A stretch of DNA of 50,297 nucleotides from Candidatus Methylomirabilota bacterium (lineage in GTDB: Bacteria > Patescibacteriota > Microgenomatia > Levybacterales > UBA12049). A program made the translations under genes and the position numbers. Shown piece by piece: positions 1-50,297 of this stretch. Under the pieces are notes generated by a model. That model made no database searches. It worked only from the letters and a program-made list of their open reading frames with translations, and was not told the origin of the DNA. The DNA lies in NCBI GenBank assembly GCA_035644155.1, contig DASQPC010000081.1, positions 1-50,297 on the forward strand. The letters run 5' to 3'. Each line of letters begins with the position of its first letter. Within the stretch, counting starts at the first letter, position 1.

Positions 1-1
1 G

Positions 2-214
2 ATTCTTTCAAATCGGAGTAATGAGTTGGTTAAATTCCTAACAGTCATTACTTCTATCTCTTTTCCTTTTGTTATTGTTAATAATCTTTATTCTATGAAT
101 GTAAAAGGTTTGCCTTTTGCTGAGCAACCTTGGATTGTAACCGTTTTGTTCCTTCTTATTGCAGCAGGAGGATTATTGATTATTGCTTACTTCAAATACC
201 GCGATTGGTTATAA
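2..214 (+). CDS. corA: CorA-family Mg2+/Co2+ transporter, C-terminal fragment (5' end lies outside the window)
   Basis: The frame is open from the window edge (att ctt tca aat cgg ...), with no stop before 26. The translation ...LTVITSISFPFVIVNNLYSMNVKGLPF... followed by a second hydrophobic helix and a short C-terminal tail ending in YFKYRDWL fits the CorA C-terminus (TM1, a GMN-type loop here YSMN, then TM2). Confidence 0.65.
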   Translation: MLSNRSNELVKFLTVITSISFPFVIVNNLYSMNVKGLPFAEQPWIVTVLFLLIAAGGLLIIAYFKYRDWL

Positions 215-242
215 ACTGGACAAGCCAGAATGACGAGAATTA

Positions 243-1352
243 TTATAACCTTACTTTAAGTGTCTCACCTTTATAGACGATATTTTTCGGCTTGATCACA
301 ACTTGTTTTTCTCCTTTTTCAACATAGCCTGCATCAAGACTTTCAAATTTATTTCTCTTAATTATTTGCTGTGCTTTTTTAATATCTCTTTCTGGCAAAA
401 AAATCGCATAATCTTGTCCCATGTTGTAGGTCTCATAAATTTCATAATCTGAAAGTCCGGTTTGTTTTTGAATAAAAAGAAAAATTTCTTGTGGATCGAA
501 AATTTTTTCAATGATGTAGCTAAAATTTCCACGTCCTCTCATTACTTTTCTTAACCCATGTCCAGTGATGTTAGAAATATAATGAATATCAAGATTTGCA
601 TCTAAAAGATCTTGAATGAGTTTTGCATAAATATTAGTTTTGCGTAGAATGGCTTCTCCGTAAAGACCGCCCTCTGGTAATTTTGTGGCATAACCTTTTG
701 GTAATTTTTTCGCGACTGCTCGGGAGAGAGAAAGACCATTCGCATTAATACCAGTACTTTTTAAAAACAAGATTCGGTCTCCAATTTTTATTTTTTTATC
801 TTGGAGTAAACGTTTTTTTGATGGAATTATTCCTACCACATTTCCTCCAAGAGCAATAGTATCAGGATTAACAATATTATTATATGAAGGAGATTCACCG
901 CCACCCCATGTTGCTTCTGCATCATCGCATGCTTGCTTCCATCCATTGACAAGATCAGTTATTCTTTCGACATCATTAAACCAACTGCTTTTGCCGACTG
1001 CCCAAAAAGCAGTTACCACAAGAGGCTTGGCTCCCACAGATGTCAGATCATTCAGCGCAGTTGCAATGGTGTCATAGCCAATTACGTCGTAGTAGGTTTT
1101 GTTCGTAATTTTTCGCATTGCATCTGCAACCAAATTTTTTGTTCCGAGACTTTCTGTAACAGATGCCATATAAATATTTTTTTGTTGCCAGACAAATGCG
1201 GATTCACCACGGGAATCACTTACTTCAGAGAATCCATATTTTTTCAGATGTTTTGCTGTTTCGCGTCCAGCTTTTTGCCCGAGCGTTTTTGCGGGGTCGA
1301 GTTCTTCATAATTTACTCCTGATTGTGCATAGTCGATCTTTTGCGTTTTCAT
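243..1352 (-). CDS. purM: Phosphoribosylformylglycinamidine cyclo-ligase (AIR synthase), divergent PurM-like
   Basis: 369 aa. PurM-fold landmarks appear in the right order: YAQSGVNY (cf. YKDAGVDI), SLGTKN (cf. GVGTK), GGGES (cf. GGETA), NITGHG (cf. HxTGGG) and YETYNMGQ (cf. YRTFNxGxG). It is the last gene of the pur string and the only candidate for step 5. Confidence 0.7.
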   Translation of the reverse strand: MKTQKIDYAQSGVNYEELDPAKTLGQKAGRETAKHLKKYGFSEVSDSRGESAFVWQQKNIYMASVTESLGTKNLVADAMRKITNKTYYDVIGYDTIATALNDLTSVGAKPLVVTAFWAVGKSSWFNDVERITDLVNGWKQACDDAEATWGGGESPSYNNIVNPDTIALGGNVVGIIPSKKRLLQDKKIKIGDRILFLKSTGINANGLSLSRAVAKKLPKGYATKLPEGGLYGEAILRKTNIYAKLIQDLLDANLDIHYISNITGHGLRKVMRGRGNFSYIIEKIFDPQEIFLFIQKQTGLSDYEIYETYNMGQDYAIFLPERDIKKAQQIIKRNKFESLDAGYVEKGEKQVVIKPKNIVYKGETLKVRL

Positions 1353-1369
1353 CTAATAAGCCTATTCTA

Positions 1370-2221
1370 TCAAGAAAAACTTAATAATACCACACCGATA
1401 ATTGTGATTGTTGCACCAATTAATTTCTTTGCAATATTTTCTCGTTCTTTAAGAAAAATAATACCAGCAAGTACTGAAAAAATTATCATCCCTTGATAAA
1501 CGGCATTCACTTTACTTACATCACCAATACGAACAGCTAGTGTAAAAAGAAACAGTTGGATAATACTCAGAAAAACCGCAAATGTTTTTAAAGCGATATT
1601 TGTTTTTAACAACGTTTTCATTCTCGTTTTGGAACTACGTACAAAAAGAGGATAAAGAATAACTGAAGGAAGTGCCATTGCAAAATTAATGACAACAGGG
1701 GATCCAAAGGGAGTTAACATTTTGACAAGAACGATATTTACTGCAACGATAAAAGCGCACAAATTTGCATACATCGCGCCTTTATCAATAAATATTTTTT
1801 TTGGTGCGACAGTGAGACTTACGCCCAAAAAAACAATCGCTATTCCAAGGTAACCAAACAAATGAAGTTGTTCACCCGTAACAAGAAATGCAATGAGTGC
1901 AACCCAGATAAGACGAGATCGATAAAGAATTGATGAAATTGAGAGGTGACTATACGCATGCATTTTCATATACCAATAGCCACCGATAAATTCTGTTAGG
2001 CCAACGAGTAAAAAGAGAAGAAGTGAGTAGGGTGTTATAACGGCTTGCCAGTTAAAAATTGCAAAAAACCCAAAAACAACAAAACGAAGGATCTCATTAT
2101 ACCAAGCATATGCTGTTGGATCATCCCCATCTTTTAAAAGAAATCGATTCAAAAAATTGTAGGCATTTGATGAAATACCTATCAAGAATGAAAGAAGAAG
2201 CCAGGTTGGAAATAAAAACAT
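1370..2221 (-). CDS. DMT/EamA-like multi-pass membrane transporter embedded in the purine operon
   Basis: 283 aa, almost entirely hydrophobic helices with the size and two-half pattern of EamA/DMT permeases. There is a 2-nt gap after the purC stop and a 17-nt gap before the purM start. Confidence 0.6.
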   Translation of the reverse strand: MFLFPTWLLLSFLIGISSNAYNFLNRFLLKDGDDPTAYAWYNEILRFVVFGFFAIFNWQAVITPYSLLLFLLVGLTEFIGGYWYMKMHAYSHLSISSILYRSRLIWVALIAFLVTGEQLHLFGYLGIAIVFLGVSLTVAPKKIFIDKGAMYANLCAFIVAVNIVLVKMLTPFGSPVVINFAMALPSVILYPLFVRSSKTRMKTLLKTNIALKTFAVFLSIIQLFLFTLAVRIGDVSKVNAVYQGMIIFSVLAGIIFLKERENIAKKLIGATITIIGVVLLSFS

Positions 2222-2223
2222 GT

Positions 2224-3198
2224 TTAAATTATACCAGCTTTTTTGAGGTTGTGTTTTATCCGATCTTCAATAGGATAATCAAATGCTTCGAATTTTTTAT
2301 CAGTTAATTTTTCATAAGCACCAATGTATCTCTTTGCTGCTTGCACGATTAGTTCTTCAGACATAGGAGGTATTTTATCTTTATAAGGGTTTACTCTTTT
2401 TGCGTACCAAAGCCTAATAAATTCTTTATCAAAATTTTCGGGTTCCAATCCTTTAGCGATTCGTTCTTTGTATGTTTTGGCAATCCAAAAACGAGAGCTA
2501 TCAGGTGTATGAATTTCATCAATAAGCATTAATTTCCCATCAAAAAGTCCAAATTCATATTTTGTATCGACAAGAATCAGTCCATGTTTGAGACACCACT
2601 TACTTCCAAAATCAAAAAGCGTAAGTGCTATTTTTTCTGCTTCTTCATATAATTTTTTATCAACGATTTTATTCTTAATTATTTCTTCTTTTGTAAGTCG
2701 CTCGTCGTGTTTGTTGCTTCCAGCTGCTGGATGAGTAGTTGGTGTAATAATCGGTGTTGGAAGTTTTTGATTTTTATGCATGCCGTCGGGGAAGGGTATG
2801 CCATAAATAGTTCGTTCACCTTTTTCATAGGAATACCAAATTGATGTATTTGCAACACCGGTTAAGTATCCTCTGACAACTATTTCTACCGGAAAACTCT
2901 TGCAATTTCGTGAAATTAAAACATTAGGGTCAGGAATTGCAATGAGATGATTTGGGACAATATGTTTTGTTTTTTCAAACCAAAAAGCTGCGAGCTGATT
3001 AAGAACTGCACCTTTGTAAGGAATGTGACCAAGAATAACATCAAATGCAGATTGTCGGTCAGTTGTAATAGTTATTCTTTTGTCGGAAAGAATATAAAAA
3101 TCACGAACTTTTCCCTGATATTTTTTCCCAAGTTTTGGAAGATCAATTGTTTTAAGAACATGTGGTAAGGATTTGAGAATTGTTTTTGATTGAATCAT
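2224..3198 (-). CDS. purC: Phosphoribosylaminoimidazole-succinocarboxamide (SAICAR) synthase, long form
   Basis: 324 aa. SAICAR synthetase motifs are [18 protein letters not shown] and [13 protein letters not shown]. It overlaps the purE stop by 4 nt. Confidence 0.9.
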
Positions 3199-3686
3199 TT
3201 CTGTAATTTTTCAACTTTCTGCATTACATTATCATATAATTCTTTTTTATAGTTTTCAAGTTTTTTTTGTATGTCTTGATCTGCTGCTCCTATAATCCTT
3301 GCTGCTAACAGTCCAGCGTTTTTTGCACCATTGATTGCAACTGTTGCAACGGGAATTCCTCCTGGCATTTGCACAATCGAAAGAAGCGAATCAAGTCCTT
3401 CAAGATTTTTTCCTTTAACAGGTACGCCAATAACTGGAAGCGTTGTAAGTGATGCAACCATACCTGGAAGATGAGCAGCGCCACCTGCGCCAGCAATAAT
3501 AACTTTGAGTCCACGTGTTTGGGCTGTTTTTGCATATTCATACATACGATCTGGCGTTCGATGAGCTGAGACGATTGTTAATTCGTAAGCAATATCAAAC
3601 GTTTCCAAAATGGTTGCTGCTTCTTGCATGACAGGTAAGTCACTGTCTGATCCCATGATGATGCCAACGAGTGGTTGTTTATTCAT
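3195..3686 (-). CDS. purE: N5-carboxyaminoimidazole ribonucleotide mutase (class I PurE)
   Basis: 163 aa with [13 protein letters not shown] and [13 protein letters not shown] motifs. It is paired with purK, as expected for class I enzymes. Confidence 0.95.
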
Positions 3687-4861
3687 TAAATTACTATTGC
3701 CTTTCTTGCCTGTTTTGCTTTCTTAAGACACTCCGCCAGAGTTTTTCCAATAACTGTTATATGTCCCATTTTTCGCTCAAGTTTCGTTTCCATTTTACCA
3801 TAAATATGGATAAAGACATTTGGTATTTTCAGTGCTTTATCAAGTCCTGTCACTTCGGCTTGAGCATTTCGTTCTCCAAGAATATTTATCATCACACTTG
3901 CTGGAACAATCATATCAGTTGCTCCAAGAGGCTGACCTGTTACTGCGCGGATATGTTGTTCAAATTGGGAAGTAACACATGCTTCGATTGTATAATGACC
4001 TGAGTTATGAACACGAGGAGCTATCTCATTGATAAAAAGTTTTGCTTGTCCTGAGTTTGACGAATGGGTTAAAAACATTTCAATACCAAAAACGCCAGCG
4101 CCTTTTAAATTTTTCATAACGTTAATGGCCAGCATTTTTGCTTTTTTTCTTATTGTTTCATCAACAGATGCTGGGGCAAGAATAAGATGACAGATATTAT
4201 TTTTATGAATTGTTTCAACAACTGGATAAGTCGCAATTGCTTCTTTAGTACTGCGAGCTACCATAATTGCGAGTTCTTTTACAAAGGGAACAAATTTTTC
4301 TACATAGAGTTTTCTTCCGCGCAATTTTTCTAATGCTTTATCAATTTGGTTTTTGTTTTTTATTAAAGCATTTCCTCTTCCGTCATATGCATCAAATCGG
4401 GCTTTCAAAAGCAGCGGATAACCAAACTTTTTGGCAAGAGTTTCGATCTCTTGTTTGATACTGTCATTTCGAGATATCTCGTTATCGCTCGAGATGACAG
4501 GGGCGAAATCGGCAACCGGAAGTCCAGCCTTTCTCAAAAATTTTTTCTGTTCCAATTTGTCCTTAATAATGCTAAGTGTTTTTGCAGAAGGGTGAATCTC
4601 CAATCCTTTATTTGTTAGGTCATCCAAGACATGAGCATTGGCGAGTTCTATCTCAAATGTTAAAAAGTCTGAATTTTTTGCAAGTTCTCGGATTGCTTTT
4701 TCGTCGTTATAAGGAGCAACAATTTGTTTGTCAACGACTTGTCCTGCTGGACTATTTGGTGTTGGATCGATAATACTAACGGTAAAGCCTAGCTTCTTTG
4801 CATCAAAAGCCATCATTCGTCCAAGTTGTCCGCCGCCAACAATACCTATTCTACTTTTCAT
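3686..4861 (-). CDS. purK: N5-carboxyaminoimidazole ribonucleotide synthase (ATP-grasp)
   Basis: 391 aa with N-terminal [13 protein letters not shown], an ATP-grasp core and C-terminal RKMGHITV. It carries an extra segment, [13 protein letters not shown], encoded by the palindromic repeat at 4461-4500. Confidence 0.9.
4461..4500. repeat. 40-nt copy of the palindromic element inside purK
   Basis: The reverse complement is CTGTCATCTCGAGCGATAACGAGATATCTCGAAATGACAG. It matches the first 29 nt of the 45929 copy at 27/29 and its last 10 nt at 10/10. The 13-nt terminal inverted repeats have 1 mismatch. Confidence 0.75.
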
Positions 4862-6245
4862 TAATTACGTTTTTTATTTGGGCAACTAATTGTTTTGCTC
4901 TCTGTGGAGCAGTACCGATATGCTCTTTAACATCAAGAAGTTTCTCTACATTTTCTTCAGAGATATATTGTTTAATTTCGCCATTTTCTTTAAGAAGTTT
5001 TTCCATAGGATTTGGTTTGCCATTTTGCACATCTTGCCAAGCGGTCATTGCGATATCGCGAAGTGTTTCATGCATTGTTTGTCTATTTGCGTTTTGCTTG
5101 ACTGCTTCCATAAGAATTGTTTCTGTTGCAGCAAAAGGTCCGAATTTTTCTAAATTATTTTTTACTTGTTGCTCGTGAATGATAAGTCCCTCAACAATTT
5201 TTGTTGCAGAAAGGAGCATTTCATCAATTGCTAAAAACAGTTCAGGAATATAAACTCTTCGATTTGCTGAATCATCAAGTGTTCGTTCGAGTAGCGAAAG
5301 AGAAGCATTTTCCCAAGCATTTTTTGCCAAACTTTCAACGAGTCTTGCTAGAGAACAAATCTGTTCGGACTTAATAGGATTTTTTTTAAATGGCATGGCA
5401 CTTGATCCAATTTGCGTTTTGCCAAATGGTTCTTGCCATTCACCAAATCCGGCAGATTGCATAACACGAAGATCAAAGGCAAATTTATAGAGTGTCTGAG
5501 CAATTGATGTAAGGAGTTGGGCTACAAAAAGGTCTGCCTTTCGAAGTCCTACTTGATTGGCAATGAGTACTGGATCAATTCCAAGTTTTTCCATAACTCG
5601 TTTTTCCATCGCTTGGACATTTTTTTCATCAAGTAATTTGGTATAACTTGCTTGTGTTCCAACTGCGCCTTTTAGTCCTTTTCCTTTCAGATGTATTTTG
5701 ACAAAATCCAAAAATGCCAAATCTTCCAACAAATCTTGTGCATAGAGACTGAGTCGATAACCTACAGTTGTTGGTTCTGCTGGTTGTAAATGTGTATATG
5801 CCATGCAAGGGGTGTTAGCATATTTTTCAATTTGTGAGGAAAATGTTTGCAAGAGTTTTTTTATATTATTTTCAATAAGCATTAGTGATTCTTGTGTGCG
5901 AAGTGTATCGGCATTATCAACTATATCCATACTTGTTGCACCTGCATGAATTTTGCCTCCTCCCACTTTTGCTTTTTCGGCAAATTCTTTTATTGCGGCA
6001 ACAACGTCATGGCGTGTATCTTTTTCAATTTCCAGAATTCGTTCAATACTGATATCCTTTTGATTTTTTTCTAAATCTGCAAGTTCTTCTGTGGAGACAA
6101 GACCATTTTCGGATTGGGCGCGAGCTAATTCAACCCAAATTTTTCGCCAAATAGTATATTTATTTTCTTCAGACCAGATATGGCGCATTTTGTCTGATCC
6201 ATAGCGCCAAGAAAATGGTGATTGATAGATTTTAAAATCTGACAT
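4851..6245 (-). CDS. purB: Adenylosuccinate lyase
   Basis: 464 aa with the fumarate-lyase superfamily signature GSSAMPFKKNP. N-terminal PFSWRYGS... is typical of PurB. Confidence 0.9.
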   Translation of the reverse strand: MSDFKIYQSPFSWRYGSDKMRHIWSEENKYTIWRKIWVELARAQSENGLVSTEELADLEKNQKDISIERILEIEKDTRHDVVAAIKEFAEKAKVGGGKIHAGATSMDIVDNADTLRTQESLMLIENNIKKLLQTFSSQIEKYANTPCMAYTHLQPAEPTTVGYRLSLYAQDLLEDLAFLDFVKIHLKGKGLKGAVGTQASYTKLLDEKNVQAMEKRVMEKLGIDPVLIANQVGLRKADLFVAQLLTSIAQTLYKFAFDLRVMQSAGFGEWQEPFGKTQIGSSAMPFKKNPIKSEQICSLARLVESLAKNAWENASLSLLERTLDDSANRRVYIPELFLAIDEMLLSATKIVEGLIIHEQQVKNNLEKFGPFAATETILMEAVKQNANRQTMHETLRDIAMTAWQDVQNGKPNPMEKLLKENGEIKQYISEENVEKLLDVKEHIGTAPQRAKQLVAQIKNVINEK

Positions 6246-6259
6246 ACTTTTATTATACT

Positions 6260-7351
6260 CTATGTTACTATTTTTGCTAACTGCCCAGTTTGTTCTGCTT
6301 CTTTTATTTCTTTTGCGACTCGTCGTCCCATTTGCATTGACTTACCAAAAAGATAACTACTGTATGGTGTTGCTGCGATACCCGGCGATCCTGGCATACG
6401 AGGTGCAACGTCATACACAACAATTTCAAGTTTTGGGAAAGCAGGTCGTATGAGTGACTGTAATCCAAATGGACCAATTACGCCAGGTGAGAAAAGTTTT
6501 TTGGCTGCATGGACAAATTGTTCACCGACAGCAAATGCTTCTTCAATAAGTGATTCAGGAAGCGTTGCTGCAATATGTCCCATTTCTTTAAACGTCACTT
6601 CTAAATATTTACTTACTGATTGTTGTTGTATTGCCGGAAGACGTAAGAATCCATCCAAATTTGTTTGTCTTCGTGTATCCGTACCGATTAATTCTAAACG
6701 TTTCTTAAGCGGGGAGTAGAAAAAATTAAAATTAATAGGTGTACCAACGACAAATTCTTCAATAACTGCTTCCTGTAATCCTTTCTCTGAAATAAGTCCT
6801 GAGTCGATTCTTTTTTGTCCTTCTCGTTGGAATTCTGCGTAACTTGTTGCGAAGAAAAACCCTCGTTCAAAGGAAACTTTTTTTTGTTGTGCTTTGACAA
6901 TAACGAGCCGATCAATCTCTTTTGGATTTTTAAATGCTTTTGGATAATGAATATTTGCTTTTTGCAAAATTGAATATTGATTAATTTTTTCTGTCCGTTC
7001 TTCAGCGCGAAGGAGAAATTTGTTTCCAAAGATTGGCGTTTTAAATTTTTTTTCGATAGCATCATAGTCATTAATATAGACTTCAAAAGATCGATGAGGG
7101 ATAAAGATTGCATTGCTTGCTTCTAACTTTTTTTGTACAGCTGGCTTTATAACATCTTTAAATTTATCCACAAGAATAACCTCATCAACACATCCATCAG
7201 TTCCTGTTGTTTTATAATACTGAGAATATGTTTTATCTCTGCCTTTTTCAGCAACAACAAGTGTTTGGAATCCTTCATCCTTTGCCCCACGACAAATATC
7301 AAGCGCTGAATGACTCCCAATTGTCGCGATGGTAATTTTTTTATTACTCAT
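6260..7351 (-). CDS. purP: Archaeal-type 5-formaminoimidazole-4-carboxamide ribonucleotide (FAICAR) synthetase-like ATP-grasp protein, paralog 1
   Basis: N-terminal ITIATIGSHSALDICRGAKDEGFQTLVV and C-terminal RMPGSPG...GRRVAKEIKEA are hallmarks of the PurP family (COG1759). I moved the start to the ATG at 7349-7351 (MSNKKITIA), 1 nt after the purH stop. The track's 7417 start would overlap purH by 65 nt. Confidence 0.8.
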   Translation of the reverse strand: MSNKKITIATIGSHSALDICRGAKDEGFQTLVVAEKGRDKTYSQYYKTTGTDGCVDEVILVDKFKDVIKPAVQKKLEASNAIFIPHRSFEVYINDYDAIEKKFKTPIFGNKFLLRAEERTEKINQYSILQKANIHYPKAFKNPKEIDRLVIVKAQQKKVSFERGFFFATSYAEFQREGQKRIDSGLISEKGLQEAVIEEFVVGTPINFNFFYSPLKKRLELIGTDTRRQTNLDGFLRLPAIQQQSVSKYLEVTFKEMGHIAATLPESLIEEAFAVGEQFVHAAKKLFSPGVIGPFGLQSLIRPAFPKLEIVVYDVAPRMPGSPGIAATPYSSYLFGKSMQMGRRVAKEIKEAEQTGQLAKIVT

Positions 7352-7352
7352 A

Positions 7353-8915
7353 TTAATGTTTAAATGCTCGTGTCCCGGTAAATACCATTGTAATACCAGC
7401 TTCGTTGCATGCATCAATTGTTTCTTGATCTCTGATTGATCCGCCAGGTTGAATAATTGCTGTTATACCAGCTTTTATCAATACATCCGGTCCGTCGCGA
7501 AATGGGAAAAATCCGTCAGTTGCTGCGACGGCATTTGTTAAAGGTTTTATTGCTTTACTAACGCAAAGTTCACAACATCGTTTACGATCTTGTTGACCAA
7601 CTCCTGATGCAAGGAGAGTATTATTTTTTACTGCTACAACACAATTGGATTTACTGACTTGACACAATTTCCATGCAAAAAGCAAATCAGCTAACTGATT
7701 TGTGTTTGGCTTTTTCTTTGTGACAATTTTTAATTGTTTTTTAGAAAGTTTTGCAATATCGACATCTTGCAGTAAAAATCCGCCACGAATTTTTCTAAGA
7801 TCCTTATAGGGAGTAAGGAATGGTTTTTCTAAAGATTTATTTTGTAACAATTGCAGTTTTGGTTTTTTTGCAAAAAGCGTGAGAGCATCCTTACTAAATG
7901 ATGGCGCAACAAGAATTTCAAAAAACTTTTTATCGGCAAGCATTTGTTCTGCAAGGTTTTTTGTAACAGTCCGATTGACAAAAATAATACCGCCAAATGC
8001 TGCCAACGGATCACCATCAAACCAAGCTTTCTGAAATGCATTTTCAACAGTCTCTGCGATTGCTGCTCCACAAGGATTGGTATGTTTTAAAATAACACAG
8101 GCAGGTTTGTCTCTTCCAATAAGGCACAATGTTTGTAATCCTGCGTCAAGATCCAGATAGTTACTGTAGGATGTTTCTTTCCCTTGGATTATTGTGAAAT
8201 TGCCAAGTCCAAGAATATCATTTGCATTCATATCTTTAAAAAATATTCCTGTCTGATGTGGGTTTTCTCCATAACGCAATGTTTTGCCATTTTGCAAGTT
8301 GATTTGTATGAGATCCCTCGACTCGTTTATCTCACTCGGGATGACAGTGGAGGAGGTCCTTTTTTGAAAATAATTTGCAATGAGACCATCATATTCTGCA
8401 ACATAGGAAAAGGCTTTTGCTGCAAGTTTTGTTCGAAGTGTTTTGCTTGTTGTACTATTTTTTCCAAGTGCTTTTTTAATTTCATCATAATCTGTTGGAT
8501 CGATAACAACAGTAACACTTTCATAATTTTTTGCTGCTGCACGGATCATCGTCGGTCCACCAACATCAATCATTTCAATTCCTGGTTTCCTCCAAAAGTC
8601 ATAAAAATTACAAATGACATAATCAATGTGAGGAATACGTAATTCTTTAGCTTCTTTCTGATGTTTTGTATTTGTTCGATCAAACAAAATTCCTGCAGCG
8701 ACTTGAAAGCTAATTGTTTTCATTCGTCCATCAAAACTTTCTGGAGAACCGGTTACCTGTTCAATGGGGGTAAAGGGAATGCCAGATTTTTTTAGATATA
8801 GTGCAGTGCCACCTGTTGAAATAATAGTGATATTTTTTTTGACAAACATTTTTGCCAAATCTTCAATTCCTGTTTTATCAAAGACACTGATAAGTGCGTA
8901 TGTTTGATTATTCAT
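7353..8915 (-). CDS. purH: Bifunctional AICAR formyltransferase / IMP cyclohydrolase
   Basis: 520 aa. The N-terminal MGS-like IMPCH domain shows ALISVFDKTGI and ISTGGTA. The C-terminal AICARFT domain shows RYGENPHQ and KHTNPCG. The interdomain linker carries the repeat-encoded segment TVIPSEINESRDL. Confidence 0.9.
   Translation of the reverse strand: MNNQTYALISVFDKTGIEDLAKMFVKKNITIISTGGTALYLKKSGIPFTPIEQVTGSPESFDGRMKTISFQVAAGILFDRTNTKHQKEAKELRIPHIDYVICNFYDFWRKPGIEMIDVGGPTMIRAAAKNYESVTVVIDPTDYDEIKKALGKNSTTSKTLRTKLAAKAFSYVAEYDGLIANYFQKRTSSTVIPSEINESRDLIQINLQNGKTLRYGENPHQTGIFFKDMNANDILGLGNFTIIQGKETSYSNYLDLDAGLQTLCLIGRDKPACVILKHTNPCGAAIAETVENAFQKAWFDGDPLAAFGGIIFVNRTVTKNLAEQMLADKKFFEILVAPSFSKDALTLFAKKPKLQLLQNKSLEKPFLTPYKDLRKIRGGFLLQDVDIAKLSKKQLKIVTKKKPNTNQLADLLFAWKLCQVSKSNCVVAVKNNTLLASGVGQQDRKRCCELCVSKAIKPLTNAVAATDGFFPFRDGPDVLIKAGITAIIQPGGSIRDQETIDACNEAGITMVFTGTRAFKH
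8310..8347. repeat. Degenerate copy of the palindromic element inside purH
   Basis: The reverse complement is CTGTCATCCCGAGTGAGATAAACGAGTCGAGGGATCTC. Its first 16 nt match the 45929 copy at 15/16. Gapped similarity follows (TAA(A)CGAG, G(G/A)GATCT). The right terminal repeat is missing. Confidence 0.55.
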
Positions 8916-8916
8916 T

Positions 8917-9930
8917 TTAATCTAAAATAATCTTTAATTTATTTTGTTCAATTGCTTCTTTTATTTCACGCGCAATTCGTCTCCCAGTACTCATTGGTTC
9001 ATTATAATACAACCAAGAATAAGCTGATCCATGAGTAAATAAATTTGTTCCCGCAACAATTCTACAAGAAATTTCAATAATAAAAAATTGCTGCTCAGGA
9101 CTAATAACCGTCTCAAGACAAAATGCGCCAAAAAGTCCCCTTCCATTCATGAGCTTTTGTGATGCTTCAATAACTCGCATTCCCATTTCATAAGCTTCAA
9201 CAAGCATTGCTTCGCGAAGTACCAAAGGACTATTACCAACAACGACATAACTCGGATTGATCTCCAACCCTTCTTGTCCAGCAAGCGGAATTCTCCCAAG
9301 AGAATCAACATTGGTTTCATAGCGTCTATCAATGCTCATAATTTCAAGCTTCCTCGTCAATAGCGAGTAAAAATAATGAACATAAAGAGGAACGCCGATA
9401 ACATACTCTTGAATAATAAATTGATTCGATCCCATTTGTTTTATCTTACTTTTATAATCTTTTTTGTCTTTTGCATAGAAGTATCCGCGTCCTCCAGCGG
9501 CTCCATACGATTTAACAATAACTGGATAGTTAATATCCCCAATTGTTTTGAATTGCTTTGGCATATTAATATTTGCTTTTTGCATCCATGCTCGCTGTTT
9601 GAGTCGATCTTCTTCCCAGTCCAAAACTTTTTTATTACCATAGTACATAACTTTCATTGTTCTATTTTTTTCAGCGCCAAGATATGCGACAAATGAACCA
9701 TGAGGGACAAGAATGACATTTTTTTTGATAAGCTGTTTTTCAATAGATGGAAAATCTCCAAATGAGTTTAATAGTATAAATTCGTCAATAAAGGGAAAGG
9801 TGCGATAGAATTTTTCTCTTTCGGCAGTTATGATAATCAATGTTTGGAATCCTTCATCTTTTGCGCCTTTTAAGATCTGCAATGCAGAATGGCTTCCAAG
9901 TGTTGCGATGATATATTTTTTATTTTTCAT
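8917..9930 (-). CDS. purP: Archaeal-type PurP-family ATP-grasp protein, paralog 2
   Basis: 337 aa with YIIATLGSHSALQILKGAKDEGFQTLII and C-terminal GRRIAREIKEA. It is clearly homologous to paralog 1 along its whole length but strongly diverged. Confidence 0.8.
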   Translation of the reverse strand: MKNKKYIIATLGSHSALQILKGAKDEGFQTLIIITAEREKFYRTFPFIDEFILLNSFGDFPSIEKQLIKKNVILVPHGSFVAYLGAEKNRTMKVMYYGNKKVLDWEEDRLKQRAWMQKANINMPKQFKTIGDINYPVIVKSYGAAGGRGYFYAKDKKDYKSKIKQMGSNQFIIQEYVIGVPLYVHYFYSLLTRKLEIMSIDRRYETNVDSLGRIPLAGQEGLEINPSYVVVGNSPLVLREAMLVEAYEMGMRVIEASQKLMNGRGLFGAFCLETVISPEQQFFIIEISCRIVAGTNLFTHGSAYSWLYYNEPMSTGRRIAREIKEAIEQNKLKIILD

Positions 9931-10730
9931 GATTTAAAGTATTCCACTGCATTTTTAAATATTTGTAACCCTGGTCTATCAAGTGGTAATTGCTTCTTTT
10001 CTTTTACATAGCGCTGTTTTAATAAAGACCAATTGGGTTGTTGCGTAAAAAACATTCCGCGTTCTGGATGAGGCATCAGTGCAAGGACTTTTCCTGTTTC
10101 ATCAATCATACCAGCAATATCATCAAGTGATCCGTTCGGATTGGCTGGCACGTCAAGATAAGTGCTCATTTCGCCTTTTATATATTGCAAAGCGATTTGT
10201 TTATTTTTGTGAAGTTTCTTAAGGTTTTCTTCAGTAGTAAAAAATTTGCCTTCACCATGAGCAATAGGAAGTGATAAGGTGTCAATACCTTTAAGCCAAG
10301 GAGTTTTTGTAGTGACCTTCATATCTGTCCATCGAGTAATGAGCCTTGCTGATTTGTTGTGAAGAAGTGCTGCTTTTCGTTCCCCATATTGCTTTTCAAA
10401 TGCTGGAACAAGGCCGAGATTGGCAACTATTTGGCACCCATTACAAATACCAATTATTAATGTATCTTGTCCAAGAAATTTTTGTAATTTTTCCCACAAA
10501 TGGTTTCGTAATTTATTAGCATACGCATTTCCAGAGCCGGTGTCGTCTCCATAAGAAAAACCGCCAGGGAAGGAAAGTATTTGATAGTTGCTTAATTTTA
10601 TCCTTCCATCAATAAGGTCATTGATATGAATAATATCTGCTGAAGCGCCAGCAAGCATAAATCCGTATGCTGTTTCTTCCTCAGAATTAAGTCCATAACC
10701 AGAAAAAATTAATGCTTTTGGTTTTATCAT
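9927..10730 (-). CDS. purQ: FGAM synthase glutamine amidotransferase subunit
   Basis: 267 aa with the class I GATase nucleophile elbow GICNGCQ and catalytic His in MPHPERG. It lies directly downstream of purL. Confidence 0.9.
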   Translation of the reverse strand: MIKPKALIFSGYGLNSEEETAYGFMLAGASADIIHINDLIDGRIKLSNYQILSFPGGFSYGDDTGSGNAYANKLRNHLWEKLQKFLGQDTLIIGICNGCQIVANLGLVPAFEKQYGERKAALLHNKSARLITRWTDMKVTTKTPWLKGIDTLSLPIAHGEGKFFTTEENLKKLHKNKQIALQYIKGEMSTYLDVPANPNGSLDDIAGMIDETGKVLALMPHPERGMFFTQQPNWSLLKQRYVKEKKQLPLDRPGLQIFKNAVEYFKS

Positions 10731-10731
10731 A

Positions 10732-13700
10732 TTAATAATCTTTCAATGTTTCTCTATATGCTTTGGTTGCGTTATCGAGTTTAAGATTTATTATTTCTTT
10801 TTCTGTTAATCCGTTAATCAGTATTGTTGGGTCTTTGGTTACTTTGCCAATTTGTACAAATATATTGCCTTGCATCATTTTTTCAAATATTTCTTTATTT
10901 TCTTTTGCAATTGTGACAACGATTCTTCCCTGACTCTCTGAGTAAAGTGCAAAATCATCACGGTTTATTTGTCCAGGAATATTTTTTAGTGAAATATTCA
11001 GGCCGAGCATCCCACCAATTGCTTTTTTGGCAAGAGCAACTGCAAGCCCTCCGCGAGTAATACTGATACTGGATGCAATAAGATTTTTTTGTATTGCGTT
11101 GTAAAGTGTTTGATATAGCTTTTTATTTTTTTCTGCATGGACGTTTGGTACAACCGTACCATTTGTTTCAAGCATCGCAAAATATTCTGAACCGGCAAGT
11201 TCTTCATTTGTTTCTCCAAGAAGATAGACAAGATCTCCTGGGTTTTTTGCATCAAGGCTTACTACTTTTGTACTATCATCGATAACCCCAAACGATGATA
11301 TCAGAAGAGTTGGAGGAATAGAAAGCGTGAATTGATTATTATTTTTATCGAAACCTTTAAAGTCATTAAACATGCTATCCTTTCCGGAAACAAATGGTGT
11401 TTCATATATTGTTGCAAAATCATAACATGCCTTGGCTGCAAGTTTTAATTGTCCTAATCTCTTTGGATCATTGGCGCTACACCAACAGAAATTATCCAAA
11501 ATGGCAAGATGATCAGGATTTGCTCCGGCTGCAATTGCGTTACGTATCGCCGTATCAATTGCTGCGGCACTCATTCGATAGGGATCAATTTCACTATACG
11601 TTGGATACAAACCTTGTGACAGTATCACGCCTTTTTGTGAATGTAATACCGGTCGGATAACACTGGTCTCTCCATTAACTCGTCCACGTCCTTGCAATGG
11701 ACCTAAGATGTTATTCCCCTGTACAATATAATCATATTGCTCTGAAATAAATTCATAACTTGTGATATTAAGTCTTTGCAACATTGTTGTTAAAGATTTT
11801 GTGAGATTTTTCTGAAGAGGAATTGTTGTCTTAGTGGTTTCAGGTTTGACAAATGTTGTTTTCATTGGTCTTTGAGGAAGACCGTCATGCAGAAATTCCA
11901 TTGAGATATCCATAATTTTTTTCTTATCGTATGTTACGACACATCTTCTGCTTTTAGTAAATTTGCCAATAACAGTTGCTTCAACACCGCGACGCTTCAT
12001 CAAATCTACAAATTTTTTCCATTTTGTTTGTGGTACTGCAAGGGTCATCCTCTCTTGTGATTCAGAAACCCAAATTTCCCAAGGGTCAAGGCCAGGATAT
12101 TTGAGAGGTACTTTCTCAAGTTCAACTTCACAACCACCTGATTCTTTGGCCATTTCTGCAACAGAGCAGGAAAGTCCGCCAGCACCGTTATCAGTTATAC
12201 TATTATAAAAAAGCAAATCCCGTGCTTCTTTTACAAGTGCATCACTTAATTTTTTCTGCGTGATTGGATCACCAATTTGTACTGCTGTTGCTGGGCTGCC
12301 ACTATCCATTGCTTCTGATGAAAAGGTTGCGCCGTGAATACCATCTTTACCAACGCGTCCACCAATTATCACAATAAGATCACCTGGTTGTGCTTTCTTT
12401 TTATGTGATACTTTATTTTTAATTTTTCGCGGGATCAGTCCTACTGTTCCAACAAAAACCAAAGGTTTGCCACGATATCTTTCATCAAAATACACAAATC
12501 CCTGTGGCGTTGGAATTCCTGATTGATTGCCACCTGCATTAACTCCGTCAATGACTCCAAGCATGATTCGTTTGCTTGAAAGCATTTTTTGTGTTTTGTC
12601 ACGACCTTTGTATAATGGTATATCGATACGTGGGTCTGCAAAACAATAACCATAAAAATTTGCAATAGGTTTTGCTCCAAGTCCAAAACCAAGAGCATCC
12701 CGATTAACACCGACAATACCAGTAATCGCGCCACCAAATGGATCAAGGGCTGATGGGCTATTATGTGTTTCTACTTTGTGTGTTACCAAATAGTCCTCAT
12801 CGAAAGCAATCGCTCCAGAATTGTCAGTAAAAACAGAGACACAAAAATCTTTTTTGCCTTTTTTCTTTCTAATTTCTTCGGTTGCTTGTTTAATATATGT
12901 TTTATACAATCCATCTTTTAATTCATCCATTGGATCAGCAAAAATAGTATGTTTACAATGTTCAGACCAAGTTTGTGCAATTGATTCAAGCTCAATGTCT
13001 GTCGGATTTCTTTTTTGTTTTTTAAAATATGCTTGGATGGTTTTCATAAATATGAGATCAAGCGCTAGTGGTCCACGTCTCGTCCCATCACTATTTGCAA
13101 TTCCTGATTTGCCAATTTTTATTAATTCGTCATCCGTTACATTCAGATTTACTTCAGCAACTTGTGGCTCTTTTTGTAATTTCACTTGCGGAATAATAAT
13201 ATCCATGCCGCCATCTTTGATAAAATCTTCAAAATTTTTTATATGCATTCGTTGAATGAGAGGATTATACATACTTTCTGCAATTTCAAGTGCTTCTTTT
13301 TTTGAAATATTGCCAATCAGAAATGTCAGCTGAGATATATAGACATTTTCTCCATCAACAAATGCATTTTTAAGTAAGTCACTTATTGTTTCTTTGGCAG
13401 TATTTGCAATATTGTCAGTAACACCCGGAAGAAAACCTATTTCGATTGCAAAAGAGAATTGTTGATTCGGTTTACCTTTTATTTCTTGGGTAACTGGATT
13501 GGAAAGCGCAGAAGAAATTTTATTTATTTCTTCTGCGGTGAAAGGTTTATCTATTGTATAGACATCAGCAATTGTCACGTCTTTAATATTTTTATTTATC
13601 TGAACGATTTTTTCCTTTCTGACAGCTGCGCGAGTATCAAGAACTTTTGGAAAAATTTCAAGTCGTGAAGTTGCATTTTGTATCATTATTCTTCCGATAT

Positions 13701-14961
13701 CTTTCCTATATTGCATACCATCAAAATGGATTCCGTTTTCACCGATGACTGCATATGCTTTCTCAAGTGCGACGTTGAGATTTTTACCAACAGCGGTTAT
13801 TCCCAAAACGCGTCCACCATTAGTGACAATTTTGTTCTCAATTTTTTTTGTTGCAAAGTGAAAGACAACAATATCCTTTGTTTTTTCTGCTTTTTCTAAA
13901 CCTTTAATAATATCACCTTTATGAAAACCAGCAGGATACATTTTTGATGCTAAGACAATACAACATGCAAAGTTTTTACTCCATGTAATTTTTTGCTTAG
14001 CAAGTGTGCCGTCAACACATGCATGCAAAATATCAAATAAATCAGATTCGAGAAGCCGCATGTAGGATTCAATTTCAGGATCGCCAAAACGGCAGTTAAA
14101 TTCAACAACTTTTGGTCCATCTTTTGTCATCATAAGACCGGGATACAAACAGCCGACAAATTTCATGCCACGTTTTTTCATGCCTTTGATTGCAGGAATC
14201 ACAATTTTCTTTTTAATTTCTTCAAGTTGTTTTTCTGTGATTTCAGGAAGTGGTACGATAGTGCCCATTCCTCCAGTATTTGGTCCCTGATTTCCTTCAA
14301 AAATTGGTTTATGATCACGATTGGTTGGGAAGAGGGTGACATTCTCTCCATCAGAAAGTGCATGAATTGAAACTTCTTTCCCTTCCAAAAATTCTTCAAT
14401 CACAACTTGATCACCAGCAGCGCCAAAAATCTTTGTTACCATAATATCCTCAAGTGCTTTTGCTGCTTCTTCGTGAGTTTTTGCAATAATGACACCTTTG
14501 CCAAGTGCCAAACCGCTGGCTTTAATGACAATTGGTAGTGATTGTTTGGTGAGATACTTTTGAGCCTTTGTAAAATTGGTGAATGTTTCATATTTTGCAG
14601 TTGGTATATTTTCTTCTTGCATCAGTTGTTTGGCGAATGCTTTTGATGCTTCAATTTGTGCGGCTTTTTTTGATGGGCCAAAGATTTTAAGGTTTTGTTT
14701 TTGGAAAGCGTCGACAATGCCTGCTGCTAAAATAGCATCTGGAGCTGCAACGGTAAAATCAATATTTTCTTTTTTCGCAAATGCGATTAATGCTTCAAAA
14801 TCAGTTGCAGCAATCCCTGTGCTTATTCCAATTGTTTCAGTCCCAACAGTTCCTGGAGCAAAGTATATTTTGCTCACTTTTGGAGACTGTTTTAATTTCC
14901 AACCAAGTGCATGTTCACGTGCGCCAGAAGCAACTATTAAAATAGTATGTTTTTTTACCAC
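10732..14961 (-). CDS. purD-purL: Fusion protein: GAR synthetase (PurD), PurS-like/large-PurL N-terminal domain, and FGAM synthase (PurL)
   Basis: 1409 aa.
- Residues 1 to about 425 are PurD (ILIVASGAREHALGWKL, ATP-grasp, NGGRVLGITA).
- Residues about 430-590 form a PurS-like domain (GFLPGVTDNIANTA).
- From about residue 600 it is PurL (NPTDIELESIAQTWSEHCKHTIF, VETHNSPSALDPFGGA, GKDSMFN).
There is no internal stop and no separate purS ORF in the cluster. Confidence 0.85.
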   Translation of the reverse strand: MVKKHTILIVASGAREHALGWKLKQSPKVSKIYFAPGTVGTETIGISTGIAATDFEALIAFAKKENIDFTVAAPDAILAAGIVDAFQKQNLKIFGPSKKAAQIEASKAFAKQLMQEENIPTAKYETFTNFTKAQKYLTKQSLPIVIKASGLALGKGVIIAKTHEEAAKALEDIMVTKIFGAAGDQVVIEEFLEGKEVSIHALSDGENVTLFPTNRDHKPIFEGNQGPNTGGMGTIVPLPEITEKQLEEIKKKIVIPAIKGMKKRGMKFVGCLYPGLMMTKDGPKVVEFNCRFGDPEIESYMRLLESDLFDILHACVDGTLAKQKITWSKNFACCIVLASKMYPAGFHKGDIIKGLEKAEKTKDIVVFHFATKKIENKIVTNGGRVLGITAVGKNLNVALEKAYAVIGENGIHFDGMQYRKDIGRIMIQNATSRLEIFPKVLDTRAAVRKEKIVQINKNIKDVTIADVYTIDKPFTAEEINKISSALSNPVTQEIKGKPNQQFSFAIEIGFLPGVTDNIANTAKETISDLLKNAFVDGENVYISQLTFLIGNISKKEALEIAESMYNPLIQRMHIKNFEDFIKDGGMDIIIPQVKLQKEPQVAEVNLNVTDDELIKIGKSGIANSDGTRRGPLALDLIFMKTIQAYFKKQKRNPTDIELESIAQTWSEHCKHTIFADPMDELKDGLYKTYIKQATEEIRKKKGKKDFCVSVFTDNSGAIAFDEDYLVTHKVETHNSPSALDPFGGAITGIVGVNRDALGFGLGAKPIANFYGYCFADPRIDIPLYKGRDKTQKMLSSKRIMLGVIDGVNAGGNQSGIPTPQGFVYFDERYRGKPLVFVGTVGLIPRKIKNKVSHKKKAQPGDLIVIIGGRVGKDGIHGATFSSEAMDSGSPATAVQIGDPITQKKLSDALVKEARDLLFYNSITDNGAGGLSCSVAEMAKESGGCEVELEKVPLKYPGLDPWEIWVSESQERMTLAVPQTKWKKFVDLMKRRGVEATVIGKFTKSRRCVVTYDKKKIMDISMEFLHDGLPQRPMKTTFVKPETTKTTIPLQKNLTKSLTTMLQRLNITSYEFISEQYDYIVQGNNILGPLQGRGRVNGETSVIRPVLHSQKGVILSQGLYPTYSEIDPYRMSAAAIDTAIRNAIAAGANPDHLAILDNFCWCSANDPKRLGQLKLAAKACYDFATIYETPFVSGKDSMFNDFKGFDKNNNQFTLSIPPTLLISSFGVIDDSTKVVSLDAKNPGDLVYLLGETNEELAGSEYFAMLETNGTVVPNVHAEKNKKLYQTLYNAIQKNLIASSISITRGGLAVALAKKAIGGMLGLNISLKNIPGQINRDDFALYSESQGRIVVTIAKENKEIFEKMMQGNIFVQIGKVTKDPTILINGLTEKEIINLKLDNATKAYRETLKDY

Positions 14962-17078
14962 GGAAAATCTCCTTTACTGACATCAATATTATGACGAAGA
15001 ACATGCAGGATGCGTTTAATAGCAGTTGGAAATAATTGGTGTTCTGTCTCATCCATTCTCTGTCTCCAAGACTCAAACGGCTCATCATGTTTGATTCGGA
15101 CTTCTGCTTTCATAATAACAGGCCCAACGTCAACGCCGTCTCCAGGAAGAACTTGATGAACTGAAATACCTGAAACAGGAAGTTTTTTGGCAAACGTTTC
15201 TTGCCAAACACTTTCTCCACGTAAAACAGGAATTATTCCTCTTGACGTTTTGACAGTCGTTGCGGAGTCATTTGTTAAAAGAGCAGGATGATGATTGATA
15301 ACAGGAATTTGTAACTTTTGCATCTCTTTCAAAAATGAATCGCTCAAAATGAAAAGCCAACCAGATAAAAGAATCATATCAGGTTTTGTCTCTTGTACAT
15401 AGGAGATAAGCTTTTCTTCATATTTTTGTCTTGCAGTTTTGTCTGAGAATTTCCCTTCATATGTAATAGTTGTCGTTGGAATATTATTGTTCTTTGCACG
15501 AGTTAGTCCATAAGCATCTTTTTTATTTGAAACAATATGTGTTATTTCGGCATCAATTGTTTTGTGTTTTATGCCATCAATAATATCTTGAACAAATGTT
15601 CCTTTTCCAGAAATAAAAATACATATTTTTGGTTTGTTTCCTATTTTCTTTTTCAGTTTAGGAAAAACAAATTGTTTGCCTCTTACTGGATGAGGACCAC
15701 CAAAAGGATACCAATAAAAATCTTCAGGTTTTCCTCCCATTGCTTTGGTTGTCTCTTCAATGGGAAGATAGATTACTTCATCTGCATCAATAAGTTCTGC
15801 AATTTTTTTTTCAATTACATCAAAAGGTTTTTTCTGAAAACGAGATGCTGGTAAATCTTTTTTGCTGCGCATATCAATTCCTAAATCACATTGGTTTACA
15901 ACAGGAGGACTGGCAATGCCCATATACACTTCTTTTGCGCCGGCACTTCGTAATGACTGAATCAATGCTTTACTTGTTGTAAGTCGCACCGCTGAATCAT
16001 CAACCACGACAACTTTTTTTCCAAGAATTTCATCGGGAACAATATTATGTTTGCCATTAACTGCTCTCGTTCTGTTTTCTTGTCCAGGTTGAATAAATGT
16101 TCGTCCGACATAATTACTTGTTGTAATAGCGTCAATAATTGGAAGTTTCAAAAATTGTGCAACGCCTTTTGCTGCTGGGTAACCTGATTCAAAAATTGGT
16201 ATGACAGCATCTGGTCGTATGTTCTTTTTTGCGATTCGTTCACCAAGAAAATTTCCTGATATTTCTCGTCCTGTTCTGACCCGTCTGCCATTGATAAAAC
16301 TATCAGGTCTAGCAAAATAAACATATTCAAAAAGAGAATGGTGTGACTTTTTAGGTGCGCCAAAAAAATAAGAAGTCATTTTGCCGTCCTCTGTAATTTT
16401 TATCATTTCTCCTGGTATAACATCGCGGACAAAATCTGCGCCAATTGCATCAAGCGCTACTGATTCAGAAGCAATAACCCATCCATCATGTAATTTACCA
16501 AGACACAGTGACCAAATACCATAAGGATCTCGGATAGCAAAAAGTGAATGATCATTGGTTAATAAAACAAAATTGTATGCTCCTTTACATTGTGGTAATA
16601 TAGCAATTAATGTTTCTTCCCAAGAAGAAAAGGTTGGTCTTTTTTTTAAAAGTACTCGGGCAACAAGCGTTGTGTCACTAGTAATTTTTTTTCGTTCGTT
16701 GAGTTCTTGACGAAGATTTGTCATATCTGGGATGTTGCCATTATGTCCGATACTTAATTGGTATTTCCCATTTTTTAATTCTATTGGTTGGGCATTTTCT
16801 AAAGCTCCTCCACCAGAAGTTGCATAGCGGTTATGTCCAATTGCTAGTTTGCTTTTACCTAACTTTTTAAGAACTGTTTCGGTCAAAACAGTAGGAACAA
16901 GCCCCATGTTTTTATACGTCACAATTTTTCCTGTTGGTTTACAGATGCTTATGCCAGCGCTTTCTTGTCCGCGATGTTGAAGAGCGGACAAACCTTGTTT
17001 GACAAAATAAGGTGCATGATTACTTGTCGTCCAAACACCTATTACTCCACATTTTTCTCGTAAAGATTTATTTCCCAT
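14955..17078 (-). CDS. purF-purN: Fusion protein: amidophosphoribosyltransferase (PurF) and GAR formyltransferase (PurN)
   Basis: 707 aa.
- Residues 1 to about 480 are PurF: an Ntn-type Cys after a 9-residue propeptide (MGNKSLREK|CGVIGV), RGQESAGI, and the PRTase loop VVVVDDSAVRLTT.
- Residues about 482-707 are PurN (KICIFISGKGT, INHHPALL, SVHQV). Confidence 0.85.
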   Translation of the reverse strand: MGNKSLREKCGVIGVWTTSNHAPYFVKQGLSALQHRGQESAGISICKPTGKIVTYKNMGLVPTVLTETVLKKLGKSKLAIGHNRYATSGGGALENAQPIELKNGKYQLSIGHNGNIPDMTNLRQELNERKKITSDTTLVARVLLKKRPTFSSWEETLIAILPQCKGAYNFVLLTNDHSLFAIRDPYGIWSLCLGKLHDGWVIASESVALDAIGADFVRDVIPGEMIKITEDGKMTSYFFGAPKKSHHSLFEYVYFARPDSFINGRRVRTGREISGNFLGERIAKKNIRPDAVIPIFESGYPAAKGVAQFLKLPIIDAITTSNYVGRTFIQPGQENRTRAVNGKHNIVPDEILGKKVVVVDDSAVRLTTSKALIQSLRSAGAKEVYMGIASPPVVNQCDLGIDMRSKKDLPASRFQKKPFDVIEKKIAELIDADEVIYLPIEETTKAMGGKPEDFYWYPFGGPHPVRGKQFVFPKLKKKIGNKPKICIFISGKGTFVQDIIDGIKHKTIDAEITHIVSNKKDAYGLTRAKNNNIPTTTITYEGKFSDKTARQKYEEKLISYVQETKPDMILLSGWLFILSDSFLKEMQKLQIPVINHHPALLTNDSATTVKTSRGIIPVLRGESVWQETFAKKLPVSGISVHQVLPGDGVDVGPVIMKAEVRIKHDEPFESWRQRMDETEHQLFPTAIKRILHVLRHNIDVSKGDFPW

Positions 17079-17099
17079 ACTTTAGTAATTTTTAAGAAT

Positions 17100-17124
17100 A
17101 AAAAAAACCCGCAGTTGTGCGGGT
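17100..17124 (-). terminator. Intrinsic-terminator-like hairpin in the purine operon leader (candidate attenuator)
   Basis: The minus strand reads A-CCCGCA-CAAC-TGCGGG-TTTTTTTT: a 6-7 bp GC-rich stem, a 4-nt loop and an 8-T run. It ends 21 nt before the purF::purN ATG and lies downstream of the promoter. Confidence 0.5.
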
Positions 17125-17168
17125 AAAAAGGTAGAGTCTACCAATAAATATTTAAATGATTATTAGGC

Positions 17169-17181
17169 TGCCAATTGGGCA
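17169..17181 (-). promoter_or_regulatory. Operator-like near-palindrome just downstream of the pur promoter
   Basis: The minus strand reads TGCCCAATTGGCA, with half-sites TGCC/GGCA around CCAATTGG. It begins about 6 nt after the predicted transcription start. Confidence 0.3.
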
Positions 17182-17193
17182 TTTCCATAATCC

Positions 17194-17222
17194 TTTATAA
17201 AATAAATATTTCTTGCTGTCAA
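17194..17222 (-). promoter_or_regulatory. Sigma70-like promoter of the purine operon
   Basis: On the minus strand, TTGACA (17222-17217), a 17-nt spacer, then TATAAA (17199-17194). It sits about 115 nt upstream of the purF::purN ATG. Confidence 0.5.
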
Positions 17223-17270
17223 GTAGGAGAAGAGTTGCTTTCATTACAGAAAACCCTCACAATAGGATAA

Positions 17271-17618
17271 ATGAACAAAAGAGCCCTGCTTAAAAACATT
17301 GCATTGATTATTGCGTTAGTTGTTGCCGCTTATCTTATTGCAAATTATACAGGAACGGTAAAAAGTACTGTTATGGAATTGTTTCATATTTCTGGAAGTA
17401 GCGTCAAAGGAGCAAGTACAGAAAGAGCACAAGAGATTTCACAAGAAATTGGTTCTGATTTTGGATCACAATTTGACGTAGTCAAAGAGCAACTATTAAA
17501 TGCTAAGGTTTCTGATGCAATAAGCGGTATATCTCGATTGCAAAAGATTCCTAAGGATATAAAGTCTCTTGAAAATTTTGCACAAGAAGAAATGCAAAAC
17601 TTTACGAAGAAGAAATAG
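17271..17618 (+). CDS. Hypothetical membrane-anchored protein
   Basis: 115 aa with an N-terminal TM helix (IALIIALVVAAYLIA) and a polar, helix-prone remainder. I recognise no family. Confidence 0.5.
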   Translation: MNKRALLKNIALIIALVVAAYLIANYTGTVKSTVMELFHISGSSVKGASTERAQEISQEIGSDFGSQFDVVKEQLLNAKVSDAISGISRLQKIPKDIKSLENFAQEEMQNFTKKK

Positions 17619-17630
17619 TATAATAAATAT

Positions 17631-18638
17631 ATGGATGCTATTAAGAACAGAGTTGAAAAATTAGTACAAAAGGTTCAGGTTGATGAAAAAAGAAAAATAA
17701 TTCGGGCAATCGAGGCAGAAAGTACTCATGCAAATTTTTGGCAAGATCATCAGGCAGCTGCAATAAAAATGAAAGAACTTTCAAATCTCCAAAAAGAAAT
17801 TGAGGAAATAGAATTGCTGCAAATGTGGATTGCGGAAGGAGAGTATGAGGAAGCAGAAAAACTTTTGAAGAAACTAGAACTGCTGCTTTTTTATTCAGGA
17901 CCGCATGACAAAGGTAATGCAATTTTGGCAATTCACTCAGGACAAGGAGGAACAGAAGCAATGGATTGGGCGGAGATGTTATTTCGGATGTATACACGAT
18001 ATTGTGAAAGAAAAAAGTGGTCGTATGATATTTTGGATCAGACACCAGGCGAGGAAGCTGGAATTAAAAGTATTACCATTGCTGTCAGTGGTTTGTATGC
18101 GTATGGTAATTTAAAGCATGAAGCTGGAGTTCATCGTTTGGTTAGGCAATCTCCTTTTAACGCAGATAAATTGCGACAGACTTCTTTTGCGATGGTTGAA
18201 GTATTGCCGGAAGTTGAACAAGCAGAAGGAGTGGATCTCAAAGACGAAGATATTGAATTTGAAGCCTACAGAAGTGGTGGACATGGAGGGCAAAATGTTA
18301 ACAAAGTTTCAACTGCAGTAAGACTGAAGCATAAACCAACAGGTATTGTCGTAACAGCCCAAACGCAGCGTTATCAAGCACAGAATAGAGAATTTGCGAT
18401 GAAACTGCTTCGTGCAAAATTATGGGCGATCCAAGAAGAGGAACGAAAGAAAAAAGAAGCAGAGTTGAAAGGTGGTTACAAAACACCTGGTTGGGGGAAT
18501 CAAATAAGATCCTACGTTTTGCATCCCTACAAAATGGTAAAAGATCTTAGAACAAATATTGAATCCGGCAATCCTGATAAAATTTTAGATGGAGATTTGG
18601 ATGCATTTATTGAAGAAGAACTACGAGTTCTTGCCTAA
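17631..18638 (+). CDS. prfB: Peptide chain release factor 2, encoded as one uninterrupted ORF
   Basis: 335 aa with the GGQ motif ([12 protein letters not shown]) and the RF2-specific SPF tripeptide (QSPFNAD). There is no in-frame TGA or CTT-TGA-C shift site near the 5' end. Confidence 0.9.
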
Positions 18639-19379
18639 CTGCTTTCCTTTTTTCCATTTTACTGATGTGAGGAGTGATGCGTATACGTCGTCTTCAAGTT
18701 TGATTTTCAATTCATCTAATTCTTTTTTTGTAGGATTTCTTTTTTGAAACGTGACAAAGGGTAGATCAGTAATTATTGCAAGAGGTTGTTGTTCATTACC
18801 TTCTCCCATGGTAACAACTGCGGCTGCTGCCAAAGCATCAGCAATATTAGATTTTTCTGCATGCATAAGTCGTCCATAAATATCTGGCTTTCCAATATAG
18901 CTATTGACTGCTTGAAAACCACTATGGACAATAGCATAACCTGTTACTCCCCAACGAAGTGGTGTCAGTTTGCTATCTGTCAGGATAACGCCGAGATATT
19001 TCACTTGGTGTTTTTTTGCCAAATATTCCCTTATCTCATTGACACTTTTCTGTGGATCTTTGGGCCAAAGAGAAAGGTAATCGTTGCTATTTGATTCATC
19101 AATGCCCGCTGATGCGACGAGAAGATTCTGATTGATTGTCATCATAAAACCATATTGATTATATTCACGAGGAAGATAATAGTCTGCTTCTTGTTTGGCG
19201 AGTTGATCTTTTTGGTCGTCTGATATTTTTTTGACAACACGTCCTTCACAAATACCAACAATTTTTGATGCGATGACAACAACACTTTTCTCTTCAAGTT
19301 TTGGAAGAACGGTGTCAAAAATAGTGTACAAATTTTCGTTTGGTTGTATTTTGTGTGTTTTGTATGGTAAGACATTCAT
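18621..19379 (-). CDS. CofE-like (F420-0:gamma-glutamyl ligase family) protein; candidate non-canonical folylglutamate/dihydrofolate synthase
   Basis: 252 aa with CofE-family-like segments ([45 protein letters not shown]). It is the last gene of the folate operon, 5 nt after the folK stop. The functional call is by context only. Confidence 0.55.
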
Positions 19380-19383
19380 GATT

Positions 19384-19839
19384 TTATTCCCCGCTTTTAT
19401 TAAATATTTCTTGTATAGTTTTTTTCAAAACGGGATGGATAAAATTTGAGTCAAGATCCATAAATGGTTTGAGAACAAAGTCTCGTTCTGCAATTTTTGG
19501 ATGAGGGATTTGAAGGGTTTCGTTTTTGAAAATAAGATTATTATAAAAGAGAATATCGATATCAATTTCTCGTGGTCCATTACGAAATCTTTCTTTTCTT
19601 CCGATTTGTTTTTCTAACTGTTTTGCAAAATTAAGAAGTTCAATTGGTGAGAGTTTTGTTTCTCCTTTTAGGACAGTATTTAAAAAAGTATCTTGTTGTT
19701 CAAGGTACATCGGTTTGGTCTCATAAAGTTTGGCAACGGAAATATTTTTGACATGTTTTTCCAGAAGTTTGATTGCTTTATTAATATTTTCTTTTTTATT
19801 TTCTATGTTTGAGCCAAGTGCAAGAAAGATAATATGCAT
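19384..19839 (-). CDS. folK: 2-amino-4-hydroxy-6-hydroxymethyldihydropterin pyrophosphokinase (HPPK)
   Basis: 151 aa with the motifs IFLALGSN, REIDIDILFY and LQIPHPKIAERDFVL. Confidence 0.9.
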   Translation of the reverse strand: MHIIFLALGSNIENKKENINKAIKLLEKHVKNISVAKLYETKPMYLEQQDTFLNTVLKGETKLSPIELLNFAKQLEKQIGRKERFRNGPREIDIDILFYNNLIFKNETLQIPHPKIAERDFVLKPFMDLDSNFIHPVLKKTIQEIFNKSGE

Positions 19840-19875
19840 GAAGGTATTATATGAGAAAAAATTTATTTTGTAAAT

Positions 19876-21939
19876 TCATGCATTTTTCAGAATAGCTTCT
19901 GTTAGAGCTTTTGCTTTGAGGAGCATTTCTTCATATTCTTTTTGTGGATCTGAATCTATGAGTATTGCTCCGCCTGTTCCGATAGTGACAGTATTATTTT
20001 TTATGATCATCGTTCTGATGACAATAGCAAGAAGTGCAGTCTGGTTAAGACTTAAAAATCCAAGTGTCCCGGAATAAATGCCTCGGGTTTTTTTTTCAAG
20101 ATCTTCAAGAATTTCCATGCTTCGTAATTTTGGCGCACCTGTCATTGATCCGCCTGGAAAACATGCTTTAATGCAATCAATAAGTGTTACATCATTTCGC
20201 AGTTTTCCTTTTATCGTTGAAACAAGTTGATGAACTGTTTCGTAAGATTCAATATCCATGAGTTTTTCAACTTTAACAGATCCAAATTCACAGACTTTTC
20301 CAAGATCATTTCGTAGGAGATCGACAATCATTGCATTTTCTGACCAATCTTTTTTGCTTGATTGTAATTGCTTGGTAAGTTTTTTATCTTCTACTTTTGT
20401 CCGACCGCGCTTACGTGTTCCTTTAATTGGTTTTGTTTCAACGATACCATTTTGATCAATCTTTAAAAACTCTTCTGGTGAGGATGAAAGTATTGAGAGA
20501 TCATTATATTTGATATAGGCAGCATAAGGTGCTGGATTAATTTTTCGTAAGGTTTGGTAAATATGAAATGGATCTGTTTTTGTTTTCGTTGTTAAAGTAT
20601 TTGTTAAACAGATTTGATAACTTTCTCCTTTTGCCAAATATTTTTTACATATCGCGATATCTTTAAGATATTGCTGATGATTTCGATCAAGGTGAAAATT
20701 TATTTGAGAGTTGTTATGGTGAATAGGTTTCGTCTCAGGATGACGGAGTATTTGGAGTTTTTTCTTTATTTCTCCAAACCATTTTTCAGCCGCAGTTTTA
20801 TTTTTTGCCAAACAGACTAAGAAGACTTTTTTTTCTTGATGATCAAAGACTATTGTTTGTGTCGTAAAATACCAAAGACTATCGGGATAAGGCGAGATAT
20901 ATTTTTGTTGTTTTTTCTGGTTGTTTTTTAATTCATAGCCAAAGTATCCGACATAGCCGCCGATAAAAGGAAAGGGAAGATCAGAATTTCTTATTAATCG
21001 CTTTTTTAGCTGCTGATTCAAATAGAAAAAGATATTTTGATCAATCTGTTTGGTCGTTACTTTTTTTTGTACGATAATTTTTTTAGCTTTGATTGAGTAA
21101 GTAATTATTTCAGTTGGTATTCCCATGTACGAAAATCTGTTTTTATCATTAGGAAGATTACTATCAAGCCAAAAAGCATTTTGTTCTTTTGCAAAAAGCG
21201 TTATGAAGATATCTTCAGGGTCAATCCAATCAGAGAGTTGTTGATAGTGAATGAAACTTTTTTTACTATAACTTTTCTCCGCAAGATCAATAATTTTTTT
21301 TATTCTTTGCAGTAATTTTTCTGCGTTTTGTAGTTTTTTACCATTGATATGACTTACTTTTTGAATACGTAAGCTGTTTACCAAGACTAATGGGCCATTT
21401 GTATTTTCTGGAATATCTTCTTCGATGACTTTTATATTTTCCATGATGAGTTGCCTGGTAATTCCTTTGAGTCCTTTGCCAGCAAGTGGAGGGGTGATAA
21501 TTTCTCCTTTTTTATTTAATGAAAAAATATTACAAATTGTTGATTCGATAAATTTTTGATCTTTCACGAAGAGTGCGTCATCTGTGCCTTTTTTTTCTGC
21601 AATTTTTTTGGCTTTTTCGTTAACAAGACGATTAGTTGTTTTATATATTTTAGTAGCATCACGGGTGTCGGGAAGAGAAATAACTTTTACTCCTTTTTTT
21701 ATTTTTGGCAGTTCACGATGCTGAAAAGTTATTTCATTATTTTGTTGAACAGTAATATGTAGTGAGCAATTTTGTAAATTATTTTGCGTGAGATATGTTA
21801 CTATCTGTTTTTCTAAATCGAGAGGAGGTGAAGGGAAACCAAGTGCTTTACCATGATCCGTTAAGCGTTTTTGATGTTTTTCAGAAAAAAGTGGTATGCC
21901 ATTTTTGATTTTTAGAGTTGTAAAAATGCCAATATGCAT
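19876..21939 (-). CDS. pabC-pabB: Fusion: aminodeoxychorismate lyase-like (PabC, N-terminal) and aminodeoxychorismate synthase component I (PabB, C-terminal)
   Basis: 687 aa. The N-terminal ~220 aa are class-IV aminotransferase-like (KIYKTTNRL, GITRQLI). The C-terminal chorismate-utilising domain shows PGGSMTGAPK and RGIYSGTLGF. Confidence 0.75.
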   Translation of the reverse strand: MHIGIFTTLKIKNGIPLFSEKHQKRLTDHGKALGFPSPPLDLEKQIVTYLTQNNLQNCSLHITVQQNNEITFQHRELPKIKKGVKVISLPDTRDATKIYKTTNRLVNEKAKKIAEKKGTDDALFVKDQKFIESTICNIFSLNKKGEIITPPLAGKGLKGITRQLIMENIKVIEEDIPENTNGPLVLVNSLRIQKVSHINGKKLQNAEKLLQRIKKIIDLAEKSYSKKSFIHYQQLSDWIDPEDIFITLFAKEQNAFWLDSNLPNDKNRFSYMGIPTEIITYSIKAKKIIVQKKVTTKQIDQNIFFYLNQQLKKRLIRNSDLPFPFIGGYVGYFGYELKNNQKKQQKYISPYPDSLWYFTTQTIVFDHQEKKVFLVCLAKNKTAAEKWFGEIKKKLQILRHPETKPIHHNNSQINFHLDRNHQQYLKDIAICKKYLAKGESYQICLTNTLTTKTKTDPFHIYQTLRKINPAPYAAYIKYNDLSILSSSPEEFLKIDQNGIVETKPIKGTRKRGRTKVEDKKLTKQLQSSKKDWSENAMIVDLLRNDLGKVCEFGSVKVEKLMDIESYETVHQLVSTIKGKLRNDVTLIDCIKACFPGGSMTGAPKLRSMEILEDLEKKTRGIYSGTLGFLSLNQTALLAIVIRTMIIKNNTVTIGTGGAILIDSDPQKEYEEMLLKAKALTEAILKNA

Positions 21940-21958
21940 ATTATGCTAGCGAATAAGT

Positions 21959-22522
21959 TTATTTTCGATTATTGATAATTGTCATGAATTCTTCTCGCGT
22001 TGCTTGTTCTGTTCTGAAGTTTCCAAGGACTGCTGCTGTTACCATAACAGAATTTTGTTTTTCAACGCCTCGCATCATCATACATAAATGTTGTGCTTCG
22101 ATGACGACACCAACGCCAAGTGGATTAAGAATATCTTGCAGTTCTTGTGCGATTTGCTGTGTAAGTCGTTCTTGGACTTGAAGACGTTTTGCAAATCGGT
22201 CAACGATGCGGGCAATTTTACTCAGTCCAATAATTTTGTCTTTTGCGATATATCCGACATGACATTTGCCAAAAAAAGGCAGGAGATGATGTTCGCAGAG
22301 ACTGTATAGTTCAATATCGCGAAGAATGATCATGTTATGAACTCGCTCTGTGAAAATGGCGTTATTGATAGTTTGTTTGCGTGTTGTTTGATACCCGTTT
22401 GTGAGATCGGCAAACATACGAGAGACACGTTCTGGAGTTTTTTTGAGTCCTTCACGATTTGGATCTTCACCAAGTTCTGACAAAAGTTCTCGAATTAATT
22501 TTTCAATTCTTTTATTTCGCAT
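21959..22522 (-). CDS. folE: GTP cyclohydrolase I
   Basis: 187 aa with CEHHLLPF and [15 protein letters not shown] motifs. Confidence 0.95.
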
Positions 22523-22538
22523 ATTACTTTTTATATTT

Positions 22539-22901
22539 CTATTTGTTTTTTCTGATGATTTCGATTGCTGATGACTTTGCTAGTTTTACAGCTTTGGGTT
22601 TTTCTATATATACTTTGACTTGTTTTACTCGTTTATCTTTGAGACACACATCTGCAACTTCCTGTGCAAGTTTTTCAAGTAAATAATATGAAGAGTTACT
22701 AACCAGCTCAACGACCGCCAAAGACAGATCATGATAACTAACAGTATCGTTAAGATTGTCTGTTTTGCCTGCTTTTCGTGTATCAATAGAAAGTGCAATA
22801 GTAATAGTAATTAGTTGTTTTTCCGTGCGTTCGCTTTCAAAGACGCCAATAATACAAGGAATAATAAGATCATTAATAAAAAGCGTATCGAGCTGTTTCA
22901 T
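22539..22901 (-). CDS. folB: Dihydroneopterin aldolase
   Basis: 120 aa with FolB-like [12 protein letters not shown] and DTVSYHDL segments. It sits between folP and folE. Confidence 0.8.
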
Positions 22902-23719
22902 AAAAATTTTTCAAGAACTGTGATAAATTTTTTCGTTTCTATGATGTCATGTGTTCTGATAATTGTAGCGCCATTTTGTAAAGCAATTGCGGTCTCGGCA
23001 AGTGAAGGTGTCAGTCTTTCTGTAGGTTTGGTGTCAATACCTCTTTCGTCTTTTAAAATTATTCCCAGATGGCTTTTTCGTGAGACACCAATCGCGATTG
23101 GAAGGTTGAATTTTTGGAATGCTTTTAGTCTTTTGATAATTTCAATATTTTGCGAAACGCTTTTGCCAAAACCAATTCCCGGATCAAGAATGAATTGCTC
23201 TTTTTTAACGCCATTTTTTATACCAATTGCAATTTGTTGTTCAAAAAAATCAGCAATTTCTTGTAGAACATCGTTGTAGTGGGTATCTCCTTTTTGCATG
23301 GTTTTTGGTTGGCCTTTAATGTGGTAAATAATTATTTTGCAATTATTTTTGGCGACAACCTTGACTAATGCTGGGTCAAACAGAAATCCACCTAAGCTAT
23401 TTATAAGAGTACAGCCATTTTTTATTGCTTCTTCTGCGACTTTACTTTTCCATGTATCAATTGAAAGCGTACCATTGGGTAAGTCTTTTTTAATTGCTTT
23501 AATAACAGGTATGACTCTTCGCAGTTCTTCTTGTGCTTCAACCTGTTCTGATCCCGGACGAGTTGATTCACCGCCGATATCAATAATATCAGTGCCTTCA
23601 GAAAGCATTTGCCTTGTACGTTTGACTGCTTTTTGCGTACTACTATAGTAGTCTCCACCATCTGAGAAGGAGTCTGGAGTTATATTAAGAATTCCCATAA
23701 GAAGGATTTTGTTACGCAT
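22898..23719 (-). CDS. folP: Dihydropteroate synthase
   Basis: 273 aa with the motifs GILNITPDSFSDGG, IIDIGGESTRPG and DPGIGFGK. Confidence 0.95.
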   Translation of the reverse strand: MRNKILLMGILNITPDSFSDGGDYYSSTQKAVKRTRQMLSEGTDIIDIGGESTRPGSEQVEAQEELRRVIPVIKAIKKDLPNGTLSIDTWKSKVAEEAIKNGCTLINSLGGFLFDPALVKVVAKNNCKIIIYHIKGQPKTMQKGDTHYNDVLQEIADFFEQQIAIGIKNGVKKEQFILDPGIGFGKSVSQNIEIIKRLKAFQKFNLPIAIGVSRKSHLGIILKDERGIDTKPTERLTPSLAETAIALQNGATIIRTHDIIETKKFITVLEKFL

Positions 23720-23725
23720 GCCGCC

Positions 23726-23754
23726 ACTCTACAATAAGTCTTTGTGGGTGTCAA
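23726..23754 (-). promoter_or_regulatory. Sigma70-like promoter of the folate operon, with leaderless geometry
   Basis: On the minus strand, TTGACA (23754-23749), a 17-nt spacer, TAGAGT (23731-23726), then only GGCGGC (6 nt) before the folP ATG. No Shine-Dalgarno is possible. Confidence 0.45.
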
Positions 23755-23813
23755 GAGTTTTTCAGGCTGTTGCCAAAGATTTGGAAATGTGCTTTACTAG
23801 ATGTGTTACTGCC

Positions 23814-24263
23814 ATGGATCAAAAGATACAAAAACCTCCAGTTATGCATTCATTTACTGAGCCAAGAAAGAAATCATCTTCTAGGAAGGTTTTTATGATT
23901 TTTGTTTTGCTTGTCGTTCTAGGTATTGGGAGTGGTTTTCTCTTCGCTAAATATACCAAAGCAACGGGGAATCAGATTATTCCATCGATTGGGCCAAGTA
24001 TGAAAGGCAAAACATTTGGCACCAATGATACGCAAACATTTAAAGATACAGCAGAAGGAAAATTGGCAAGCGGAGGAGTAAATGGCGAAGGACAATATCA
24101 TCTTGTCCGGCCAGGAGGAGATAGCCAAAATGTCTATCTCACATCATCTTTTGTTGATTTATCTCAATTCGTTGGAAAGAAGATAAAAGTGTGGGGTGAG
24201 ACACAAAAAGCTCAGACAGCTGGATGGTTGATGGATGTAGGCAGAGTTGAAGTACTAGAGTAA
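23814..24263 (+). CDS. Hypothetical single-pass membrane protein upstream of ftsE
   Basis: I chose the start at the ATG at 23814 (MDQKIQ...), because the TTG at 23709 would overlap folP and its promoter. It has one TM helix (VFMIFVLLVVLGIGSGFLF) and a ~100-aa extracytoplasmic domain. Confidence 0.5.
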   Translation: MDQKIQKPPVMHSFTEPRKKSSSRKVFMIFVLLVVLGIGSGFLFAKYTKATGNQIIPSIGPSMKGKTFGTNDTQTFKDTAEGKLASGGVNGEGQYHLVRPGGDSQNVYLTSSFVDLSQFVGKKIKVWGETQKAQTAGWLMDVGRVEVLE

Positions 24264-24267
24264 ATTT

Positions 24268-24966
24268 ATGATCAAACTTCAGAATGTTTCCAAAAAATTT
24301 GGGGCGGGAGATGTCGCGTTGGAAGACATTTCTTTTACTATTGAATCTGGCGAATTTGTTTTTGTCGTTGGACCTTCTGGTTCTGGCAAGACAACGCTGT
24401 TTCGATTATTAATACGCGAAATGAAGCCGACTATCGGTGAAATTCATGTTGGTGAGTGGGATATTGCTAATTTGCCTACTCAGCGGATTCCGTATCTTCG
24501 CAAGAAAATTGGTGTCGTTTTCCAAGATCTGAAACTCTTAAGAGATAGAACAATTTTTGAAAATGTTCTTTTTCCTTTGGAAGTTGCGGATATGGAGGAG
24601 AATGCTGCGAGACAACGAGTTGAGGAAATTCTTGAACAAGTTGGTATTGCACAACACAGAGATAAATTTCCTATCCAGTTATCTGGAGGAGAATTACAAC
24701 GAGCTGCAATTGCGAGAGCTTTAGCTTTTTCGCCAGAAATTCTTTTGGCAGATGAACCAACAGGTAATTTGGACAATGCGACATCATGGGAAATTGTAAA
24801 ATTACTCCAAGATATCAACCACGCGGGTACAACAATTTTGATGGCAACGCATAATACTGATATTGTGAATAGTCTTTTAAAACGAGTTCTCACAATTGAA
24901 AAAGGTAAGCTTGTAAAAGATGAGGTAAAAGAAAAGAAAGAAAGGTCAAAAAAGGAAGAAAAATGA
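24268..24966 (+). CDS. ftsE: Cell-division ABC ATPase FtsE
   Basis: Walker A GPSGSGKTT, ABC signature LSGGELQR and Walker B LLADEPTGNLD. Its stop overlaps the ftsX start (ATGA). Confidence 0.9.
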   Translation: MIKLQNVSKKFGAGDVALEDISFTIESGEFVFVVGPSGSGKTTLFRLLIREMKPTIGEIHVGEWDIANLPTQRIPYLRKKIGVVFQDLKLLRDRTIFENVLFPLEVADMEENAARQRVEEILEQVGIAQHRDKFPIQLSGGELQRAAIARALAFSPEILLADEPTGNLDNATSWEIVKLLQDINHAGTTILMATHNTDIVNSLLKRVLTIEKGKLVKDEVKEKKERSKKEEK

Positions 24967-25829
24967 GACAAGTAAAAACAAGTTGGAAACATATTCGCCG
25001 TAACCCTTATCAAGCACTTGCTGCGATTTGTATTATGCTTTTGACATTTTTGGCGATTTCAGTTTTTGCTTTTATTGTTTTTGGTTCATCAGTGGTGATT
25101 AAATATTTTGAGTCAAAGCCGCAAGTAACAGCTTTCTTTAAAGACGAGGCCCAGCAATCAGATATTGATACTCTCAAAAATACCCTAGAACAGACAGGGA
25201 AAATTTCTCATATTCGTTTTATTTCCAAACAAGAAGCGCTCCAGATTTATAAAGCACAAAATAAGAACGATCCATTGCTTTTGGATCTGGTTACCGCAGA
25301 TATTTTGCCTGCGTCTTTGGAAATCTCAACTGGCAATATTGATGATTTGGGAACAGCTTCGGATACGCTGAAAAACTCTCCAATTGTCTCTGAAGTTGTT
25401 TATCAAAAAGATGTTGTCTCGACGCTGACACAGTGGACAAACGCGGCACGTATTATTGGCATTATTTTAATTGTTGTTCTTGCGCTCGTGTCAATTTTTA
25501 TCATGATGACGGTTATTGGATTTAAAGTATCACAAAAGCGGGATGAAATTGAAATCATGCGACTGCTTTCGGCGACGAATTGGTACATTAGGTGGCCGTT
25601 TGTTTTGGAAGGGGTTTTCTATGGAGTAGTTGGGACATTCTTTGGCTGGTTGATTGCCTCAGCGGGACTTTTCTATGCAACGCCATATTTGCAGTCATTT
25701 TTGAAGGGGATTCCACTCTTGCCTGTATCCCCGATTTTCTTACTTGAATTACTTGCAGGGGAATTACTTATTGCAGTCATTCTTGGTGTACTCGCAAGCT
25801 CTCTTGCAGTGCTTCGGTATTTGAAGTAG
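24963..25829 (+). CDS. ftsX: Cell-division ABC permease-like protein FtsX
   Basis: 288 aa. The topology is TM1, a large extracytoplasmic loop and three C-terminal TMs, typical of FtsX. It is translationally coupled to ftsE. Confidence 0.85.
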   Translation: MRQVKTSWKHIRRNPYQALAAICIMLLTFLAISVFAFIVFGSSVVIKYFESKPQVTAFFKDEAQQSDIDTLKNTLEQTGKISHIRFISKQEALQIYKAQNKNDPLLLDLVTADILPASLEISTGNIDDLGTASDTLKNSPIVSEVVYQKDVVSTLTQWTNAARIIGIILIVVLALVSIFIMMTVIGFKVSQKRDEIEIMRLLSATNWYIRWPFVLEGVFYGVVGTFFGWLIASAGLFYATPYLQSFLKGIPLLPVSPIFLLELLAGELLIAVILGVLASSLAVLRYLK

Positions 25830-25848
25830 AATAGGAACACTTCTGCCT

Positions 25849-27102
25849 ATGCTGTATTTTAGAAAAAAACTCATTGTCTTTTTTTGTGTAACCTTTTTGC
25901 TTTTTACTTCGCGCGCATTTTTTGTTTATGCAGATGATATACCTACTCCCACTGAAAGCGTAACCCCTACAGGAGGAAACGCACAGCAATTATCAGATTT
26001 ACAGAGAAAGATCAATGAACTGGAAGGAAAAGTTGCGGATCTTAAGTCACAGGAAGATACTCTTTCATCACAGATTGGTACGATGGACAATCAAATAAAA
26101 TTAACAGAATACCGCATTGATGCGACAAGACAACAAATTACGGATTTGAGTCTTGATATTGATTCAGCAACAAAACGAATGTCAACCCTTGAAGGATCAC
26201 TCAGCAATGTTACCAAAACACTCCTCAATAGAATTGTCGCAACGTATCAAATGGGAGGAGCAGGGCCGATGCAAGTATTACTTGCCTCAAATGATATTTC
26301 AGATTTAGCGTCACGTGCTAACTACCTTCGTATTGTACAAGCGCATGATAAACAGCTTTTGTATGATACGCAACAAGCGCGAAATGATTATGCTAATCAA
26401 AAATTGATTTTTGAAAACAAGAAAAAGCAAATTGAAGGACTCAAGACGCAGCTTGAAGCATATAACAAAGATCTTGATCAGCAAAAAGATGCCAAACAAA
26501 AACTCCTTGCTGACACCCAGGGAGATGAAGAAAATTATCAACATTTGCTTTCCCAGGCAAAGGCACAACTGGCTGGATTTAGTAATTTTGCCATCAGCCA
26601 AGGTGGCGCATCACTTCTGAGTAATCAAACCGTCTGTGATGATTGGGGATGTTATTATAATCAACGTGATTCTCAATGGGGGGGAGCAGCGCTCAATGGA
26701 ACGCAATATAGTATTGCTAGTGATGGATGTCTGATGACATCAATGGCGATGGTATATACTCATTATGGGCATAAAGGCGTGACGCCACTGACAATTAATA
26801 GTAATCCAAATAATTTTGCTTCATACTATCCTGCTTATTTAAAATATACGATTAGTGCAGATGGTGCGACTTCTTCACGTGTGGGCGCTCAAGTTGATGG
26901 TGAGTTGAGTGCAGGAAGGCCGGTTGTAGTTGGTATTAGCTACGATGGAGGGCCACTTCCTGATCATTTTGTTGTTCTGATTAGCGGTTCAGGTGGTAGT
27001 TATCAAATGAATGATCCCTTTACGCCAAATGGACACAATATTGCTTTTACGAGTAAGTATCCAGTTGGAAGTATACGAGAAATTGACAAAGTGGTCTTCT
27101 AA
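25849..27102 (+). CDS. Secreted coiled-coil protein with a C-terminal papain-fold (C39-like/CHAP-like) cysteine peptidase domain; putative FtsEX-controlled cell-wall hydrolase
   Basis: 417 aa with a signal/anchor helix and about 230 aa of heptad-rich coiled coil (as in EnvC and PcsB). The C-terminal domain has candidate catalytic residues: Q (YYNQRDSQW), Cys (SDGCLMTSMAMV) and His (PDHFVVL). Confidence 0.65.
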   Translation: MLYFRKKLIVFFCVTFLLFTSRAFFVYADDIPTPTESVTPTGGNAQQLSDLQRKINELEGKVADLKSQEDTLSSQIGTMDNQIKLTEYRIDATRQQITDLSLDIDSATKRMSTLEGSLSNVTKTLLNRIVATYQMGGAGPMQVLLASNDISDLASRANYLRIVQAHDKQLLYDTQQARNDYANQKLIFENKKKQIEGLKTQLEAYNKDLDQQKDAKQKLLADTQGDEENYQHLLSQAKAQLAGFSNFAISQGGASLLSNQTVCDDWGCYYNQRDSQWGGAALNGTQYSIASDGCLMTSMAMVYTHYGHKGVTPLTINSNPNNFASYYPAYLKYTISADGATSSRVGAQVDGELSAGRPVVVGISYDGGPLPDHFVVLISGSGGSYQMNDPFTPNGHNIAFTSKYPVGSIREIDKVVF

Positions 27103-27149
27103 AAAATAGCTCTTCCATTCTCTTTGAAAAACATATTATACTAGAATAG

Positions 27150-28025
27150 ATGAGTAGAAATCTTTTTTTATTTTCTTTTATTCTATTTTTGGTTTCTTTT
27201 GTTTTTGTCACCCAATCTCGTGCTGCTACAATAACGGTGAGCAGTGATAGTGATACCTTATCATCGGATGCAATATATACTGTTCATGTAGCTCTCAATA
27301 TCAATACTGGCAATGATACAGTCTATTATCTTCGTGGTGTCTTTTTTAAACCTAATACCAGTAGTTACTGCGGATACACATGGAATGGAGATACGTGGTT
27401 TGCTGGCCCTTATTCAACAGATAGTGGTTGGAAAAAATTTTTACCAATTACCATAACGGATAACGGCTGGGAAGGAGAGCTGAAAACAAAAATAGATGCA
27501 AGCAGTACTGGATGTAAAGATTCAGGAGCATACAACTTTAAAATTCAAAGATTTACTTCATCCGGTTCAGGCAGTTTTGATGAGCAAAACGTACAAACAG
27601 TTTCTGTTGTTATTCCAACAGCTCTGCCATCCCCAACAAATTCTCCAACTCCAACAAGAATACCAACCCCCACCAAAATTCCTACCCCAACCAAAGAACC
27701 AACCCCAACAAAAATGCAAACTCCGACAAAAACAAATTCAACACCAAGCATAAGTCCTTCTACAATTGTTACAAAAACTGTATCAAATCTCCTTACATCA
27801 GCAACCACAACGCAAGGTGCAAGCTTGAGTGGTATGCCAACCGCAATACTGGGTGCAAATGCAATTTTGTCTAAGCACAATACACAGTCACTAAAAAATA
27901 AAAAAGTCTTAGGTACTTCTGTAAAGCAAGGCAATATTTTAAGTAGCATTTTTCTTTTCATAGGTGCATTATTATTTATAGCCTGTGGTATACTGGTCTA
28001 TCTTAGGAAGAAAAAGAGAGAGTGA
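27150..28025 (+). CDS. Surface protein: signal peptide, globular domain, Pro/Thr repeat linker, C-terminal TM anchor with a basic tail
   Basis: 291 aa. The N-terminal signal is LFLVSFVFVTQSRA|AT. The linker is PSPTNSPTPTRIPTPTKIPTPTKEPTPTKMQTPTKT. The C-terminus is IFLFIGALLFIACGILVYLRKKKRE. Confidence 0.6.
   Translation: MSRNLFLFSFILFLVSFVFVTQSRAATITVSSDSDTLSSDAIYTVHVALNINTGNDTVYYLRGVFFKPNTSSYCGYTWNGDTWFAGPYSTDSGWKKFLPITITDNGWEGELKTKIDASSTGCKDSGAYNFKIQRFTSSGSGSFDEQNVQTVSVVIPTALPSPTNSPTPTRIPTPTKIPTPTKEPTPTKMQTPTKTNSTPSISPSTIVTKTVSNLLTSATTTQGASLSGMPTAILGANAILSKHNTQSLKNKKVLGTSVKQGNILSSIFLFIGALLFIACGILVYLRKKKRE
27627..27737 (+). repeat. Imperfect in-frame 18-nt tandem repeats encoding (PTPTKx)n
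   Basis: ccaac(a/c)ccaac(a/c)aa-type units are visibly reiterated about 5 times and translate to the PT-rich linker. Confidence 0.7.
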
Positions 28026-28040
28026 CAACGAAAGAACATA

Positions 28041-28478
28041 ATGGAAGAAACAGTTAGCGACAGTTATTTATCTACGCAGAAATTTGGTGAAGAATTTGCA
28101 AAGACGCTCAAAGGTGGAGAAATTTTGGCACTTCATGGGGATTTGGGTTCTGGCAAGACAACATTTATTCAGGGGTTGGCAAAAGGTCTTGGAATTACCA
28201 AAAAGATTATTTCTCCAACATTTATCATCATGAGAACGTATGCAGTACAAGTCAAAAATCAAAAATCAAAGATCAAAAATTTTTATCATGTTGATTTGTA
28301 TAGAATTGAAAATGAAAAGGATATTGAAGGAATTGGTTTGCTAGAGCTTATGAATGATCCAGAAAATATTATTGCTATTGAATGGCCGGAAAAAATTGAA
28401 AATCTTTTGCCAGAAAAACGAAATGATTTATTTTTTACCTATCTTGATGATCAGAAAAGGGAGATTATAATAGAATAG
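28041..28478 (+). CDS. tsaE: tRNA t6A37 biosynthesis ATPase TsaE
   Basis: 145 aa with the Walker-A-like GDLGSGKTTF and HVDLYR motifs of the YjeE/TsaE family. Confidence 0.85.
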   Translation: MEETVSDSYLSTQKFGEEFAKTLKGGEILALHGDLGSGKTTFIQGLAKGLGITKKIISPTFIIMRTYAVQVKNQKSKIKNFYHVDLYRIENEKDIEGIGLLELMNDPENIIAIEWPEKIENLLPEKRNDLFFTYLDDQKREIIIE

Positions 28479-28483
28479 GTCTT

Positions 28484-29065
28484 ATGGATGAACAAATTGC
28501 GCAAGCAGTACGAGTTTTCAAGCAAGGTGGTATTGTCATTTTCCCAACAGATACAGCTTTTGGAATTGGTTGTCGAATGGATGATGAACAAGCAGTCAGA
28601 AGATTGTTTCGTATTCGCAAAAGACCAGAAACGCAAGCAGTACCTGTTCTTATTGATAGTCTTGAAATGATAAAAGAGTACATAGAGCCTATTTCCAATG
28701 AAGTCAAACAAAAACTCATTGCTCATTATTGGCCGGGTGCTTTAACAATAATTCTTCCCTGTCATCCAGAAAAAGTGCCTGTGTTGGTTCGAGGTGGCAC
28801 AAAGACTTTGGGAATTAGAATGCCAAATCATCCGGTAGCTTTAGAACTTATTAACGCAGTTGGCGTCCCGCTTCTTGGTCCTTCTGCAAACTTTCACGGT
28901 GATCCAACACCTTATTCATTTTTTGAAGTCAATGAAGAGCTACAAGAGCAAGTTGATTATGTTTTGCCAGGAGAATGTTTCTCTAAACAACCATCAACAG
29001 TGATTGATTGCTCGATCATCCCTTGGGAAATTCTGCGCAAAGGAGCAGTTAAGGTAGATTTTTAG
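28484..29065 (+). CDS. tsaC: L-threonylcarbamoyladenylate synthase (YrdC-type TsaC)
   Basis: 193 aa with the YrdC-domain motifs FPTDTAFGIG, GPSANFHG and PSTVID. It has no Sua5 C-terminal domain. Confidence 0.85.
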   Translation: MDEQIAQAVRVFKQGGIVIFPTDTAFGIGCRMDDEQAVRRLFRIRKRPETQAVPVLIDSLEMIKEYIEPISNEVKQKLIAHYWPGALTIILPCHPEKVPVLVRGGTKTLGIRMPNHPVALELINAVGVPLLGPSANFHGDPTPYSFFEVNEELQEQVDYVLPGECFSKQPSTVIDCSIIPWEILRKGAVKVDF

Positions 29066-29088
29066 AAAGTGAGCGTGAGAAAGTCATT

Positions 29089-29406
29089 ATGAAAGTAGTT
29101 TTATTTATTGATACCTCTAATAACAAAACAATTAAAGTTGGTCTTACTATTGATGGAGAGGATCATCTGGTAGAGCGGGAAATAGATTATCGCAAAGTAC
29201 AGGTCGTCTTACCAATTCTTGGGGCATTGTTAACTGAGAGAAAATTATCACTTCGTGATATTACTGAGATCATTGTTAATGAAGGCCCCGGCTCATTTAC
29301 TGGTGTGCGAGTCGGTGTTGCGATTGCAAATGCATTAGGATTTCTTCTGAATGTCCCAGTAAATAAAAAAAAGATTGGCGAATTTGTGGAACCACGATAT
29401 TCATAA
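29089..29406 (+). CDS. tsaB: Half-size TsaB (N-terminal ASKHA-like domain only)
   Basis: 105 aa containing the TsaB/YeaZ signature GPGSFTGVRVGVAIANAL. The ORF stops about where the second domain would begin. Confidence 0.6.
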   Translation: MKVVLFIDTSNNKTIKVGLTIDGEDHLVEREIDYRKVQVVLPILGALLTERKLSLRDITEIIVNEGPGSFTGVRVGVAIANALGFLLNVPVNKKKIGEFVEPRYS

Positions 29407-29452
29407 ATTAACAATTGAATAACGTAACAATTTACTTATATACTTAAAGTAT

Positions 29453-30349
29453 ATGAAAAACTTCTTGCATCATCTCTTATTTCCGCGAGAGTCCAACAAT
29501 CATCGCGCCAAATTGTTGCATCATGATAGTTTGTTTTTCCTTATTAGTCTTTTTCTTTTTTCCATTTCTGTCATTACAGCAGTCCATAATCGATATCCAG
29601 CCGTTTTGGGTATCTCCACCAATATAGCAACACAGGATCTTCTTACGATAACCAATGAAAAACGAAAAGAAAATCATGTCGGTTCTCTTGCTATGGATGA
29701 CAAACTTACAGCCGCTGCAACAGCAAAAGCCAACTTTATGTTTGAAAAAAATTTCTGGGCACATATCGCGCCTGATGGCACAACGCCATGGTATTTTATT
29801 AAAAATGCAGGTTATGAATATCTCTATGCTGGAGAGAATTTAGCACGAGGCTTTACATCTGCTCCTGATGTTGTTAATGCTTGGATGGCAAGTCCTTCTC
29901 ATAGGGAGAATATGTTATCGTCCAATTATAAAGATGTTGGTTTTGCTGTTAAGTCAGGTTCTCTTACAGGATCGGAAACCATCCTTGTCGTTGAAATGTT
30001 TGGTAGTAAATATGTTACTGCTACTGTCCCACAGGCATCAGCGATTGCTCTTATGGCTCCATCTATTACACCAAGTTCACCAGAAGTGCTTTCACAACCT
30101 TCGCCTCTACCGTCAGAGACAACTGCCGTTGCTGCTGTTTCGAATCAACCATTGATTGATAGTCAATCAATAACCAAACAGATCGCTTTAGGGTTTCTCT
30201 TTTTCTTTATTGGTGTATTGATTGTTGATGCTATCATTGTAGAGAGGAAGAAAATTGTCAGAGTCGTCGCGCACAATCTTGACCATATTATTTTTTTGAC
30301 ACTTATGGCACTGATTGCATTTTTGATTGGCAGAGGATTTACGTTGTAA
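29453..30349 (+). CDS. Membrane-anchored CAP/SCP-domain (YkwD-like) protein
   Basis: 298 aa with an N-terminal TM helix and CAP motifs (FWAHIAPDG, GENLARGF, WMASPSHRENM). A Ser/Pro-rich linker and a C-terminal pair of TM helices follow. Confidence 0.75.
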   Translation: MKNFLHHLLFPRESNNHRAKLLHHDSLFFLISLFLFSISVITAVHNRYPAVLGISTNIATQDLLTITNEKRKENHVGSLAMDDKLTAAATAKANFMFEKNFWAHIAPDGTTPWYFIKNAGYEYLYAGENLARGFTSAPDVVNAWMASPSHRENMLSSNYKDVGFAVKSGSLTGSETILVVEMFGSKYVTATVPQASAIALMAPSITPSSPEVLSQPSPLPSETTAVAAVSNQPLIDSQSITKQIALGFLFFFIGVLIVDAIIVERKKIVRVVAHNLDHIIFLTLMALIAFLIGRGFTL

Positions 30350-30353
30350 TTTT

Positions 30354-30599
30354 ATGAAAAAACATTTGTGGTATTATACGAGTTTTATTTTGGGAGAGCT
30401 TATTGGCTTGGTGTTACTTTTTTTCTTTGCCTATGATAAGACACTCCAGCTTCTAGTACTTTTTTTCATGACAGGATTTTATGTCTTTTGGGCACTGCTT
30501 CATCACTATTTTCATCATGATATAACAGCAAAAATTGTGATAGAATATGTATTAATTGGAATACTTGGCATGGTCGTTGTATTCTTTTTTTTGCAATAG
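30354..30599 (+). CDS. Small hydrophobic protein (3 predicted TM helices), His-rich loop
   Basis: I chose the start at the ATG at 30354 (MKKHLWYY). The protein is 81 aa, with an LLHHYFHHD segment between helices. Confidence 0.4.
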   Translation: MKKHLWYYTSFILGELIGLVLLFFFAYDKTLQLLVLFFMTGFYVFWALLHHYFHHDITAKIVIEYVLIGILGMVVVFFFLQ

Positions 30600-30600
30600 T

Positions 30601-31341
30601 ATGAAAGGTATTATTTTAGCCGGCGGACTCGCCACAAGACTTCGTCCACTAACGCTTGTTACCAACAAACATCTTCTTCCTATTTATAATAAACCGATGA
30701 TTTACTATCCACTTGAAGCGATGAAAAAAGCGGGTATTAAAGAAGTGCTGATCACCAGTTCTCCAACGCACGCAGGTGATTTTGCCAATTTACTGCAAGC
30801 AGGGGAAACGTTTGGATTAAAGCTCTATTATGCCGTACAAAATAATCCAAAAGGAGGTATCTCTGAAGCAATTCTCCTCGCAGATGAATTTGTTAAAAAC
30901 GAAAAACTCATGGTTTTTTTAGGTGATAATATTTTTGGTTACAATCTTTCATCAGCAGTTGAAAACTTTGAAAAAAAAGATAAAGGCGCAATGGTATTTG
31001 GTATTGAGATGCCAACAGATTCCGGTCAATATGGCGTGATTGAAAAAGATGAGTCAGGGAAAGTGCTTTCCATTGAGGAAAAACCTGAACATCCCAAATC
31101 AAATATTGCGCAAACGGGAATATATATGTATGATAATCGAGTCTTTGATTTTATTCGCCAATTATCACCATCTGAAAGGGGAGAGTTAGAGGTGACAGAT
31201 TTGAATAATTTGTATGTCAAAGAGGGAACGATGATGTGTGAGATGATTGATTGGTGGATTGATGCGGGAACGTCCTATGACGAATTACTGCGCGCCAATA
31301 ATTTAGTGGCGGAAAGAGTCAAGAAAGGAGATTTACAATAA
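30601..31341 (+). CDS. rfbA: Glucose-1-phosphate thymidylyltransferase-like sugar nucleotidyltransferase (short form)
   Basis: I chose the start at the ATG at 30601 (MKGIILAGGLATRLRPLT..NKHLLPIYNKPMIYYPL). The protein is 246 aa and has the RmlA-type N-terminal signature. Confidence 0.8.
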   Translation: MKGIILAGGLATRLRPLTLVTNKHLLPIYNKPMIYYPLEAMKKAGIKEVLITSSPTHAGDFANLLQAGETFGLKLYYAVQNNPKGGISEAILLADEFVKNEKLMVFLGDNIFGYNLSSAVENFEKKDKGAMVFGIEMPTDSGQYGVIEKDESGKVLSIEEKPEHPKSNIAQTGIYMYDNRVFDFIRQLSPSERGELEVTDLNNLYVKEGTMMCEMIDWWIDAGTSYDELLRANNLVAERVKKGDLQ

Positions 31342-31343
31342 CA

Positions 31344-32402
31344 ATGAAATTACTTGTTTGCGGTGGAGCAGGATTTATCGGTTCTAATTTTATTCTTCAC
31401 ATGTTGGAGACATATCCTGATCTGACTCTTGTTAACTTCGATAAATTAACCTATGCCGGTAACCGTAACAATCTTTCAACGATTGAAAAGGATCCTCGGT
31501 ATAGTTTTGAACAAGGTGATATTACTGATTTAGATTGTTTGAATGAAGTGATGAAAAAGCATGGCATCACGCATGTCATTAATTTTGCAGCAGAGACACA
31601 CGTTGATCGATCTATTCACGGTGGAACAAAAGAGTTTGTTTTAACCAATACATTGGGTGTGCAGATGGTGTTGGATGCAGTCAGATTTAACAATATTGAA
31701 AAATTTGTCAATGTTTCCACTGACGAAGTATATGGATCACTCCAACTTGGTGAAGACAGATTATTTACCGAAAACACGCCAATTTGGCCCAATATGCCAT
31801 ATGCAGCAGCCAAAGCAGGAGGAGATCTCATGTGTAATGCCTATTGGGTAACACACAAAGTGCCGGTTATCGTGACACACTGCTCAAACAATTACGGGCC
31901 ATTCCAATTCCCAGAAAAATTAATTCCATTTTTTGTTTTTAAACTTCTCAAAGGAGAAAAAGTTCCCGTCTATGGAGATGGGCTCAATGTGCGGGATTGG
32001 ATTCATGCGCGTGATCACTCAACAGCACTCGATCTGCTTTTGCACAAAGGCAATGTCGGTGAGGTTTACAATATTGGCGCAGATAATGAACGAAGCAATT
32101 TAGAAGTAACAAAAATGATTTTGCAGATCATGGGTTTTGGTGAGGATCATATTGAATATGTGACTGATAGACCAGGTCATGATAGACGCTATGCAATTGA
32201 CGCAAGCAAAATTATGGCGCTTGGTTGGTCTCCCTCCTATCCAAAAGACAAATTTGAACAAGGTCTTCGTGAAACAGTTGAATGGTACAAAAATAACACT
32301 GCTTGGGTAGAAAATATCTGGAATCGCAAAAAAGATGAGATGAATAAATTCCAAGAAAACCTAGAGCGTTCAACAGAAAAAATGCAGTCCTCAACAGAAT
32401 AA
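31344..32402 (+). CDS. rfbB: dTDP-glucose 4,6-dehydratase
   Basis: 352 aa with GGAGFIGSNF, DKLTYAGN, the catalytic YxxxK (PYAAAKAG) and an RmlB-typical C-terminus. Confidence 0.9.
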   Translation: MKLLVCGGAGFIGSNFILHMLETYPDLTLVNFDKLTYAGNRNNLSTIEKDPRYSFEQGDITDLDCLNEVMKKHGITHVINFAAETHVDRSIHGGTKEFVLTNTLGVQMVLDAVRFNNIEKFVNVSTDEVYGSLQLGEDRLFTENTPIWPNMPYAAAKAGGDLMCNAYWVTHKVPVIVTHCSNNYGPFQFPEKLIPFFVFKLLKGEKVPVYGDGLNVRDWIHARDHSTALDLLLHKGNVGEVYNIGADNERSNLEVTKMILQIMGFGEDHIEYVTDRPGHDRRYAIDASKIMALGWSPSYPKDKFEQGLRETVEWYKNNTAWVENIWNRKKDEMNKFQENLERSTEKMQSSTE

Positions 32403-32405
32403 TGT

Positions 32406-32828
32406 ATGGGTAAATCTTTTCAAGTATATACACTCAAAAAAATAGAAACAAAAAATCTTGTCATGAGTCCCGTTGAACTCAACGAGTATATTGATTTTGA
32501 GGTAAAACGAGTTTATTTTATTACCAAACCTACAGAGTCAACGAGTCAACATTGTCATTTTGAAGAAAAAGAATTTTTTATTCTGATCCAGGGAAGTTGT
32601 ACAGCTGTTGTTGATCAAGGAAACGGCAAAGAGGAAATCTTGATGACAGGGTCAACGAGTGGGATCTATGTGCCAAATTTTGTCTGGCATGGATTTAAAG
32701 ATTTTTCAAATGACGCAATTCTTTTGGCTCTTTCATCAACGAACTATCGTGCAGATCGATCAGATTACCTTGAAGACTATGACGAATACCTCAAAATACG
32801 AGATGAGAAATTAAAAAAAGAAGCATGA
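32406..32828 (+). CDS. WxcM/FdtA-like cupin (dTDP-4-keto-6-deoxyhexose 3,4-ketoisomerase family)
   Basis: 140 aa. KRVYFI, HCHFEEKEFFILIQGS, GIYVPNFVWHGFKDFS, ILLALSS and DYLEDYDEY resemble FdtA/QdtA-type isomerases more than RmlC. Confidence 0.55.
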   Translation: MGKSFQVYTLKKIETKNLVMSPVELNEYIDFEVKRVYFITKPTESTSQHCHFEEKEFFILIQGSCTAVVDQGNGKEEILMTGSTSGIYVPNFVWHGFKDFSNDAILLALSSTNYRADRSDYLEDYDEYLKIRDEKLKKEA

Positions 32829-32855
32829 ATTATGAATCCTTATTCCTGATTCAAG

Positions 32856-33776
32856 ATGAATATTCAATTATCTATTATCATTCTCAATTATAATACCAAA
32901 CAACTTACACTTGAGTCTCTTGAATCGATTGAAAAAAATTACGCCAAAGAAGTAGCAAGTGGATTATATGAAGTAATTGTTGTCGATAATGATTCTCCTG
33001 ATGGATCACCCGAAGCTTTTAAAAAGTACAAAAACGCAACCACAATAAAATCGTTTCATCTTGTTGCTAGTGGCGGCAATATTGGTTTTTCAGCTGGTAA
33101 CAACAAAGGTGTCGCATATGCTAAGGGGAAATATGTTTTATTTCTCAATCCTGATACAATTGTGTATCCTAAAACTTTGAGTTTTCTGATTGATTTTATG
33201 GAGAAGCATCCTGATGTTGGTGCTGCTTCTTGTAAGCTTATCAACAAGGACGGTGCAATTGATTTCAATTGTCATCGGGGTTTTCCAACACCGTGGAATG
33301 CGTTTTGTTATTTTTCTGGTTTGCAACGGATGTTTCCTCAGAGTCAACTTTTTGCGGGATATACTCAGGGTTGGAAAGATCTTGACACCAATCACGAAGT
33401 CGATGCAATTGAGGGGGCATTTATGATGATGCCAAGAACGGTTGGTGAAAAAGTTGGTTGGTGGGATGAAGATTATTTTTTCTATGGTGAAGATTTGCAA
33501 TTTTGTTATGCTATTAAAAAGCTTGGGTTAAAAATTTATTACGTTGGGATAGTAAATATTATGCATATTGGTGGTGCGGCAAGTGGCATCAAGAAAAAAA
33601 CGCAAAATCTGACAACGACTGATATTGCAACAAAACGCAAATTACAAGTTGCGCGTTTTGATTCGATGAAGATTTTTTACAAAAAGAATTATAAAAATGC
33701 CTATCCTGGATGGTTACAATCATTGGTCTTTCAAGCAATTGATATGAAAAAGAAAAAAACATTAGCAGAGTTATAA
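32856..33776 (+). CDS. Family 2 glycosyltransferase
   Basis: 306 aa with the GT-A N-terminus SIIILNYN, VVDNDSPDGS and the acceptor-side motif YGEDLQFC. Confidence 0.8.
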   Translation: MNIQLSIIILNYNTKQLTLESLESIEKNYAKEVASGLYEVIVVDNDSPDGSPEAFKKYKNATTIKSFHLVASGGNIGFSAGNNKGVAYAKGKYVLFLNPDTIVYPKTLSFLIDFMEKHPDVGAASCKLINKDGAIDFNCHRGFPTPWNAFCYFSGLQRMFPQSQLFAGYTQGWKDLDTNHEVDAIEGAFMMMPRTVGEKVGWWDEDYFFYGEDLQFCYAIKKLGLKIYYVGIVNIMHIGGAASGIKKKTQNLTTTDIATKRKLQVARFDSMKIFYKKNYKNAYPGWLQSLVFQAIDMKKKKTLAEL

Positions 33777-33786
33777 TAAGATTTAT

Positions 33787-34662
33787 ATGGCAGAAAAAAT
33801 AAACATTTTTGGTATAGGTATCTCAGGGCTTGTTGGGTCAAAAATAACAGAAGTTCTTAAAGATAAATATATTTTTGACAATTTGAGTCTTGATACTGGA
33901 GTTGATATTACTGATCCAAAAACACTTGATGTGATTCGAAATGATAAAGAACATCCAATTGTTTTGCATCTTGCAGCGCTTGCTGACGTGGATAAATGCG
34001 AAGAATCCCGTCAGTTGGGTAAGGAAAGTCTGGCCTATAAAATTAATGTTTTGGGAACAGAAAATGTCGTTACCGCATGTCGAGATGCTGGTAAAAAAAT
34101 GATTTATATCTCAACAGATTTTGTCTTTGACGGTGTGAATCCTCCAGTTGGTGGTTATACTGAAGAAGATGGACCGCATCCGCTCAATTGGTATGCAGAG
34201 ACAAAACAGCAAGGTGAAGAAATTGTCAAAAATTCCGGATTGGCATATATTATTGCGCGCATTGCGTATCCCTATCGAAGTACTTTTCCTCTTAAAAAAG
34301 ATTTTGTGAACGCAATTATTGAGAGATTGAAAAATAATCAGCAGGTTTTCGCAGTTACAGATCATATAATGACGCCAACATTGGTTGATGATATTGCGCT
34401 TGCGCTTGATAAGCTTATTGAGACAAAGAGTAGTGGTATTTTTCATGTCGTTGGAAGTGAATCGTTACGTCCTTACGATGCTGTATTAAAAATCGCAGAG
34501 GTGATGGGTTTTGATAAATCTTTGATTAGTCAGACAACACGAGATGAATACTTCAAAAATCGCGCAATAAGACCCTTTAATCTTTCATTAAATAATGCTA
34601 AAATAAAAAAACTTGGTGTGAATATGAAGACTTTTGAAGAAGGACTTAAGACATTCTTATGA
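33787..34662 (+). CDS. rfbD: dTDP-4-dehydrorhamnose reductase-family SDR
   Basis: 291 aa with RmlD-like features: GxSGLVG, the catalytic Y in WYAETKQQGE and STDFVFDG. Confidence 0.7.
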   Translation: MAEKINIFGIGISGLVGSKITEVLKDKYIFDNLSLDTGVDITDPKTLDVIRNDKEHPIVLHLAALADVDKCEESRQLGKESLAYKINVLGTENVVTACRDAGKKMIYISTDFVFDGVNPPVGGYTEEDGPHPLNWYAETKQQGEEIVKNSGLAYIIARIAYPYRSTFPLKKDFVNAIIERLKNNQQVFAVTDHIMTPTLVDDIALALDKLIETKSSGIFHVVGSESLRPYDAVLKIAEVMGFDKSLISQTTRDEYFKNRAIRPFNLSLNNAKIKKLGVNMKTFEEGLKTFL

Positions 34663-35978
34663 CAATTACATTCGTTGGACATGGTTATGTAGGACTTGTT
34701 ACCGCAACAGTTTTTGCTGATCTTGGCAATAAAGTCTGGGTTGTTGGCCACACGCCGGAAAAAATAAATAATCTCAAAAAAGGGATTCTCCCGATTTATG
34801 AACCAGGTCTTGAAGAGTTGGTCAAACGAAATGTCAAAGCAAAAAGATTGCTTTTTACTCTTGATTACGACCCGGCAATTGCTGAGTCTGATGTTGTCTT
34901 TATTGCAGTTGGAACACCTCCTAAAAAAACTGGGGAAGCAGATCTGTCTGTTGTTTTTCAAGTAGCTGAAGAAGTAGGAAAATATTTAGATGGCTATACT
35001 GTTGTTATCACCAAAAGTACTGTTCCTGTTGGAACCTCTGAAAAAGTAAAAGCGATTATCGAAAAAATAAAACCCAAAAAAGCAGCATTTGATTATGCAT
35101 CCGTTCCTGAATTTCTCCGTGAAGGACAAGCAATTAGTGATACCAGACATCCGGATAGAATTGTGATCGGTACTGATTCCAAAAAAGCAGAAAAAGTCTT
35201 GGTAGAACTGCATAAACCAATCGTCACCGAAGGAACAACACAAGTAAATGTCGTCCTCACAACTATTCCAACAGCAGAAATGATCAAGTACGCGTCAAAT
35301 GCATTTCTTGCGACAAAAATTTCTTTTGCCAACGCTATCGCACAACTCTCAGAGCACGTCAATGCTGATGCAACCAAAGTGCTTGAAGCGGCAGGACTTG
35401 ATAAACGCATCGGGCATTATTTTCTTAACGCTGGTGCTGGGTATGGCGGGAGTTGTTTCCCAAAAGATGTGAAGGCACTGATCGCGATTGCTGATGGATA
35501 TGGGTATGATTTTAAACTTCTCAAGGAAGTGGAAGCGATTAATAAAGAGGCGATTTTGGGAATTGTTAAAAAAACCAAAAAACTTTTGGGAGCAGATCTC
35601 AAAAAGAAAACAGTTGGAATGCTTGGCTTGTCGTTTAAGCCGGATACTGATGATATGCGTGATGCGCCTTCCATTACCATTGCTCGTGAACTCCTTGCAG
35701 CTGGTGCGACGGTGAAAGCATTTGATCCAATTGCACTTGACAATGCGAAACGTATCTTTGCCAAAGATAAAAATATACAATTTGTCAATGATGTCTATGC
35801 CGTTGCGAAAGACGCTGATGTTTTGCTGGTCGTCACAGAATGGCGTGAGTTTATTCAACTTGATTTACGAAAAGTGAAAACGCTTATGCGCAAACCAAAT
35901 CTCGTCGATGGAAGAAATATTTATGAACCAGAAAAAGTTAGGGAACTCGGTTTTACCTACTTGGGTGTTGGAAGATAA
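34659..35978 (+). CDS. ugd: UDP-glucose 6-dehydrogenase
   Basis: 439 aa with the N-terminal Rossmann segment FVGHGYVGLVTA and the catalytic Cys in GYGGSCFPKD. Confidence 0.9.
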   Translation: MTITFVGHGYVGLVTATVFADLGNKVWVVGHTPEKINNLKKGILPIYEPGLEELVKRNVKAKRLLFTLDYDPAIAESDVVFIAVGTPPKKTGEADLSVVFQVAEEVGKYLDGYTVVITKSTVPVGTSEKVKAIIEKIKPKKAAFDYASVPEFLREGQAISDTRHPDRIVIGTDSKKAEKVLVELHKPIVTEGTTQVNVVLTTIPTAEMIKYASNAFLATKISFANAIAQLSEHVNADATKVLEAAGLDKRIGHYFLNAGAGYGGSCFPKDVKALIAIADGYGYDFKLLKEVEAINKEAILGIVKKTKKLLGADLKKKTVGMLGLSFKPDTDDMRDAPSITIARELLAAGATVKAFDPIALDNAKRIFAKDKNIQFVNDVYAVAKDADVLLVVTEWREFIQLDLRKVKTLMRKPNLVDGRNIYEPEKVRELGFTYLGVGR

Positions 35979-35990
35979 CTGTCTGTCATC

Positions 35991-36950
35991 ATGAAAAAAA
36001 TTTTAATTACTGGTATTTCTGGTTTTGTTGGCAAATTCCTCGCAGAGCATTTACTGAGCAAAGGTGAATATGAGATTGTTGGAACATATCGTTCAGAGAA
36101 TAGCATCTCACAACTTGATACAATAAAAAATTCCATCAAACTTGAAAAAGCAGATCTGCTTGATCCAGAGGCAGTTGCTCATGTGATTACATCAAACAAA
36201 CCAGATGCGATTTTTCATCTTGCTGCAATGACTTCTCCCAAAGAAAGTTTTGATAATCCCAGCCAAACAATAACTAATAATATTACTTCGCAATTAAATA
36301 TTCTCGAAGTATTACGAACAAATGCTATGAAGCAGGTGCGAACGCTTATTATTGCTTCATCAGAAGTCTATGGCATGATTGATAAATCAGATCTGCCAGT
36401 AGATGAAGAAACCAAACTTCAGCCGATCAGTCCGTATGCTGTTTCTAAAATTGCGCAAGATTATCTGGGATTACAATATTATTTAACGCATAAGTTAGAT
36501 ATTATTCGAGTTAGGCCATTTAATCATGTTGGTCCGGGACAAAGTAATCGATTTATTGTTTCGGATTTTGCCCAGCAAATTGCTGAAATTGAAAAAGGGA
36601 AGAGAGATCCTGTCATGAAAGTCGGCAATCTTGATGCAAAACGTGATTTTACCGATGTGCGGGATATTGTCAAGGCATATGGTTTGCTTCTTGAGAAAGG
36701 CGTTGCGGGTGACGTGTATAATATTGGTTCAGGGAGATCCTACAAAATAAAAGATATTTTATCGATCCTTCTTTCTTTTTCAAAAAAAGAAACAAAGATT
36801 GTAACTGATCCTGCAAAGGTCCGTCCGGTGGATATTGAAGAAATTATTTGTGATTCTTCAAAATTGCATACGCTTACCGGTTGGAAAACAGAGATAACTC
36901 TTGAAAAAACATTGCAAGATGTACTGGATTATTGGCGCGAAATTGTTTAG
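35991..36950 (+). CDS. rmd: NAD(P)-dependent SDR, GDP-4-keto-6-deoxy-D-mannose reductase-like
   Basis: 319 aa with ILITGISGFVG and the catalytic YAVSK. It lies immediately upstream of gmd. The substrate call is by context. Confidence 0.55.
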   Translation: MKKILITGISGFVGKFLAEHLLSKGEYEIVGTYRSENSISQLDTIKNSIKLEKADLLDPEAVAHVITSNKPDAIFHLAAMTSPKESFDNPSQTITNNITSQLNILEVLRTNAMKQVRTLIIASSEVYGMIDKSDLPVDEETKLQPISPYAVSKIAQDYLGLQYYLTHKLDIIRVRPFNHVGPGQSNRFIVSDFAQQIAEIEKGKRDPVMKVGNLDAKRDFTDVRDIVKAYGLLLEKGVAGDVYNIGSGRSYKIKDILSILLSFSKKETKIVTDPAKVRPVDIEEIICDSSKLHTLTGWKTEITLEKTLQDVLDYWREIV

Positions 36951-36959
36951 AATAAGTTT

Positions 36960-37925
36960 ATGAAGAAAGCATTAATTACTGGCATTACCGGACAAGATGG
37001 TTCTTATCTTGCTGAATTTTTACTTAAAAAGGGATACAAAGTGTTTGGTACCGTTCGTCGTTTAAGTACTCCAAATTTAGAAAATATTGGTCATTTGCGG
37101 GATGAAGTTGAATTTCTTTCTGCTGACCTTCTCGATCAAGGATCATTGACTGATGCTATCAAAGAATCCGAGCCAGATGAAGTATATAATTTAGCCGCTC
37201 AATCATTTGTGAAGGCCTCTTGGGATCAGCCTGTTTTGACAGGAGAATTTACCGCACTTGGTGCTACTCGAGTTCTTGAGGCAATCCGTACTGTCAATAA
37301 AGAAATAAAATTTTATCAAGCATCTTCAAGTGAAATGTTTGGCAAAGTGACAGAAACTCCGCAAAAAGAAACGACACGTTTTCATCCTAGAAGCCCATAT
37401 GGTGTCGCAAAAGTTTATGGGCACTATATAACTCTTAATTATCGTGAAAGTTATGATATGTTTGCGTGTTCTGGAATTCTTTTTAACCACGAATCGCCTC
37501 GTCGCGGTATTGAATTTGTCACTCGTAAAATTTCCAATGCCGTCGCGCGAATCTCTCTTGGCAAACAAGAGAAAGTGGAGTTAGGTAATCTTGATGCCAA
37601 ACGCGACTGGGGATTTGCAGGAGATTATGTTGAAGCAATGTGGTTAATGCTGCAACAAGAAAAACCAGATGACTATGTTGTTGCGACAGGAGAGACTCAT
37701 TCGGTACGTGAATTTGTTGAGCTCGCTTTTGCTGCTGCGGGGATTACTGATTGGGAGAAATATGTTGTTTCAGATCATCCCAAACATATTCGTCCTGCAG
37801 AAGTTGATTATTTGATTGGAGATTACCGTAAAGCCAAAGAAGTTCTCGGTTGGACACCTAAAACATCGTTTAAAGAATTAGTCGAGATGATGATCAAGTC
37901 TGATTTAGAAAGAGAAAAGAAATAA
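36960..37925 (+). CDS. gmd: GDP-mannose 4,6-dehydratase
   Basis: 321 aa with the motifs [33 protein letters not shown] and [10 protein letters not shown]. Confidence 0.9.
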
Positions 37926-37998
37926 TTTTTTAGATCCTTATCTTCTCAGAAAACTCATTATTCCAAAAAGTAAGAAAGTTTAGTATGATAGGAAACAT

Positions 37999-38961
37999 AT
38001 GCAAAAGGTTATTGTTGCGGGAGGAGCTGGATTTATTGGTTCACATCTTTGTAAGAGATTACTGAGCGAAGGAAATACTGTCTTTTGTCTGGATAATCTC
38101 ATCACCGGAAGCAAGAATAATATCGCAAGCCTCATGGACAATCCCAAATTTACCTTTCTTGAAAATGACGTAACAAAATCATTTGACACTATCCAAGATC
38201 GTTTTCAGGATATCCATTATATTTTCCATCTGGCATCACCTGCGTCCCCAAATCAAAAAAGTGAGAGAAGTTACATCAATTTTCCGATTGAAACGATGCT
38301 TGTTAATTCACTTGGGACCTACAATTTATTATTGCTTGCAAAGCAGAAAGAAGCCAAATTTCTTTTTGCATCGACATCTGAAGTGTATGGCAATCCTGCT
38401 GTTTCTCCTCAGCCAGAAACATACTTTGGTAATGTTAACCCAAATGGTATTCGATCTGTCTATGATGAAGGAAAGCGTTTTGGTGAAGCAATGACCTTTG
38501 CCTTTCACAGAAAACACAACGTTGACACTCGTATTGTGCGTATTTTTAATACATATGGACCATTTATGCAAAAAGATGATGGAAGAGTGGTCTCGACATT
38601 TATCAATCAAGCACTAGAAAATGCCCCGCTGACTATTTTTGGTGATGGAAATCAAACACGCAGTTTTTGTTATGTCGATGATATGGTTGATGGCATAATA
38701 AAAGCATTATTTACGAAAGAAACAACTGGGGAAGTAATCAATCTTGGCAATCCAGACGAGCGAAAAATTTCAGAAATTGCTACAATGGTTAAGAACATGA
38801 TTAATCCGAGTGCGCAAATAGCCTTTGAGCAGTTGCCAGCAGATGATCCTCTCAAAAGAAAACCAAATATCTCCAAAGCACAAAAGCTTCTTGGATGGGA
38901 ACCAAAAATATCATTGGAAGAAGGATTAAAAAAGACGATTGCCTATTTTAGGCACGCATAA
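37999..38961 (+). CDS. uxs: UDP-glucuronate decarboxylase (UDP-xylose synthase)
   Basis: 320 aa with GGAGFIGSHLCKRLL, CLDNLITGSKNNI, STSEVYG and YDEGKR, all typical of UXS. Confidence 0.8.
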   Translation: MQKVIVAGGAGFIGSHLCKRLLSEGNTVFCLDNLITGSKNNIASLMDNPKFTFLENDVTKSFDTIQDRFQDIHYIFHLASPASPNQKSERSYINFPIETMLVNSLGTYNLLLLAKQKEAKFLFASTSEVYGNPAVSPQPETYFGNVNPNGIRSVYDEGKRFGEAMTFAFHRKHNVDTRIVRIFNTYGPFMQKDDGRVVSTFINQALENAPLTIFGDGNQTRSFCYVDDMVDGIIKALFTKETTGEVINLGNPDERKISEIATMVKNMINPSAQIAFEQLPADDPLKRKPNISKAQKLLGWEPKISLEEGLKKTIAYFRHA

Positions 38962-38964
38962 TTT

Positions 38965-40131
38965 ATGAAAATTGTTATTATTCTGCCGACGTATAACGAA
39001 AAAACAAATGTTGGGAAAATGATTCCTCTTTTGGAAGACGAAGTGTTACCAAAAATAAAAAATCACGACATGGAGCTTTTGGTTGTGGATGATAACTCCC
39101 CTGATGGAACCAGCGATGTTGTCAAAAAATTTATGGAAAAATGGAAAAATATCAAATTGCTAACTGGTGAAAAAAATGGTTTGGGAGCAGCCTATGTCCG
39201 AGGGATGCACTATGCGATGGACGTCCTGAAAGCAGATGCCGTGATGGAATTTGATGCTGATTTCCAACATGATCCTCATGATATCCCACGTTTGATTTCT
39301 GCAATGGACGAGGGAGCGGATTATGTTATTGGTAGTAGATATATTCAGGGTGGTGCTATTCCAAAAGAATGGGGATTTGACCGGAAAGTTAAAAGTAGGC
39401 TTGGCGGCATTTTTGCGCAGTGTGTTTTTCTTATGTTTACTATTCATGATATGACCTCAGGATTTAAATTAACAAAAACTGCTTTTCTTAAAAAAGTCGA
39501 TTTGGATCATTTATATTCTTACAATTTTGCATATAAATTACATATTCTTCATGATGTTATTAAGCTTGGAACAAAAGTGAAAGAGGTGCCAATTATATTT
39601 TATGAACGGACAAAAGGAAAAAGTAAAATAGACACCAATGATATGACAGAATCACTTTCTGTAGTTTTGCGGCTAGGAGTAGATGATTACAAACGCTTTA
39701 TCAAATTTCTTTTTGTTGGAGGAACAGGTTTTATTTTTCAGTATATTGTTACCTACATTTCAATTTTGCTTGGTGCTGAGCAATTTGTCGCAGCGATGAT
39801 TGGCGGAGAAGTAGCAATTCTTTCAAACTTCTTTTTTAATAATGTCTGGACATTTCGTGATACGCAAAAACTTAAAATACACGGTAATCTTTTCTCCCGT
39901 CTTTTGAAATTTAATCTTGCTTCTCTTGCGGCAATTGGCATTCAAGGAGTGGCAGTTTATGTAGCTGTTGCAACATTAGGCGAGACACTCACTCTTTTTG
40001 GTTATGTCATTCATACATCTCTTGTGATTCTTTTTCCAACAATTATCCTTTTGGTCATTCCTCTCAATTATTTTATCTATAATAAGGTTATCTGGAAGAC
40101 GCATTATTTGAAAGAGAAAAAGACAGAATAG
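38965..40131 (+). CDS. Fusion: GT2 polyprenyl-phosphate sugar synthase (Dpm1/Ppm1-like) and a C-terminal GtrA-like 4-TM domain
   Basis: 388 aa. The N-terminus shows IILPTYNE, VVDDNSPDG and FDADFQHDP. The C-terminal ~130 aa are GtrA-like (FLFVGGTGFIFQY plus four helices). Confidence 0.8.
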   Translation: MKIVIILPTYNEKTNVGKMIPLLEDEVLPKIKNHDMELLVVDDNSPDGTSDVVKKFMEKWKNIKLLTGEKNGLGAAYVRGMHYAMDVLKADAVMEFDADFQHDPHDIPRLISAMDEGADYVIGSRYIQGGAIPKEWGFDRKVKSRLGGIFAQCVFLMFTIHDMTSGFKLTKTAFLKKVDLDHLYSYNFAYKLHILHDVIKLGTKVKEVPIIFYERTKGKSKIDTNDMTESLSVVLRLGVDDYKRFIKFLFVGGTGFIFQYIVTYISILLGAEQFVAAMIGGEVAILSNFFFNNVWTFRDTQKLKIHGNLFSRLLKFNLASLAAIGIQGVAVYVAVATLGETLTLFGYVIHTSLVILFPTIILLVIPLNYFIYNKVIWKTHYLKEKKTE

Positions 40132-40181
40132 CCGGATCACCGATTTGACAAAATACAGAATATATTTGCTAAGATTAGTAT

Positions 40182-41870
40182 ATGTATTATAAAAGTTTTT
40201 TTCTTTTGTTTGTTTGTTTTGTTTTAGTCACCTTATTTTTCCCCATTACTGCGTCTGCACAGACTACTTGGACTCGTCAATTTGGCACATCTGGACAGGA
40301 TATAGGTACTGCAGTAGCTACTGACACGACAGGTATTTATACTGTTGGCTATACGAGCGGAAGTTTTCCTGGTGAAACTAATGCAGGTAGTTATGATGTC
40401 TATGTTCGTAAATACGATTTTTCTGGAAATATAGTCTGGACACATCAGTTAGGGACGTCGGATTTTGACCAAACATGGAGTATTGTTGCTGTTAATAACA
40501 GCGTGTATGTTGCTGGGCATCTCTATCCCAACGGTTTTCTTAGAAAATATGACCAAAATGGTAATGAAGTCTGGACACATACATTTGATTTTGGCCATGG
40601 CTTGACTTACGCAATGGGCGTTGCTTCAGATGGGACCTCTCTGTATGTTGCAAGTATGACAACAGGCGCAATAACAGGACAAGTCAATGCAGGGAACTAT
40701 GACGTTGTTGTGCAAAAGGAAGACTTTGATGGAAATATTATTTGGGAGCGACAGTTTGGTAGTGCTGGTGCTGATCAGACGAATGGCATTGCTGTGAATA
40801 ATACAGGAGTTTATGTTGATGGTTTTACGAGAGATTCATTGCTTGGGCAAATAAATGCTGGTAATTCTGATGCTTTTATTAAAAAGTATGATCTTGATGG
40901 CAACGATATTTGGACACATGAATTTGGTACGGCGGGCGAAGATTTTGGTAATGGTATAGCTATAGATTCTACAGGAGTATATGTCTCAGGAACAACGAAT
41001 GATAGCTTCCCAGGACAGACTAATATTGGTAATTACGATGCATTTCTAAGAAAATATGATTTTAGCGGTAGCGAAGTGTGGACACGAGAGTTTGGAACAT
41101 CAGGGCCGGACGAAGCACGAGGTGCATATGCAAACGCTCAAGGAGTATATATATCAGGATATCAACAAAATAATGCGTTTGTCCGTATTTATGATACAGT
41201 TGGTAACGTACAAAATACTTATGACTTTATTCCTTCAAGCGATGCAGTAGGATATGGTGTGACTGCTGATAATTCCTACTTTTATACGACTGGTTTAGTT
41301 GATGGTAATTTTGAAGGGGAGACAAGTAGCGGTAGTACAGATGCATATCTCATAAAACAAAGCATTCTTCCTTCTCCCCAGCTAACAGCTCTAACACCAG
41401 CTAAAGTATGGATAGGGGTAAAAAATATAACCGATATTGGAATAAAGCTTGATCTGTTAGCAGAAGTTTATGCAGGAGGTACATTAGTTAGTAGTGGAGA
41501 GGTTACTAGTTTTTCGCCAGCAAGTGGATTAGGAGGATTTGGTAGTGCCCATCTAGCAACAATACCTTTTAATAGTTTTACATCAGTAGATTTTCCAAGC
41601 GGAACGTCATTACAAATAAAGCTATCAGTAAGAAATGCTTGCACAGGATCGTTACGTGCTATGGGGACAGCAAGACTATGGTATAACGACAGTCAAGCAA
41701 ATAGCCAATTTGGATCAACGGTTGGATCAAGCACCAATGATTATTTCCTTAAAGACGGGTTTGTATTATCCACAACAGCAGGGACAGGACCAAAGAAGAC
41801 TATAGACGTTGAGGCAGGAGCAAGGTGTAGTGCCTTCAAACCATTTGGTATCTGGACTACTACTCCATAA
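40182..41870 (+). CDS. Secreted SBBP-type beta-propeller repeat protein with a C-terminal beta-rich domain
   Basis: 562 aa with a signal peptide (FPITASA|QT). About 7 tandem ~45-55-aa repeats follow the pattern FGTsGxDxgxgiAvDsTGvYvxGxTxgxfpGqtNaGxyDafvrKYDxxGnxvWTxqFGT. Confidence 0.7.
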   Translation: MYYKSFFLLFVCFVLVTLFFPITASAQTTWTRQFGTSGQDIGTAVATDTTGIYTVGYTSGSFPGETNAGSYDVYVRKYDFSGNIVWTHQLGTSDFDQTWSIVAVNNSVYVAGHLYPNGFLRKYDQNGNEVWTHTFDFGHGLTYAMGVASDGTSLYVASMTTGAITGQVNAGNYDVVVQKEDFDGNIIWERQFGSAGADQTNGIAVNNTGVYVDGFTRDSLLGQINAGNSDAFIKKYDLDGNDIWTHEFGTAGEDFGNGIAIDSTGVYVSGTTNDSFPGQTNIGNYDAFLRKYDFSGSEVWTREFGTSGPDEARGAYANAQGVYISGYQQNNAFVRIYDTVGNVQNTYDFIPSSDAVGYGVTADNSYFYTTGLVDGNFEGETSSGSTDAYLIKQSILPSPQLTALTPAKVWIGVKNITDIGIKLDLLAEVYAGGTLVSSGEVTSFSPASGLGGFGSAHLATIPFNSFTSVDFPSGTSLQIKLSVRNACTGSLRAMGTARLWYNDSQANSQFGSTVGSSTNDYFLKDGFVLSTTAGTGPKKTIDVEAGARCSAFKPFGIWTTTP

Positions 41871-41918
41871 TTATTGTGATGGCTTAGAGAGTAAGGTATA
41901 ATAGTGGGCATAGCGTTT

Positions 41919-43475
41919 ATGAAAAACAAACTGCCTTTGCTTTGTTTGATCTTTATTATCCTTCTTGCAGCATTTCTCAGACTCTACAAAATTGCTGATT
42001 ATATGACTTTTTTGGGGGATGAAGGACGTGACGTCTTGGTCGCCAAAGATATTCTCCAAGGACATTTTACTCTTCTTGGTCCACGCGCGTCAGCAGGAGA
42101 TTTTTTCCTTGGACCAGTTTATTACTACCTGATTGCTCCATGGCTTTTGCTTTTTAATTATGACCCGGTTGGTCCAGCGGTGATGGTTGCGCTTTTTGGT
42201 GCCGCGACAGTATGGTTCACCTATTATGTAGGGAAAAAATGGTTCAATCAAACAACAGGTCTTTTAGCGGCAGCTCTTTATGCATTTTCGCCATTGGTTA
42301 TTACCTATTCTCATTCTTCATGGAATCCTGATGTTGTACCTTTTTTTGCGCTCCTTATGATGTTTTTATTATATAAAGGATTTACGACTCAAAAATCGGA
42401 TAGATATTTTTGGGCTGTTGGTCTTTTGCTTGGTATTTTGTTGCAGCTTCATTATCTTTCATTATTTCTTGCGGTTGTCGTAGCATTTTATACATTTTTT
42501 GCTCAGTGGATTGTAGATAAGAAATTTAAAATTGTTCTTACTACTAAGCGCTATCTTGAAATTTTTGTTGGATTTCTTATCGGCTTTTCACCGTTTCTCG
42601 CATTTGAAGCCCGCCACGGATTTCCAAATATCCGGACAATTATTTCATTTATTTTTAGCGATGTAGCAGGAAAGACACCCGAAGCTCATCTTTCTTATTC
42701 TGCAATAGTGAGTGATGTTTTTTTTCGCGTTTTTGCCAGACTGGTTTTTGCTTTTCCAGGAATAGACAAAATTCATTTACTCTCTTCTCTGCAAGTACAA
42801 TTTTTTAGTTGGTTTACGATGATTCTTGCAATTGTTGCATTGATTGTCCTGTGGTTTGTTAAAAATAAATTGGTTGTGTTACTTACTGCGTTATGGCTTT
42901 TTGTCAGTGTTTTATTATTTGGTTTTTACAAAAAACCAATTTATGATTATTATTTTGTTATTCTTTTTCCACTACCATTTTTGATTATTGCCAATTTATT
43001 TTCAAATATTTTTGTGTTTGGGAAAAATAAAGTGCAGCGGATTATGGCAGTAAGTTTTGGTGTACTGCTTTTTTTGGGGATTGTCCTGTACAACATTTTT
43101 TGGTTGCCGTTTTGGGCACTTCCCAATAGACAGAAAGAGCAGGCAAAAATGATTGCAGAATTTGTGATTAGCAAAACAGACAACAAGCTATATAATTTTG
43201 CGCTTATGTCCAAAGGCAATTCAGATCAAGAATATCGCTACTTTTTGGAGATTCTTCACCATGATCCCGTTACGATCCAAAATACTATTGATGATCCGCA
43301 AAGAAAAACAGTTACAGATCAGTTGCTTATTGTCTGTGAAGATCCGCAGTGTCATCCACTTGGTTATCCTTTGTTTGATGTTGCGGGGTTTGGCCGGGCT
43401 GAAGTTGCAGGCGAATGGAAAGTCTCGGTTGTCCGCGTTTTCAAATTGGTTCACTATCAAAACAAGAAGCCATGA
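41919..43475 (+). CDS. GT-C fold (GT39/GT83, PMT/ArnT-like) polytopic membrane glycosyltransferase
   Basis: About 518 aa from the ATG at 41919 (an alternative GTG lies at 41904). It has more than 10 TM helices. The first extracytoplasmic loop carries the acidic motif FLGDEGRD, as in polyprenyl-phosphate-sugar-dependent GT-C enzymes. Confidence 0.7.
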   Translation: MKNKLPLLCLIFIILLAAFLRLYKIADYMTFLGDEGRDVLVAKDILQGHFTLLGPRASAGDFFLGPVYYYLIAPWLLLFNYDPVGPAVMVALFGAATVWFTYYVGKKWFNQTTGLLAAALYAFSPLVITYSHSSWNPDVVPFFALLMMFLLYKGFTTQKSDRYFWAVGLLLGILLQLHYLSLFLAVVVAFYTFFAQWIVDKKFKIVLTTKRYLEIFVGFLIGFSPFLAFEARHGFPNIRTIISFIFSDVAGKTPEAHLSYSAIVSDVFFRVFARLVFAFPGIDKIHLLSSLQVQFFSWFTMILAIVALIVLWFVKNKLVVLLTALWLFVSVLLFGFYKKPIYDYYFVILFPLPFLIIANLFSNIFVFGKNKVQRIMAVSFGVLLFLGIVLYNIFWLPFWALPNRQKEQAKMIAEFVISKTDNKLYNFALMSKGNSDQEYRYFLEILHHDPVTIQNTIDDPQRKTVTDQLLIVCEDPQCHPLGYPLFDVAGFGRAEVAGEWKVSVVRVFKLVHYQNKKP

Positions 43476-43700
43476 ACGAGAGACTAACTATGACACAATC
43501 GCTTATTCCTGAATTAAAGGATACAAAGAGGAGAGGTTATCTTAACTGAAACACAAATTGAATCGAGTATAGGATCATTTAGAAGATTGAAAACCGCTAC
43601 AATATAATAAAATGCATCAACGTTACAAGAAATGGACAATATTATTGGATCTCTAGAAGAGGTAAAGTAGATTCTCCGCATTTTTTTCAATCAACAAAAA

Positions 43701-43725
43701 CCCCCCGCTAGGCGGAGGGTTTTTT
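43701..43725. terminator. Bidirectional intrinsic terminator
   Basis: AAAAA-CCCCCCGC-TAG-GCGGAGGG-TTTTTT: an 8-bp stem with one mismatch, flanked by an A-run and a T-run. It lies between the convergent GT-C gene (+) and the DUF5679 gene (-). A second hairpin, CCTTGAAG/CTTCAAGG, lies at 43734-43765. Confidence 0.7.
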
Positions 43726-43781
43726 ATTTTGTTCCTTGAAGGGATCGTATTGATATTCTTCAAGGAGGTTAGTACGACAGC

Positions 43782-43925
43782 TTAAGCTGTGCCAATTTTG
43801 TACATACCTGTACCACAAACTGGGCATTTTGCTTTAAGAGCTGGTTTGCCGTTTTTCATGGTGACTTTTTCAGGATTATCGACGTCTCTTTTTTGTCGAC
43901 ATTTAACACAATACATTGATGCCAT
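43782..43925 (-). CDS. DUF5679-like zinc-ribbon small protein (47 aa), absent from the ORF track because it is under 60 aa
   Basis: My own translation is MASMYCVKCRQKRDVDNPEKVTMKNGKPALKAKCPVCGTGMYKIGTA, with CxxC...CxxC. A strong SD (AGGAGGTG) sits 6-7 nt upstream of the ATG, and a terminator lies downstream. Confidence 0.75.
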   Translation of the reverse strand: MASMYCVKCRQKRDVDNPEKVTMKNGKPALKAKCPVCGTGMYKIGTA

Positions 43926-43952
43926 AGCGTTACTCACCTCCTTTCTCGCGTT

Positions 43953-44201
43953 TTAAACGCCTTTCACAAATATACGAATAAGTAGTTCGATAAGAATAAT
44001 AAAAGCAGTAAGCAGTGCTGTTTTGCGAAGGTCTACTGCCAGATAACGATAGCCTGTGGTAGTAACTGTGTGGACTGTTTTCCTTTCATCATTGGCTGAT
44101 GTCTCTACCTGTTGCGGTAAGGAATAGAGCGGCATTGGATTCTCTTTCCGTCTCTGATCGGCAAGGATTTTTTGCTCTCGAGTTTTTTTCTTTTTAGCCA
44201 T
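43953..44201 (-). CDS. Small basic protein with a C-terminal TM helix (hypothetical)
   Basis: 82 aa with the N-terminus MAKKKKTREQKILADQRRK and the C-terminal helix ALLTAFIILIELLIRIF. It lies 27 nt upstream of the DUF5679 gene on the same strand. Confidence 0.5.
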   Translation of the reverse strand: MAKKKKTREQKILADQRRKENPMPLYSLPQQVETSANDERKTVHTVTTTGYRYLAVDLRKTALLTAFIILIELLIRIFVKGV

Positions 44202-44222
44202 GAATGAAGCTAGATTACACTA

Positions 44223-44252
44223 TTGACATCATGCGTGTCAAGAGGCTAGTAT
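44223..44252 (+). promoter_or_regulatory. Sigma70-like promoter with leaderless geometry for the DUF4446 gene, overlapping a divergent promoter
   Basis: TTGACA (44223-44228), an 18-nt spacer, TAGTAT (44247-44252), then 6 nt before the ATG at 44259. On the other strand, TTGACA (44241-44236), an 18-nt spacer and TAATCT lie 10 nt upstream of the 82-aa ORF. Confidence 0.45.
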
Positions 44253-44258
44253 TGGTTT

Positions 44259-44717
44259 ATGATAATTGTTTGGATTTTATTCGTATTTATTTCCGTTTGG
44301 TTGATTTTTGTTTCTTATTCTTTTTTAAAGTTAAAACGTCATTACGATACCTTAGTTGAAGGGGTAAATAAAAAAACTTTGGAAGGTGTTCTTACAACTA
44401 TGGTGAAAGATATTCATGAAGCGAAAAAAGGAATTGCTTATTTATCTTCCCGCTGTGATACAATAGAAAAGAACCAACTTTTTCATATTCAACAGATTGG
44501 TTTATTACGTTTTAATCCATTCAAAGATACGGGAGGAGATCAAAGTTTTATTTTGGCATTATTGGATGCAAATGAAACAGGAGTCGTTATTACAGCATTA
44601 TATTCTCGTTCAGGAACCAGATGGTATGCCAAACGAGTCGTAAAAGGAAAAGGCTCTGAGCATGAACTTTCAGATGATGAGAAAAGAGCGCTTGCCTTAG
44701 CAAAGGAATCAAAATAA
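44259..44717 (+). CDS. DUF4446-family protein (N-terminal TM helix)
   Basis: 152 aa. The segment IGLLRFNPFKDTGGDQSFILALLDANETGVVITALYSRSGTRWYAK matches my recollection of the DUF4446 core. Confidence 0.6.
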   Translation: MIIVWILFVFISVWLIFVSYSFLKLKRHYDTLVEGVNKKTLEGVLTTMVKDIHEAKKGIAYLSSRCDTIEKNQLFHIQQIGLLRFNPFKDTGGDQSFILALLDANETGVVITALYSRSGTRWYAKRVVKGKGSEHELSDDEKRALALAKESK

Positions 44718-44724
44718 TTTTATT

Positions 44725-45900
44725 ATGAATCGCAAACCTGCCTTGATTTTTCTTGGAATAGTTGTTTATGTCCTCAGTACACTTGTCTCGTATGCCATTT
44801 TTTCAGGATCGTCAGTGTTATCAAAAATTGGAGGAGGTCAGCAATCCTCTCAGACTGCAAAAATAACCAATGACTATCAAGCCTTAACCTTTGATCCAAC
44901 GGCGGCAAAGACAGAAGAATGTCCTCTCAATGGCACAATGTATTCTCAAGATGAAAAAAATTGGTGGGAAAAGCATAGACCTTTGGGAGTTATGATTGAA
45001 AATCATTTCGATGCGCGTCCACAGTCAGGTATTAACGCAGCAGATGTCACTTATGAAGCAGTTGCCGAAGGAGGAATTACTCGAACACTTAATGTATATT
45101 ACTGCCAAGACGCAGGTATTGTCGGACCCGTTCGTTCTGCTCGTACATATTTCTTAGATTTTATTTCTGAGTATGGTGATTATCCACTCTATGCGCATGT
45201 CGGTGGGGCAAATACGCCAGGGCCGGCGGATGCATTAGGTCAAATAGGTGACTATGGGTGGAATCAATATAACGACCTTAATCAATTTTCAATTGGATTC
45301 CCAACATTCAAGCGTGATGAAAGCCGATTGGGAAGAGAAGTCGCTACAGAACACACAATGTATTCAACAACAAGTCAATTGTGGGCTGTTGGTGTACAAC
45401 GAGGACTTACCAATAAAGATAAGAAAGGAAATTCGTGGGATGATACGTTTGTAAAATATTCTTTCAAAGACAATCCTGACTTATCAAGTAGACCAGCAGC
45501 ACAGAGTATTCATATTGATTTTTGGAGCGATTCTAATTATGCAGTTGACTGGACGTATTCTGCAAAGCAGAATGAATATTTGCGTAAGAATGGCGGGGTA
45601 CCGCACATGGATCGCAATACAAACAAACAACTATCAGCCAAGAATATCGTTGTTCTCTTTATGAAAGAGTCTCACGCAAATGATGGCTATGAAGACAATG
45701 CACACATGCTCTATGGCGATAAAGGAACTGGGCAAGCGTTGGTCTTTTTGAATGGTAATGAAATCAAAGGTACATGGAAGAAAGCGGATAGAACATCACG
45801 AACATTGCTGCTTGATAGTACCGGTCAAGAGATCAAATTTACGAGAGGAAAAATTTGGTTTGAAATCCAACCGCTCGATGCAGAAATATTAGTTAAATAA
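44725..45900 (+). CDS. DUF3048 (YerB-like) extracytoplasmic protein
   Basis: 391 aa with an N-terminal TM/signal anchor. RPLGVMIENHFDARPQSGINAADVTYEAVAEGGITR is the characteristic DUF3048 N-terminal block. Confidence 0.65.
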   Translation: MNRKPALIFLGIVVYVLSTLVSYAIFSGSSVLSKIGGGQQSSQTAKITNDYQALTFDPTAAKTEECPLNGTMYSQDEKNWWEKHRPLGVMIENHFDARPQSGINAADVTYEAVAEGGITRTLNVYYCQDAGIVGPVRSARTYFLDFISEYGDYPLYAHVGGANTPGPADALGQIGDYGWNQYNDLNQFSIGFPTFKRDESRLGREVATEHTMYSTTSQLWAVGVQRGLTNKDKKGNSWDDTFVKYSFKDNPDLSSRPAAQSIHIDFWSDSNYAVDWTYSAKQNEYLRKNGGVPHMDRNTNKQLSAKNIVVLFMKESHANDGYEDNAHMLYGDKGTGQALVFLNGNEIKGTWKKADRTSRTLLLDSTGQEIKFTRGKIWFEIQPLDAEILVK

Positions 45901-45928
45901 ACGTACGTATTCAATTTTTCCTAAAATA

Positions 45929-45998
45929 CTGTCATCTCGAGTGATAACGAGAGATCTTATTGAGATTTCTCAGCCAATACTTGGCTTGGAAATGACAG
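45929..45998. repeat. 70-nt structured palindromic element (longest copy of a dispersed repeat family)
   Basis: CTGTCATCTCGAGTGATAACGAGAGATCTTATTGAGATTTCTCAGCCAATACTTGGCTTGGAAATGACAG. The terminal inverted repeats are CTGTCAT/ATGACAG. Internal hairpins are CTCG-8nt-CGAG, AGATCT-5nt-AGATTT and AGCCAA-3nt-TTGGCT. See the copies at 4461-4500 and 8310-8347. Confidence 0.75.
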
Positions 45999-46084
45999 CC
46001 TACTGAAGAAAACTGAATATTTATAAATAAACCTCTTGTATTCTAAGGATATCCGCGCTAAAATGTATAAAAAATTACCCTATT

Positions 46085-46660
46085 ATGCTATCTGATCTTA
46101 TTACATCCAAAACCCGTGTCAAGCTCCTGAATGTTTTTTTGAACACACCTCTTGAAATGTATCATGTTCGTGAATGCGTCAGAAGGACAAAGGAAGAGAT
46201 CAATGCAGTCAGACGAGAATTGTTGCTTCTTGAAAAAAAAGGTATCCTCAATCGCGAACCACGAGCCAATAGAGTCTATTACTCACTTTCCAAAGACTAT
46301 CCGTTCTATTTTGATTTGCTTAAGATTGGCGCGAAGACAATTGGCCTGGGACAAGCTATTTTAGAAAACAGGGTCAAATTGGGTAAAATAAAGTTTGCTA
46401 TGTTTTCTGGGAAATTTGTCAGACGTATCAAAGAATCTCCTGAAGATGTTGATTTGATTGTGATTGGGACGATTGTTCTTCCTGAACTTTCGATTTTGGT
46501 ACGAAATGAAGAAATGCGTCTTGGGATGGAAATTAATTACACAGCAATGACAGAGGAAGAATTTAAATTCCGTAAACAACGCAACGATCCTTTTCTCGTT
46601 ACGATCCTGACTGGGTCCAGAGTAATGCTCATAGGCGATGAGGAGGCGTTACTTGCATGA
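46085..46660 (+). CDS. Winged-helix (ArsR/MarR-like) DNA-binding protein with an uncharacterised C-terminal domain
   Basis: 191 aa. The N-terminal ~70 aa (KTRVKLLNVFL...YHVRECVRRTKEEINAVRRELLLLEKKGIL...RVYYSL) have a wHTH pattern. Its stop overlaps the secD start (ATGA). Confidence 0.55.
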   Translation: MLSDLITSKTRVKLLNVFLNTPLEMYHVRECVRRTKEEINAVRRELLLLEKKGILNREPRANRVYYSLSKDYPFYFDLLKIGAKTIGLGQAILENRVKLGKIKFAMFSGKFVRRIKESPEDVDLIVIGTIVLPELSILVRNEEMRLGMEINYTAMTEEEFKFRKQRNDPFLVTILTGSRVMLIGDEEALLA

Positions 46661-47994
46661 AGAGAATCTTAAATTTCTCTTTTCTCTTCATTTTGCTTTT
46701 GGCAATCCTTTGTCTCATTATTAATTTTTCCCAAGCCTTTACAATCAATCTTGGTCCAATCCACCAGAAAATTTCAGGTATTGATCTTAAAAAACTCCAC
46801 ATCACTCGCGATTTTAATTTTCGTAAAGGTTTAGATCTTGAAGGAGGGACAAGTATTACTCTTCGTGCTGACATGAGTACTATTGCGTCTTCCGAGCGAG
46901 ATGATGCGCTTGATTCTGCAAAGACAGTTATTGAACGACGGGTCAATTTCTTTGGTGTTTCAGAACCAGTTGTCCAAACGGCAAAAGTAAACAATGACTA
47001 TCGAATTCTTGTTGAAATTCCCGGTATTACTGATGTTAATCAAGCAGTAAGTTTGGTTGGAAAAACGGCAAAGTTAAGTTTTTGGGAGGAAGGTTCGAGT
47101 AGTTCTGCCAAACTTGCCAGTCCTTCTGCAATGCCTTTGGGAGTTGCTCAGTTGGTAGGTCCAAATGCGGTTGAAGCATCCTTGACTGGTACAGATCTCA
47201 AGCAAGCATCAGTAACATTTGATAGCAATTCTGGCAAGCCGCAGGTGCAGTTAGTTTTTACTGCCGCAGGTGGGAAGAAGTTTGCTGACATTACCAAACG
47301 AAATGTTGGAAGGATTTTGGCAATCGCGCTTGATAACCAACTTGTCGAGGCACCACGAGTCAACGAAGCAATTTATGGTGGCAATGCTGTTATCACTGGC
47401 GAATTTACGACAGACCAAGCAAAAGTATTACAAGTCCAGCTCAATGCTGGCGCACTTCCTGTTTCTCTTTCTGTTCTTGAACAGCATGCAATTGGCGCAA
47501 CGCTTGGTGAGTCGTCTCTTCAGAAGAGTTTGATTGCTGGTATTCTTGGTTTTTTTGTCATTGTTCTTTTTATGGTTGTTCTGTATGGACGATTGGGTAT
47601 TATTGCAAGTTTTGCTCTAACGCTTTATGCGCTTCTCGTGTTAACATTATTCAGACTTATTCCAGTGACGTTGACGCTTGCAGGCATTGCGGCATTTATT
47701 CTTTCAATCGGTATTGCTGTTGATGCAAACATTTTGATTTTTGAACGCATGAAAGAAGAATTGCGTCTTGGCAAATCAGAGCAAATGGCAATTGATCAAG
47801 GTTTCAAACGAGCATGGGCATCAATCCGTGATTCAAATGTTGCGAGCCTTATCACCAGTTGTATATTGTATTATTTTGGAACGGGTATTATTAGAGGATT
47901 TGCTTTTACGTTAGCTCTTGGTGTTTTAGTTTCGATGTTCTCAGCAATTTTTGTAACCAGGACGCTTTTAAGAGTTTTTTATAGAAATAAATAA
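46657..47994 (+). CDS. secD: Protein translocase subunit SecD
   Basis: 445 aa with an N-terminal TM, a large periplasmic domain (LGLDLxGG-like GLDLEGGTSITL) and a C-terminal 5-TM bundle. It is followed by secF. Confidence 0.9.
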   Translation: MKRILNFSFLFILLLAILCLIINFSQAFTINLGPIHQKISGIDLKKLHITRDFNFRKGLDLEGGTSITLRADMSTIASSERDDALDSAKTVIERRVNFFGVSEPVVQTAKVNNDYRILVEIPGITDVNQAVSLVGKTAKLSFWEEGSSSSAKLASPSAMPLGVAQLVGPNAVEASLTGTDLKQASVTFDSNSGKPQVQLVFTAAGGKKFADITKRNVGRILAIALDNQLVEAPRVNEAIYGGNAVITGEFTTDQAKVLQVQLNAGALPVSLSVLEQHAIGATLGESSLQKSLIAGILGFFVIVLFMVVLYGRLGIIASFALTLYALLVLTLFRLIPVTLTLAGIAAFILSIGIAVDANILIFERMKEELRLGKSEQMAIDQGFKRAWASIRDSNVASLITSCILYYFGTGIIRGFAFTLALGVLVSMFSAIFVTRTLLRVFYRNK

Positions 47995-47996
47995 AC

Positions 47997-48908
47997 ATGT
48001 TAAATATTATTGGTAAAAAAAATTGGTATTTTGTGATTTCACTTTTGGTAATTATTCCAGGAGTTATATCTCTCTTGATGTGGGGAATTAATCTCTCGAT
48101 TGATTTTACTGGTGGTTCTCGTATGACGCTTTCTTCACAACAAGTGATCAATAATCAAAACGTTAGCAAGGTACAAAATATTTTTCATCAACAAAATATC
48201 GAAGTTGTCACAACACAAGTCTCAGGCAAACAAATCATTCTTCGTACAAAACCAATGACTGAAAAACAAGATGCACAGATTTTGACATCGTTGCAGCAAA
48301 TTGGTTCTTTCAAACAAGAAGAATTTGAAACAATTGGTCCAGTTATCGGAAAAGAGATCACGCTTAATGCTCTCAAATCCATAGCAATCGCAGCGTTTCT
48401 TATCGTATTTTACATTGCTTGGTCTTTTAGAAAAGTACCAAAACCTGTGAGCAGTTGGAGATTTGGTATTTGCGCAATTATTGCGCTTTTGCATGATGTG
48501 TTGGTGGTTGTTGGTATTTTTTCTCTTCTTGGTCATTTCTTCCATGTTGAAGTTGACAATCTTTTTGTGACAGCAATTTTGACTGTCGTTGGGTTCTCAG
48601 TGCATGATACGATTGTCGTGTTTGATCGAATCAGAGAAAATCTACGCAGGACAATCAGTACACCATTTGCACAAGTTGTGAATGATTCAATCCTTCAGAC
48701 ACTGGTGAGATCTTTGAATACATCACTTACTGCACTTCTTGTTTTGTTGACACTTCTTATTTTTGGGGGAGAAAGTGTTAGATGGTTTATTGTTGCTTTA
48801 CTTATTGGTATTACGAGTGGTACGTATTCTTCTATCTTTAATGCTGCACCGCTTCTCGTCCTTTGGGAAGAATTTGATGCCAAACGAAGAGCAAAGAAAA
48901 GTAAATAA
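47997..48908 (+). CDS. secF: Protein translocase subunit SecF
   Basis: 303 aa with the motif GINLSIDFTGGS, a 6-TM architecture and the conserved HDTIVVFDRIREN. Confidence 0.9.
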   Translation: MLNIIGKKNWYFVISLLVIIPGVISLLMWGINLSIDFTGGSRMTLSSQQVINNQNVSKVQNIFHQQNIEVVTTQVSGKQIILRTKPMTEKQDAQILTSLQQIGSFKQEEFETIGPVIGKEITLNALKSIAIAAFLIVFYIAWSFRKVPKPVSSWRFGICAIIALLHDVLVVVGIFSLLGHFFHVEVDNLFVTAILTVVGFSVHDTIVVFDRIRENLRRTISTPFAQVVNDSILQTLVRSLNTSLTALLVLLTLLIFGGESVRWFIVALLIGITSGTYSSIFNAAPLLVLWEEFDAKRRAKKSK

Positions 48909-48981
48909 AATCCTCTGAATACTTTACTTAGATTAACCAATCATCAATTTAGTTTTGCAACGAGTTCATTGGTAGGACGAC

Positions 48982-49158
48982 ATGCAAGAAATTGAGTTAA
49001 CTGATCCTTATTATTTCAATCAAGAAAAAGCAACCGTTGAGAAAATTCACGAAACAACAACAGTCTTTATTCAAGGATCGGCAATAACAAGTGTTGAAAA
49101 AATTACTGATGAAGAAGCGAGGAAGCTGTATGTTTTTCTCGTAAAGAAGAAGCGTTAA
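48982..49158 (+). CDS. Possible small ORF (58 aa), hypothetical
   Basis: My own translation is MQEIELTDPYYFNQEKATVEKIHETTTVFIQGSAITSVEKITDEEARKLYVFLVKKKR. It has a weak AGGA 5 nt upstream and fills an otherwise 250-nt gap. I recognise no family. Confidence 0.3.
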   Translation: MQEIELTDPYYFNQEKATVEKIHETTTVFIQGSAITSVEKITDEEARKLYVFLVKKKR

Positions 49159-49617
49159 CTATTTTGCTAATGCTTCTCGTACCAATTTACTAACCATCCC
49201 ACCATCGGCTTTGCCTTTGACTTGTGGCATCAGAGCGTTCATAACTTTGCCCATCTCATCAACTGATGACACACCTGATTTTTGTACAGCCTCGGCAACA
49301 AGCTTTCTCACTTCATCTTCACCCATTTGTTCAGGTAAATATTTTTGAAGAAGTGCTAATTCTTTTTCTTCTTTTTCAGCAAGTTCTGGACGATTAGCAT
49401 TTCTAAATTGTTCAATAGAATCTCTATGTTGTTTTGCTTCTTTTTGGATAACATTCATCACGTCTTCTTCACTTGCTTCATATCCTGCGCCGCCTTTTTG
49501 AATTTCTGCATAACCAATGGCAGAAATGACCATACGAAGGACAGAGGTCTTCATCTCGTCTTTAGCGAGCATAGATTGTTTGAGTTCGTCTTTGAGTTGT
49601 TGCTTGGTCATAGACAT
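49159..49617 (-). CDS. yqeY: GatB/YqeY-domain protein
   Basis: 152 aa. LKQSMLAKDEMKTSVLRMVISAI...EIQKG is typical of the YqeY family. Confidence 0.85.
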   Translation of the reverse strand: MSMTKQQLKDELKQSMLAKDEMKTSVLRMVISAIGYAEIQKGGAGYEASEEDVMNVIQKEAKQHRDSIEQFRNANRPELAEKEEKELALLQKYLPEQMGEDEVRKLVAEAVQKSGVSSVDEMGKVMNALMPQVKGKADGGMVSKLVREALAK

Positions 49618-49638
49618 ATTATAACAAAATTTATTGGA

Positions 49639-50297
49639 TTAGTTATCAGTAATAAATCCTTTGATTTGATGATTCCACATATTCTTAAAAAGTCCATTTG
49701 GTTTTTCCAGCAAATCATCAGGATTGCCATCTTCTGCAATTTTTCCAGATTTAATGACAATAATCCGATCCATTTTTTTCAGTGTTGATAAGCGATGAGC
49801 TATTGCTATAACTGTTCTATCTTTCATAAGTTTTTCAAGAGACTCCTGGATTGCGTGTTCACTTTCGCTATCAAGACTACTTGTCGCTTCATCAAGGATC
49901 AAAATCGGCGCATTCTTAAGAAATGCCCGAGCAATTGCAATTCTTTGGCGTTGACCTCCAGAAAGTTTGACTCCTCGCTCTCCAACTAAGGTTTCATATT
50001 TTTGAGGAAGTGACTCAATAAACTCATTTGCATTTGCAAGTTTGGCTGCGCGTCTGACCTCTTCATCTGTCGCATCAGGATTACTATAGCTGATATTTTC
50101 TTTGATGGTTCGATGAAACATACTCGTATCTTGCGGAACAAATGCAATATTTCGACGTAAACTTTCAAGCGTCACGTCTGAAATATTTTGTTCATCAATA
50201 GTGATATCACCTTTTTGGATTTCGAAATGACGAAGCAGCAGTGAAACAAATGTTGTTTTTCCTGCACCGCTTTTGCCCACCAATCCTACTTTTTGTC
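49639..50297 (-). CDS. ABC exporter (MsbA/ABCB-type), C-terminal nucleotide-binding domain; the 5' part lies outside the window
   Basis: The frame is open to the window end. It shows Walker [10 protein letters not shown], signature LSGGQRQR, Walker [10 protein letters not shown] and H-loop IAHRLST. Confidence 0.9.

Follow-up and report, generated by a model that had tools for sequence, protein, structure and literature searches.

Short hairpin repeats carrying a CGTC tag have been described in bacteria as a group of REPs divided into families CGTC-1 to -4 (Di Nocera, De Gregorio & Rocco 2013, BMC Genomics 14:522; PMC3733652). By the definition given there, the unit has a CGTC tag (with variants TGTC and CCTC) and a stem of 8-9 bp whose positions 1 and 2 are complementary A and T; its loop measures 4-5 nt, and its short tail is unpaired and has the consensus CCA. 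The same paper describes the repeats as mostly dimers, often heterodimers, lying mostly downstream of ORFs and plausibly transcribed, while in-frame intragenic copies encode peptides such as VIAGLDPAIH...DARVKPAHD. It includes Neisseria dRS3 among them, and equates the Rickettsia conorii elements RPE-4 and RPE-6 with CGTC-4 and CGTC-1, respectively. The survey found neither a dedicated transposase nor a RAYT flanked by CGTC units, and leaves open mobilisation by RAYTs or other transposases (PMC3733652).

A nuclease acting on a repeat of this kind has been characterised in Neisseria, where the NTS has the sequence CGTCATTCCCGCGMAVGCGGGAATCYRG (Chenal et al. 2025, Nat Commun 16:2388; PMC11893778). 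SsnA of N. meningitidis, a single-domain GIY-YIG protein of 94 aa, binds the NTS as single-stranded DNA only and not as RNA, and cuts a few nucleotides upstream of it; cleavage hinges on the 3 nt ahead of the palindrome, while the C directly behind it counts most for binding. Across phyla, ssn genes are flanked by Ssn-related motifs (SRM), published as the pattern HGTCWYN(0-2)YYVSBRHN(0-5)WNVSBRGN(0-2)RNCYNB. That an Ssn enzyme spreads the repeats is a hypothesis even in Neisseria (PMC11893778).

Two other systems share features with the repeats described below. The RPEs (Ogata et al. 2000, 2002; Claverie & Ogata 2003) are likewise palindromes found in-frame in housekeeping genes as well as between genes; the in-frame copies give the proteins extra segments at surface sites that tolerate them. 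RPE-1, however, measures 100-150 bp and is confined to Rickettsia, and relatedness to the present repeats would run only via the short RPE-4 and RPE-6. The GTAG REPs and REPINs with their RAYT enzymes (Nunvar 2010; Bertels & Rainey 2011; Ton-Hoang 2012) also combine a tagged single-stranded DNA hairpin with a lack of target duplication, have inverted doublets as the replicating unit, and include a single-copy, domesticated nuclease gene flanked by repeats. They differ in their GTAG tag and in their enzyme, which is of the HUH Y1 type rather than GIY-YIG, and no RAYT was found near the elements studied here.

The stretch of DNA analysed here (50,297 nt, hereafter the window) carries one such repeat between genes (element A) and two within genes (elements B and C). 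With a probability of about 0.72, we read A as a gene-less, MITE-like dimer of inverted hairpins belonging to the CGTC-REP/Ssn-motif superfamily, for which analogy suggests an Ssn-type mechanism. The data presented below establish by architecture that it is a member, and show that the family is widely distributed, that its hairpins covary, that GIY-YIG genes adjoin the units in related loci, and that sites are polymorphic for the presence or absence of a copy. The superfamily itself, made up of CGTC-tagged REPs and Ssn-related hairpins, is already known; new are the host lineage (Roizmanbacteria-like Patescibacteria) and a sequence class missed by the published SRM motif.

Element A and the copies within purK and purH

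The features of the window are listed by coordinates, strand and description.

45929..45998, + strand: element A, a complete gene-less heterodimer of 70 nt, made of two inverted TGTC-tagged hairpin units with tags outward
45930..45956, + strand: left unit of A, with its TGTC tag at 45930-45933 (from the sequence read, family statistics and covariation)
45957..45963, no strand: spacer of A between the left and right units, TTATTGA, 7 nt
45964..45997, - strand: right unit of A, TGTC-ATTTC-CA-[AGCCAA GTA TTGGCT]-GA-GAAAT-C
4461..4500, - strand: element B, a truncated dimer in purK (ORF 3686-4861, - strand), from the sequence read and the PurK gaps
4473..4499, - strand: full unit of B, with one stem mismatch (C.T) and the loop GATA
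4461..4472, + strand: tag end of B's partner unit, 12 nt, from the sequence read
8312..8346, - strand: element C, a single complete unit in purH (ORF 7353-8915, - strand), TGTC-ATCCCGAG-14 nt loop-CGAGGGAT-C

Read directly from the window, the letters at 45929-45998 are identical to those quoted in an earlier, sequence-only reading, which had described a 70-nt palindromic intergenic element at this position. Its 7-bp terminal inverted repeats are perfect, as claimed; they begin CTGTCAT and give the termini TG...CA. Element A begins 28 nt past the stop of a DUF3048 gene (44725-45900), and 86 nt separate its end from the next ATG, that of a 191-aa ORF followed by secD and secF; its two neighbours are co-directional.

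In the left unit, the stem ATCTC/GAGAT is followed by a tandem G.A/A.G, then G-C and T-A pairs and the loop GATA, and a C (45956) comes right after the palindrome. The right unit has the same outer stem and tag, with a 6-bp hairpin in place of the inner part. The same pairing of a simple unit with one carrying an inner G+C hairpin is found elsewhere in the family (L191, positions 13219-13292; also loci L003, L010, L019 and L033). The TGTC tags of the window lie at 45930-45933 (+), 45997-45994 (-), 4499-4496 (-) and 8346-8343 (-), and the units of A, B and C all read C-TGTC-AT...AT-C.

At no more than one mismatch, CTGTCATYYCGAG occurs at four sites in the window (4461+, 4488-, 8335- and 45929+). 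Shuffling gives an expectation of 0.18, and 0/100 shuffles reach four. The left 29 nt of A recur at 4472-4500 on the - strand with 27/29 identities, for which the chance expectation is 0. Both the 29-nt recurrence and a similarity far beyond chance had been reported from the sequence alone, and both are confirmed; the 15/16 match reported at 8335-8347 was right but understated, as 8312-8346 (-) forms a complete single unit. One could argue that the window holds only three sites, two of them coding, and that they resemble one another by chance or through convergent coding constraint, without forming a family. This is already refuted by the shuffle tests, for the CTGTCATYYCGAG sites and the 29-mer alike, and by the hundreds of copies found elsewhere; the coding copies are, moreover, insertions relative to orthologues. 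When the window was scanned for additional hairpins of the CGTC type, 11 candidates came up vs 6.5 in shuffles, with the known sites as the only convincing ones. The contig has a fourth element locus, which the earlier reader did not see: a TGTC-tagged hairpin within a 797-aa ORF, 4.8 kb beyond the end of the window.

That the copies at 4461-4500 and 8310-8347 lie within the purK and purH ORFs had likewise escaped the earlier reader. The purK ORF encodes 391 aa, with element B translated in-frame as a 13-aa peptide. Opposite this peptide, Thermotoga maritima PurK (3ax6) has a clean gap of 14 aa, and the PurK of the syntenic relative L188 (75% identical) has a gap of 11 aa. In purH (520 aa), element C is translated in-frame as (T)VIPSEINESRD, and the whole of 8310-8347 encodes TVIPSEINESRDL. 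It falls in the linker joining the IMP cyclohydrolase and AICAR transformylase domains, and about 10 aa are missing at this place from the L188 protein. These gaps, in 3ax6 for PurK and in L188 for both proteins, indicate that B and C are in-frame insertions in intact ORFs, lengthening PurK and PurH. The inserts here measure 33-40 nt (11-13 aa). As with the RPEs, then, a palindrome lies in-frame in housekeeping genes and is absent from their orthologues.

The PurK loop that carries B has received inserts in other genomes too. The length found most often in the best 120 PurK homologues is 375 aa, and 24 of them reach at least 385 aa; when 21 of the long homologues were aligned, the extra residues fell at B's loop in nearly all. 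Their insert peptides include VISSDSERSR...GRNDK, VIPSEERVEESH...AQDDT and VIPAKAGIQKS...GVGDDK. In the relative L187, the DNA of the PurK insert consists of TGTCATTCCCGCGAAGGCGGGAATCCAG and an inverted partner, which is a near-canonical NTS dimer in the same loop as B.

Each of the three sites in the window is unoccupied in a syntenic relative (A in L191; B and C in L188). The spacer between the DUF3048 gene and the 191-aa ORF is 88 nt in L191, without an element, vs 184 nt in the window, and the promoter-proximal part aligns well between the two. L191 has A-like heterodimers of its own between secD and secF and within recJ, where the window sites are empty, and in L188 a CGTCATTGCGAG-type dimer separates purK from purE, again at a site that is empty in the window. 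As the nearest 'empty' relatives share only ~75% protein identity and have unalignable spacers, the insertion boundaries and target sites can be placed approximately rather than exactly. The proposed mechanism has copies being gained and lost in the course of evolution.

The repeat unit and its spread across phyla

Comparison of related copies shows that the repeat unit is a hairpin of ~27 nt on one strand, not the 70-mer. The sequence-only reading had taken A for a full-length copy of a dispersed family; A is indeed a complete dimer, but what repeats is the ~27-nt hairpin. Each unit opens with an unpaired (C/T)GTC tag and continues with the stem pairs A-T, T-A, Y-R, T-A and C-G; the tandem G.A/A.G comes next, then another two pairs and a loop of 3-4 nt, and a C stands directly 3' of the stem. 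The stem thus has nine positions, seven of them Watson-Crick pairs, with G.A/A.G at positions 6-7.

To gather copies, we searched a collection of species-representative genomes for the exact ends CTGTCATYTCGAG and GARATGACAG separated by a gap of 17-47 nt. This gave 66 genome loci in which both ends (13 nt and 10 nt) are exact, against an estimated chance expectation of about 2. Their hosts are Bacteroidota (Pontibacter, Mucilaginibacter, Prevotellaceae), Delta-, Gamma-, Beta- and Alphaproteobacteria, Chloroflexota, Patescibacteria, Omnitrophota, Planctomycetota and others; two of the loci (L016 and L024) are labelled Rickettsiales. An A+T-rich variant, TGTCATYTCGAGNGATAACGAGA, adds at least 118 metagenome loci, while 2.9 million viral contigs contained no match to the element pattern. 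The check for further copies beyond the three in the window, which the earlier reader had suggested, therefore came out positive.

In the commonest form of the family, which is ~95 nt long, a variable spacer that is itself palindromic separates the left unit from the right. Its two arms differ by three compensatory pair changes, which implies that each arm folds on itself. Across related elements, the spacer between units varies from 5 to 60 nt and is often itself palindromic.

The simple hairpin layout fits 99/157 distinct units, which were selected solely by pairing at stem positions 1-5. The stem opens with A-T, T-A in 99/99 of these units and in 47/47 ungapped ones. At position 3, T-A occurs in 52 of the 99 and C-G in 42; at position 8, the counts are 43 for A-T, 37 for G-C and 13 for C-G. 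The tandem mismatch is almost constant (G.A in 94, A.G in 91), as is the C after the stem (93/99, and also in A, B and C), and the GTC of the tag is invariant among family units. Among the 47 ungapped units, the covariation score is 0.264 vs 0.103 in shuffles, with 0/500 shuffles reaching the observed value, and 42 doubly changed cells were counted where 13 are expected. Controls with a slid register score at most 0.106. The compensatory changes that the sequence-only reading had proposed to look for in the stems are thus present, and covariation supports the unit hairpin.

This architecture agrees with that of the CGTC REPs in many respects. Both have a tetranucleotide tag, an A/T opening of the stem, short loops, and inverted dimers and heterodimers with no adjacent transposase, and both occur downstream of ORFs as well as in-frame, where the peptides take the form VI...(N/D)D. 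In the window and its family, we find the tag, the stem opening, multi-copy dimers downstream of ORFs and in-frame copies. There are also differences. The units here have a conserved tandem G.A/A.G, and their tail is C-T, not CCA; compared with the CGTC loop of 4-5 nt, the loops of A and B are 4 nt, those of most family members 3-4 nt, and that of C 14 nt. The host is a Roizmanbacteria-like member of the Patescibacteria, and the family reaches phyla beyond the five listed in 2013. The match is one of architecture and is made to the CGTC REPs as a whole.

Predicted folding was compared with shuffled sequences. As RNA, the 70-mer has z-scores of -4.3 and -5.0 on the two strands, and as DNA -3.5 and -3.9, so the earlier statement that it forms a structured palindrome agrees with a fold better than that of shuffles, and both strands fold about equally well. 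The minimum-energy DNA fold of A consists of the closing stem and three hairpins. The right unit folds at -7.0 kcal/mol (z -3.8), the left unit by itself at -3.5 kcal/mol (z -0.55, no advantage over shuffles), and unit C has a z of +0.74, without gain over shuffles and not predicted to be stable under nearest-neighbour parameters. Since A-left and C have no folding advantage, their hairpins rest on the covariation within the family and on the stability of G.A pairs, which the model does not credit. The three hairpins and four-way fold described earlier are therefore right for A's own minimum-energy DNA fold but do not extend to the family: there, a variable spacer takes the place of the middle hairpin, so the cloverleaf is a feature of copy A alone. 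The parts of A's fold that the family conserves are the two unit hairpins and the terminal pairing, and no others.

The strength of the RNA fold (z -4.3) raises another reading, namely that A works mainly as a structured RNA, folding within the DUF3048 3' UTR into a cloverleaf or long hairpin that acts as a stabiliser, terminator or processing site, and that the family is an RNA module. Element A does lie 28 nt past a stop codon between co-directional genes, its left unit gives a weak terminator-like match, and the 2013 survey describes most REPs as lying downstream of ORFs and plausibly transcribed (PMC3733652). Yet no T-run of the intrinsic-terminator kind follows the closing stem, the middle arm of the cloverleaf is not conserved, the folding is about equal on both strands, and two of the three window copies lie within coding sequence and are translated. 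Rfam gave no match at the gathering score over the whole window, and a scan of 45850-46080 at E<=10 returned chance-level matches only (E >= 0.25). Furthermore, the conserved GTC tag, the C after the stem and the tandem G.A are features that matter to a nuclease binding single-stranded DNA; SsnA itself fails to bind its site when this is RNA (PMC11893778). We consider a primarily RNA function quite unlikely; the structured RNA module offered by the sequence-only reading as an alternative finds no specific support, the partner enzyme of the related NTS acting on single-stranded DNA.

Several other lines of enquiry were tried and dropped. ARAGORN finds no tRNA or tmRNA in the window. The flanks of a ~150-nt subfamily look tRNA-like by eye, but have no ARAGORN match and are the arms of older host copies. 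An argument for RNA function from an asymmetry of G-U vs A-C between strands was also set aside, as the orientation of the hits is set by the search pattern and the arm differences are compensatory.

No target-site duplication was found at 67 aligned copies, and their flanks have no consensus. In other genomes, the repeats form tandem arrays and nested copies, 'stacked' in the loops of older copies. The earlier characterisation of A as a REP/MITE-like mobile repeat fits these observations: there are hundreds of related copies, site polymorphism among relatives, nested and tandem copies, and, as in REPs, a lack of target-site duplications. A MITE in the stricter sense, derived from an insertion sequence with a DDE transposase, would explain the perfect 7-bp terminal inverted repeats beginning CTGTCAT, their 5'-TG...CA-3' termini, and the existence of gene-less short derivatives of a longer form. 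Against such an origin, 0/67 aligned copies have a target-site duplication or a flanking consensus, no transposase was found in the 1.2 Mb of sequence flanking the elements, and the interior is made of two self-folding, covarying units and not of a deleted IS interior. We give this origin hardly any credence; A matches no Rfam family and is not an IS end.

Adjacent GIY-YIG genes and the Ssn analogy

In eight loci, all of the TGTCATYTCGAG class, ORFs of 98-109 aa with a GIY-YIG domain (PF01541, E about 1e-16) adjoin the units or split them, at distances of about 20-170 nt or inside one dimer. Four of these loci (L069, L098, L166 and L180) have full dimers immediately on both sides of the gene; the copy in L123 is frameshifted. 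In L035 and L025, the gene lies between the two units of one dimer, which is an IS-like arrangement, and in L052 full dimers flank the gene and an extra right-unit end lies just past its stop. The hosts are Mucilaginibacter-like Bacteroidota, an Anaerolineales (Chloroflexota), a Gallionella (Betaproteobacteria) and a Methyloglobulus (Gammaproteobacteria), and homologues of the first group (L069, L098 and others) are named GIY-YIG nuclease family proteins, from Mucilaginibacter. The proteins were assigned by Pfam PF01541, Ssn itself being defined by CDD cd10448.

The nuclease gene is present at just 8 of about 184 element loci. A tblastn search covering the window and 57 kb of its contig detected no such gene, and none lies beside the elements in the Patescibacteria loci L018, L054, L061, L063 and L187-L191. 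Clustering of ORFs of at least 90 aa found no recurrent family beside the 66 genome loci and no recurrent transposase; the 90-aa threshold and the clustering across loci nearly concealed the small GIY-YIG genes, and it was a motif search together with tblastn that brought them to light. Because GIY-YIG genes stand beside or between units in related loci, gene-less dimers like A are best read as putative non-autonomous derivatives of a unit-gene-unit form. The sequence-only reading recognised neither a transposase nor a known RNA family here, which holds for Rfam; the repeat family is nevertheless a known one, and related loci carry a small GIY-YIG partner.

These neighbours also bear on the proposal that A is a classical REP or REPIN, moved by a RAYT (a Y1 HUH transposase of the IS200/IS605 type) that cleaves at the tag. 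Such elements follow the same logic of a tagged single-stranded DNA hairpin in inverted dimers, without target-site duplication and with clustering, and Di Nocera et al. leave open the mobilisation of CGTC repeats by RAYTs or other transposases (PMC3733652). The tag here, however, is TGTC or CGTC and not GTAG; proteins of at least 90 aa form no recurrent family beside the 66 genome loci; the sole recurrent neighbour found is a GIY-YIG gene; and the 2013 survey reports no RAYT flanked by CGTC units (PMC3733652). Movement by a RAYT thus appears very improbable.

A dimer served by a GIY-YIG enzyme of the Ssn type fits the details of the units better. The repeats share with the NTS and SRMs a (C/T)GTCAT ahead of the hairpin and a C after it, many gene-less copies, and, in related loci rather than in the window, a unit-gene-unit arrangement around single-domain GIY-YIG genes of ~100 aa. 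The bases that are critical for SsnA are present, namely the GTC 5' of the palindrome and the C directly 3' of it. The difference lies in the stem, which in the TGTCATYTCGAG class is A+T-rich with G.A mismatches, in contrast to the G+C-rich YYVSBR stem of the published motif. Accordingly, the SRM pattern fails on units A, B and C, on the family consensus and on the Mucilaginibacter-type arms, while the NTS control passes; a match would need one or two symbols to be relaxed (the tandem G.A and the tail).

By analogy with Neisseria, we infer that an Ssn-type enzyme recognising the sequence class TGTCATYTCGAG...CGAGARATC exists now, or existed formerly, in this genome, and that this enzyme, or recombination from its nicks, would be what spreads the repeats. 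When the DNA becomes single-stranded during replication, repair or uptake, the unit would fold, as proposed from SsnA and the NTS of N. meningitidis. The folded unit would then be bound by a small GIY-YIG endonuclease of the stand-alone Ssn type, which would nick the DNA a few nucleotides to the 5' side of the tag. In its full form, the element would be a unit-nuclease gene-unit arrangement resembling an insertion sequence, and gene-less dimers such as A its non-autonomous derivatives. Copies landing between genes would persist, as A may have done, and so would those landing in-frame in tolerant surface loops, in the form of short peptide inserts such as, presumably, B in PurK and C in PurH.

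Under this reading, an unannotated 70-nt palindrome of an uncultured member of the Patescibacteria finds its place in a superfamily whose partner enzyme was characterised only in 2025. The published SRM motif would overlook a large, A+T-rich class with G.A mismatches that is spread over many phyla, and the unit-gene-unit loci offer sources for cloning candidate site-specific single-stranded DNA nucleases with a different recognition sequence. For annotation, the segments of 11-13 aa in PurK and PurH are probably best treated as repeat-derived and not as lineage-specific features, a matter that concerns ~1/5 of related PurKs, and where such genomes show small ORFs encoding VI...ND peptides, these should be suspected of being spurious.

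A bolder possibility is that the TGTCAT-YTC-GA...GA-GARAT-C hairpins form a distinct specificity class of Ssn sites across more than 10 phyla, with the G.A as an identity element, and that they serve as a working DNA-uptake gate in Patescibacteria. We regard this as speculative and unlikely. Patescibacteria are ultra-small and thought to be reliant on DNA uptake. If the idea were true, the repeats would not just be relics in decay but would gate the integration of incoming single-stranded DNA in these ultra-small bacteria, as the NTS and SsnA do in Neisseria. A by-product would be the repeated remodelling of surface loops in core enzymes, for which the PurK loop would be a hot spot.

Superfamily copies beyond the window

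The superfamily is also found elsewhere on the same contig, as a single hairpin, and in syntenic relatives, as dimers (pairs of inverted units):

L185 (the window's own contig):19634-19660, extra TGTC-tagged hairpin, TGTCATCTCGAACTTGTTTCGGAATCC, from another subfamily, about 4.8 kb past the window's left end
L188:9045-9114, dimer in a syntenic relative
L191:13219-13292 and 19444-19523, dimers in a second syntenic relative

The extra hairpin lies in a 797-aa ORF for which no Pfam match was found. The L191 dimers occupy the secD-secF gap and the interior of recJ, the L188 dimer occupies the purK-purE gap, and all of these sites are empty in the window.

Several loci in other genomes carry stacked or tandem copies (L013:4174-4317, L017:7301-7439, L054:2416-2600 and L012:1-300, as well as L087, L103, L113 and L128 in a subfamily of about 150 nt). 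These are either 69-nt tandem arrays or nested-doll stacks, in which multiple left ends are followed by multiple right ends. Such arrangements suggest that new copies insert within older hairpins, in the loop, or alongside them, next to the tag. At one Methyloglobulus locus (L025:513-776), a small GIY-YIG nuclease gene lies between two units and has an in-frame TAA at a position that is GAA (Glu) in its homologues, which probably indicates either a copy in decay or a sequencing error.

Purine genes, fusions and other repeats

The purine operon of the window has an unusual make-up, with an ordinary purH sitting between two PurP-like paralogues whose 5' ends have a 90-nt stretch in common (74% identical). 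These and other fusion genes and repeats in the window are:

4022-4087, further 5-aa insertion in PurK (THSSNSGQA, residues about 265-273; DNA ...TCGTCAAACTCAGGACAAGC...)
6260-7417, minus strand, PurP-like paralogue (DUF1246/DUF1297)
8917-9930, minus strand, PurP-like paralogue (DUF1246/DUF1297)
10732-14961, minus strand, 1409-aa ORF combining GARS, FGAR-AT and AIRS domains
14955-17078, minus strand, 707-aa purF-purN-like ORF with amidotransferase, phosphoribosyltransferase and Formyl_trans_N domains
19876-21939, minus strand, 687-aa pabC-pabB-like fusion
27627-27732, coding 18-nt tandem repeat, CCAACNCCNACAAAAA-like, five copies, within ORF 27150-28025
40401-41085, four 43-nt direct repeats in a beta-propeller (SBBP) repeat protein gene, within ORF 40182-41870

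The PurK insertion, possibly left over from another family of short repeats, is shared by some orthologues (P0014, P0019 and P0110) and is absent from L188. In the 687-aa ORF, one domain is of the aminotransferase class IV type, and it is joined to the domains of anthranilate/aminodeoxychorismate synthase component I.

Strand switch near 17 kb

At about 17080-17270 of the window the ORFs switch strand; leftward, all large ORFs are on the minus strand, and rightward they are mostly on the plus strand. The sign of the GC skew flips there too, and the cumulative minimum lies near 16 kb. No dnaA was seen, and the switch may mark a replication origin or just the boundary between divergent operons. 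If it is an origin, the lagging-strand template would carry all the intact tagged units of the intergenic dimer and of the copies in purK and purH.
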